Both the position numbers and the translations under genes were made by a program. The notes beneath the pieces were generated by a model that searched no databases, had not been told where the DNA came from, and was given only the letters and a program-made list of their open reading frames with translations. Source: Geosiphon pyriformis uo1 (taxonomy: Eukaryota; Fungi; Glomeromycota). Taken from it: a DNA stretch of 64,000 bases. Position 1 is the stretch's first letter. The number at the start of each line of letters is the position of its first letter. This document shows positions 1 through 64,000 of this stretch, piece by piece. Location: NCBI GenBank assembly GCA_016748015.1, contig JAAOMT010000714.1, forward strand, positions 101,840 to 165,839, in the 5' to 3' direction.

Positions 1-3000
1 ACTTATCCTATTGTACTGATTGAGATGGCTTGCAAGATTCTCTCCAAAATACTCTCAAACAGGATTTCTTCAGCATGTAGCACTTATAATGTCTTTCATG
101 GTGACAATTTTTTGGTTTTGAAAGGTACAACAACACAGTCCCCCATTTTTGCAGTTGGTTCAATTATTGAGGATGCCCTGGAAAAAAACTGAGAACTTTG
201 GCTGGTCTTGCAGGATATGAGGAAAGCATATGATTCGGTTGGCTGGGAGCATTTGGAGAAGTGTCTGGTCAGAATTAAAATGTGCAACAGATTCATTTGG
301 TTTTTTGGCGGCATTCACAAAGGTCGCATTAATTGAGTCATAACAGATTTTGGTTTAACAGATTGTTATCGGGTCCATGATGGTTTAAATTAAGGAAAGA
401 TCTTTTCCCCCCTTCTGTGGTGCATTTTTTATGATCCCCTTTTGTGCAAAGTCAAGCATCAGAAGAGTATGTGTGAGTACAGGCTAATTTCTCATTTCGT
501 TTTCAAGAGTAGTTGTGTTGAGTCGCAGACTGGACTTTCTTTTTTTTTGCCACTAGCACCTTTGTTGATGATACAATTTGGATTGGCAGTAGTCAGAGTG
601 CTACTCAACACATTTTGGATGTTGCTAGCAAGTTTTTCTAAATTAATGACATTTCAATAAACAATAACAAAACTGTAGCTATTCCCATCAATTGTAGAGT
701 TGGAAATCCAGCTCTTTTCATTAGTGGTTTACCTATCTTTATAGCCAAAAAAAGTGAATCCCATCGGTATCTGGGCATATTTCTGTTGACTGAGGGTCTT
801 TCCAGACCTAGTTTAGCTAAAGCACATTTGGACATTTGTTTTTTTACAAATTTGGTTCTAAAAAAAACTATCTCAGATAAGCAGTTCTTATATTTGGTTT
901 CAGTAGTTTTCCAGCTTATTATTAGCTACAGGACACAGTTTAGCTTTGTTCCTATCGGCATTTGCAACAAGTGGGATGCTATGATTTGTAAGGGCCTGAA
1001 GCTCAAATCTGGACTTTCACTCGACTTTCCTAGTGATTCAATTCACCACCTCTCCTTTTATGGTTTGAAATCTTTCCTGCAGATTCAGTCTGAAGACAAG
1101 GTTGCTTCTCTTATTAATTTTGCCAACTCTGGTGGGATTGTAGGACGTTTGTTCTCTTATAGGTCTCATGATCTGCAGGTTTTGTGTTGGCACCCTATTT
1201 ATCCATTGAGTTCTCCTGTTCACATTCATATTAGTGCCTCTAATAATTTTTTGGTAGGTGTGGTTTGTGTGCTTTATAATTGCAAATTGTCTCTGAGTGG
1301 ATCCTTTGCCAATTCCTTTCATGTTAATAGTGGAATGCCCATGTCAACTGTTTTGGATGAATCAGTTTTCTCCAGGTGTCTCCCCTCACTTCAGCAGTAT
1401 GGTGTGGCCTTTGCAGACCAAATTTGTGATCATTATAGTACAGTCTTTGATTGGTCCATATTTAAGTGATGGAAGAAACTGGACTTCTGTGGCCCTATTC
1501 CTGAGTGGTTCAGGCTTTCTGCTATGTTTCTTGCTGGTGAGGACTCCTTTTCTGTTCGCATCTCAGTTCTTGCTGATATGAGTTCTTTGGACATTTTGGG
1601 TTCTTCTGGCTTTGGGTCTATCTGTAATCGTTTTTCACGGGTTGATGCAAGGATGTTGTCTGTCTATACTGATGGATTATTGAGAAATTTGGGTACAGTT
1701 GGCTGTAAAGCAGGTGCTGCAGCTTTTTTCGAGAACATTGGTATGGGTTTGGGTGTTGGTGTGTCTGGCTTGATGTCATCTACCATGGCTGAGTTACAGG
1801 CAATTGCGTTGGCTCTCGAGTGTGTTTCTGTTTTTAGTAATGTCCATTTGTTTTTGGATATTCAGTCTGCTTTGGATGCTTACAAATTAGAATTGGGTAT
1901 GGTGGCTCCTGATTTCTGGAATTGATGTTGAATTGAGTGTCAGCACATTGCCAACATCATTTCCAGTAAGGTCCTAAATGTTGCTTGGCACAAAGTCAAA
2001 GGTCATTCTGGGGTTTTGGGAAACGAGTATGCTGATGTGATTGCTGGTGCTAATTCTGTTTCTGACTGGTTTTTTCCTCCTCGCCTGGACAAACACTTTT
2101 TAATGGCTGATGGCAACATTGTCTCTGGCAATTCAAGGCACTTTGTCTGTAACACTTTTCATGTCATGTGTTATGCACATTGGGAAGTAGGGTCTGGTTC
2201 TAAGTTTTTGCCTGACAACTTGTAAGCTGATGTTGATTGGTTTCGCTCATCTTTGGTGTGGCATCCTGATTTGCATATGACCACTGGTTTTATTAGCAGG
2301 ATTTCGGCTAATGCACACTCTTATTTTATGAAGGCTTTGCATCATCAGTTGTCTGTGGCTGTTTGAAAATGGCTTTATAATAGACTTTATCCCAGTGTGT
2401 TGTGTTTATATTGTGGTAACGTGAAGGTGTCAGATCATGTTTTTTCTTGTGAGGTCAATGATTCTGCTTGGCGTCAGTTGTTGGATTCTCACATGAACAC
2501 TTGGAAAACACTTTCTGGTTCTTCTGTCTCTTCTTCATGTTTGTTGCAGTTGTTGTCATCTTGTGTTTCAGGTTCCTCAGTGTTCATGGCTTTTCATAAG
2601 GGTTTTGTTTTTAATAATTGGTTTTGTGAAGCTGTTTCCGTCTTCCATAGTCCCAAGATGGCATGTTTGAAGATTGTTAATTTCGTATGTTCTCTTGGCC
2701 TTGCTTTTAGAGATGAGATATGATTGGTTTGTGTCAAACATCGTGCCTATATGGAAAAGCACAGACTGATTTCTTTAGATAGCTCATCTCCTACTTCGGT
2801 CTCTGGTTTGACTTTGCATCTTTTTGCTGGTGTGATTGATTTGCTTGGTATCAATGAAGCTTTTGGTGTGCATTTTGGTTTTCACAAGTCTTGCATGTTT
2901 TTCTCCAGCATTGGTAATTCGGTTTCTGTCTATATTGCTGTGTAGTGTTGTTCTGACTGGCCCGAGTGGCTGGTCATGTGTAAAAAATGCATGATTCACG

Positions 3001-3085
3001 TCTAGTTTAGATCATTTCTTTGATGTATAGTGCTAGGTTGTGTGTGGACCTCACTTGTTAAATTTAAAAAAAAAAAAAAAAAAAA
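1..3085 (+). mobile_element. LINE copy 1 (L1/Tx1-like with RNase H); 3' part only, ORF2 pseudogenised
   Basis: Remnants read across stops and frameshifts: DMRKAYDSV (~214), FVDDTIW (561-581), RYLG (~765), RNase H VYTDG/ELQAI/KVKGHSG-GN, and C-terminal CLYC..DHVFSC. Stop TAG at 2943-2945, ~120-nt tail, 20-nt poly(A) at 3066-3085. Confidence 0.95.
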
Positions 3086-3130
3086 TAGTATTAGTGACAA
3101 GATAATTTTTACTGAAGTTTTAAGTAATTA

Positions 3131-3386
3131 NNNNNNNNNNNNNNNNNNNNNNNNNNNNNNNNNNNNNNNNNNNNNNNNNNNNNNNNNNNNNNNNNNNNNN
3201 NNNNNNNNNNNNNNNNNNNNNNNNNNNNNNNNNNNNNNNNNNNNNNNNNNNNNNNNNNNNNNNNNNNNNNNNNNNNNNNNNNNNNNNNNNNNNNNNNNNN
3301 NNNNNNNNNNNNNNNNNNNNNNNNNNNNNNNNNNNNNNNNNNNNNNNNNNNNNNNNNNNNNNNNNNNNNNNNNNNNNNNNNNNNNN
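3131..3386. other. Assembly gap (256 N)
   Basis: Run of N between LINE copies 1 and 2. Confidence 1.
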
Positions 3387-6300
3387 GGTGTGAAAATTTT
3401 GGTAAATACTAATCTCAAAAAATTAGCAATATATTTAGATTGAACTGTAGTATTAAAAAAAATTTCAGTTAAAATATTGGCTAAAACAATATATATTGTA
3501 CTTTTTAAATTTGGTATCATTAAATCAATTAAAATACAATTGATAAAACTGATAAAAGACTATAATCGAATTTGATCAATTAAATTACACTAATCTGACC
3601 ATAAAAAAGTGATTTATTCTAATTAAAAAAGATGCTATATATGTTATTAAAACTAATATAGACAAAAAAACATGAAATGTAAGAGATTGTAATAGAATAC
3701 TGCTCTATATACTGTTAATAAAAACAAATGTTTATGATATTTAAAACTTTATTGAATTTATGGATAAGAAAATGTGTATAATAAATTCTTATCCAATTAC
3801 ATATAGTTAAGCCAGATGTGCTGTAATTTGTTTTAATTCTGCTAAGTTATTAAATACTATTATAAAAACTACATTAATTTTAAGAGATGTCAATTTGCAC
3901 TGGTTTTATTTAAGTTCTATTAAGTATGCAAAGTATGAGAATTTAAATCATATATTTTTAAGCTGTACTATAAGTGAAAAAAATTTTTCTAGTGGTTTAC
4001 TTTATAGAATTTTGTTAAATAAAGATAAAAACAAATTAGTTATTATCTATGCCAAATATTTAATACTTATTACACATTCTGTGTCTTTTAATAATGTTTT
4101 TTGAACCAAAATTGTTGACAAATTCTTTTTTCTCTTCTTTTCTATGCAAAATAATTCAGTAAATTATAGCTTTTTATTGAAGGTAAAATCTTTTTTGTTT
4201 ATATTTGAAGATAAAATAATTAATTTATTAATTATAGTTATAGGCCTGCTGGTCAAGATAAATAATAAAAGTTTGGGTTTAATTATTTTTTCTAACAATG
4301 ACTGATTTGATCTAAAAAATTGCTATGTGTAATATTAAAGGTGTTAATATTTTTATTAAGTAAAAAAATATTATTTATTGACATATGAATTTGGATAACA
4401 TAATTTTTATTATTATAGAAACCAAATTAAGGTCTAACATTAAGCCATAGATTATGAATAAGTTCAATAAAGTCTGTATTTTTATTTTTGGTTTAAATAT
4501 GAGTTTTTGTGGTACAAAAGTGAGCATAATTATGAACAGTTCTCTGGCTCAGCATGTTTTAAAGATTGATAAAATTTCAAGTTAACTGATTTTAATTTAT
4601 TTTCTGTTTAAAAACAAGCTTTCAGTAATAATTTTGGGTTTGTATGCTGGTGTTTTTTTAATTTTAGATTTGAACAAACTCTGAAAATCAATATTTTTAT
4701 TGTCAAAATAGTTAATTCCAGCATTTTTGTTATTTTGAATAAAGATTTTAATGAAAATAGATTTAAAAAAAGTGCAAATTTCAGAAAATGCTCAGATATA
4801 AAACTGGTTAATTTATTTATTGGACATTTTTTAGTCAAAGTTTCTACTTAAAGCAACTTTAATAGAGCTAAAAAAGTTATTAACTATATTTTTGTTAGTA
4901 ATAATTTGTTATTAACAGTTGCAAATTATAAGATTAGCTGTGTATTTGAATTTTTTAATACTAATTACAAAGCAGTTATGGTTTTAATTAGTTTAAAAAG
5001 TCTCTTGAATGTTTATTTAAATATTATTTATAAGCAAATGAATAAAACTCAATTGAAGTTCAAGATTAGAAATGCTTATAGTGTTAAGTAAAATAGTTTT
5101 TACAACAATTTTTTTACTAATTTTTTTTTAATAAAAAATAAATTTGAAAGAGTAAATGTGAAAAATAATTTAAATATAATGTAGAAATTCTTAAGAGATG
5201 TAATAATAGAATTAGCTAACAAAACATTTTTTAAATATTAGTATAGTAAAGTCAAATGTTTTTTAACAAACAGTTATCAAAATTTTTCAAATTGAAATTG
5301 TTGGTTGCTAAGATAATAAAATTTCTTAGATTTAATAATATATCTAAAACTAAATATTTTCTCTATATTTGATTGGTTGCTAATAAAAATAAAGCTTTAA
5401 AAGTGCAAATTATGGTTCAAAATAATGCCAAATTAGTAAATATTTTTAGTTGTTTGTTTAAAATAAGAAAAATTTATTGCAAGTTCAAAATATACAAGTC
5501 CAAAACAGCAGAAGTAATTATTATTAAAGATGTAATTAAAAAGAAAATGGAAAGTTTTTGTTTAAATAAAAACCACATAATTAAGAATATTTTAGAAAAA
5601 ATTTTTTGCAAAATAGTATTGGATTATTTAATAATTAATAAGAAACTAATTTTGGAACTATTAATTGTTAAAGCCAAAGTTAATGCTATCATAAAAAGTT
5701 GAATCAAAAAATGAGCAGTTTTAAGATTTGTGTCTGAAATTTGGGCTAATTAGTATGTTTTTTTGAACTATATAAACAATAGTGTATTTTGAAACATTAT
5801 GAAAATTATTGTTTTAAGGAATTGGTTTATGTGATCATAAATTTGCCAGATAAAAAAACTGCTAGTCTAAGTGACATCTCTAATAAATTGTAAGAAAATT
5901 GTAGTAATAATATCTTCAAATGTCTTTTAAGTTTTCTAAACTTGTGTTTAACTCTAAGTGTAGTTTCAATTCAATAGAAAAAAATGTTGGGTTTTAATAA
6001 TACCTAAGTCTTATAAATAAAATAAAATTTTAATGAATACTTGATCTATTACTCTGATTAAAATGGCCAGAAATTTTTTTTTAAGATTTTCTTAAATCAA
6101 ATTTCATTTGCTTACAGCAAATTTAATGTTTTTTGTGAGAATAACTTTTCTGTTTTAAAAAGTATTTTAACATAATTATTTATTTTTACTGTTGGCTCAA
6201 TGGTAAAAGATGCTCTAAAAAAAAATAAAAAAATATGACTGATTTTACAAAACATGTACAAAATATATGATTTTGTTAATTGTCATTAATTAAAAACTAG

Positions 6301-8945
6301 TTTATAATATATTAAAATATGTAAAAAGTTTATTAGTTTTTTTAGCAATATTTATGAAAACAAGATAAACAAAAGTATAACAAACTTTGGGCTAACAGAT
6401 AGATATCAAGTATATAATAGACTGAATTAAAATAAAATATTTTTTTCTCTTTTCGGAATGATTTTTTATGATTTTTTTTTATGTAAAATCAAAAAGCATA
6501 AAAATTTGTGTAAATATTAAATTAATACCAAGTTTGTAATCAAAACAGACAAAATAAAAGCCATAAGAAGAAAAACTTTTTTTTTGTGACTAATACATTT
6601 ATTAATAATATTATCTGAATTGAAAATAGCCAAGCTTCTATACAGTATATTTTGAATATTGTTAATAAATTTTTTCTTTTAATAATATTGAAATCAACAA
6701 TAACAAGACAATAGTTATTTCTATTAACCAAAAAGTTAAGAAAGCTTCTTTAAAAATTAGTGAGTTATCTATTTTAATTGCCAAAAGCAGTATGTTATAC
6801 AGATATTTAAGTATTTTTTTATTAACAAAAAATTTATTCAAGTCTAATTTGGCCAAGATTTGGTTTAATATCAGGTTTTTTTTAAATTTGGTATTGAAAA
6901 AAGCTATTACAAATAAACAATTCTTTTATTTGGTTTTGGCTGTTTTATAGTTTATAGTTAAATATTAGTTATAATTTAGTTTTGTGTTTTTTGAGATTTG
7001 CTGTTAATAAAATGTTTTGATTAGAAGAAGTTTTAAGCTAAAGCTGATTTGTTATGTAATTTTTCTAATGAAACACTATATTATCTTTTATTATATAATT
7101 TAAAGTTATTCTAACAAGTCTAAGCTAAAAAAAAAGTTATTTTAGTTGTTGCTTTTGTAAATACTACAGGTATTCTTGGTTGGTTTTTTGATTACTGGTT
7201 TTTGAATTTACAAATTTTGGGCTGGACCTCTTTAAATCTCTTATAGTATTTAGCTAGATTACAAGTTAGCTTTTTTAATAATTTTTTGGCTAAAGTGAGG
7301 TGTATTTTTTTAGATAATAGTTTCTTATTGACAAATAATTTACCTTGTGTATTTTTCAGTCCTGACAAGTTTTTTATATTAAGTATTTTAAAAACTTCTT
7401 TGTACTTTGACAAAATAGCTTTTCTGAAGAGATTTGGTGTGACTTTTTGTAACAAATTTTTAAATAAACATGATAAAGTCATGAATTAAAAAACATTTTA
7501 TCACTGGAAAAAGTTGAATTCCAAAGAGCCTATGTTTTCTTGGTTTATTCTGACATTAAACTTTCTGCACAATATTAGTTTTATATCTGTCTCTTCTAAT
7601 ATAGTTTTTAATACAAAAAGTAATAGTATTTTATTAACAGATTAGTTTTTAATTTTAAAAAAACATATTCATAAGATTTGGTTAAATACAATCAATATTT
7701 ATATAGATAAGTTTTTGATAAGTTTAGATTCTTTTACTATAACTGATAGAATTGCTGTGTATTTTTCTAAAGTGAACTTGAATGTTGGTATTAAGATTTA
7801 TAAGTTGTTGTTATTAATAATGAGTGAATTACAAACTATTGTTTTGGTTTTAGAATATATGTACTTCTTTTGTACTGTGATTATATACTTAGACAATTAA
7901 GCTGTCTTGAATATATGTGTTTTAAAATTGAAGTTATTAGGTTCTGATTTTCAAAACTGCTGTTGGATAAAAAAAAACATATTGTTAACTTGTTAAGAAC
8001 AAAGAACTTTTAGTGGTTTGGTCAAAAGTTAAAAAACATTTAAGTGTTTTGAATAATGTTTATATGAATATTTTAGCAAACAGTACTGTCTGTTTCTCTT
8101 TAGTGCTGGCCAATAATATGTATAAATGTTTTGTTATGGCCAATGGTTTAAAAATATCTGATAATATTTATTATTTTATTTAAAATATATATAAATTAGT
8201 AAGTTGTGCTTGCTAAAAAACTGGATCTAATTTCAAAATATTAGAAAATTTTTTGGTTTAGAATATTAATTAGATCCAGACTATTGTAATTTAACATCTA
8301 AATTCACACATACTGTCAAATTTCACAAGTAAGACTTCAACTAATTTGTGCATATATTTTATAAAGACAATTTACAGAAGGCTGTTTATTGTAATCAGAA
8401 AAAAACTTCATAACAAAAAATATTCAGGTGTTTTGTGTTTGTATTATAAAGAGGTTAAATTTTTTGATTATGTATTTACTTGTTTTAAGAAGACTGAGTT
8501 CTAAAAAAAAGATTTTGCTTAACCAAATTAAAATTTGTAAATTATTAATAAAGCTTTATACTTTGTTGTCTTCTATAATTGTAAAATCTTTTTTGTTATG
8601 TTTATTAGATATAGAACTGTATATTTTTTTATAAGAGCTTTATGCTTAATGATTGATACTATAAAGTTTTACAAATGTTCAAAAATTGTAAAAAAACTGT
8701 TCAGATTTTAATTAATTTGTGTACAATTTGGGTAAACAATTTTGTTTTAAGTTATAGAAGTTCAAGTCTAAATACAGAACAAATATAAAAAAATATGGTT
8801 TAATTAATAATTTTAAGATAGTATCTGATGGGTTTTATACTATAAAATCAAATTTATTAGATAAAACAATTAGATTGATTGGTATTAATAAGTTATTTGA
8901 AATTAGCTTTGGTTTTTATAAGCTTTGTTTGTTTTTTTTGGATTT

Positions 8946-9701
8946 TTTTTTTTTTTTTATATTTTAACGAGTGAGACCCAAATACCACCTAAACTATGAT
9001 ACCACAGAAGGGATTACATTATAGGCATAAATCATGCGTTTTCTACATGTGATCAGACACTCGGCCCAATCAAGGACTCACTACGTTGAATCAAAAGTAG
9101 GTGGAAATAATCCCAACCCATGAATTCTCTCAATGATATCATTCAAATTCCTAGAGTCAAAAATAAACTCACTAAGAAACAATCTAGTAGACTCAATATT
9201 GCCTCTGGTTTCAGCACCAGACATACGCCACAAAGCAATAACACGCTCAATAGTGTCTTCACTTAAAAAAAAAGGCTTAGCAGCCAACATATCATCATAG
9301 TTCATATCACCAAAGTCAACCTCAGATCTAAGACAAGCAATGTCCTTGGAAACCCCAACCAAGAGATTAGAAAAATTGTTAGCAGCACTCTTTATAGAAA
9401 TGAGATTCTTCTCGACCTGAACAGCCTTAGCAGCATTATCATTAAGAAGACGAGACACCAAAGCAACCAAAGAACCAACAAGCTCAACAATAGACTTAAC
9501 CAGAGCAGTCAAATCCGAAATCTGCTTTTCCAAAAAGTCCAATCTAGAACCAACAGCAGGATCAACAACAGAAGCAGCCAAAAAAGCCACCAAAGGAAGA
9601 AGCTCAGAAAAACCAGAAGGAGCAGCAGTCTTGGCATATAAAGCAAAACCCACAAAACGAGACTTGAAAACCTTGGGAATCTTGAGAGTGGGGAGTGGGG
9701 A
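8946..9701 (-). mobile_element. 5'-truncated ORF1-only (HAL1-like) non-autonomous retroelement with the LINE-type 3' tail
   Basis: Poly(A) seen as a T-run at ~8943-8958. The tail is homologous to the LINE 3' UTR. The ORF is unrelated to ORF2 and runs straight into the tail. TSD GGATTT at 8940-8945 and 9702-9707. Confidence 0.85.
9081..9701 (-). CDS. C-terminal part of a Gag/ORF1-like coiled-coil protein (no start codon; frame open from the insertion boundary)
   Basis: Stop-free frame from 9701 (SPLPTLKIPKVFKSRFVGFALYAK...) through a heptad-rich segment (RLDFLEKQISDLTALVKSIVELV) to TAG at 9081. Homologous to the decayed ORF at 36.3-38.4 kb. Confidence 0.7.
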   Translation of the reverse strand, partial: SPLPTLKIPKVFKSRFVGFALYAKTAAPSGFSELLPLVAFLAASVVDPAVGSRLDFLEKQISDLTALVKSIVELVGSLVALVSRLLNDNAAKAVQVEKNLISIKSAANNFSNLLVGVSKDIACLRSEVDFGDMNYDDMLAAKPFFLSEDTIERVIALWRMSGAETRGNIESTRLFLSEFIFDSRNLNDIIERIHGLGLFPPTFDST

Positions 9702-10438
9702 GGATTTAAGTAAAGAGATTACTGTTCATATAAGAATTTAATATTGTTTTAATTGATCTAAGTAACTAGTTATATGTAATAAAAATGTAAATTATATTTA
9801 GTTAAAATTTTTAGTTTTAATTCTATATATTATAGAGTAATTGAATTGTATTCATAAAATATTAATAAAAAAAAATAATTATTTATATATACCAAAATTT
9901 TTATATATATAAACAAAATTTGTTTTAATATTTATATTAATTATATATTTAAAACATAATTTAATAATTTAATTTTTTTATATTTTATATATGTAAAAAT
10001 TAAAATATTTAATATTATATATCTTTTTTATATTATAATAAACAATTTGTAATACAAAAATTTATTATTTTTATATATAAATTTAAATATTACATGAATA
10101 TTATTTTGTTTTAGTTTATAATATTAATTAATTTTTTATTTAAATTTATTTTTGAGTTTTATTTTTTATTAAATACATTTAATAATATTATAACAAAATT
10201 AAATTTTTAAAAATTTATTTTATTATATTATAAATTAATAATTTTAAGATTAATTAATTTTTATAAAAAATTCAAATAAATTGATTTTTAATATTATAAA
10301 TGTTTTAAAAAAACTCTTTCTTTCGTTGATCCCCTAGTCACAATGAGAGCTTTGAGTCGTCACTGAAATAGCCTTCTTTTTTCCTTTCTCCTTCACCTTT
10401 CTTCAGTTATTTCTTCAGAAATTCCCCTTTTTGTGGCT

Positions 10439-12394
10439 ATGGAACTGGTGGACTTTGCTGCTGGTGGTTTTGGGTTCATTTTGGCTGGGTTGGGAACCCG
10501 GTCTGGTGTCAAAAATAAGCGTTCGGTTGGTCCTCAATCTTGTGGTGCGTCCTATAAGAAGCCGAAAAAACCTGTGGCGGTTGACGGTTTGGTGGAGTCG
10601 TCTGCTGGTGTCTCGAACGTTATGGATGAAAGTGGTGACGGACCTAATATTGGGCGATCGTGAGCTAGCGAGATCAACAGCGAAGTGGACAGCGTGAGTG
10701 GTGTCTCGGACTTGGATAACTTGGAAAATGTTGTCGTTAAGGAAACTAGCTATGTAGAGTCGGATGTTTCAGGTTTGGACGACGACATAAACAATACCAC
10801 GCCAAGGAAGATGCGTACCCGCACCTATGTTCTGAACAGTAAGCCACCACCTCTCTCTTTCAACATGCTAAGTGATGGTGAAAACACTCTGCCTCTTCCG
10901 AGTCCTAAATTTTGTGGGTCCAATTGCCTTCCTTCAGTTGGGTCATGTGCTCCAGAGAAACGGAGTTTTATTTTGTCAAAATCGTTTGCATTAAATATTG
11001 AACTATCTGCCATACCTGACAAAACTATTGGTGATAAGTTGGTTTGTGTGAAAAAAATTTTTTATCAGGTTGATGGTTTTGGGGGGGCTTCAACTCCCTC
11101 AAAATTTTCTGGAATAATAAGGTCATCATTTACATCTGAAAAAAGTTTGTTTAAGGCAAGAGAAATGGCAATCAGTGAAAAAATATTGGTAAATGATGAT
11201 CTAAGGAAAGTAAACAGCCATTCAGATTGGGAGGTAATCATCAAAGAAATCCCAATAAATCTTTCCAAATCGGCAATTGAGGCAGTGTTCTCCAAGTTTG
11301 GCAAGATTGTTTCAATTAAAGTGCAGCTTATTGGTCTTTGGCAAAAGACTCTGGTGGAATATGAATCATCTGAGATGGCTGATTTGGTTGCAGCTAGATG
11401 GTCTGTGCTCATGGGAAAGGATTCTGTCCGCATGGCAAAGGCAAATATTAATAAACAAACGTGGGTATCGAGGGATCAGCATTGGACTTTGCTCTATACT
11501 CTTCCAGTTGGCACCAATGCTCATGATCTCTCCAGTTTGTTGGAATCATATGGTGGGAAGACTTGTTATATCGGCCGTAACCCTAGTTCATATGTTCATA
11601 ATAGATGTGCTGTGATTTGTTTTGGTGATGAGGCATCCAAGTTGGCTGCTATTGGTACCGTTTCAGTTTTCAGAAATGTGAGTTTGCGTTGGGCTGGTCT
11701 TTCTTTGGCCAGTTGTGCTTGTTGTAAACAATTCGGTCATGTTTTGGTCAACTGTTTCTTGGGTGAATTTTCTGGTGTTCGAGGAAGAAGGGTGGTTTCT
11801 GAGCAAGATCGGGTTCATCTAGCTGAGATATATAAAAGGAAATTGGCCCCTGTCGCTCGTCCAGTTTCTTTTGGTGGAAAAACGTGGGCCCAAGTGGCAG
11901 GCCGTTCTCCCTCTCGTGTTGTTTCTTCGGGTGCTCCTGGTGGCAGTTTGGTCTCTGGTTTGAAGGCTTTCTCAATGGATTCCTCCTCGTCTGGTGCTGC
12001 TGATCTAGGTGGTCGCCTAGCTGTACTGGAATGCTTCATGGAAATTCTCGCAGACCAAGTCTCACTCATTTTGAAGAAATTAAGTTTTGTTGACTTGGTG
12101 CTATTGGCGCCTTCTCTCTCAGCTCTTCCTTTGGTGTCTCCAACTGCCGTTGTTTCAGATGTGGACTCAGGTTTGGATTTGGATAGCACGTTGTTGTTGT
12201 CTGTCTCTTCTTCTTCCAATGTTGGTGGGTCAGTTGTTGATTTCAGTTCGAGCAGTTCTAAGGTTTTGACTGCCAAGATTGGCAGTTTGGAGTCGAATAT
12301 GATGGCTCTTGAGGCTTCGGTTCGCTCGGTCTTGGATAGATTGGATCATCTGCGTTCTGGTTCGGGTTCATTGGCTTTTCCTCCATCTCAATAA
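10439..12394 (+). pseudogene. LINE ORF1: RRM-like folds, CCHC knuckle, C-terminal coiled coil; one premature stop
   Basis: ATG 10439 is in frame with the 569-aa ORF; TGA at 10661 (probably ex-TGG). IIKEIP...FSKFGKIVSIK..VEYES is RRM-like; CACCKQFGHVLVNC fits C-x2-C-x4-H-x4-C. Confidence 0.88.
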
Positions 12395-15300
12395 GTAGTT
12401 TGGTTTGGAAATTTGCTACGTGCAACGTTCGGGGTATCAATGTTCCTATGAAGCAAGCAGATGTTGTTTGTTGGCATGTGAGTTCGGGAAATATGGTTTT
12501 TTTTATCACTGAGACTAAGTTGAGGTCCTCTTCTGGGCTGTGGATAAAGGATAAATTTGATGGAGTGCGAATATTTTCTTCTGGCTTGGATAAGGGTTTC
12601 ATGGGTGCTGGGGTTGCAATTGTTATGAACACTGCTTTGGCCCGTCATGTATCTAAGGTGGAGGAGATTCCTGGTCAGGTTATTTCTGTTCAGCTCCTGT
12701 TTAAGGGCAAGCTTTCGGTTACTGTTTTGGGGTTGTATGCTGGTGTCTCCTCTGGGACTAGATTTGGTTAGGCTTCTGAAATTAACACCCTCATTGCAAA
12801 GGCAGTCAACTCCAGCAATTTTGTCATTTTGGGTGAGGACTTTAATGAGAATGGATCTGGTAGAAGTGCCAGTTTCAAGTTTTGTTTGAGTTTAGGTTTG
12901 GTCAATTCATTTGTTGGTCATCATTTGGCTAATTTTTATACGTGGAACAATTTGAGAGGGGTTGGGAAAACAATTGATTACATTTTTGTTGGTAGTAATT
13001 TGTCTGCTGTTGTTGCTGGCCATCAAGTTGTCTCTGTTTCAGATTTTTTTGACACTGATTACAAGGCTGTTGTAGTTTCAGTTGGCTTGGGTGGGCTTCT
13101 AGATGTACAATTGAACAGTTTGCACAAGCAAGCGAATAAGGATCGTTGGAAGTTCAAAATCAAGAATGCTGACTGTGTTGGATGGGCTAAGTTTAAGGAT
13201 CTCTCGTCAGCTAAACTTTTGTCTTTGGGTGAGGTGTTCTCTGGTGCCGAAATACGTGGTAATGTGGATGCTATATGGGCAGTTTTGGTGGGAGCTGTGG
13301 TGGATTCTGCTGACGTGACATTTTTGAAGCATTGGTTTAGTGAATTCAAGTGTTCGAGAAACAAACATTCTTCTAGGTTTTTTGGTCTGGAATTGTTGGT
13401 GGCTAAGATTGTTAAGAGATTTTGCTCTGGTGACTTGCTGGGTGCTAATCGTCTTGTGAGTAAATGGTCAACTCTAGATGACGCAAAGACTCGTGCTTTC
13501 AAGGACTTGGTTGGCTCAGGTGTTAAATCTGATGTTGTTGTCAGGCATTTGTCATTGGTTCGCAGAGATTACAGGAGATCGAAGATGTTTGAGTCAAGGT
13601 TGGCTGAGGAAGCTTCAGTTAGGAAGGCGATTGAGAAGCGCATGGATAATTTCTGTTCGAATAAGGATAGTATGATCAGGAGTGTGTTGGAAAAGCCTTT
13701 TTGCAAGGTTGTGTTGGATCACTTGATAGTTGATGATAATCTGGTTTTGTTGCCTGAAGAGGTGAAGTCCAGTGTGGATAGAATAATGGAGGGGTGGACA
13801 AGGAAACGCTCCATGCAGTCAGTGCTTCCTGGTCTTTGGGCTCGTTAGTATGCGCCTTTGGACTATGTTCGGGATGATGCTTTTTCAGGTGTTATGAGTG
13901 CAATCAGTATGGGCGAGTTACTTTCTGTTGTTGGTAGTCTTCTTGATGGCAAGGCTGCTGGTTTGTCTGGTGTTCCTAATGAGTTATGGAAACATAGTGG
14001 TGAGGTGGTTTTGGGGTGCCTATTGGCACTGTTTAATAAATGTTTGTCTGGTGGTGTGGTGTCTGTTTTGTGGAAGAGAGCTTAGGTGTCAATGATTCCT
14101 AAGCCTTATGACTGGAATGGAGTTCTTACGAACACTCGGCCTATTGCTTTGATTGAGACTGCCAGAAAGATTCTTTCCAAGATTCTGTCTGACCGTATTT
14201 CAATGGCTTATAGCAAGTTCAATGTTCTTCAGGGTGACAACTTTTCGGTGCTAAAGGGTACATCAACACAATCTCTGGTGTTTGCTGTCGATTCGGTAAT
14301 TGAGGATGAGAAGGATAGGGAGTTATGGTTGGTCTTGCAAGATATGCGGAAAGCTTATGATTCAGTTGGGTGGCATCATTTAAGAGCTAGTTTGCGGTGT
14401 GTCAAGATATGTGAGAGGTTCATAAGGTTTTTTGGTGGTATTCATGAGGATAGAGTTAATAGGGTGATGACTGACTTTGGTTTGTCTGATGGTTATAAAG
14501 TGTATGATGGGCTGGACCAGGGTGAGGTCTTTTCGCCACTTCTTTGGAGAATTTTTTATGATCCGCTTTTATGTGAGGTTAAAAACATGAACAATTGTGT
14601 GAGTACTGGATTGATACTAAGTTTGTTTCAAAATCTGGCAGAATTGAGGGCAGTGGTGGTTTGATATCGTATTTTTCGGCTGGTGCGTTTGTCAATAATA
14701 TGATCTGGGTTGGAAATTGTCAGGCTTCTACTCAATATGCTCTGAACATTGCCAGTGAATTTTTTGTGATCAATGATATTTCTATCAATAGTGAGAAGAC
14801 AGTAGCTATTCCCATCAATCAGGGTGTTAAAGTTGCTTCATTGAACATTTGTGGTCAGCCAATTTCTATTGCCAAGAAAGGGGAAGCACATCGATATCTG
14901 GGTATTTTTCTGTCAACTGAAAGGCTCTCCAAGCCAAGTGTTGCCAAGGCTCATGCGGATGTACGTTTTTTTGTCAATATTGTGCTTAGGAAGACTATTA
15001 CTGACAAACAATTCTTCTATCTAGTGTCAGCTGTTTTGCAGCCTATTGTTAGCTATTGTACTCAGTTCAGTTTTGTCTCATCTAATGTTTGTCGCAAGTG
15101 GGATGCCTTGGTTAGAAAGGGTCTTAGGTTCAAGGCTTGTTTCCCCCGTGATTTTCCTGACGCTGCTTTGCATCATCCCTCATTGTATGGCCTAAAGCCT
15201 TTTGAGCAGGTGCAGTCAGAAGGGAAGGTTGCTGCTTTGATGGCGTTCTCTAATGCCTTTGGCATTCTTGGGCATTTGTTTAAACATAGGTTTTTGGACC

Positions 15301-17069
15301 TACAGATTCTTAGTTGGGCTCCTTTGGATCCTTTGCAGTTTCCAGTCAGGTTGTGTGTTAGTCTGGTGAACAATTTTTTGGCTGGGATGGTGAAGATCTT
15401 TCTGGACAATGAGCTTACTTTGGTGAACAACCTCCCCACTGCATTTCGTGGTCCTGGTCGGTTCTCGTTGTCCTCTGTTCTTGGAAAGTCTCTGTATTTT
15501 GATTCGGTCAAATCCCTTAAACGTTTTGGTGTCGCTTTTAGTGATCGGCTGTTTGATAAGAAAGGTGTTTTGTTGAATTGGAAAACTTTTTGTCATTGGA
15601 AGAGGTTAGATCTGCGTGGTCCTGTGTCTCACTGGTTCATGGTTTCTTCTGAGTTTTTGAAAGATCAGAGTTACTCATTTTCTGGTTCTGTTGGCTCTGC
15701 AGAAAAGCTTGGTTTGGACATTTTGGGATCTGGGGAATTTTCTGCAGTTAAAGATGGATTGCATGACATTTGGTCAGGCTTTTTTGAAGTTTTCACGGAT
15801 GGGTTTTTGAAGAATGCAGGCTCTGCTGAGGTCACCTGTGATGCTGCTGCATACTTTCCGGTCTTGGATAAGAGCATTGGTGTTGCTGTTCGTGGTCTTT
15901 TGTCATCTACTATGACCGAGTTACAGGCTGTCGCTTTGGCCTTAGAGTGTGTTCCTTCTTCAAGTACTGTGGTGTTACGTCTTGACAGCCAGGCTGCTAT
16001 TGACGCATGTGTGTCTGAGATGTCTTTGGTTGCCCCTGATTTCCGTAATCAATACTGGTTGGAAAGGCATCATATTTTTAATTTGGTCAGAGATAAGGAT
16101 CTCAGTGTGAGTTGGGTTAAGATGAAAGGTCACTCTGGGATTCTTGGTAATGTGAGAGCTGACTTGACTGCTGGGACTGCCTCTGGGTCTCCCTTTTCTC
16201 TTTGTGCCGATGTGTGTAAACATTTTTTGGTTGCTGAGGGTATCGCTGTTTCTGGTAATGCCCGTCATTTTGTCAGGAATATTTTTCGATCAATTTGTTG
16301 TGCTTGTTGGGAAGCTGGGCCTGGTTGTGATGTAGTTCCGGATGTGATGATTGGTTGCATAGACTGGGTTGTCACGGCAAAGGTGTGGCATCCTGATTCT
16401 CATATGCTTGCTGGGTTCACTAGCCACGCATCCTCAATGCTTTGCACTTATGTTATGAAGGCTGTGCATAGGAGATTGCCGGTGGCAGTAAGGAAGAAGT
16501 TGTATGATAAGTGCTACCCTAGTGTGTTGTGTTTGTTTTGCGGTGAGGTGGAGTTCTTTGACCACGTTTTTACTTGTGTTTATGAATCTGGCATTCATGG
16601 TGAGATTTTGGCGGAGGCTTCTGCCCGTTGGTCAGCTTTGGCTGGTGGTTCCCCTGCTTCTGCTGTGTTGCGGGTTTTGTCTCAATGTTCCATTGATGTT
16701 GGGCTTTACACTTTGGTGTGCAAAGGGTTTGTGCTCGAAGAGTGGTATGAGGAGGCTTGCGATGTTTTTGAGGATAGAAAGGTGGCCACTGCTCAGATTG
16801 TTGATTATGTCAGGTTTGTTGTTGGATTACATCGTGCTAAAGTATGGTTGGCTAGAGCCAGCCACTGGGTGGTAATAAAGAAGGCTGGTCTGGTCTGTGA
16901 CGTTGGTGTTGTTTCTGGGCTCCCTTGTGGTGTGTCTTCGGTTTTGTTTAACGGTATTGTAAGATTGCTTGGTTTGGCCGATTCCTTTGCTGTTAGCTTT
17001 GGTCGTTGGAAGCCTTATTGTTTCTTTTCTGGTCTGGGTGGCAGTGTGCGGGTAGTTATAGATGTGTAG
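12391..17069 (+). pseudogene. LINE ORF2: APE endonuclease, reverse transcriptase, RNase H, CCHC finger
   Basis: APE: TCNVRG, ETK, EDFN, IDYIFV. RT: RPIALIET, DMRKAYDSV, GLDQGEVFSPLLW, RYLG. RNase H: FTDG, ELQAV, LDSQAA, KGHSG-GN. Finger: CLFC..DHVFTC. Lesions: start ATG>ATA, TAG at 12769, 13846 and 14083, frameshift ~14581, catalytic DD>NN at ~14694. Confidence 0.95.
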
Positions 17070-17289
17070 TGTTGCCTTGTCTGGCCTGAGTGGCTAGCCA
17101 CATGTAGAAAGTGTGTAAGTCGCGTTTAGTTTGAGCCTCTTAGTTTGGCTCTATGTACTAGATAGCGATTGGGCTACACTCATTAAATGTGTTAATAAAA
17201 AAAAAAATGTTTTAATAAAATTTTATGTGTTTTTTTAAATAATAAAAATTTAATTTAATATAATAATAACATAATAAAATAATGAAATT

Positions 17290-20200
17290 TTTCTCTTATT
17301 AATCTCTTGGTTATAATAAAAACAAATGATTTGTTAAAGATATAGCTTTTTTTTTTTCTTTTCCCTTTGTTTTTCTTAGTTATTTTTTCAAACACACTTC
17401 TATTTATTATAATAGAATCAGTGAACTTGTTTGGTGGTAGTTTTGATTCTGATTTGACTAGTTTGAGAACTCATTCTAATATCAAGAAAAAACATATAAA
17501 AAGTATCTACTTTTGTAGTGTATTATATAAAAAACTGAAGAAGTCTAAAGTTAATAGTATTATAATTGACTTATTTACTGGCTTTATTAGTTTAGAAAAA
17601 ATTATAGGCTTTAACATTAAATCTGTAGTGTCTTGAAAAAGCAATGTTAATAGTATTACAAATAATATTGGTTTCAAATATTAAGAATATAAGAAACATA
17701 ATTGTAAAAGAAACTAGTTATGCAAATTTGGATGCTTTAATGGGCAACAAAAATATGGACAACATTATGTTAAAGAAAACTTACATTTGTACATATATGT
17801 TAAATTATTCACCAAAAGCTTTAATATTTGATGATATAAACAATAATAATAATATATTGAAACTTCTATTTTTCAAATTTACTAGTTTTAAGTAGTTGTC
17901 ATTTGTTAAGTCATGAGTTTTTAAAAAACAAAATTTTGAGCCAGTTAAATTTTTTATGTTAGATATTAAATTATTTGTTGTACTTGACAAAATTAAGTTT
18001 TCTATTAAAAAAAATTTTTATTACATCAATGGTTTTAGAAAAGTATTGATTTTCTCAAAATTTCTAAATATTATTAGATCTACTTTCATTTCTGAATTGA
18101 GTTTAGACAAAGCAAAAAATTTGGCCATCAGTAAGAAAATCTTAATAAATAATAATATTAGAAGACCAAATAATTATTTGGATTAGAAAATAATTGTCAA
18201 AAAAATTTCAGTTAATCTTTCTAAATTAGCTGTAGAATTAATTTTTTCCAAATTTGGTAAGCTGGTTTCAATTAAGATGCAATTGATTGGTTTTTGGCAA
18301 AAAGCTTTGATTAAGTTTAAGTCATTTAAAGTTGTTAAATTAGTTGCTTCAAAGTAATTGGTTTTTATAAAAAAATTCTATGCATATTATATTAATAGTT
18401 AATAATAAACAATTATAAGTATTCAGAGATTTTTATCAGACTTTGTTGTATATTTTGTCTGTTAATACTATTGCTCATAATTTTTCTGGTTTGTTGGAAT
18501 TATATAGTAAGAAAACTTGCTTTATTGGCTATAATCTGAGTTCATATGTGCATAATAGGTGTGCTATAATTTGTTTTGCTAATAAAATAGCTAAAATGGC
18601 TGCTATTATTTCTATTCTAGTTTTTAAGAGTGTAAATTTATGCTGAACTAGTTTTTTTTAGTCTGTTGTGCTTAGTGCAAACAATTTGATTATGTTTCTA
18701 ATATGTTTTCAATGAATAAAAATCTTGGTGTTTATAGTAAATAGATGATGTTTTCTCAGAATTGAATTTGTTTAGCCAATATTTATAAAAAAAAAGCAGA
18801 CACTAATTGCCCATTCAGTGTCTTTTTGTGGAAAAACTTGGGCCCAAATTGTTAATAATTCTATATTTTGTGTAACATCTTTGGTTCTTTTCAGTACTGG
18901 TTTATTTTTAAATGTTAAATCTCTTTTGCTAGTTTTTTTTTAATATAAGTAATAGGTTTGCTGCTTTTGAATACAGTTTTGTTAGTCTTATGGAGCAAGT
19001 TAATAAGCTGACTAAGAAATTGGACACACTTAAACCAATGGTTTTTCAGTCTAGCCCTGAATGTTAGCTATTGGTGACTTTTTCATCACAAAATCAAGAG
19101 ACAGATATAGTAATAAATAAGGATTTGAATGCAGTTATTTGTAATGAGACTGTTATAAAAGCAGTAGTTTTTGATATATTAATTGTTTTAAAATTGGAAA
19201 AAAATATAGACAATTTGTCAGCTTTAGTTATAAACCTAATAGCCAAGATAGACAATTTTAGTTTGGATGTAAAAGATCTCTTTTCTTAATAACAAATCTG
19301 GTTTAAAAGATTGTTACTTGTTATATTAGAGATTTCAATGTTTCTGTCAAGCAGAAAGATGTTGTTTATTGGCATATAGATTTAAGTAACATGATTTCTA
19401 TTATTATTAAGACAAAATTAAAATCTAAAATCAGGTTGTGAATTATGAATAAGTTTAGTAAAGTTCGAATTTTTACTTCTGGCTTGAATGAAAGTTTTTT
19501 TTGGTGTTGGTATTACTGTAATTATAGATAGTTCTATAGTTTGACATGTTTTAAAGATAAATAAAATTCCAAATTGGTTGATTTTAATATGTTTTTTGTT
19601 CAAAAACAAGCTTTTAATTACAATTTTGGGTTTATATGCTAATGTGTCTGTTGGTGTATAATTTGGTCAGGGTTCTAATATCAATTTTATAATTTTTAAA
19701 ACAGTTAACTCTAGCTTATTTGTGAATTTGAGTGGTAATTTTAATAAGAATAGTTTTAAAAAAAGTGTAAGTTTTAAGTTTTGTTTGGATCTAAGTCTGG
19801 TTAATGTATTTAATAGACATTTATTGACTAAGGCTTTTATTTGGAGCAATTCTAAAGAAATTAAAAAAGTGTTAAATTTTATTTTTGTGAATAAAAACTT
19901 GGCATCTGAAATAGCATATCATAAGATTGATGTTGTGACAAAGTTTTTTGATACAGATTATAAGACAGTATTACCAAAAGTTTTTAGTCTTTTTTTTTAA
20001 ATATTGTTAATGTTGATTTGCTGTAAATTTACATTTTCAGATAGTTAAACTTTCAATAACTGAATTTATTTTCAAATTATCTTCTATAATTTGAACTGCT
20101 AGATTTATCAATGAAATAGCCAATTTTGTGCCAGTTACTTTGTATAGTTATATTATAGTAAATGTCAACTTTTTCTCAAGAATTGCTTGTCTAGAAGCTC

Positions 20201-23200
20201 ACTAAAACTCTGTAGTTATTTTGCTATAAAAGTCAACTTTTCTACAGAAATCTTGTTTGTAGGCTACCTTAATAATTATAATAAGAAAAGTAAAAAAAAA
20301 TAAAAAAAATGCAAAGAAATAGGATTTTGTCAAAAGAAACGTTTTTTATTTAGGTCTGGAGTTACTAACAGATTACTGAAATTGGTAGCTAATTAATTTC
20401 AAAATGTTAGTTGTATTGAGGGAGTTTTAAGTATAAGAATTTAAAGAATTTGGTTTTTGAATATTTAATTTTTATTTGTGATGTGTAAAAATAATTTGTT
20501 CTAATTAAGATATCTAAAGTAAAATACTATTATAAGATACTATGAGAAGATACATTTTTTTTGAAGAGAAAAGCTTTTCTTTTATACAACTTGTTATAGT
20601 ACTAGTCTTTGAATTTGTACTTTTTTTTTGCTCTAATTTTGGTAAACTAAAGATATATTTCAGCAAACTATAAGTTATTTTTACAAACTATTAATTATTT
20701 CGGCCAATTTTTATTAATTTCGGCGAATTTTGATTATATTAAATGGTTCAGAGTATTGTGTAATTTGATCATTTTAATTTCTATAGTACAAATCGGGTTA
20801 TTAATTGAATAATAATATTTGGTAATAATTGAAATGATAATAATATATGCTAATTAATAATAAAAATTATGAGGATAATTTTATGCTAATTAATAGCTAA
20901 AATTTTACTAGTAACAATAGTCTCAATATTAATTGGTTTAGATGGTTTTTTAGATGTTTATCTTGATAGTATTTATAAACAGACTAATAAAAATTAATAG
21001 AAGTTCAAGTTAAAGAATGTAGATAATGCAAAGTAGATATAATTTGAAAAATAATTTTTTAATGAATTGTTGACAAATTCGAATGTATTTGAGGAAACAT
21101 ATGATTATAGTAACTTGGATGTAATATTGAAAGTCCTAAAAGAAGTTATAATACATGCTACTAATATGGTGTTTTCTAAGCATTAGTATAATAAATATAA
21201 TTGTTCAAAAAACAAACAATCTTCAAAATATTTTAAATTGAAATTGCTTATTGCAAAGATTATAAAAAAATGAAATTTAAAAGATCTATTAAAATTCAAC
21301 TGTCTTGTTAGAGTTGGTTATCTATTAATAATGTTGAAGCATCTATGATTATTAGCATAATTTAGAGTAGTATAAGCTTAATAAAATTATTTAAACATTT
21401 GTTAATGATGTGAAAAAAATATCAAAAATCTAAGTATTATGAATCAAAAGCATCTGAGAATATAATTATTAGAAAGACAATTGAACAATGCATGGAAAAT
21501 TTTTGCTCTAACAAAAAACAGATAATAAAAAGTATTTTAGAAAGACTATTTTGCAAAGTTGTTTTGAATTACTTAATAGTAAAAGATAAATTGGTAATGG
21601 AGCCTGATAAGATGAATATTAGAGTTGATGTAATCATAAAAAGATGGATAAAGAAGTGATTAGTGTTTCTAAAGATGCCTAATCTTTGGTTTTGTTAATA
21701 TATGCCTCTGAATTATATGAATAATGATGCTTTTTTTGGTGTAATAAAAGAGATTAATATGAAAGAGTTGACTTTAGTTGTTAATAATTTGCCAAATAAT
21801 AAAACTGCCAGATTGTTAGAAATACTTAATGAACTTTGGAAACATTATGGTAAAAAAGTGTTGGGTTGTTTTTTAAGATTAATGAATTTGTGTTTAACTT
21901 TAGATATGGTTTCAATTTCTTGGAAAAGAGCATATGTTTCAATAATTCCAAAATCTTATAAATAGAATAGTGTCTTAATAAATACTAAACCTATTGCACT
22001 AATTGAAACAGCTTAGAAGATTTTATCTAAGATTTTTTCTGATTAGATATTATTAACATACAGCAAATTTAATATTCTTTGTGATGATAACTTTTTGGTG
22101 TTGAAGGGTACTTCGACTTAGTTTTTTATCTTTGCCATTGAGTTAATTGTAAAAAATGCTCTAAAAAAGAATAGAAAGCTTTAGTTAATATTGCAGAATA
22201 TGTGTAAAGCTTATAATTTAGTGAGCTAACATTATTTGAGGACTAGTTTGTAATATATTAAAATATGCAATCAGTTTATCAAGTTTTTTAGCAACATTCA
22301 TGAGAATCAGATCAACAAAGTAATAATAAATTTTGAACTTTTAAATAATTATAGAGTACATAATAGTTTGGATTAGAATAAGATCTTTTTTTTACTTCTT
22401 TGAAGAATTTTCTATAATTCACTTTTGTGTAAGATCAAAAGACATAAACACTTGTGTAAATACTGAATTAATACTAAGTTCATAATAAAAACTGGCAAAA
22501 TTGAAGCTGTTAAAGGAAAAACTTTTTTTTTGCTGTTAGTGTTTTTGTTGATAATACAATTTGGGTCAAAAATAATCAAGCTTCTATACAGTATATTTTA
22601 AATATTGTCAGTGAGTTCTTTAATATCAATAATATCTTAATTGATAATAATAAAACTGTGGTTATTTCTATCAATTAGAGTGTTAAAACTGTCTCATTAT
22701 TAATAAATGGTTTGCCAATTTTAATTGCTAAGAAAAATGAGTTGTATAGATTCTTGATATTTTTTTGTTTACTAAGAATCTTTTTAAGTCTAGCTTAGTT
22801 CAAACTTATACAGATGTCAGATTTTTTTCCAATGTAGTATTAAGAAAAGTAATTATGAATAAACAATTTTCTTATTTAGTTTTGGCTGTTTTGCAGTTCA
22901 TAGTTGGCTACTAAATGCAGTTTAGTTTTGTTTTATTGAATGTATATTGTAAGTAGAATGTTATAATTAAGAATAGTCTTAAAGCCAAAACTGGTTTATC
23001 ACATGATTTTTTTAATAAGACTTTGTATTATCTATTTTTATATAGTTTAAAACTCTTTAAGCAAGTGCAATCTAAAGAAAAAGTGGCTTTATTGATTTTT
23101 TTTCCAATACCTGAGGCATTTTTAGATGTTTATTTGAATATAGGTTTTTGAATTTGCAAGTTCTGAGGTGGTTTTCTTTAAATTTTTTACAGTTTCTTGT

Positions 23201-25050
23201 TAAGTTGCATGTTAATCAAGTAAACAATTTTTTAGTTAAGGTGGTAAAAATTTTTTTGGACAATAAGTTGTCTTTGACAAACAATTTGTTTATTGCTTTT
23301 TGTGGTTCTAATAAGTTTCTAATGTCTAGTATCTTGGAGCAACTCTTATATTATAGTTTTGTTCTTTCTTTAAAATAGTTTGGTATTGTATTTAGTAACA
23401 GACTTTTGAACAAAAAAGGATATATGATGAATTGAAAGATGTTTTGGCAATAAAAAAGATTAGATTTAAGAGTCTCTGTATCTTATTAGTTTATGCTAAT
23501 ATTTAAGTTTTTGAGTAAAAATGTTTCTTTGAAGATTGAGTTTATTAATGTTTATAGATCACTTGGATTGAATATTTTGGGATCTGAAAAGTTCTTTAAT
23601 ATATGAAAGAGTTTGCTGAAAATTTGGTCTGATTCTATTAAGACCTATACAAATAAGTTCTTAAAGTGCATTGGTTTCACTAAGGTAATAAGTAGTATAG
23701 CTGCTTATTTTCTGGCTGTGAACATAGATATTAGAATTAGAGTAAATAAGCTTTTATTTTCTACTTTGGCTGAGTTACAGGTTGTTGTTTTGGCATTAGA
23801 ATGTGTTCTGTTTTTGTGTGCTGTAATTTTGTATCTAAACAGCTAATTTGTGATTAATGCATATGTATTTGAGACTTCATTTGCTGTACTTGATTTCTGT
23901 AATTTATGTTGAATTAAAAGAAGACATGTTATTAATCTGATTAAAGATAAAGACATTTCTGTTAAATGAGTAAAAATTAAAAATTCTGAACAATATTAAG
24001 ACTAATGTAATAGCTGGTAAGATCACTTTTTCTTTTTTTTTTTACAAATTGGAATTCAGAATTGGTTTTTGGTGGCTTATAATATGGCTGTATCTAGTAA
24101 TACTTGTTATTTTGTTTGTAATCTGTACCAGTTAATTTGCCACATTTGTTAAGAGACTGGTTCTAATTACAATATGGTTTTGGATACTATAATTAAGAAG
24201 ATTGATTAAAATATTACTACATGAATCTGGTATTCTGATTTGTATATGCTCTCTGAATTTACTAGTAAAAAATTGGCCAATTTGTACATGTATTTGATGA
24301 AAGTAATACACAAATAGCTACCAGTAGTAATTAGGAAAAAATTATATAACAGAAAGTATCTTGGTGTACTGTGTTTACTGTATAATAAGGTAAAATTGTC
24401 TGATCATGTTTTTATTTATGCTGATAATATGGATATTAACAAAAACATTCTGGCTGAAGCTTTTAATAAATAATTATTATTGGCAAGTATTTTTTGCTTA
24501 CTTTTTTCTGCTGCTTTGCAGTTGCTTTTTTTGTGTTCTTTGAATGTGGATTTGTATGCTACAATTTGCAAAAGTTTTGTGCTAAAAAACTGGTATAATA
24601 AGACTGTTTTGGTTTTTGATAAAAAAAAAAGCTGCTTTAGCTTTTATTAAATAACTGAAGTTTTTTGTGAAATTGTATTACACTAAAATGTAACTTGTTA
24701 GATTTAAGCATAAGATAAATATAGAAAATACTAAATTGGTCAAAGATGATAATTTGATTTCAAGCTTGTCTTGTAGTGTAGTGTCTATATTATTAGATAG
24801 ATTGGTTTATATGCTTAATATTTTGGAATTTTTTATTACTAGTTTTAATAAACACAAAATATACTGTTTTTTTTTGATTAGATGATAACATTTATGTTAA
24901 TATAAACATGTAGTGTTATCTTGTTTGGCCTGAGTGGCTGGCCATATATAGTAAAAGCATAAGCTGCATTTAATTTAAGCCAGTTAGTTTGAATCTATGT
25001 ATTAAATAACAGTTGAATTTTACTTATAAAATTATTAATTCAAAAATAAA
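17290..25050 (+). mobile_element. LINE copy 4, full length, heavily decayed, with a 948-bp insertion
   Basis: 5' end alignable to the copy 3 5' UTR. Junction ATAA at 19289-19292; RNase H remnant YTNKF at ~23646; ORF2 stop TAG at 24911 followed by the tail (GGCCTGAGTGGCTGGCC). Confidence 0.9.
19969..20916. mobile_element. Probable solo LTR inserted in the APE domain of LINE copy 4
   Basis: Removing it restores DTDYKTVSILIGLDG. Termini are TATTACC (TGTTACC with G>A) and AGTAACA; 4-bp TSD ACAG (19965-19968) / ATAG (20917-20920); no ORF inside. Confidence 0.7.
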
Positions 25051-25685
25051 TTTAATTAATAAGACCAATATAATTAACTTAGATTTTAAAAAACCAATTA
25101 AAAGTCAACTATAAAATTAGCAATGATAATAATAAAAACAACTAATAAATATAGTAAACTTTTTCTATAATTAAACTTTTTAGTTAGCATATTTATAATA
25201 ACTATAAAAAAATAAGATTATAGAAAATAATTAATATTTTGTTATATAATCTATATATTATATGTATAATATAATAACCAATTAATTATATTAAATATTT
25301 ATAAGACTATATTAAGAATTTTAAAATTAATAAATAATAAATTAAATATTTTTGTTTTTGTTTTTATATTTTTTATTAGTATATTTAATTTTTTTAAATT
25401 GAATAATAAAATGTTAATAATATTTATTAATTAATTATTCAATTTTAAAAAATAAACATACTATTATAATTAAAATTCATAGTTTTTATTAATTATTACA
25501 TATATTAATTACTAATATTATATAATTAATTATCTTATTTTTAGATAATAATTATTGATTTAATTATTAATTTAGTTGCTAATCTGGTTATTAACTATTT
25601 TCAATAACTATATAAGTGATAAATTTTTTAACTGTAAATATATCAATAATAAAAATAATGAAATAAAACTAGTATTAAAAACAAA

Positions 25686-28600
25686 AACTTTTTTCTCTTC
25701 TATATTCTAAATTTACAGAAAAAATACATTTGTTAAAAAAAAGTTTTAATTATTTAGTATAATAAATCTAAACTATTTTTGCTAGAGTGAATTCTGATTA
25801 AACACCAAAAAGTTTGTAAATAAAAATCAAGAAAGCTTTAGAAAAACCATTAAAAAAAATCGATTTCTTAAATAATGATAATAATATTCTTTTAGATTCT
25901 TCTCTGGTGCTTTTTTTTTTCTCAAAAATTTGGTTAATGTTTTTGTTAAGAAGTTTTTTAATTTAAATATTAAGTTAGATAAGATTGCTAAAAAAACATC
26001 TTAGGAGAAATATGTGATAGTCAAAAAACTGTTTTCAGAAATTAATGGTTTTAAAGAGAAATGTTTATTTTTTCAAAATTTATTGAAATCATCAAAACAA
26101 TATTTATTTCTAAATTAAATTTAAGGCAGACTACTGATAAGACTAAAAGTGCAAAAATTCTGGTAAATACCAATCTCAAAAAATCTACTAAGTATTTAAA
26201 TTAAGCTGTAATAATAAAGAAAATTTTAATTAGAACATTAGCTAAGACTGTATATACTGTACTATCCAAGTTTAAAATAATTAAGTCGATCAAACTGCAG
26301 TTAGTAAAAATATAACAAAAGACTGTAATGAAGTTTAAGCAAATAAATTATGCTAATTTAGTTACAGCAAATTGGTTTATCTTGATCAAAAAGAATATTG
26401 TGTATATAACAAAGACTAATAAGAACAAAAATTCATGAAATACAAAAGACTATAATAAAACACTGTTTTATATATTATCAATAGAAACAAATGTTCACAA
26501 CATCTGAGATTTTATTGAATTAGTTGGTAAGAAAATATGTGTTATTAATCAATATTTAATTACATATGCCCAATTTAGATGTGTTGTTGTTTGCTTTAAT
26601 TCTGTTAAGTTACTTGATGTTATTATAGAAACTATACCAGTAATAAAAGGTGCCAATTTGTGCTGGTCTTATCTGGTTTTTGCCAAGTATACAAAGTATA
26701 AGAATATGAATTATACATTATTGGGCTGTTTTATAAGTAGAAATTTTCACTTTGGTAGTCTTCTTTATAAGATATTGTTAGACACAAATAAAAACAAATT
26801 GGCAATTATTTATACCAAACATTTGGCTCTTATTACTTATTCAGTTACTTTTGGTGGTGTTTTTTAGGCAAAAATTGTTGACAAGTCTTTTTCTCCTCTT
26901 TTTGTACATAATAATTTGTCAAATTCTGGCTTTTTTTTGGAGATGAAGCCTATCTTATTAGTGTTTGAAGAAATGAATAGTAGGTTTGTTACTCTTAAAT
27001 ACAGTCTTATCAGCTTTATAAAGCAGATTAGTAAGCTGGCTAAGAAATTAAATGTATTTGGACCAACAGTTTTTCAGTCTAGTTTTGAATATTGGCCATT
27101 AGTAATCTTTTTATTACAAAATCAAGAAGCAGATATAGTAATAAGTAAGGATTCAAATATAATTACTAGTAATAAAACTGTTATAAGAACAGTAGTTTTT
27201 GATCTGTTAGTTGTCTCAAAATTAAAAAAAACATGAACAATTTGTCAGTTATGGTTATAGGTCTAATAGCCAAAGTAGACAATATTGGTTTAAATTCTAA
27301 TGTTTGTTTTTTTCAATGACCAATCTTATTTGAAAAGTAGCTACATGTAATATTAGGAGTATAAATAACTTTGTTAAGCAAGCAAATATTATTTGTTGAC
27401 ACAAAAATATGAACAATTTGATTTTAATTGTTATTGAAACAAAGCTAAAAAAAAGATCTGTCTATAGATTGCCAACAATATTGATGGTGTTTATGTGTTT
27501 ACTTTTGGTTTGGACTCTAATTATTTGGGTTTTAATATCACAATTATTATAAATACTGTCTTAACAAGACATATGTGTAAAGTTTTTGAGATTTTTGGCC
27601 AGCTTTTGTCTGTTAAATTGCTTTTTAAAAATAAGCTTTCTGTTTTGATTTTGGGCTGTATGTTAGTGTAATACTAGTAGTACATTTGACTTAAACTGGG
27701 AAAATTAACTTATTAATAGCAAAAGCTATAAACAAATTTTTTTTTGTCTAGTTTTAGAAAATGTCTTAATCTAAAACTGGACAATTTATTAATAGAAAGC
27801 TTAACTGCAAAAACATTAGCATAGAAGAATTTTAGAGGTGTTAAGAAAACAATTAATTATGTATTATTTCTTCAAGTTTAATTAATACAATAATAGATTA
27901 TAATGTTCTGGATATTGGAGAGTACTTTGACACTAATTATCAAGCTGTTTCTGTCTTTGTAAGTTTGGGTGGTCTGTTGAATGTGCATCTGAACTCTTTG
28001 TACAAACAAGTAAATAAAGATTATTAAAAGTTTAATTTTAAGAGTTTTAATGAAATGAAATAGAATAGATTTAAGAATGCCACAATAGTTAATATTACAA
28101 TGTTTTTTAATAAGTTTATGACATTTAAAAAGTTCTTGGATCTGAATATAATATGGAATATTATTTGTAAAATAATATGTTTGTTGGCCAATAAGATGTT
28201 TAAGAAAAAGTGGTTTAAAAACTTTAATAGAATTTTTACCAAGATATCTTCTAAGTTTCACAAATTAGAAATGTTGGTATTAAAAATTGTCAAATTTTTA
28301 TGTAAAAAAACTTGTGTTAAATTTATTTTTCTAATAAGCCACTAAATATCTTTGAATAATAATAAGGCTTCAAATATTCAAATATTATTAAATTTTGGTG
28401 CTGATTATAGATCTATAAAATCTGTTTTTTCTGGTGCAAAAAAAGCATATTGTGCTTTGAAATTTGCCAAATTAATAAGAGTAGAGAAAGCAGATATTAG
28501 AACTGCTATTAACAGAAGAATAGAAAGTTTTGCTATTAACAAAAGTCACATAATTAGAAATATATTAAAACACCCTTTTTAAAAAATGGTGTTGGACTAT

Positions 28601-31600
28601 TTAGTAGTTAAGGGTAAGTTGGTTATAAATTCTAGAAAGATAAAATATAAGATTGATGTAATTATAAAAGATTGGATAAGAAAGAAAGCAGTATTAAACA
28701 GTGTTTTCAATTTGTGATATTGTTAATATATGCTATTAATTTATGTTAATAATACCACTTTTTTCAAAGTCATAAGTACTATTGAATATAATAATATGAT
28801 GCATATAATCAAAGACCTATCTGACAAAAAGGCTGCAGATTTGTCTAATATTACAAATGAGCTTTAGAAATACTGTAATAATTTAATATTGTTAATGTTG
28901 CTGAATATCCTGAATGTTTGTTTAATATGTAAGTTAATATTTCAACCTTAGAAAAAAGCTTGGATGTCAATAATTCCTAAACTATATAAGTAGAAAAGTA
29001 TTTTGACTAACACTAAACTAATTGTCTTAATTGAGACTGCTTGAAAAATTCTTTTCAAAATACTTTCTAATAAGATCTTTATAGTCTGTAGCAAATTTAA
29101 TGTTCTTTATAGTAACAATTTTTCTGTGTTAAAAAGTATTACTACTTAATTTTCTATCTTCCTAATGGACTTAGTAATTGAAAATGCTCTTGAAAAAGGT
29201 TGTAAACTCTGGCTGGTCTTGCAGAACATACAAAAGACATATAATTCTGTAGATTGGCATCATTTAGAAAATAGTTTGATTTATATCAAGATGTGTAGAC
29301 AATTTATCAGATTATTTTAAAGTATTCACAATGATAAAGTCAATTGAGTTATGACAGATTATAAGCTACTGATAGATATTAAGTACATAATAGTCTAGAT
29401 CAAAGTAAAATTTTTTTCTTCTTTGCTTTGAAGAATTTTCTATAACTCTTTTTTGTGTAAAGTTAAAAGACATAAGAGCTTATGTAATTACCATATTAAC
29501 ACTAGATTTGTTGTCAAAACTGACAGACTAAAAAATTAAAATAAACTGATTTTTTATTTAGTAACAAGTGTTTTTATCAATAACACAATTTGGGTAAGAA
29601 GTAGTTAGACTGTTATTCAACATATTTTGAATGTTGCAAGTAGTTTTTTTAAGATAAATAATATTTTAATAAACAATAAAAAAACAGTAGTCATTTTTAT
29701 TAATCAAAAAATAAAGATGTCTTATTATTAATATATAATCTGTCAATATCCATCATTTAGAAAGAGAAGTCTTACAGATATTTTAATATCTTTTTGTTTT
29801 CTAAAAGTTTATTAAGGTCTAGTTTGATAAAGGCTTATTTTAACATCAAGTTTTTTGCTAAGTTAGTTCTGAAGAAAGCTATTTTAGACAAATAATTTCT
29901 TTATTTTGTCTTGGCTATGCTGCAGTCTATAGTTAATTATAGGACTCAGTTTAATTTTGTCTTTAAAAGTGTGTATAATAAGTGGAATATGCTAATTAAA
30001 AAGAATTTGAGAATAAAAACTGGTTTGTCAAAGGATTTTCTTAACAAAACTTTTTACTATCTATTATTGTATGGCTTGAAATTGTTTAAGCAAGTGCAAG
30101 TTAAGAGTAAAGTAACTTCTGTATTGAGTTTTTTAAATGCTAGTAGAGTTTTTAATCATTTGTTTAATCATAGATCTTTGGATTTGCAAATTCTGAATTG
30201 GTCTTCTATTCATCTTTTATATCATTCTGCAAAGCTAAAAATCAGTCTAGTTAATAACTTTCTGGCTGGTATAGTAAAAATATTTTTGAATTATAACTTA
30301 TCTCTTAACAACAATTTTCTCTCTGTATTTCGTTTTTTAAATAGTGCTCAGATGTTTTTTGTTTTAGAAAATTCAGTGTTTTATAACATTTTTTGCTTAT
30401 TTAAGAGATTTGGTATTGTTTTTATTGAACAATTATATAATAAAAAAGAGTTAGTTTTTGATTAAAAGCTTTTATTGTTAGAAGAGGCTTGATCTTAGAA
30501 GTCTGATCTTTGTTTGGTTTGAAATAACACATAATTTTTTGGTCAGTTTTGCATTTTATTTTGATACTTAGTTGTTCAATAACAGCTTCTGGCTTTTGAA
30601 CATTTTTAATATTGATGGCTTTTTTAAGAACAAGTTCTGTTTTTTTAATGCTGATTTAGATGTTATTAATGTTTATACAGATGAATTTTTAGGGAATTTG
30701 AGTATGTATAAAATGAGATATGGTGTGGTTGCATTTTTTTCTGATCTAAATATTAGTGTTTATATTGAAATTGGTGGTTTAATATCTTCTATAATGGTGA
30801 AATTGCAGATAATTGCTCTGGCTTTGAAGTGTATTCCAGGTTACTATACTGTTTTGGTATATTTAAATAATCAAGCTGCTTTAGATACTTGTGCTATAGA
30901 ATTGGACATAAATTTACCAGACTTTTGCAATAGTTGCTGGCTAAAAAAACATTGTGTTATAAATTCTATTAAAAATAAGGAGCTTAGTATCTCTTAGAAT
31001 AAAGTTAGAAAACACTTAAGTGTATTGGGCAATAAGTGTGTTAATAAACTGGCCAATTTAGCTTTGTATTCAAATTTGATGTTTTCTATTAGTATTAATG
31101 AGAGATATATTAGGGCTAGTAGGATAGTAGTATTTAAAAATGTTTGTTATTTTACCCATAAAATTTTTAGAACTGTTCATTGTGTATATTAGAAAGTTGG
31201 ATCTGGCTCTAATATTATTAATATAAACATAGCAAAAAATGTAAATTGAAATTGGATTTTTTCAGTTTGGCATTTCAATTCGCATATAGTGGTTAGTTTC
31301 ACAAGTAAATCTATTGCTAATTTATGCTTATACTTTATAAAAGCTTTGTATTGTCACTTGTTAATTGCTGTTTGAAAACATTTATATAATAGAAGATATT
31401 CTAATATGTTATGCTTTTATTGTAAAGAGATAAAGACTTTCAATTATTTTTTTGTATATTTAATAGACTTGCTGTTTATATAAACTTGCTTAAATTGTGC
31501 TTGGTTTAATAAGGTGCTGCATTAAGTTTAAGTTTATTATTGTCTTATGTTTTGCAGATGCTTTTTTTGTGTGATTCTGATAATACTATATATACTGTTT

Positions 31601-32083
31601 TGTATAAAAATTTTGTGTTTAAAAAATAATGTTTAAAAACTGCATCTATTTTTAATAATGTCAAAGTTGTCAATAGAAAAATTGTTGATTTAGTATGAGA
31701 CTTAAAGACAGCCTACTATGTTAAAATATGATAATAAAAATTAAGTATAAAACAATAATGGAGAAAAGATGTCTAATTGCATATAATAATTCAGTATCTT
31801 CTAAGATCTGTGGTCTTTTATCTCTGCTATTTAATGATGTTATTAAGTTGTTTGAAATTACAAAGATACATGATATTAGTTTTGGTTTTATAAGCTTTGC
31901 AGTTTTTTTTCTGATACTAATAGTGTAGTGCCTATTAAAATAGATTTGTAGTGTTACTTTAATTGGTCCAAATAGCTAGTCATATATAGAAAATACATAA
32001 TTTGCACTTAGTTTAGATTATTTAGTTTAATGTATTGTACTAGATAGTATTTGGGCCTCACTTATTAAATAAATAAATAAAAA
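25686..32083 (+). mobile_element. LINE copy 5, heavily decayed, with deletions in ORF1 and APE
   Basis: 5' end alignable to the copy 6 5' UTR. ATGA junction at 27316-27319; RNase H remnant VYTDEF at ~30674; stop TAG at 31949, tail and (TAAA)n end. Confidence 0.9.
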
Positions 32084-33849
32084 CTTACTATTAATTACTT
32101 TTTTTTATATTGCATATTTTTTTATTATTATTATTAAGTATCTAAATATCTTAAAATAAAAGATTACTTGTTGGCATTTATATATTTTATCTTTTTTTTT
32201 CTTGATTTGTATAATTAGAATTAGTCTAAAAAGTAATTACTTGCTTTTGTGATTTATTGAATAAAAAAATGATTAAAAAGCACAATAATATTTGTTATTA
32301 ATTTTAAAAATTACTAATGTTAAAGATGATTATTTGGAGTTTCAAAACAAATAACAAATTCATAACTTGGTGCTTAATTGCTATAATGATGTTGATTTCT
32401 AAAAGTTGTTTGTATCTGAAGAATTAGATTGAATTCTTTGTATAATGAACAAAGATTCACTATAGTTGGTGTTGGTTAATTTCTTAAGTCGTTTTTTCCA
32501 ATTTTTGTTTTCAGCATAGTGGCCAGATTAATCTAACAGTCATGCCCTTCTGGTAAGCTATCCATTAATATATATATAATTCTATCCTTATTTCTGGGTT
32601 TTTTACCAGGCTATCTATGATGTCAATAACTCAGCATTTTAATTCTTTTAATCAATTAGTACACAATAACAAAAGAAAAAAAAATAAAAGAGATAAAGAA
32701 AAGATAAAAAAAATAAGCCAAGGCGATTGCAAGTTAGTATCTCATCAATAGCTGTGATTAAGAGCTATTGTTTCAATGTGATTAAGTATTAATTACTATC
32801 AACATGAAGTGTTGATAGTAAAAAGTGGATTGAAATAATGAATAATTATTTATTGATATTTGTGGTATGAAAGATTGTTTAGATTAAATCTAAACTAAGA
32901 GATTTGTCTTTTTTACTTTTAACATTACTACTATATATACATAATTGAGATTTCTCAATTCTTCAATTCTTTATACCAGGAATCCTGCAATTTCTTTGAG
33001 AAGAATCCTAGAATTCTGGAATTCTGCAATTCCTCATATAAGAATCCTGAAATTCCTGGAATTTTACATTTACTACATCTACCTCTGATTGGCTAATTTT
33101 ATATACTAATATTCTCCCTATATTATATGAGTAATACTAAGTTAAAACATAAAATAATAGCAACAATATTATTTTGTTGACAATTACAAATTATTTTTTT
33201 ATCTTCAGATTTTCAGAAAAGATTTACAATTATAATTTTTATAAAACAGATTATATACATTAAATATTTATTCATTTAATTTGTTTCTTTATTGTAATTT
33301 TCTTTTTAATTATTTTTATTATCTTATAATCTTGTTTTTTTTTGCTATTTATTAGCTTGTTATTCCAATTTATAATAATATTAATAAAAAGTATAAAAAT
33401 AAAAATAAAAATAAAAATATTTAACTAATTATTTATTAATTTCAAAACTTTTTGATATATTATATTTAAAAAAAATACAAATTTTAATTTATTTAATATA
33501 TTTTTATTTTTAATATTCGAAAAAACTATTTATTTGCAGCTGTTTTTTTTTCTTGAATTTTAAGAACAGTATTATGAATTAATACTCTTAAAGTTTTAAA
33601 AAAATTTAAACCAAATTTTTTATTATGTTGTTCTTTACAATAATATAATGTATTTTTAAGTATAATTTTATATTAACACATAAATAGCAAAGACAAAAAT
33701 TCATTTTCACTTTTAAATCTTTATTTATATTAAAATTTTTATTATACTTGTTATTAATAAGATCTATAATTTCATTTTTTAAAATATAAGTAAATAATAA
33801 TTTGAACTTGTTAATATTAATAAAGTCTATTGTTAATAGCTTATTAATA

Positions 33850-34850
33850 TTAATATGCTTAATAAGAATTTGTATTTTTTATAAAAGTTTTTGTTTAATA
33901 TTTAATAAATGAATTAGTATTTGGCTATTATCTAAAATTTCTGTATAATATTAATAGTTTTAAATTATAGTTATTGTGTCTTAAAAAATATAATAATTTT
34001 TGTATCTAATAATTGCAAATAAAATGTTGATTGAATGATAAATATCTAATTATAATATTAAATAATATAAAAAAATTTTTATCATAAAAATTAACATTAT
34101 TAAGCAATAGCAAAATTCTTTTTTTCTTTTAATGTATTTTTTTTTTAATAAATTAGTTATTTACTAAAAATATTTGTTTGTATTTATGCTTTTGTATTAT
34201 AATAATAAGTAATTAAAAGTGTATTTATATTAATATTGTAAAAACATTGTGATTTTGTAACTTTGTTAATAATTAAGAACTACAACTTAATATTAATTAT
34301 TGTATTATAAGCAAAAAATATAATAATCTAATTTTTATTATGTTTGGTACTAAAAGTAAGTTTTATTGCCAAAGTTGTATTTGGTAGTATTCTAAAAAAT
34401 AATGTTGTTTTATTAATATTATAAATATTATTTAGATTATATTTGTTAATAATTTTGCATAATTATTTTTATTCTTCTGATAAAATTTTTAAGAAAACAT
34501 TGTTTGCTTTATTATATATCTTAATATTATGCAAATTATGCCATTTTTTGAACTTTTTTAATCAACTATTTAATTCTTTAAAGTTATTTTTTTTTGAAAA
34601 CTTTTGGGCAAACTTAAGTGTTTTTGTTTATAAAGTTTTTTTAATAAAAATACAGTTAATAAATAATGTTTCAAATATTTATTTTTTTTAAAAACATCTT
34701 TTTTCTGTTTTTTGTTAATTAACAAGAGTTGTTAAATATATTCTTTTTAATTTATTAGTTTGATTTTACAAATATCTTTGTTATAGTAAAGTGGTTAATC
34801 TTTAGATTAAATATTTTAATTGGTTTATTTGCTAAATAGTAAGAATGTTT
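33850..34850 (-). pseudogene. Decayed pogo/Tigger-type transposase (CENP-B HTH plus DDE_1)
   Basis: Minus-strand translation with G>A/C>T reverted gives ordered family motifs: FKELNS*LKKFKKWHNL (FKxSNGWLxKFKKRH, 34590-34535), IYNINKTTLF (IYNxDETxLF, 34430-34400), KA*IQT (KAWM, ~34190), RILLLLNN (LLLLDN, ~34110), LQLLDTKII (LQPLDxGII, ~34010). Ends are approximate. Confidence 0.8.
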
Positions 34851-35667
34851 TAATTTATACTAATCAAGTTTTTTTAGTTTATTTTTTTTGGTATATTTAT
34901 AAAAACAAAACAATAGTTTTTGGTTTATATATTTTTTATTATATTTTACTTTCATAATATATTAATATATTTGTTGTGTTTTAAATGTTATTTTATTTAA
35001 ATATTATCTAAGGTATCTTATATTTAATTAAACATATAAAATATATTAAATTATATAAAGTGCTCTAAATTATAAAAATAAAAGTTTTAATTTAATATAT
35101 CTAATATTTTATAATTAGAATTATATTATATCTTTTTTATTATTTGCAGTATATATAAATTTACATAATTATGTTTTTTAATAATAAGTTAGTTTTATTA
35201 TTTTTTATTGTTAATTTATTTTAAACTATTATTTTCTTAAAATATATTACAACTTAATAAATTAATAATAACAATTAAATTTTATAATACTTTATTAATA
35301 ATAATAAATTTTTTTTAGTGTTATTTTTGTAAATAAAATCATATAAACTATAAGATTTTAAGTATAAAAAATGACAAATTTTTATAAAAAGAAACTTAAT
35401 TTTAATAATATATTTACAACATTCTTTGTTTCTTGTTTACTTTTATTTATATTTAATAATTAATAATAAAAACTGTTAATTTAATTTTTTACATATTTGT
35501 ATAATTATATAAAATATAGCAAAGTATTATGTTGTCAAGTTTTTTAAATACAGAAACATTTATATTGATTATACAAATACTATAGTTAATAAAAATAATT
35601 GACAATTTATTTTTTTATTTTAAAAACACCTATTGATATACTTTATAAGTTTATTAATTATTATATA

Positions 35668-36090
35668 ACAATCAATATGACAATAGTATTTAAATTTACT
35701 TATTTCTAAATAGTCTTAATAATTAATATGACAATAATAATTAGATTTATTTATCTTAAATAGTTTTAACAATTAATATAGCAATAATAATTCAGTTTAT
35801 TTATTTTTTAATGGTTTTAACAATTAATATGGCAATAATAATCAAATTTACTAATCTTTGAATAGTCTTAGTAATTAACATAACAATAATATTAATTTTA
35901 TTTATTTTTAGACAATTATAATAATTAATATGAATATACTAATCAAATTTACTTATTTCTAAATAGTTATAGCAATTAATATAATAATAATAATCAAATT
36001 TATTTATCTTTAAATAATCTTAAAAATTAATGTAACAATAATAATTTACTTTACTTACTTTTGAATAGTTATAATAATTATTACAGTAAT
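35668..36090. repeat. Degenerate tandem repeat, ~51-bp unit, ~8 copies
   Basis: Units start at ~35668, 35719, 35769, 35820, 35871, 35921, 35972 and 36023, like ACAATTAATATGGCAATAATAATCAAATTTACTTATTTCTAAATAGTCTTA. Confidence 0.85.
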
Positions 36091-36194
36091 GTTAATTAAA
36101 TTTTTGGATAATTATTTAATATTTATTACTAAAACTAAGCAAAACACATTATTTTACAATAATTATTATGTTGTAATCTTTAAAATTATATTAA

Positions 36195-38455
36195 TTTTTT
36201 ATTATTATAAGATTCAATAAGCATAATCCAACTATTATTTAGAAATTAAGAACAAATTAAAAACTTTAAAACTAAATGTGATTCACATATTTTCTATATA
36301 TAACTAGCTATTTAAGCTAGTTTAAACTATACTATATTAATACAACAAAAAAAAACTTATTTAAAACTGATATTTTTTAAATTATATCAAACAAAATAAT
36401 ATTACAAGAAACCAATTCAACCAATTATTTAACTGTTTTCAAGGAATTAATTTTAACATTAACAAATTTATGAACTTAAAGTAACATTAAATTAGAAAAC
36501 ATTTTATTATTCACAATAGTTTAATATATTAGACTACTAAACATGTTAAAATTCTTTATATAACATTTTTTTTAATAAAACCATCTTTTTTTTCAATTTA
36601 TTAATAACTTTGCTAAAAGCACTTAGCTAAATTATAAGTTCATTGATTTTAAAATTAAAAATGCTGTTTGAAACAAAATTATCTTTAACAAATTGTTTAA
36701 ATACAATAACCAAAAAATTAATAGGCCTCATAATAAATTCAATCAAAGTAGTTAGTTTGGTCAACTTAGCTTCCAAAAAAATCAACCATAAAAAAACTAA
36801 AAAATTACCAACAGCAACAGAAAGAAAAACAAGAAACAATAAAGATAAAAACCCAAAAAAGCTTAAAAAAACCAAAGCTTTAATATATAATTCAGCATCT
36901 ACAAAACATAATATAAATACTTTAAAAATTTTAAGAAGAAAAAATAAAGACACCTTATAGTTCACAGCTAGATAACTCACTTTTTAATATTTAAAACAGC
37001 ACTAACAGCCAAAAATTTCTTATCAGATATGACACTTTTATAATATATTAGTTTTAACTATAATAGCATTTAAGTTTACTTAAAAACCAAATATAACTAG
37101 CATAAACTGGGAATAACAACCAAAATTAAGAAAGCAAAAGATAAAACAGAATTGACTACTAACTTGTAAAATTATATTACTAATTTTAAAAGCAGTACAA
37201 TCAGAAAAAAGATTAACCAACTTGGTTTTAAACTTATTTTAAAACAAAATAGTCTTATTTTAATTAACCAAAGAAAAAATTTTAACATTATTCTTGTCTA
37301 TTAAAACTGATTAATGATTCAAAGCAGATATAATAACATCTAGTTTTTTAAAATAAACAACTATGTATTATTAGACATTAGTAAACTTTAACACAATATG
37401 GATAATCTTATCAAATATACTAAGTGTTGTCTTAATATTAGCAGTAAATATACCTAAAAGCATATTGTATAATATAACAATAGCAAAAAAAAAACCAGTC
37501 TCAGAAATTACCAAAGACTTGGCAATTTTAAGAATAATCAAACAAATAAAGTTTGTAAATTCAACTAAAAAAACAGCTTCTAAAGATTTTTAAGAAGCAA
37601 ACTCTATACAAAAAAACTTAATATTATTTTTTTAATATTGACTTTGCATTCAAAAAACTATGTACAGACTAAAAAACAGTCTTAACATAAACCAATTTAA
37701 TCTTGAAATAATACTAAATACCAGAATAAAAGCTATTTATTCAGCAAATCTTTAATAATTAAAGATAATTTTTTAAATATTATTAGTAATAACATCAGAA
37801 ATCAAAAAAAAACAATAATAATTCAGTTTTTATTTGATTAGCCCAGTTCTTATGAATAAATAATCTAATAAGAAATAGTTGTTTTGCTTTTAAAACTGAC
37901 AATAATCTGTTAAAAAACATCATATTTGATAACACTACTAATAATTGATCTTAACCCATTTTGGATAATAAACTAGCTAATACAATAGAAATTTTATTTA
38001 AAATCTCATTAAAAACCACAAAAAAATTTGATATAACAATAACAAAAGTGACTAACTACCCTTATTTTTTTAATTCAATAGTTTTTTTTTGAAGAAATAA
38101 TACCAGCAGCATTATATATAAAAATTATAAAAAAAAAACCAGTTTATTAAATAATTTATTATTAAAAATTTTTGGATTCTTAAAAAAAATAAAGACAATA
38201 TTAAGACTGATCCAAGTATGTTTTTTTAAAAGAACTTTAATTGGTAAAAAACCGGCCAAAAATAAAAAAAATGCTTTAGTATCCACTAAAAACAGCTTTT
38301 TACTAATATTATTTAAAAAAAAAGCTTCTAAAACGTTCTGTTTAGCTGTTTTTACAACAAAAAAAACTTTGTAAGATATTAAAAAAGAGGTACCAGTTGC
38401 AGCTTTTTTACTCTTTGCTCTAGTCATAATCATATAAATAAAGAGATAAAAAATT
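36195..38455 (-). mobile_element. Near-full-length (~2.25 kb), decayed ORF1-only (HAL1-like) retroelement with the LINE-type tail
   Basis: One decayed ORF from MIMTRAKSKKAA (38433) through a mutated CCHC knuckle (CFKY*KVSYLAVNY, ~37000) and a coiled coil to TAG at 36332-36334. A decayed LINE tail (TAGTATAG..CTAGCTTAAATAGCTAGTTATATATAGAAAATATGTG) and A-run follow at once. No room for ORF2. Confidence 0.78.
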
Positions 38456-39260
38456 TTTATTTAATATAATCTTAATATTAATAAAATAATAAATTTATAA
38501 ATAAAGCAAATAATAATAGATTAATATAGATTTTATTATTGTAATACTTAAATACAAAATAGGATTGATATTTTAAAATAATATTTGAGACATTTTATAA
38601 TTAAAAATATCTTATAATATTTAAGGCACTTTATATAATAATATTTAACACACAATATATTTAATATTATATAATTACAGTATAATTATAGAGAATAGAA
38701 ATTACTTATATTTTACTATTGTGTTTACAAAAATAGAAACTATAAAAAAAAATATATAGTGAAAGTGATTATAAAAAATAACATTATATATAAATAATTT
38801 TGGTATTTAAAAAAGTGTAATTAAAAAAATAATAACTATAATTAAAAAAATAATAGAGAAAATTTACTATAATAAGAAAAATTTTATTATAAGATTTGAT
38901 ATTAATATAATAAAATTTAAAAATCTTAAAAAAAACTACAAATTTAAATAAAATTTAAATAAAAAAAAAATTTTATAATTTACAGTTAAATAATTTGTAT
39001 TTTAATACTTAAAATATTAATTTTAATGATAATAGTTTTTAAATTTTTTTTAAATTTAACATAATAATAACATATTAAAAATATTAAATAAAATTAAGAA
39101 AACACAAAATAAAACATATATGACTACTAATTTAAGAAACTAATCTATTAATTTTGAAACTATATAGCCAAAAAAAATTAATTAATTTGGTCTTAAATAG
39201 TTTTTTTTAATTTATAAAAAAAATTCTGATATTATTTTTGTTTATTAAAATTAATTAGCA

Positions 39261-39347
39261 TATTAGAGTAATTGTAATTATATTAAAGTAATTATAATTA
39301 TATTAAAGTAATAGTAATTATATTAAAGTAATTATAATTATATTAAA
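39261..39347. repeat. Minisatellite, 20-bp unit x4
   Basis: TATTAAAGTAATTATAATTA-type units at 39261, 39281, 39301 and 39321. Confidence 0.9.
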
Positions 39348-39800
39348 AAACTTAATATTTATTATAACATATTAATAAACAATAATAACAACAAAAAAAA
39401 ACTTAAAAAATATCATAAATTTAACAATCTTAAATAAAAAAAAACAATATTAATAAATTAAACTTAAAATACAATATTTAAAAAAACTTATAAAACAAAT
39501 TCTATATAAAAAAGCTTTATATTGTTCTTAAAAATAAACTTAATATTTATAAAATTATATATAAATTAAAATATAAAACCAAATATTAAAATAGAGATTA
39601 TTTATTCAAAAGATTTTTGTTAATTAAAAATAATTTTTTGAGTATTATTAAAAACAGTAAAAAACTTCTTTTTTTCTTTCATCCCAAATTCCCAAAAAAA
39701 GAGTCAAAAGTTTTAGTAAAAGAAGTTTTTAGCCATTCAGTATGACAAATCCAAACCGTTTTTTGATTTTGAGATCACTATTGGCCCTACTATTGCTGTC

Positions 39801-41606
39801 ATGAAGGAGGTTGCAAAAAATTCTAGTGCTGGTGGTGGTTTTGGACCTGTTCTGTCAAGAAAGAAAAGAAAGGGTGGTGTTTTGGCTAAGAGTGTTTTGG
39901 TAGGAGAGGGTGTTATAGAAACAACTGAAAGTTACTCACAAAATTCTGAAACTGGTGACACTACCAAGTCTGAGAGTGTTGACATGAAAGAAAAGTGCCT
40001 TATTGAGGAGACCAGTATCAATTATAATAAAAAGGATGTCTTTGATGGTAGGGACCCCAACCAAACACTAAAGAGCTTAGATATCAAAATTAAGACCAAA
40101 AAAGTATTGGGCAAACCACTGGACAAAATTAACTTTGAGGATGGCTTTGATAATGGTGATTTTTTGAATGAGTCTGCCCTCCTTTCACCTCCTCTTCTGC
40201 TTAAACTTTCAGTTCATGTTTTTGTTCACAAATTTTTTGCTTTGGATATTGATTTGGTGGCCATTGCTGAGAAATCCTTTCAGGAAAAATTGAATTTTAT
40301 CAGGAAAATTTTTTCAGGTGTGAATAGTTTTGGGAAGGCCTCTATCCTCTCAAAATTTGGTGGGATAATTTGTATGACTTTTACTTCTGAAATGGCAATG
40401 ATGGCTGCAAGTAAATTGGCTTATGATCATGGTATTGTGGTGAACACTGATCTTAAGTGTTTGGTAAACAATTGTACAAATCAGGATATTGTGATTAAGA
40501 AGATTCCTGTTGGTACATTAATTGAGGCAGTACATGCAGCTGTTTCCGAATTTGGGGTTGTTGTGTCAATCAAAATGCAGTTGGTAGGGTTGTAACAAAA
40601 AGCAATTGTCATTTTGGAAGATTTTGATTAAGCTGATTTGTTGACATCCAAGTGGTCTATTCTTATTGGGAAAGATGCAGTCTGGATGGCCAGAGCTAAT
40701 GTGGATAAACAGACATGGAATTCCAGAGATGAGTTTAAAGCATTGCTTTATACTTTTCTTGTGAGAACCAATGCACATGATCTTTGGGATTTTATTGGTT
40801 CAGTGGGTGGGAAAACATGTGTCATCGAGCACAATTCAGTTAACTACACTCAGGCATGCTGCACCACAGTGTGTTTTGAGTTTGAAAGTAATCTAAATCA
40901 GGCTCTGGTTAACACTCCAGTAATAAATAGTGTCAGTCTTCATTGGTCACATCTGTTTGCTGCCTTGTGTTCCTCTTGCAATTCTCTTGGTCATACATCT
41001 AGGTTTTGTAAATTAGCTGGTGTGTCTTCAAGTCCGAAGGGCAAGAGAGCTCCTCTTTTGGTTCAAGATTGGCTTAGATTGGCGAAGATTTATAAAAAGA
41101 AGTCTGCTCCTGTTTCTTATCCTTTGGCTTTTGGTGAGAAGACTTGGGTGTTGGTGGTTGGCTCTATTCCTTCAGGCACTTCTCTTGAATATAATTCTCA
41201 GCTTGGTACCATTAGAAATAATAAACCTCTCCCTCCAGTGGTGAATGATTTGGAAAAACATTTAGTTAGCATTGAAAGCAGTCTTGTTAGCCTCGTTAGA
41301 CAAATTGGTGAGTTGGCTAAGAGATTGGAATCATTTGTGCTGGCAGTTTCTCAGCCTAGCTCTGGATGTCAGCTGCCAGTGACCCCCCCATCACAGAATC
41401 AAGGGAAGGATATAGTGATGAGAGTGAGTTCAGGTGATGCCACTAGTGACAAAACTGCTGCCGTTTCAGGTTCAACTGCCTCACTTGAGGTTGTGAAATG
41501 GGAAAACATGTTGAAAGGTCTCTCTGCTTTAGTTATGAGCCTATTAGCATGCTTGGATGTTTTGGCTTTGGCAGGTGGTGCTCTTTCTCTATCTCTTTCT
41601 CAATGA
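39801..41606 (+). pseudogene. LINE ORF1 (subfamily B), premature stops
   Basis: RRM-like IVIKKIPVG...SEFGVVVSIK; knuckle CSSCNSLGHTSRFC; coiled coil LVSIESSLVSLVRQIGELAKRLE; stops at ~40593 and ~40629. Confidence 0.85.
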
Positions 41607-44600
41607 GTAGTCTGGTATAGAAAATTGCCATGTGTAATGTTTGTGGGTTGAACAATCCTGTAAAGCAAGATAATGTCATTCGTTGGCACAAGGATATAAA
41701 TAATTTGGTTTCTATTTTTATGGAGTCAAAACTTAAAGGGAAAGTTTGTCCATGGTTGACTGACAAATTTGATGGTGTTTGGGTTTTTACTTTTGGTCTG
41801 GATTTTGGTTCTTTGGGTGCTGGTGTGTTGATCATTGTGAATTTTTCTTTAGCAAAACATGTCTGCAAGGTCTCTGAGGTGCCTGGTCAGCTCTTATCCA
41901 TCAAGTTGCTTTTCAAAAATAAACTTTCAGTGTCTATTTTGGGGCTCTATGCTGATGTTTCATCGGTGGTTCAGTTTTTTCAAGCTGGTGAAATCAACTC
42001 TCTTATTGCTAAAGCCATTAATAATTCTTTTTTTGTTATCTTTGGTGGTGATTTTAATGAAGATGGTTCTAGAAAGTGTGCGAGTTTCAAAAAGTGTCTT
42101 GATTTGGAGTTGGTTAACTCTTTGATTGGAAGCCTGGCCATTAAAATGCCCACTTGAGCAAATTCTAGAGGTGTCATGAAAACTATTGATTAGGTGTTTG
42201 TTTCACTGAATCTGGTCAATTTTTTGGTACATCGCGGTATTTCGAACATTGGTGAATATTTTGATACAGACCACCAGGCTGTGTCTGTATCTGTGGGCTT
42301 GGGCAGTTTATTAGATACATGCTTGTTTTTTCTTTGCAAGCAGGCAAATAAAAATTGTTGGAAATTTGATGTTAAAAATGCCAGTGAGACTAAATGGCTT
42401 AAGTTTAAGGATGCTATGGCTGCTAACACTACTATGTTTTTGGGTGCATTTGGTGATGCTGTGAAGTTTTCTGATCTTGGCGCTATGTAGAACATCATTT
42501 GCAAGATTATAGTTCTCTCAGCTGGTGGTGTTTTCAAAAAAAAATGGTTCAAGAGTTTTGATATGGTTCGCAATAAAGTGTTGTCTAGGTTTTATAAGCT
42601 AGAGCTGTTGGTTTCCAAGCTGGTGAAGGCTTCTTGTTTGAGTTCTAGTGTCAGTTTTGCTTTGCTTTTGGGTACATAGGACAATCTTGACTCTGCTGGT
42701 GCTTTGACAGTAAGATCTATGTTCTTTTCTGGTGCTAAATTTGATGACATTTGTTCTGCTCTGGCCAAAGCAAGAAAGTTATACCACTTTTCTAAATTGC
42801 TGGAATTCAAGTGCACTGAAGAATCTCACATTAGGCAGGCTATTACCAATAGGATGGAGAGTTTTGAACTGGATAAGAATCATACAATCAGAAGTGTATT
42901 GAAACATCTCTTTTGCAAAGTGGTTTTGGACCATCTGGTTGTGGGCAATGAGTTAGTTCTTAAATCTGATTTGGTTAAGTTCAAGGTAGATGCTATCATA
43001 GAAGAATAAACCAGGAAGCGTGTGGTGGTTGATAATATCTCTGATACTTGGTTTCGTCAATACCAACTTTTGGACTACGTTTTTGATGATGCTTTTTCTG
43101 GAGTGATGAGTGAGATTAATTTTGATGAGTTGCATCATGTGATTACCAGTTTTCCAAATGGAAAAACTGCTGGTCTCTTAGACATCTCTAATAAGCTTTA
43201 GAAATATTGTGATAAGTCAGTTTTGGGTTTGCTTTTAGTTCTTTTGAATTCTTGTTTGTCTTGTGAGTTGGTGCCTGGTCCTTAGAAGGAAGCTTGAGTT
43301 TTAATGATTCTCAAACCTTATGAGTGGGAGGGTATTCTCACAAATACTCATCCTATTGCCTTGATCAAAACAGCTCACAAGATTCTATCCAAGATTCTTT
43401 CAGATAGAATCTCACTGGCTTGCAGCTCATATGATGTTCTGCGTGGTAACAATTTTTCAGTTTTAAAGGATACAACAACTCAGTCTCCTATTTTTGCGAT
43501 TGGCTTGGTAATTAAGGATGCTTTGGAAAAAAACTGGGAACTTTGGCTTGTTCTACAGAACATGTGGAAGACATATGATTTGGTTGGCTGAGAGCACCTT
43601 AAAAAGAGCTTGGTCAGGATCAAAATGTGTAGTAAATTTGTTTGCTTTTTTGGTAGTATTCATAGAGACTGAACCAACCATGTTATAACAGATTTTGGTT
43701 TGACTGATGGTTATTAAGTGTTTGATGAGTTGGACCAAAGTAAAGTTTTTTCCTCTCTGCTGTGGCACATATTTTATGATCCTCTGTTGTGTGAAATCAA
43801 GCATCAAGAAAGTATGTGTGGTTATAGGCTCAATTTTTATTTTGTTTCTGGGAGTGATCACACTGAGTCTTAGGCTGGGCTTTCTACTTTTCTTGCTGCT
43901 GGTGTCTTTGTTGATGATACTATTTGGATTGGTAGCAGTCAGGCTGCTACTCAGCATATTTTTAACGTTGCTAGTGAATTTTTTTGAGTCAATGATATTT
44001 CAATTAATAATGACAAAACTGTGGTCATTCTAGTCAACAGCAAAGTCAGTGTTCCATCTCTTTTTATTAGTGGTTCACCTATTTCTGTTGCCCATAGAGG
44101 AGAACCTCATCAGTATCTTGGTATTTTTTTGTCAACTGAGGGCCTTTCAAGGCCTAGCTTGGCTAAAGCACATTTAGACATTTGTTTTTTTACTAATTTA
44201 GTTCTAAGGAAGGCAGTTTCAGATAAGCAGTTCTCTATCCCATAATCGGCTACAGAACACAGTTCAGCAATATTCCTGTTAGTGTGTGCAATAAATGAGA
44301 TGCTCTGATTTGCAAGGGCTTAAAGCTAAAAGCTGGTCTCCCAATGGACTTTCCTAGTGATACTATTCACCATCCCTCTTTTTATGGTTTAAAATCATTT
44401 TCACAGTGTTAATCTGAGAGTAAAGTAGCTTCGCTTATTAGTTTTGCAAACTTTGGCAGGATCTTGAGGCATTTGTTCAGTCACAGATCATATGACTTAC
44501 AGACTCTGTGTTGGCAGCCCATTCACTCATTGATCTCTCCTGCTCATATTCATGTTAGTGTTTCTAATAATTTCTTGGCTAGTATAGTTCACATTCTCTT

Positions 44601-46260
44601 TGATTGCAATTTGTCTTTGGGTGGCTCTTTGGCCAGTACTTTTCAGTTTTATGATGGAGTTCCTATGTCTGTCATTCTTGGTGAGTCTTTGTTTTTCAAG
44701 TTTCTATCTTCTCTCTAGTGTTTTGGCATTGCCTTTGTAGATCAGCTTTGTGATCATTATGACATTGTTTTTAGCTGGTGTACTTTCAAGTGGTGGAAGA
44801 GGCTGGACCTTTATGGCCCAGTTCTTGAATAGTTCGGACTTTCTGTTGTATTTTTTACGGCTTCTCATTTGCCTTCCACAGTCTCAGTTGGTGTTAGTCC
44901 TTTTAAATTTTGTGAGTTTAATGATTTTGTGGCCGCCTATGGTCATCTTTCTCAGGTTGATGTCAATAGTTTGTCTATATATACAGATGATTCTTTGAAG
45001 AATTTGGGTACAGTTAATTGTAGAGCTGGGGCTGCTGTTTTTTTTGAGAACATTGATTTGGGTTTGGGTGTTGGTGTTCAGGGTTTAGCATCATCTACTT
45101 TAGCAGAGTTACAGACTATAACATTGGCTTTGGAATGTGTGTCTGCAGCTCGTTCTGTTAATTTGTTTTCAAATAGTTAAGCAGCTTTAGATGCTTGTAG
45201 GTCTGAGTTAAGCCTGGTGTGTCCTGACTTTCACAATTGATGTTGGGTCAAACATCAGCATATTTGGAATGTTATCTACAATAGGAATTTGAGAGTTAGT
45301 TGACACAAAGTCAAGGGCCACTCCGGCGTCTCGGAGAATGACTGCACTGATAGCATTGCTAATGCTGTATCTCTATCTGGTTGGTATCTTCCTCCTTGTA
45401 TGGATGGACACTTTTTGTTGGTGGATAGTAGTGTTGTTTCTAGTAATTCTAGACACTTTGTTCGAGATGTTTATCATGTGGTTTGTCATGTATGCTAAGA
45501 GATCGGTTCCAATTCTGGATTTCTAGCTAGTAGTTTGCATTCAGATGTTGACTGGCTCAGCTTTTCTAGGGTTTGGCACCCTGATTTACATATGGCCACT
45601 GGTTTTACTAGCAGGCTCACAGCTGATACTTGTACTTATCTTATGAAGGCTTTGCACCATCAGCTTCCTGTGGCTGTCTGGAAGTGCATTTACAATAAAT
45701 GTTACCCTAATGTCCTGTGTCTGTATTGTAGTGAGGTAGAGGTTTCTGATCATGTGTTTTCTTGTGCAGTTGATAATTCGGTTCATTGTCAGGTACTGGA
45801 ATCCTGTATGTCTTATTGGAAGTCACTTTCTGGGCTCTTTCTTCCCTCTTTGGTTGTGTTGCAGTTGATGTTGACCTGTGCTTCAGATTTGCTGGTCTCC
45901 TTGGCTCTTTATAAGGGTTTTGTTTTCAATGGATGGCTACAAGAGGCTGTTACTGTCTTCCATGATCCCAAAATTGCTGGTGTTAAAATTACTGATTTTA
46001 TGTGCTTTCTATACTTTGCTTTTAGGAATGATATTTGGTTAGTCTATATCAAGTATCGTGCTTTTATGGAAAAGAATGACCTGATTCCAGTGGATGGATC
46101 TATTCTCATCCCAGTTTTTGGTTTGGTTTCGAGGTTGTCGCCTAGTGTGGTTAAATTGCTTGGTATTATTGAAGCCTTTGGTGTTCTTTTTGGCTTTTAC
46201 AAGTCTTGTTTATTTTTTTTGGGTGTTGGTAACATGGTTTCTGTTAATATAGTTGTATAG
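41603..46260 (+). pseudogene. LINE ORF2 (APE-RT-RNase H-CCHC), many stops and a deletion at ~44237
   Basis: GGDFN, DTDH, FVDDTIW (~43908), YLG, YTDDS, ELQTI, KVKGHSG, CLYCSEVEVSDHVFSC. Confidence 0.93.
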
Positions 46261-49200
46261 TGTTGTCTTAACTGGCTCGAGTGGCTGGTCACATGTGGTT
46301 AAGTGCATGATTCATGCCTAGTTTAGATTATTTCATTGATGTATAGTTCTAGGTAGTGTTTGGATCTCACTCGTTAAACAAAATAAAAAATAAAAATAAA
46401 AACAGTATTAAAAAACAAAAAAGCAAAATTAATTTAATTTTTATTTAATAGATTAATTAAATAAAACATTTAAAAATATGGTTTGTTTTGCTTTTAAAAC
46501 TGGTAAAAATTTATTAAAAAATACTACTTTAAACAATATAATTAATAATTAAGCTTGATTTATTTTGAGAAATGTATTATTATTATGGTTTTTATATTAA
46601 AAAAAAATTAGTTATTATTACAAAGATCTTATTCAAAATTTTATTTTAAAAATTTGATATAATAATAATAAATAAAAGTAATTAATATTGCTTTTATAAT
46701 TTTTTGGCTTTTTTAATTATTTATAAAATAATAATAATAATAATAATAATAAAAACAAAAAACCAGTTTGTTAATTAATCTATTATTAAAAACTTTTAAG
46801 TTTTAAAAAAAAATAAAAACATTATTAAGATTTTAACTAAAAAAATTACTAATTAAAAAAAATATATGTTTTAAAAGTTATTAAAAAACAATTTATATTA
46901 TTAATATTTAAGAAAACCATTTTTAAAATATTTTGTTTAAGTATTTTTATAACAAAAAAAACTACTTATATTAAAACTTTATTAATTATTATAAGAGGAG
47001 TAATATTTCCAATTTTTTTATTCTTTGTTTTAATTATAATAATAAAAATAAAAAAAAAAAAAAATTTTAATTATATAATATTAAATAATTATTATTAATA
47101 ATTAAAACTTAAAATAAAATAATAATAAAATATTTTAATTTATTATTACAATCTTAAAAATTTCTATTTATTTTAATAAAATATAATTTTATTAAATTTT
47201 ATATTGCTTTATTTTAAAAACTAAAATATATGTATTTTTTTTAAATTAGACATATTTAATAGTTTTATTTTATTAAAGTAATTTATAAAAACGGTTTTAT
47301 TTTTATAATTTTATGTATTTATTTTTTTATGGTTTTTTTATAAAAATTTATTTAATGTTTCTGTAAACTTTATCTATAATACAAATTTTTATAACTAATT
47401 ACAATTAATTTAAACTTTTTAAAACCACAAAAATAAATAAAATTAGCAAAACATTGTTCTTATTTTTAGATTAAAGTAAATTTTAAGCAAATTAATAATT
47501 AAATTGACAATAAATTTGATTTAACTTTTAAAAAAAAACAAAATAAGTTTTAATAGTTATAAAAAAACAATTAAATTCAATTTTTTTAATTATAAATTTT
47601 ACTAAACTAAACAAATTCTGTAATTTAAATTTAAAAATTTAACTTAAATTTATATATCTTATTAAAAAACTATTAATAAAGTAAAACTAAGTATTATTAA
47701 AAAGCAACAGCTTTAATATAAAATACTAAATTATTAAACTAATTAACAAAAACTTCAAAATTTGTTTTAAAAAATTAGAAAAAACAGATTTATAATTAAA
47801 AGCTAAATAATTTAAACTTTAACATTTATAATAATGTTAACATCTAAAAATTTTTCATCAAATATAATTTTTGTGTAAAGCATTAATCTTAAAAATTACT
47901 TTAACAAAAGTTTTTTAAACTTAAAAACAACAATAATAACAAATTATTAATAATAATTAATATTAAAGAACTAAAAATAAGACTAATTTAATTACTAATT
48001 TAAAAAACCATATTACTGATTTTAAAAACTATATAGCCAAAAAAAGTTAATTAATTTGGTTTTAAATGTATTTTAAAAAACCACTTTTTTAATTAACAAA
48101 AAAAAATTTTAATATTAAAATTAACAAGTAAACAAAATAGCTTTGATAATTTAAAAAATTTAAAATACATAATAATTTATTGTTATAAACCAGTAAACTT
48201 TAACTTAATACTCGAAATTTTATTAAAAAAAATGTTTATAAAACATTATGTAAAGCTATAACAAAGAAAACAAAAACAAAAACAGAAATTACAGAAAATT
48301 TTGCAATTTAAGAGTAATAAAAAAGTTTAACAAGTTTAATTTTAATAAAAATATTTAAGAAAACTCGAAAAACAAACTTTATTAAAAAAAGTTTAATATT
48401 GTTTTTAATTACTAATTTTAAATTATAAAACTATGGTAAAATAAAAAAATAGTTTTAATATAAGCTAATTTAATTTTTGCAGTTTTATTATATATTAAAA
48501 TAAAAATTATCTATTTAAAAATTTTTAATAATTTTTAAATATTATTAAAATTAACAGTGTTTTTTTTTTAAAAAAAAGAAAATATTTTAATTTTTAACTT
48601 TTTAATTCAAATTTTAAGATTAAATGTTTTAATAAGTTATTTAGTTAAAAATACATATATATTATAATTTGTTTTGTTTTTAAAACTAATAAAAATTGAT
48701 TAAAATTCAATATATTAAATAATTTAGTTATATATTAATTAGAATTAGCTTTAGCAATATATTGTTGCTATTATTAAAATAGAAAAAGCCATTGTTTATA
48801 ATCAAATTAAAATTAAATATTATAATTAATACAATTAATACAATTAATAAAAACATTAAAAACCGAATAAAATTTTTGTTTTTTTGTTTTTTTGGCTATT
48901 TAAGCAATAATAAAAAGAATTATTGAGAGATATAATAATTTAATTAACAGTTTGTTATTAAAAATCTTATGAGTTTTTATAATAATAGCAATTATATTAA
49001 AACTGATCTTAGTTGGTTGTTTAAAAAACTTTGAATAAAAAACTTTTATTTAAATTATAATATATTAAAACAATAAAACAGATAATAAAATTGAAATTTA
49101 TGAAATTAATCAAAATTAACAAGTTTTAAAAGGTTTAAAATCAAAATAATAATATTTTATTTATATAATTGTATAAAAATCTAAAATTATACAATATATA

Positions 49201-50212
49201 TATGATTAAAGTTAAATAATATGATTGTAAAAAAATCGAATATGTATAATGTAAAATAATATTTTGAATATTCAGTAACAATAAAAAAAGTTTCATTTGC
49301 AAATCTTAATAAATTTGCAATTACTTAATATATAAAATCAAAAAATACAAGAAACCAATTAAAAAAAGACTACTAAAATTAGGATTTTGAATGGTAAAAT
49401 AAATTATCAGATATATATCTAAATATGCAAAAAGTATATTTAATTAAAACAGTTTTATTTGAATAACAACAAACATTTAATTAATATTAAATATAATAAA
49501 ACAATACTTAAATTATTATTAAACAGAAATGGCATTAACAAATTTTTTATTTAATAGTAATATTTTATATTTAAACAACAATAACAGTAACAAAGTTCAA
49601 TACAATATTTTGAGCTGTAGTGTATTACAATTTCAAATCTTGTTAGTTAATCAAAATCTAAAATATATTACAATTAATTAAATAAAAAATTGTGCACAAT
49701 GACCAAATATTTTTCAATTAAAAAATAATATCAGTTAAATTTGTAACATAAACATTGCCAAATTAATACAATTTAAATTCAAAACAAATTCAGAAATGTT
49801 AAAGGTGATACCAAAAATTTTGTAAAAAGATGTGCTTATTAAGAAATCAGATATTTAATTATTATTATTATAATGTCGTAATTCTTAAACAAATTGAAAA
49901 GATTATTTTAATACAAAAATAACAAATTTTGAACTGTTAAACCATCTAAAACTTTTAATGAAATACATAACATTATGTAATTATGCATATGTTTATTTTT
50001 AATAGAACACTTGTAGGTCGAAAGAATTTTAATGTGATGGAATAGTATATTTAAACATCAAAAAATACATTTATTGATAAAGGTTGTTTAATCTGGTTAA
50101 ATAAAAGATTTCAAAAACATTACTTACAAAACTAAAAACAATTCAAGTCAATATATATTGCAAAATAGACAAAAAAAACACAGGATTTTGATTAATATTA
50201 CTTTTATTGAAA

Positions 50213-50213
<1 letters not shown>

Positions 50214-50252
<39 letters not shown>
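50214..50252. repeat. (ATT)13 microsatellite
   Basis: Uninterrupted ATT run. Confidence 0.9.
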
Positions 50253-50609
50253 TGAAGGCAAAAAAATATTAGAAATAGATCTCGCTTTTTTGACTCAATA
50301 TTTTTTTAATCCTGTTACTCCATTTAAGACAGAAAGTTTGAGTTTCTTTTTCATTTATAACATTCTTTTTATGTTCTACAAATATGTTTTCGATATCTTG
50401 TTTGTGTGTTGGTTAAGTCACAATTAATTTTTAATTTTATTATTTCTTAATAATAAAAGTATGCCAGTTTTTTTCTAACAATTTATTGAAAAAATCATTA
50501 AATTTACAATTTGTAAAATTAAAAAACAACAAAATGAAATTAAATAGTAAAAGCTTTAATTCAAAAACAAAAAATGCTCAATAATATTGTTTCATACATA
50601 AGTTTTGTT

Positions 50610-50900
50610 TGGTGTTCCAAATGGGTCGGCTAGGATAATTTTTTTTCAAATTTCCAATCCTACCCGACCTGCAACCCGATTAATTTATTCGGGTCAGATA
50701 TTACTAACTTTTTTTTTGACTTTTAAGTAAAAAATACTTACGAAGCTTGGTCTTTCTCTAGGTCAGGTCGGATCGGGTTGAAATCGGGTCGGGACAAATT
50801 CCGAACTCGCATCTGACCCGAAGATTAACGGGTCACATTTTTCGGGTCGGGTCGGGGTTCAAATTTGGGTTTGACCCGACCCGGCCCGATCGGAGTACCA
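50610..50900. mobile_element. hAT-type MITE (291 bp)
   Basis: Perfect 8-bp TSD GTTTTGTT (50602-50609, 50901-50908). Imperfect TIRs TGGTGTTCCAAATGGGTCGG and revcomp TGGTACTCCGATCGGGCCGG. Many internal TCGGGT/ACCCGA motifs. Confidence 0.85.
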
Positions 50901-53586
50901 GTTTTGTTATTTGTAAACATATACTATTAATTTGTTTATTTTACAATAACTCTGTTAAGTAACATGTAAAATGATTTATTAGAAAGCTGAAAACCCATAG
51001 ATTTATTAATAATTAATTTAGTGGATGATACATTTTTTTGATAAAAAATTAGATATAATGTAAAAGAGGGCAGTTTTGACGAATGGAGTATTGTGGGAAG
51101 TTAATGGTTGTGATAAAAGAAAATGCATACTTTCACGTATCTTATGCTCGCACGTGAATTTATTTTTGCTAACTTTGCCACAATACCGTAATTCTTCAAA
51201 AATATACCCTCTTTTTACCTTATGTAAACTTTAGGTGATATATTTTCATAGAAAGTGTATCGTGCAAAAATGTCTTTATACACATAGTTGAATCTTAAAT
51301 TCCAAATTCTTTCAAAGGTTGTTAAAATAACAAATAATAAAAAATCTAAAATTTAAAATTGAATTTTTTTTTTCTAATTTTTTCGCTTTAACCTTAAAAT
51401 TATATTTTCTCTTGAATGAATTGTTACTGTATGTTTTAAATCACAATACATATTCCCATATATAAATTTACAAAAAGCTTGAAATGCCAAAAACAAATCA
51501 CGATGAAGGTAAAAGCTATTAGAACATAATCTACCAATACTGAAAATTTTCAAACAAATTTTGCGATTCTAGATGGCTTTGTTAATTATTTTTTCATTAT
51601 TACTTGCTTTCTCAATTTGCTTTGAATCTTAAACCTTCTTGCTAAAAATCAAAGGTGCTTTTGAATATTTTTCAAAAAGGGTTTTAAGGGCCTATAATTT
51701 TCTATTTTCTAGTGTTTCTTTCTTATCGTTTAAAGATTATATTATCAAAAAAGCCTAAAAATTTAGCAAAGCTTAAATTTAATTATTAGAGACTCAACGC
51801 TTTTTTATTGCAAATATTTGAAAGGATCATATGGTAGAGCAAAATTGATTATCAATCTATAAAGAAAATTTTCATAAAGATCTTATTCTGCTTTTGACGA
51901 AAAGGCAGAATTTTAGTGGTCAGAAACTTGAAACTTCCATTCGAGATTTTGCGCATTGAGGCTTAGAGAAACCAGAAATGCAAATTTGGTGTGATTTTTT
52001 CGAATTTTCGGGGTTTCCGGCTTTTCGTAATTGAATCCGTTTGGTGAGATAAAGTTCTGGAAAATCTTATACCAAATACCACGTCTATTCAAGTCTTTGC
52101 GTCACTCCAAAATGCATCTTCGCCCAAACTTCTTCAGCCGTGTTTAGGTAATCAATTTTTCTTCAAATAATGCCTTTTACTTCATTCTGCAAATACTTTC
52201 GGGTCTCAAATCTGATGTTTTTTTTTTGGATCAGATCCAAAGAAAGGGTATGCTTGCCCCTTTATTTGATATATTGAGTCTGCCTGAATCAAAGGCTTGG
52301 CGTCCTCGCCCTAAAACGCGCTTTTTTTCCTTTTAAAGAAATATCATAGCATAGCCATCGCGTTTTGAACCGGAAAGAAAAAGGAGATCTCAAAGAATTT
52401 ATGCGAGCCCTTGAAAACATCTCAATTTCTTTATTCATTGAAGCGTGCTCAAAGACAAATTTATGTTTTCTGTCGATCCTATTGATGTGTGATCTACGCC
52501 TTTCCCCCTTGAGAGGCTTCCCGTTGTTTTGCATAGTGTTGATTACCCGCATTTCATTTTCTTTCGCTTACCAACCTGAAAATTTATTAATTCCACTTTT
52601 TACTTTCATTCAGATCTAAAGGGAATGGAAGTAAATCATACGATCAATCTGAGAAGAAAACGTTGCATACTATGGTGAACTTTATTAGACTCATTCTTCG
52701 CAAATGTTTATGACAAGTGCTTTTACCGAAAAATATACCTTTAACAATAGCACACTGCAGGTCTAGAAATTTCTAAAGCCCGTTTTTTATCACTTCCTCG
52801 CATGCTAATACCCATAATAACTTTATCTTTCAGCAAAAACAATAGGGTTGAACTTCATCAAAAAGAGGATTTTCGTAAAATGACATCATGTCAGGCACTT
52901 TGGTTTTTAAAAACAAGCTAAGGGTATAGGAAACAATAGATTGTCCTGTTTTGAAAAGAATGGAACAGTTGACTAAAAGAGGAAAATACATGAATTTTTT
53001 TTAAAGTTTGTACTTTTCATATAACTTTAATTTTTATTTTTTCATTCTTGAAAAAAAATGGAATCAAATAAAACACAATTTTTTTTAAACTACGCACACC
53101 TCCGATTTACTAAAGACGAAATAAAGGAAGTGATTCTAAGGTAACATCATAAATGTAACTTAACCGATAGTTACTCAACTAAGTCCTAGCCAATATGGAA
53201 TTAGTTCTTTTGTTTATCTGATTTCTTATAGTCTAAAAGAGTTTTTGTGGTTTAGTTGTGCGTAGTGTTGTAGAAAAAATATTTGTCCGCATAAACATAA
53301 ATGTATCTGGGAAATTTAAAATAAAATTAAACACCCAAATAGTCCTGCCTTCTACTAATGTATGAAAATACGTAAGCACTATTAACGGTAAAAAAGAAAT
53401 GATCGTAGTGAATTTGTATATGAGAAGGAAACGCCGAAGTTAATAGGGCCATTGTTTGTGAAGGGATTGAAAATTATATAGAGGAAAGTCAACGAAATAA
53501 TCAGGGGATAAATCGAAAAAAAGATCAGGGGTCAAGGAGAAAAAAATCAAAAACTCATCAAGTTGACGAGCTTCCTTGTTAACTCT

Positions 53587-56500
53587 TTATCTCTCTTTGT
53601 TAAGAATGAGTCCTTTATGTCTAAGTAAATTCTGTCCTTCATCGATCGCTTTTTCTACTTCCATGATTAATCTCTCACCCCATTGAGGTATCTTTCCTCT
53701 TAACTCCAAACCGCTTCCTTTAGCACCATTAGAAGATGTCAAATTGTTCGCGTTCGGCCCATTCCATCGGGGATAATTGGTCGTAATAAAATCAAAAATT
53801 TCAAGTTTCAAGTCTTCTTCTAAGGCTATTTGGAAATTTGGTTCGATACCGTATAATGAATATACATATTGATCTATTGTATACTGAAGACATGCTGAAG
53901 CGTGAAGAAGGGACTCAAAGAATGGCTTCATAATGCGAGTTTTGTTCGCACCATATCTCCCTGTTGCTTGTGGTGTATTTAACATCTCGACATCATTATC
54001 GGTGGTGTGATGAGGCGAAGATGTCAGGGTTGAACCATCAATTATTTCATCAAAACGTGGTACAATTTCGGGGTATAAGGAATATTCGACGCCGTCCCCA
54101 CGTCCCCGACATTTTTTAACCATAACCCAATTGCCTTCCTGTTCTTCCCTTAAGACAACGCTTGTCTCATCACCATCACCATCTTTCTCTTTTTCTTGCC
54201 ATTCTCGACCCGTCAATTGCCACGCACCCCGTCTCAATTTTTCTACCACAGCGCTAGAAACTTTATCCTCGTCATCACATAGGCGAATTCCTTCAAAGAG
54301 CATCTTGCGTACATGAATCATACGCTTGACGCATCCAGAAAACCAATTTGCACCGTCCATGTCTTCAGGGGGCGCGTAAGGAATCTTTGCCATGCTTTCT
54401 CGAAAAAGTCGCATCCGACCTTGTTGGTCATATTTACAATGGTGCGATAAAAAGTGTTGGATAGTGGTGGAATTTAGTAAACCGAGGAAGAAATATGATG
54501 ATAAAGGGGTCGTGGACTTAAGGGTAAAATATATGCACTGGAAATTGAATCACATATATGGAGTAGTGAGAGATATATCAAATATTCAAGAGATATATAT
54601 ATGACAAATTAAAGGTTAATTGATTAAATTTTCTTTACCTGATTTGTTACGCAAACGTTATTTTCATCAATGAAAAACCGTTGACGCGGCTAATAAACCA
54701 GATTGAAAAAAATGAAATTTAGGAGACGTAAAGGAGTAACTATGTCCAAAATAAATTTATGGCTTGGTAAAGTTTTGACTTTCAAATTTTCTTCCAATTA
54801 TTTTTTCCTGGTAATGCCGAGTCTTTTTTCTTCCTCTTTTAGGCGGAAAAAACTATGAACCCAAAAGAATTTAACATATGACGAACCTGGTTCTTAGAAA
54901 AATAGCCATAATTAATGGGATGTATGATTTTTGTTTCGACATCTACCCTGGATATAGATATAAATATATATGATGTTATTTAAGCAAAAAAATTAAAAAA
55001 AATGCAACAATCTCAAGTTATAATAGCTTCTGAAATTCTATGACAAGATGGTATTTGGATGATAAATTAAGATCAAATTCCCAGCTGAATCATTTTTTCA
55101 TTTATCCTGGAATTTGTACGACCTTATCCATGAATAAGAATGGTAAAAGACAGTGCAAACTACAAGACAAGACAACTCACCCACACTTGCTAGTTCCACA
55201 ATAAACGATTTCTCTAGAGCTCATTCCAGTTTGCAGATTTTTTCGAGCTTCCCTTAGATAATACCAAAAAGCACTATCTTCCCCAACCTCTTTTCTTACT
55301 TTATCAACAGCGTCTCGGTCCACCATTATTAAAGAATATACAGACTTTTCAGAAGCGACTGGAGCACTAGTAACACCCAAAGGAACATAAGCTTCTGCAG
55401 GGGAACTTTCTTTCTTTTCTAATCGTAATTCATCACCCATTTTCTGCCAAAATTCTGCTTCTTTTCCACCATTTTTTCCGTTCCAATAGAACACAGGACG
55501 AAGCCACCTTTGAGAAACTTCTCGCCCAAATTTATTATAAGCCCAAGCCGTTCGAACCACTAAAGCATACACAGGATTTGTATTTGGTCCTCTATGCCAG
55601 ATCAACGGGTTACGTTCAAGCCATGAAGATTTTACACTTTGATGATCGCAAAGAGACGGTAAGTTTACAGTAATAGAATGAAGATAGGCGCTCACAGCAG
55701 AGGTAGGCATTAAAAAAGTGAATGAGTAAGAATTAGTTGCTGATGGCAGAATTGTACTCGGATAAGGTGGTGTGAGCTTGTAATGCATGTCTTTCTCATA
55801 ATTGTTAAGCATTTTTTGGTCGAAATTGGAATATGCTTGAAGCGTTTCTTGTAAAGTCGCTTTACGATTCATATAACGTAGAAAAAGGATAGACGGTTCG
55901 TTATTGTTAAAAGATGTTGATTGTGTGGATGCTATTAGATGATTGTGGAGTGGAATGATTTCTCTTCGACGACGTAGACGAAATATCAGTGAATCTGTTT
56001 GAATTTTTCGCCATACTTTGAATGGTTCGAATTGAAAAAATTCAACAAAGTGACACCTTTGCCAAAGCCACGCTCTATTACATGATTATAGAATTAGGAT
56101 CAACATCTATGAAAAAAAATCGTTCACATCGAAAAACCAAACCTGAGCTTATCTGCAAACTCTAAGCCCATCCATTGACTTGCTTTTGTACCAAATGAAA
56201 TTGGGACAATTTAGAATTTTAAATATTGAAATTCCGGTTGAAATAAAGGAAATGTAGACACGAAAAATTATGCGAAAATTCTTACCGCTAATCAAGCAAA
56301 TTTCCCCAAAATCTTCATGACATCTTTCAACGCAGAACCAAAAGAAATAAGCGTATGCCTGCATTCCACCTTTTCCTAATACTCTCTCATCAAAAAGTTC
56401 ACTATCCGGTTCAGAGATAAATCCGGTCTTTCTTATCATGTAGGGTGGATTAGTGACGATATAATCAAACTTGAGGCGTTCAGGAGAACGTAGTTTCGAT

Positions 56501-58333
56501 AAATTTTCATACTCCCAAGCAAGTTCAGGCTTTGGCAGATATAAATTTAGTGTGTCATTACGAAACAAATACATCCTTGTTAATTTTAGAGTGATTTCTT
56601 GATTATTGGGGGAAACTTGAAGAAATTGCTTATAAAGTGGTAATAAATGAAGAATGATGTTGAGCTTGCAAAGATGAAGGGCAAATGAATCAATCTCTAT
56701 TCCCCATAGGTTTTTGGCTAGTGATTGAAGTAAATGTCCAAGAGCTTTATGTTCCTCCCATACGGAGGGATATTGTCGCGCAGCAAGTGTGAGACGATTG
56801 ATAAATTCGCAAAGAAAGGACCCAATCCCCATACATGGGTCTAAAACTCTTGGTGTATGAGGCATAAACCCAATCCTATGTCGATTTTGGTTCGTTGAAT
56901 TGTAAATATGAGCTTGATCTCTTAGCAGCTTTTCCAGCCAAGTAGAATTATCTGTATAGTCCTTTGGCAGCAAAACACGATCCCACATAAAACGCATAAC
57001 TTCACGTGGAGTATAAAATTGTCCATGATCCTTTTGATGTTCTTTAGCGAAAATGTTTAAAAAATATTTTGTGTAAAACATTGACAAGATTGATTCTATG
57101 GAATCTGGAGTTGTAAACCGTATGGAAAATATGTGCAACCGCGGAAGTAAATTACATGGATAGTTGAATTCGACACGTATTACGCGACGATAATACCACA
57201 TGAAAGCGTCCAAAAAATATTCGTGATCTGTACCATTATTTAAGGAGTTTGGTCGATTGATCAAAAAGTTATCTTCATCCGAAAATATTTTCATAAATTC
57301 TCTTAAGATCATTTGTTGAGTTTTTTTGTCTTTTTCATGATCACATAAAAAGTCCATTACTACCACTTCAAAGAACATATGAGCCACACTTAAGAAAGCC
57401 GTCTTTTGACAATAAAAATCAAAGACATATTGATAGAAATGAGCACTGGGTGAAGGTACGCTTGAATGAACATCTGATGAAAGTTCAGCTCGAAGCTGGT
57501 CCAAACTTCTAATAGGTGGTGGTCTTGACGTAGTCGGACTTGGGAGAGGAGTCTCCTGCAACAGTTTATTAAATTCGACCAGAAATGTTGATGGAATTTG
57601 ATAGTCTACAATATAATTATGAATTGATTAATAAAATATTCTGTGTCAGACAATGCATCAAATATTACGTACTGATTGGCTAGATACGTATTTTGCAAAG
57701 TTTTGGTGTACATTACAAACAAATTTTTAGTGTTCCATCGTTAATCTTTTTTCTTTTTTTTTGCTTCGATTTTTACTTCCTTAATAAAATAAACTAAAAG
57801 TGCTACTTACCATATTCATTGGAAGTTATAACTGTTCGCCGAACGTGAATTTTAATTTCTTCTAAAGTTTCTCCCAGAACCTCGACAACTTTAATAACTT
57901 GTTCTTCGGACAAATGGCAAGTAAAAGTTGGTGTAGGGAAAGCTGAGGAGGATGAAGGCGAAGAGGATGATGATAAAGAGGAAGAGGATGGAATAATAGA
58001 AGTTGAGGAGAAAGGAGCGGTATGCCTTCCAGGAGAGCGTAAAGATTCACCATGAGCGCAAATTTGACCTGGGTTGACGGGTTTAAAAACGAATGGTGTT
58101 GTAATTTGAATATCGGAGACAGGTTTGTGCCTTGAAACGTTTATATCTTGATATGAATAAATTTCGCTTTCAGTACAAGGGTCCACCTCATGGTCGTTTA
58201 AAACAACGTTTAGCCAGCTAGAAGTGGAACTGCTCCCAGCTATGTTTGTACGGTTGCGTTTTGACAAACGAGTCCTATTCTTGGGAGAGACGGGAAGATA
58301 TGAGCCCTCCTTGACGCTAGGAACATGCGCCAT
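53587..58333 (-). CDS. Intron-containing, restriction-modification-type DNA amino-(N6-adenine) methyltransferase with a TaqI-like target-recognition domain, ~1279 aa
   Basis: Hand-built 7-exon model, all introns GT-AG and phase-consistent: 58333-57811, 57605-56286, 56182-56143, 56074-55181, 54947-54887, 54689-54639, 54537-53587 (3840 nt). Motifs: HGQFYTP (~57015), VLDPCMGIGSFL (~56830), WGIEID, FDYIVTNPPY (NPPY 56440-56451), spliced ISASQWMGLEFADKLRAWL, and TRD-like KIIHP...RFFIDE...YFFLGLLNS...KIPY. Confidence 0.9.
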
Positions 58334-61300
58334 TTATGTTTCTATTAATAAATTGAGTTTACGAATGGTCCTTTATAAAGAAAGAGGTAAAGGACAAAGC
58401 TTCGAAAAAGCGGGGTTATTAGATGAAAAGGAAGATATAGCACCGCAAGCCCTGCATAGTGACACCTTCAAAGAAGGTTCTTGCTTATTTCGTAAAGTCT
58501 ACGTTGAAAACAGAGGGTCAAAAGAGACGCTCGCTTTCTCTTGCAAGTCTCACAGAGCTGACTATGGAGGAAGCGAATGGTAGAAGGTTCAAAAATAGTA
58601 AAGCGTTGGCAAAACAATCAAGGTCAATCATTATTTTCTTTTATGTTACCGAAAAATCAAAATTTTTCGGTTTATATTATCACGTAATAAATATAGTGCA
58701 TATATAATATAGATATATAATCAAAAATGGTCAGATCTGGCGATCCCGGGCATTTTAGCTGCAGGTGAGTTTTAGTCCCAAGGATTATACAAGAATTTTG
58801 TTTTATTTGGATAGTAGGGAAAGACACGAGGCATTTTTTACTTTTAATAAAAACTCAATTTTATTTTGGATTTCAAATTTTCTTATTTAAGAGGACCATT
58901 TATTTCAACAATTTTTTCTTCAAACAACTAGAAAAACTTTCAAAAATTACCATAAATTTTTTGACTCATTTCGATCCACATTTGGGACAACAAAAAAGGT
59001 GATAATATTACATTACTAAACTTGGCGTTATTATGTAGCATTTAAAGCTCTTTTTTTCACACGAACTTTTACAAATTTCAAAAACGCATGACAAAGAAAA
59101 GACTTATGGGCGTTTTGAGTCTTAAGACAATATAAAAACAATATCAGGCTGAAGGAACAATGGTCATTAAAAAGTGAAAAGGCAATTATTAGGGGGTAAA
59201 AAGTGTTCGGTTAACTCTTGAAAAAAAAACCCTCCTCCCCCAAAAAAAACCAAATAATACTGGAAAAAATCCATTATCCCTGATCGTCTCTCAATTCCAT
59301 AATTGGTATCTAAATATTTGCAAGCAAAAATAGTTTATGATATTTAAAAATGTTCCATTGTTAATCTTTTCCGGAAAAACTGTCTCAATAAAATGAACAA
59401 AAGTTGTTAGCTGTTGTCACACCTTCTCATGACTTTTTTAAGTCCAAGAAACGTGCTAATACAGATTGAAATCGATACCAATCCTGAATTAGTTACAGTA
59501 CAAACCATTTAAAGAATTTTCATTTGTTAAAAGACAATGTTTAAAAACCAGATATTAAACAGACAATCTCTGTTTGGTTAATACACTGAAAATCTGAATC
59601 ATACCAATTTTTCTCTAATGCAAACTTTATGTTTAGATTTTAAGAAAATTTTTTGGCCTTTGGCTTCATTTAAATTTAAGATTTCAAAATAGGTTTAATT
59701 ATATTATGCCATAATTTTTGTTTAATAAAATTATCATTATTTTAATTGCATTTATAGTAAATTCAAATTTTTATATAATTGTTATTACTTATATGCATAT
59801 TATAATATAAAGTATTATTAAAATTTGTTAAATATTGTAAAAATTGTGATTAATTGTAATTAAAAATCAAATTAAAACTGTTTAAAGCAATTTTTTATTG
59901 AAAATTACAATTTTTTTTCTTTGAATTACAATTTTATAAGATAAAAATATATTATTATTATGGAATTGTAATTTTTAATTGATTTTTTATTTATTAATTA
60001 CTTTTTTTAATTAATTATTATTGTATTTTTTATTTATATAATAATAATAATATATAAACATTATTTTTATATTAAATTATATTTATTTACATATAATTTT
60101 ATTAAATTAAATTATAATCTATTTTACTTATTTTATAATAAAATTTAATTTTATATTTTTTATAATATAATAAATAAGTTTACTTAAAATTTTTTTAATG
60201 TTTTAAAAAATATATTTCAATTATTATTTACAAATTAAAATATATATATATTTAAAAAATTAATATAATTATGTATTTTTTATATATAATTAATTATTTA
60301 AACCAATTAAAATTAAATTATATTAAAACTATATATAGAATTATATAATTTTTATTAAAATTACTTTAATGTTTTTTAAAACAATTGTTATTATTAAAAT
60401 TAAAATAATTTTAATATTAGTATATTATTATTGCAATATTTTTAATTTATAAGTATTTATAAGAGAATATTATAAGTTAATATTTAATTTAAAACTCAAA
60501 TATTTAAACAATTGCTTTTTAACTTAACAATAAAAGTTTTACAAATATATTAACTTATATTTTAAAAATTTATAATTAGTTTAAAAGTTCAATTTAATTT
60601 TTATTGAATTTTATGTTTTAAAAATTTTTTTTTATTAAGATATTGATTAATTTCTTAAAAATAAAAATAAAATTTAGTAAACTATTTATCATTTTCTAAT
60701 TTCAACTCAAACTAATTAAATTTTATTTAAACTACTTAAAATTTATCTAAAATCTCTAAGCTTTAACTTAAACTGCTTAAAATTTGTTAAACTGCTTGAA
60801 ATTACTATTATTACAAATTTCAAGATTCTATATAATTTAATTATAACATTTGTTATATTTGTATTAATTAATATAAAATTAAAAAGATGTATTAATAATA
60901 ATTAAATAATCATTATATTTTGTAAAATAATAATAAGTATTAAGTTAAAAATAATTTCATAATAATTTTTAATCTAAATTTTAGCTGGTAACAACATTAA
61001 TATTGTTTATCTAAAACTTTTTGGTTTTTTGTTATATTTTAAAAAAATTTATAACAAAACTATTGTTTTTTGATAAACCAGAAAAAGATATGATTAAAAA
61101 TAACAAAAAAGTTTGCTATTGTTACTGATAAAAATGGTGCTTTTTTTTTTGTTACTTAAAACAAAGTTTTCGCTACTGCTAGAGTTTTTTTGAGCATTTT
61201 TACAAAAAAGCCAACAAAGTAAAATAGTATTTCAATAATAATAATCAAAAATTATTTTACTTAAGAAAAATGCTTTTATAATATTTTGTCTAACTGTTTT

Positions 61301-61945
61301 TACTATTGGAAAAATATTTTTAGTTGTTGCTTTTTTACTTATAATAGCAGAAATAATAGTTATAAAAAGTCTTCAAATTATTAAATTGGTGCGAAAGACT
61401 GACAAATTGGTCAGAGATGCGTGCTGAAAATGAAAAGGCCGGTCTGATACGATATGATGAGGTAAACTTCGTGGATGACCCTAATTCAAAAGGATTGATG
61501 ATGGGGACGCGAATCATTCAGGGAACTTAACGTTTGTGACCTGGGTGTGTTTGATGACGCATTTAGTTTGTTCCTAATGTAGTTTTGATTGGCTAGGCAT
61601 TTAGTCACGTGAAAAAGCGCGCAGTTCGCGTATATATATGGCTATGTAGATAACTATTCGCAAAAAAAATTTTACAAGTAAATGGATTTAATTTTAAAAA
61701 TATTAAGAAAGAATTTATTATATATAAGCTTATAAATTTTTAATATAAAATGATTTTTTAATTTTTTATATTAAATAAATTTTGTCCATTGCAAAAATGA
61801 GATCAGACTATGAAAGGAACGGATGGACCCACACAGACGATTTGCCTGTTAAACGCTAATCTACTTATTTGGGTTTTTTAATCATTGCGGTAAAATAGGA
61901 ATATATTCAAACGCGCCATCTTTGGAAAAGTTGAGTGGCTCAGTT

Positions 61946-62015
61946 TAGTATTGTCTTGACGTAAGTCCGGTGGCTGGTCACGTGTTGAAACCGCATGATC
62001 CACATAGATTAGACA
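61946..62015 (+). repeat. Isolated, diverged copy of the 5' half of the LINE 3' tail
   Basis: TAGTATTGTCTTGAC..GGTGGCTGGTCACGTGTTGAAACCGCATGATCCAC aligns with the copy 6 tail TAGTGTTGTCTTAAC..AGTGGCTGGTCACATGTGGTTAAGTGCATGATTCAT. No ORF2 sequence recognisable upstream. Confidence 0.55.
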
Positions 62016-63430
62016 GTGGAAGGTTATAGCAAAATTAAAGATTTTTTTGTTATTTAATTTAAACAAATTTGTTATTTAAAAATAGAGTTGTATTTTTAAA
62101 AATAATTTTCATATAAAAATTTTTAATTAAATTAAATTATTTGTATTTGTATTTTTACTTCTTAATCATGTAAATTTTATGTTTACAATTAGAGTAAAAT
62201 AACTAAAAACCTTTTTTAAATAATAAAACAGTTAAGCAAAATATTGTAAAATTTTTTTTAATTGATATAAATTTAAAAACAATCTTTAATTGTTTTAAAA
62301 GCATATTAAAATAATAATAATTACATTAAAAACTGTTTTTAATATGCTGTTTTAAAATAATAAAAATTTTTAGCAATTAAAAACTGTTTAATTTCTATAA
62401 TACTTAGAAACAGTGTTTTTATAAAACACTATTTGGTTGTTTTTATTGCTAAATATAAAAATAAGTTTTATTATTATTATTAAAATAATAAATTTTTTGT
62501 GTTTAAAACATAATTATTTAATTTTAATTATTAAATAAATTCTACAATTTAAAACTTATAAAAAACTTATTATGTTGTTGTTATTTAGCATATTTATTTT
62601 AAAACAAATTAATAATTTAACAAAATAAAAAATTTAAATTATTATAATAAAAATTTTGTTATTATTATTAAAAATACATTAAGCTATTTTATATAAAATT
62701 TACATATTAAAAATTTTTAAATACTATTATTAAAATTAAATTAAAATTTATTAATTTTTAACAATATATTATTTTTTATATAAAATTTTTTAATTATGAT
62801 TAATTTTAAAAAATATATTATTAAATTTTTTTATTTTAAATTAAAAAGTTGTTTTAAAAAACCTTTTTAAAACCAAATTAAATAATTTTTTGTTTAATTT
62901 ACAATATTTAAAATAAATAATATAATTGATTAAATTTAAAAAAATTTATTTTTTATTTTTTAATTATTTAATTTTAATTATTATTAAAAATATATTATTG
63001 TTATTTTTAAATTTAAAAAATTTTTAATTACAAATATTGTTTTAAGTATTAAAAATTTTAATTTTTTGGTCTAATTAAAATTATTATTTAATATGTAATT
63101 TTAATTATTATTTAATATAATATATCAAACCAAATAACTTAAATTAAACATAATTCATATATATTCTATATATAATTAAATATAAATTCAACTTAAATTA
63201 AATTATGTTAATTTTATAAAGAAAAATTTATTCTAAAAAGATATTTTATTCATAAATATAATTAAAATATTATTATAATTATATTACTTGTTTATTTAAT
63301 AATTTTATTTGTATTTAACTTGATATTAAATAGTTAATGTTTTTAAAAAAGTATTAATTAATCAAATATATATATATTTAAAATATTATTATTTTTAAGT
63401 TTATACTTAGTTTTAAGTTTAATAATAATA

Positions 63431-63971
63431 TTTTTTTTATTAATATAATTAATAAGTAAAGTCTAATTACTATTTAGTATACAGAATCAAACCAAGTAAC
63501 TCAAACTAAATATAACTCATATATTTACTATATGTGACTAGCCACTTAGGCCAAATAAAACAACACTATACATTTATGAAAACTTTTATATTTTTATTCA
63601 AACCAAAAAAAAAGAACATAACTTATAACTGCCAAAATTGATTGTAAAAAATTTAATAATACCAAGAAATCTGACTATATTATTTGACAATTTGGTCATT
63701 AAATTATCAGTCAGATCAAACATTATATTATCATCTTTTATTAAACCAGTTTTTTTTATTTTAGTTCTAAATTTAGATCTATTAAGCCAAACTATAGAAC
63801 AATATTTTTTTACTAGTCAATTTACAAAACTGATAACTGTTGTTAAAAATTTTTTTTTGGTTTCAAAAATTGACAATGTTTTAGTACACCAAGCTTTTAA
63901 CACAAAACTTTTGCAAATTATAGCATACAGACCTACATTTAACAAACATCTAAATAGAGTATTTATTACAG
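63431..63971 (-). mobile_element. LINE copy 7, 3' end only, decayed
   Basis: Reverse complement gives the ORF2 C-terminus (ICKSFVLKAW..), stop at 63566-63568, tail (TTGGCCTAAGTGGCTAGTCACATATAG) and A-run (T-run at 63431). Confidence 0.88.
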
Positions 63972-64000
63972 AAAAAAAAAAAAAAAAAAAAAAAAAAAAA

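What the first reader, a model, noticed from the sequence alone, without database searches (positions are those of the whole stretch)
53587..58333. Bacterial Type II/IIG-like DNA methyltransferase domesticated as a 7-exon eukaryotic gene
Seen: an intact ~1279-aa spliced frame in a region where everything else is decayed. Motif order is X (GQFYTP), I (DPCMGIG), II (GIEID), IV (NPPY), then SQW..FADKLR, then a C-terminal region with KIIHP / RFFIDE / YFFLGLLNS / KIPY. Three small exons (40, 61, 51 nt) missed by the ORF track supply conserved motifs, supporting the model. The N-terminal ~230 aa are Ser/Pro-rich with a basic patch (KNRTRLSKRNR, possible NLS). No PD-(D/E)XK nuclease motif and no neighbouring REase or HsdS gene is visible. 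Established: this order plus TRD defines gamma-class amino-MTases (M.TaqI, Eco57I-like, PglX); known fungal 6mA writers are MT-A70 family. Inference: an ancient horizontally acquired, sequence-specific 6mA (or 4mC) writer repurposed for host chromatin, repeat control or symbiont interaction.
Basis: partly seen in the sequence, partly recalled or inferred. Interest (0 to 1): 0.88.

Follow-up and report, generated by a model that had tools for sequence, protein, structure and literature searches.

The report
Geosiphon copy of fungal MetB methylase
This is a real, intact, spliced and expressed gene for a bacterial-type adenine DNA methyltransferase. It is the Geosiphon pyriformis copy of MetB, a family already described and knocked out in Mucor in 2024, so it is ordinary rather than new.

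Summary
A minus-strand gene of 7 exons (58333..53587, all introns GT..AG, 3840 nt, 1279 aa) carries gamma-class N6-adenine DNA methyltransferase motifs in the order X, I, II, IV, followed by a TaqI-like target-recognition domain. The 40, 61 and 51 nt exons are real. Five of the six junctions appear in assembled contigs of a public run.

Every exon matches the public protein KAG9285956.1 (Geosiphon pyriformis, 1279 aa) exactly.

The novelty claim fails. The family is MetB (Lax et al. 2024, Nat Commun 15:6066). Deleting it in Mucor lusitanicus removes asymmetric 6mA and the AAA(6mA)CA motif. The authors had already proposed an ancient bacterial transfer followed by vertical descent. Their supplementary list of fungal metB homologues contains KAG9285956.1 itself.

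My tree places the gene inside the fungus-only clade, next to Ambispora. It is the only N6_Mtase locus in this genome.

Two small additions:
- The closest solved fold is the orphan methylase CamA (Z 25.4), with no nuclease domain.
- The exon structure is identical in three orders of Glomeromycotina. Introns 2 to 4 are shared with Mucoromycotina and Mortierellomycotina.

Verdict: already known, low interest.

The parts
57811..58333 (-). Exon 1 (523 nt, residues 1-174 plus 1 nt). It encodes a Ser/Pro-rich, poorly conserved N-terminal tail with a basic patch at residues 18-28.
   Evidence: The donor is GTAAGT. The junction 57811>57605 is seen in a contig of run X1.
56286..57605 (-). Exon 2 (1320 nt, residues 175-615). 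It encodes the helical N-domain and the methyltransferase core: motif X 57007-57024, motif I 56815-56841, motif II 56689-56703 and motif IV NPPY 56440-56451.
   Evidence: Pfam N6_Mtase and Eco57I. These motifs are invariant in a 32-sequence family alignment.
56143..56182 (-). Exon 3, a 40-nt micro-exon encoding the conserved SQW..FADKL segment.
   Evidence: Both flanking junctions are seen in run X1. A 40-nt exon sits at the same place in Rhizophagus, Diversispora, Calcarisporiella and Modicella.
55181..56074 (-). Exon 4 (894 nt, residues 628-926). It encodes the end of the Eco57I-type domain and the first half of the target-recognition region, including the invariant RGPNTNPVY block at 55549-55593.
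   Evidence: The downstream junction (intron 4) is not covered by run X1. It is supported by colinear homology and a shared intron position.
54887..54947 (-). Exon 5, a 61-nt exon encoding the KIIHP segment.
   Evidence: The junction 54887>54689 is seen in run X1. Homologues align to it.
54639..54689 (-). Exon 6, a 51-nt exon encoding the PRQRFFIDE segment, where the Pfam TaqI_C match begins.
   Evidence: Both junctions are seen in run X1.
53587..54537 (-). Exon 7 (951 nt including the stop). It encodes the rest of the TaqI_C-type recognition domain (to 54379), a low-confidence acidic insert and a C-terminal helical bundle.
   Evidence: A 1614-nt contig of run X1 covers it and runs on past 53500.

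Best explanation
The gene is the single-copy Geosiphon pyriformis orthologue of MetB, the fungus-specific (clade 1) gamma-class N6-adenine DNA methyltransferase of early-diverging fungi. Shown here: it is intact, spliced as modelled and present in assembled transcripts. It keeps every SAM-binding and catalytic motif (X, I, II and IV = NPPY) and a TaqI/CamA-type target-recognition domain in the same chain. It has no nuclease domain and no restriction partner nearby. It sits inside the fungal clade in a position that follows the species tree. Inferred from the Mucor knock-out and from the solved CamA and M.TaqI complexes: the enzyme acts alone, reads a short asymmetric A-rich sequence with its recognition domain, flips the target adenine into the NPPY pocket and transfers a methyl group from SAM. 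This writes non-ApT, one-strand 6mA in nuclear DNA. The Ser/Pro-rich N-terminal tail with its basic patch probably serves nuclear import or regulation.
For: Gene model and exact identity to KAG9285956.1, exon by exon. Five of six junctions are seen in run X1. Pfam finds Eco57I, N6_Mtase and TaqI_C. The motifs are invariant across 32 family members. In the AF2 model (pLDDT 75.5) CamA aligns over 526 of its 547 residues at Z 25.4 and rmsd 3.6. MmeI, BpuSI and DrdV align only downstream of their nuclease domains. Tree: fungal clade support 100, Glomeromycotina 100, Geosiphon with Ambispora 99, with the Mucor protein in the same clade. This is the only PF02384 locus in the 128-Mb assembly. The gene is 36% identical to Mucor EPB88848.1 over about 1000 columns, E 1e-172. 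Lax et al. 2024 report that metB deletion removes asymmetric 6mA and the AAA(6mA)CA motif, that clade 1 is fungal and vertically inherited, and that Mucor lusitanicus has one copy. Their list holds KAG9285956.1, EPB88848.1, KXN73575.1 and KAI9143530.1. Introns 2-4 are shared across the three Mucoromycota subphyla.
Against: No enzymatic or methylome data exist for Geosiphon. In Rhizophagus irregularis the reported 6mA is low and described as symmetric ApT, with no asymmetric motif mentioned (PMC8298701), so MetB activity in Glomeromycotina is unproven. Run X1 is not on record as RNA and is labelled 'probably DNA' by the tool. Intron 4 is not covered. Glomeromycotina proteins carry N- and C-terminal extensions absent from Mucor, so the recognition sequence may differ.
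Confidence: 0.8

Rival explanations
1. The protein is a MetB orthologue but no longer a DNA methyltransferase in Glomeromycotina. It would be a reader or scaffold, or it would act on RNA or protein. That would explain the low, ApT-only 6mA reported in Rhizophagus.
For: The Rhizophagus methylome paper reports only symmetric ApT 6mA at low level. The lineage has its own N- and C-terminal extensions.
Against: All catalytic and SAM-binding motifs, and long blocks of the recognition domain, are invariant across 32 sequences from four fungal lineages. That is the pattern of a working sequence-specific enzyme. The fold matches DNA methyltransferases in complex with DNA, not HemK-type enzymes.
Confidence: 0.08
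2. It is one half of a restriction- or BREX-like defence system in the fungus, with a nuclease or partner proteins encoded elsewhere.
For: Structural relatives include BrxX/PglX, MmeI, BpuSI, DrdV and LlaBIII. NCBIfam gives weak hits to MADS and BREX methylases.
Against: The protein has no nuclease domain. No ORF of 120 aa or more lies within about 7 kb upstream or in the 5.7 kb that remain downstream. The NCBIfam hits fall far below their cut-offs. The best full-length match is CamA, a protein with methyltransferase and recognition domains only. The Mucor metB deletion strain is viable with regulatory phenotypes.
Confidence: 0.05
3. It is a recent transfer or contaminant from a bacterium, endosymbiont or the Nostoc partner. 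This would be the 'clade 2' situation that Lax et al. describe for some Glomeromycotina.
For: Clade 2 exists in some Glomeromycotina according to the paper. Geosiphon houses cyanobacteria (my own knowledge).
Against: The gene has six spliceosomal introns, five confirmed in contigs. The best prokaryote hits reach only E about 1e-8. The tree places it within the fungal clade at support 100. The intron positions are shared with other fungi. It sits on a 166-kb fungal contig among retroelements.
Confidence: 0.01

Closest known systems
MetB of Mucor lusitanicus (Lax et al. 2024, Nat Commun 15:6066; PMC11258239), fungal clade 1 of PF02384
   Same: Same family and clade. It is single copy. The core architecture is the same: helical N-domain, gamma-class methyltransferase and TaqI/MmeI-type recognition domain, with no nuclease. 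The two are 36% identical over about 1000 columns. Introns 1 and 3 are shared. KAG9285956.1 is listed by the authors as a homologue.
   Different: The Geosiphon protein is about 300 aa longer. It has a Ser/Pro-rich N-terminal tail, an acidic low-confidence insert and a longer C-terminus. It has six introns against two. No functional data exist for any Glomeromycotina member.
CamA, orphan adenine methyltransferase of Clostridioides difficile (PDB 7LT5, 7LNI)
   Same: It is the best solved structural match: Z 25.4, rmsd 3.6 A, with 526 of its 547 residues aligned across both the methyltransferase and recognition domains. It is solitary, with no nuclease. From my own knowledge, it methylates an asymmetric A-tract site (CAAAAA), which recalls the Mucor AAA(6mA)CA motif.
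   Different: Only about 18% identical. The fungal protein spans 828 residues over the same fold, so it has large insertions, and it adds a roughly 190-residue helical N-domain of the kind seen in HsdM and MmeI. It is not a close sequence relative (profile E 1.9e-8).
Type IIL/IIG restriction-modification enzymes (MmeI 5HR4, BpuSI 3S1S, DrdV 7LO5) and BREX PglX/BrxX
   Same: They share the helical domain, gamma-class methyltransferase and recognition domain in one polypeptide. The Pfam families Eco57I and MmeI_Mtase are shared. Lax et al. used MmeI as the HHpred template.
   Different: Alignments start only after residue 177-202 of these enzymes, so their N-terminal nuclease domains have no counterpart here. 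There are no BREX or restriction neighbours, and the setting is eukaryotic with introns.
MT-A70 family writers (AMT1 / MTA1c)
   Same: Both write 6mA in the DNA of early-diverging fungi.
   Different: The fold class and motif are unrelated (DPPW, PF05063). They methylate symmetric ApT and work as a multi-subunit complex. No PF05063 match is found in this protein.

Membership tests
MetB (fungal clade 1 N6_Mtase, Lax et al. 2024) | PF02384/PF07669 gamma-class adenine methyltransferase domain with motif order X-I-II-IV (NPPY) | tested here: met
   Pfam Eco57I 7.4e-18 and N6_Mtase 6.5e-14. Motif positions are, and the motifs are invariant in the family alignment.
MetB (fungal clade 1 N6_Mtase, Lax et al. 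2024) | C-terminal target-recognition domain in the same chain | tested here: met
   TaqI_C 8.2e-6 at residues 947-1016, exactly at the Pfam cut-off of 26.5 bits. CamA and M.BseCI align through their recognition domains.
MetB (fungal clade 1 N6_Mtase, Lax et al. 2024) | Placement in the fungus-only clade with the Mucor protein, apart from prokaryotes | tested here: met
   Quick ML tree: the fungal clade has SH-aLRT 100, Glomeromycotina 100, and Geosiphon with Ambispora 99. The best prokaryote hits reach E about 1e-8. The accession is in the authors' homologue list.
MetB (fungal clade 1 N6_Mtase, Lax et al. 2024) | Single-copy orthology | tested here: met
   One locus in the own genome, found with both the protein and PF02384. 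Mucor lusitanicus has a count of 1 in the paper's table.
MetB (fungal clade 1 N6_Mtase, Lax et al. 2024) | Writes asymmetric 6mA at an AAA(6mA)CA-type motif | not testable with these tools
   No methylome or enzyme assay is available for Geosiphon. This is shown only for Mucor.
Type IIG/IIL restriction-modification enzymes (Eco57I, MmeI, BpuSI) | N-terminal PD-(D/E)XK nuclease domain fused to the methyltransferase | tested here: not met
   No nuclease family in Pfam. Structural alignments to MmeI, BpuSI and DrdV begin after their nuclease domains. The N-terminus is a low-complexity Ser/Pro tail.
BREX PglX / Type I HsdM | Operon partners (BrxA-L/PglZ, or HsdS/HsdR) next to the gene | tested here: not met
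   No ORF of 120 aa or more flanks the gene. The ORFs tested elsewhere in the window have no such domains and include retroelement RT and RNase H. NCBIfam scores are far below their cut-offs.
HemK / N6AMT1 protein-glutamine methyltransferases | Small NPPY methyltransferase without a DNA recognition domain | tested here: not met
   HemK/PrmC hits reach only E 0.05-0.1 over about 17 residues at NPPY. The top folds are DNA methyltransferases with recognition domains.
MT-A70 (AMT1/MTA1) | PF05063 domain with DPPW motif | tested here: not met
   No PF05063 match at E up to 0.1. The catalytic motif is NPPY.

The most novel reading that the evidence does not exclude
In Glomeromycotina, reported 6mA is low and ApT-symmetric. 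There the conserved MetB orthologue carries lineage-specific additions: a Ser/Pro-rich N-terminal tail and an acidic C-terminal insert. It might have a recognition sequence, target set or role different from Mucor MetB, for example marking repeats or particular nuclei in these multinucleate symbionts.
Probability: 0.1. Interest if true: 0.5.

Novelty: already known. Interest (0 to 1): 0.12.

Why it matters
It matters little as a discovery. The family, its bacterial origin, its spread across early-diverging fungi and its role as the asymmetric 6mA writer were published in 2024, and this exact protein is in that paper's homologue list.

This check adds three things:
- Independent confirmation of the seven-exon model, including three micro-exons, with junction evidence.
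- CamA rather than MmeI as the closest solved structure, which gives a better template for predicting the recognition sequence.
- Shared intron positions across Glomeromycotina, Mucoromycotina and Mortierellomycotina. These show the gene was already an intron-bearing eukaryotic gene before those lineages split.

Whether MetB is active in arbuscular-mycorrhizal relatives remains open, but it is a narrow question.

Tried and rejected
- A single-sequence search of the PDB found nothing meaningful. The family profile was needed.
- The first tree attempt timed out in MAFFT. I rebuilt it with a faster alignment and the LG+G4 quick method. Prokaryote rows have long branches, so only the fungal part of the tree is trusted.
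- My first exon mapper failed on micro-exons and I rewrote it.
- Recent HGT or contamination was rejected, because of the introns, spliced contigs and tree position.
- A type IIG enzyme was rejected, because there is no nuclease domain.
- HemK/N6AMT1 was rejected, because a recognition domain is present and the best folds are DNA methyltransferases.
- A second, bacterial-like 'clade 2' copy in this genome was not found.
- The RNA run search returned one run of uncertain kind. It gave junctions but no expression level.
- Earlier-findings look-ups gave nothing bearing on this gene.
Full-length work used the public protein P0175 by id, after I checked it against each exon by reference. My scripts only walked that protein along the DNA.
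Full report
**What is in the sequence**

On the minus strand between 58333 and 53587 there is a seven-exon open reading frame. I located it by reading the three minus frames and the DNA itself.

| Exon | Coordinates | Length |
|---|---|---|
| 1 | 58333-57811 | 523 nt |
| 2 | 57605-56286 | 1320 nt |
| 3 | 56182-56143 | 40 nt |
| 4 | 56074-55181 | 894 nt |
| 5 | 54947-54887 | 61 nt |
| 6 | 54689-54639 | 51 nt |
| 7 | 54537-53587 | 951 nt |

All six introns are GT..AG and 68-233 nt long. The phases are 1, 1, 2, 2, 0, 0. The sum is 3840 nt, or 1279 codons plus a stop.

- GQFYTP 369-374
- DPCMGIGSF 430-438
- GIEID 476-480
- NPPY 560-563
- SQW..FADKLR 616-628
- KIIHP 932-936
- RFFIDE 950-955
- YFFLGLLNS 978-986
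- KIPY 1014-1017

The three micro-exons each carry one of the conserved segments.

**Whose gene it is**

The window is contig C421 (165,839 bases) of a 128-Mb, 792-contig assembly. A search with a Cetraspora homologue returned P0175, 'hypothetical protein G9A89_002376 [Geosiphon pyriformis]', accession KAG9285956.1. It is 1279 aa long and lies on a contig of 165,839 bases.

The whole-codon translation of every exon is found exactly in P0175 at residues 1, 176, 616, 629, 927, 947 and 964. The public annotation therefore already holds this exact model.

I sent no joined translation of the window to any search tool. All full-length analyses used P0175 by id after this exon-by-exon check.

**Splicing and expression**

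One public run holds the stretch. Its assembled contigs, laid on 53500-58400, skip exactly introns 1, 2, 3, 5 and 6:
- 57605 to 57811
- 56182 to 56286
- 56074 to 56143
- 54689 to 54887
- 54537 to 54639

Each skipped stretch ends CT..AC on the plus strand, which is GT..AG on the gene's strand.

Two caveats apply:
- Intron 4 is not covered. The contig ends at 54948 in adapter sequence.
- The run is not on record as RNA, and the tool guesses 'probably DNA'.

Spliced contigs at five canonical introns are best explained as cDNA, given that the genome has only one locus for this gene. Contigs cannot give expression level or strand.

**What the protein is**

Pfam on P0175 gives three matches:
- Eco57I, 7.4e-18, residues 472-649
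- N6_Mtase, 6.5e-14, residues 354-593
- TaqI_C, 8.2e-6, residues 947-1016, at the gathering score

NCBIfam gives only weak sub-threshold hits to MADS, Alw26I, BREX PglX and HsdM models. HemK hits are trivial and restricted to the NPPY segment.

I built an AlphaFold2 model of residues 176-1279 from a 32-sequence family alignment. Its mean pLDDT is 75.5 and its pTM is 0.71.
- Foldseek ranks the orphan adenine methyltransferase CamA first (E 1.8e-19, TM by target 0.71). M.BseCI, BpuSI, BrxX/PglX, MmeI, LlaBIII and DrdV follow.
- In the second-look alignment CamA gives Z 25.4, rmsd 3.6 A and 526 of 547 residues aligned, spanning model residues 192-1019. That covers both the methyltransferase and the recognition domain.
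- MmeI, BpuSI and DrdV align only from their residues 185, 189 and 177-202 onward, so their nuclease domains have no counterpart here.

The 'no nuclease' statement is supported.

No ORF of 120 aa or more flanks the gene. ORFs tested elsewhere in the window either have no Pfam hit or are LINE-like (RRM, RT, RNase H at 10.7-17.1 kb).

**The family and its literature**

An exhaustive HMMER scan with exon 2 found a compact family. It had 49 representative clusters at E up to 1e-10 and 35 at E up to 1e-30. The next tier scored about 1e-9.

The named family members all come from early-diverging fungi:
- Glomeromycotina: Cetraspora, Dentiscutata, Scutellospora, Rhizophagus, Acaulospora, Diversispora, Funneliformis, Ambispora, Paraglomus, Entrophospora
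- Mucoromycotina
- Mortierellomycotina
- Basidiobolus
- Conidiobolus
- Paraphysoderma

This is the MetB family of Lax et al. 2024 (Nat Commun 15:6066, PMC11258239). In Mucor lusitanicus, deleting metB cut 6mA by 70-75%, chiefly the asymmetric 6mA, and removed the AAA(6mA)CA motif. Symmetric ApT methylation by the MT-A70 complex remained. The authors describe a well-supported fungus-only clade 1. [quoted passage not shown] They name KXN73575.1 and KAI9143530 as members. Both are in my hit list as P0169 and P0033.

Their supplementary sheet 'fungal_NR_accessions' contains KAG9285956.1 itself. It also contains EPB88848.1, PHZ10716.1, OAD69548.1 and the Rhizophagus fragments. Their copy table gives Mucor lusitanicus one copy.

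A 2026 review and a 2025 Nature Genetics paper repeat the MetB story.

**Orthology tests run here**

- A quick maximum-likelihood tree (47 rows, 848 columns, LG+G4) gives the fungal clade SH-aLRT 100 and Glomeromycotina 100. Geosiphon pairs with Ambispora at 99, and by my own knowledge both belong to Archaeosporales. Mucor EPB88848.1 sits within the Mucorales part of the same clade. Prokaryote rows are on long branches, so I do not trust their order.
- PF02384 finds one locus only in the own genome, so there is no second, bacterial-like 'clade 2' copy.
- P0175 and the Mucor protein are 36% identical over about 1000 columns, E 1e-172. The match covers everything from the helical N-domain to the C-terminal helices.

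**Intron positions**

I mapped each public protein back on its own DNA.

| Feature | Where it is found |
|---|---|
| Seven-exon structure with 40, 61 and 51 nt exons and phases 1, 1, 2, 2, 0, 0 | Geosiphon, Rhizophagus, Diversispora |
| Introns 2, 3, 4 | also Calcarisporiella (Mucoromycotina) and Modicella (Mortierellomycotina), both of which keep the 40-nt exon |
| Intron 5 | also Calcarisporiella |
| Intron 3 | also Mucor and Rhizopus |
| Intron 1 | maps to the same column and phase in Mucor and Rhizopus, but in a poorly aligned region |
| Intron 6 | the three Glomeromycotina only, in this sample |
| Conidiobolus | one intron, at an unrelated position |

The gene was therefore already intron-bearing before the three Mucoromycota subphyla diverged. 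That fits ancient acquisition and vertical descent, and it excludes a recent transfer or contamination.

**How it most likely works**

Shown here:
- The gene is intact, spliced and present in transcript-like contigs.
- The catalytic and SAM-binding motifs are complete and invariant across the family.
- The recognition domain is conserved in long blocks.
- There is no nuclease domain.

Inferred from the Mucor knock-out and from solved CamA and M.TaqI complexes, which is established knowledge for gamma-class enzymes:
- The enzyme acts as a monomer.
- Its recognition domain reads a short asymmetric site.
- It flips the target adenine into the NPPY pocket and methylates N6 using SAM.
- The result is one-strand, non-ApT 6mA.

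The resemblance between CamA's A-tract site (my own knowledge) and the Mucor motif is a lead only, not a test. The N-terminal tail is Ser/Pro-rich with a basic patch, poorly conserved and outside the model. It may serve nuclear import or regulation, but that is a guess.

The main uncertainty is whether the enzyme is active in Glomeromycotina. The Rhizophagus methylome paper describes low, symmetric ApT 6mA and does not report an asymmetric motif.

**Verdict**

This is the already catalogued Geosiphon orthologue of a family that has been functionally characterised. Interest is low.

The small additions here are the junction evidence, CamA as the best structural template, the intron-position map and a frame error in one public Mucor model.

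Noticed in passing
L005:2826-3068 (Mucor circinelloides 1006PhL, gene for EPB88848.1): The public model EPB88848.1 reads about 51 residues in the wrong frame. The true intron here has a GC donor (GCAAGT) inside the Arg codon. The model instead uses a GT 4 nt downstream and then a 34-nt 'intron' that restores the frame. Newer Mucor models (P0192, P0228) read the conserved segment correctly.
   Followed up: yes
L003, L004, L009, L010 compared with window 53587-58333: A 40-nt micro-exon encoding the SQW..FA..L segment is conserved in length and phase in Glomeromycotina, Calcarisporiella and Modicella. Mucor and Rhizopus keep only its downstream intron. Conidiobolus has neither.
   Followed up: yes
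window 10685-17069 (+): A run of long plus-strand ORFs carries an RRM-type ORF1 (weak hit), a reverse transcriptase (1.4e-14) and an RNase H (7.2e-9). This is a LINE-like retroelement with higher GC (0.41-0.46) than the AT-rich surroundings.
   Followed up: partly
window 39801-46260 (+): This is a second block of moderate GC (0.37-0.41). Its ORFs of 127-322 aa have no Pfam match at E up to 0.01. It may be another degraded element or an unannotated gene.
   Followed up: partly
window 3000-9000, 17000-40000, 46000-52000 and 59000-64000: Very AT-rich stretches (GC 0.09-0.27) show a persistent positive GC skew over most of the first 33 kb. The methyltransferase gene (GC about 0.33-0.38) stands out as an island.
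   Followed up: no
run X1, contig ending at window 54948: The 1614-nt spliced contig ends in Illumina adapter sequence at the exon 5 acceptor. The assembly of that run therefore holds untrimmed adapters, and contig ends there are not biological ends.
   Followed up: no
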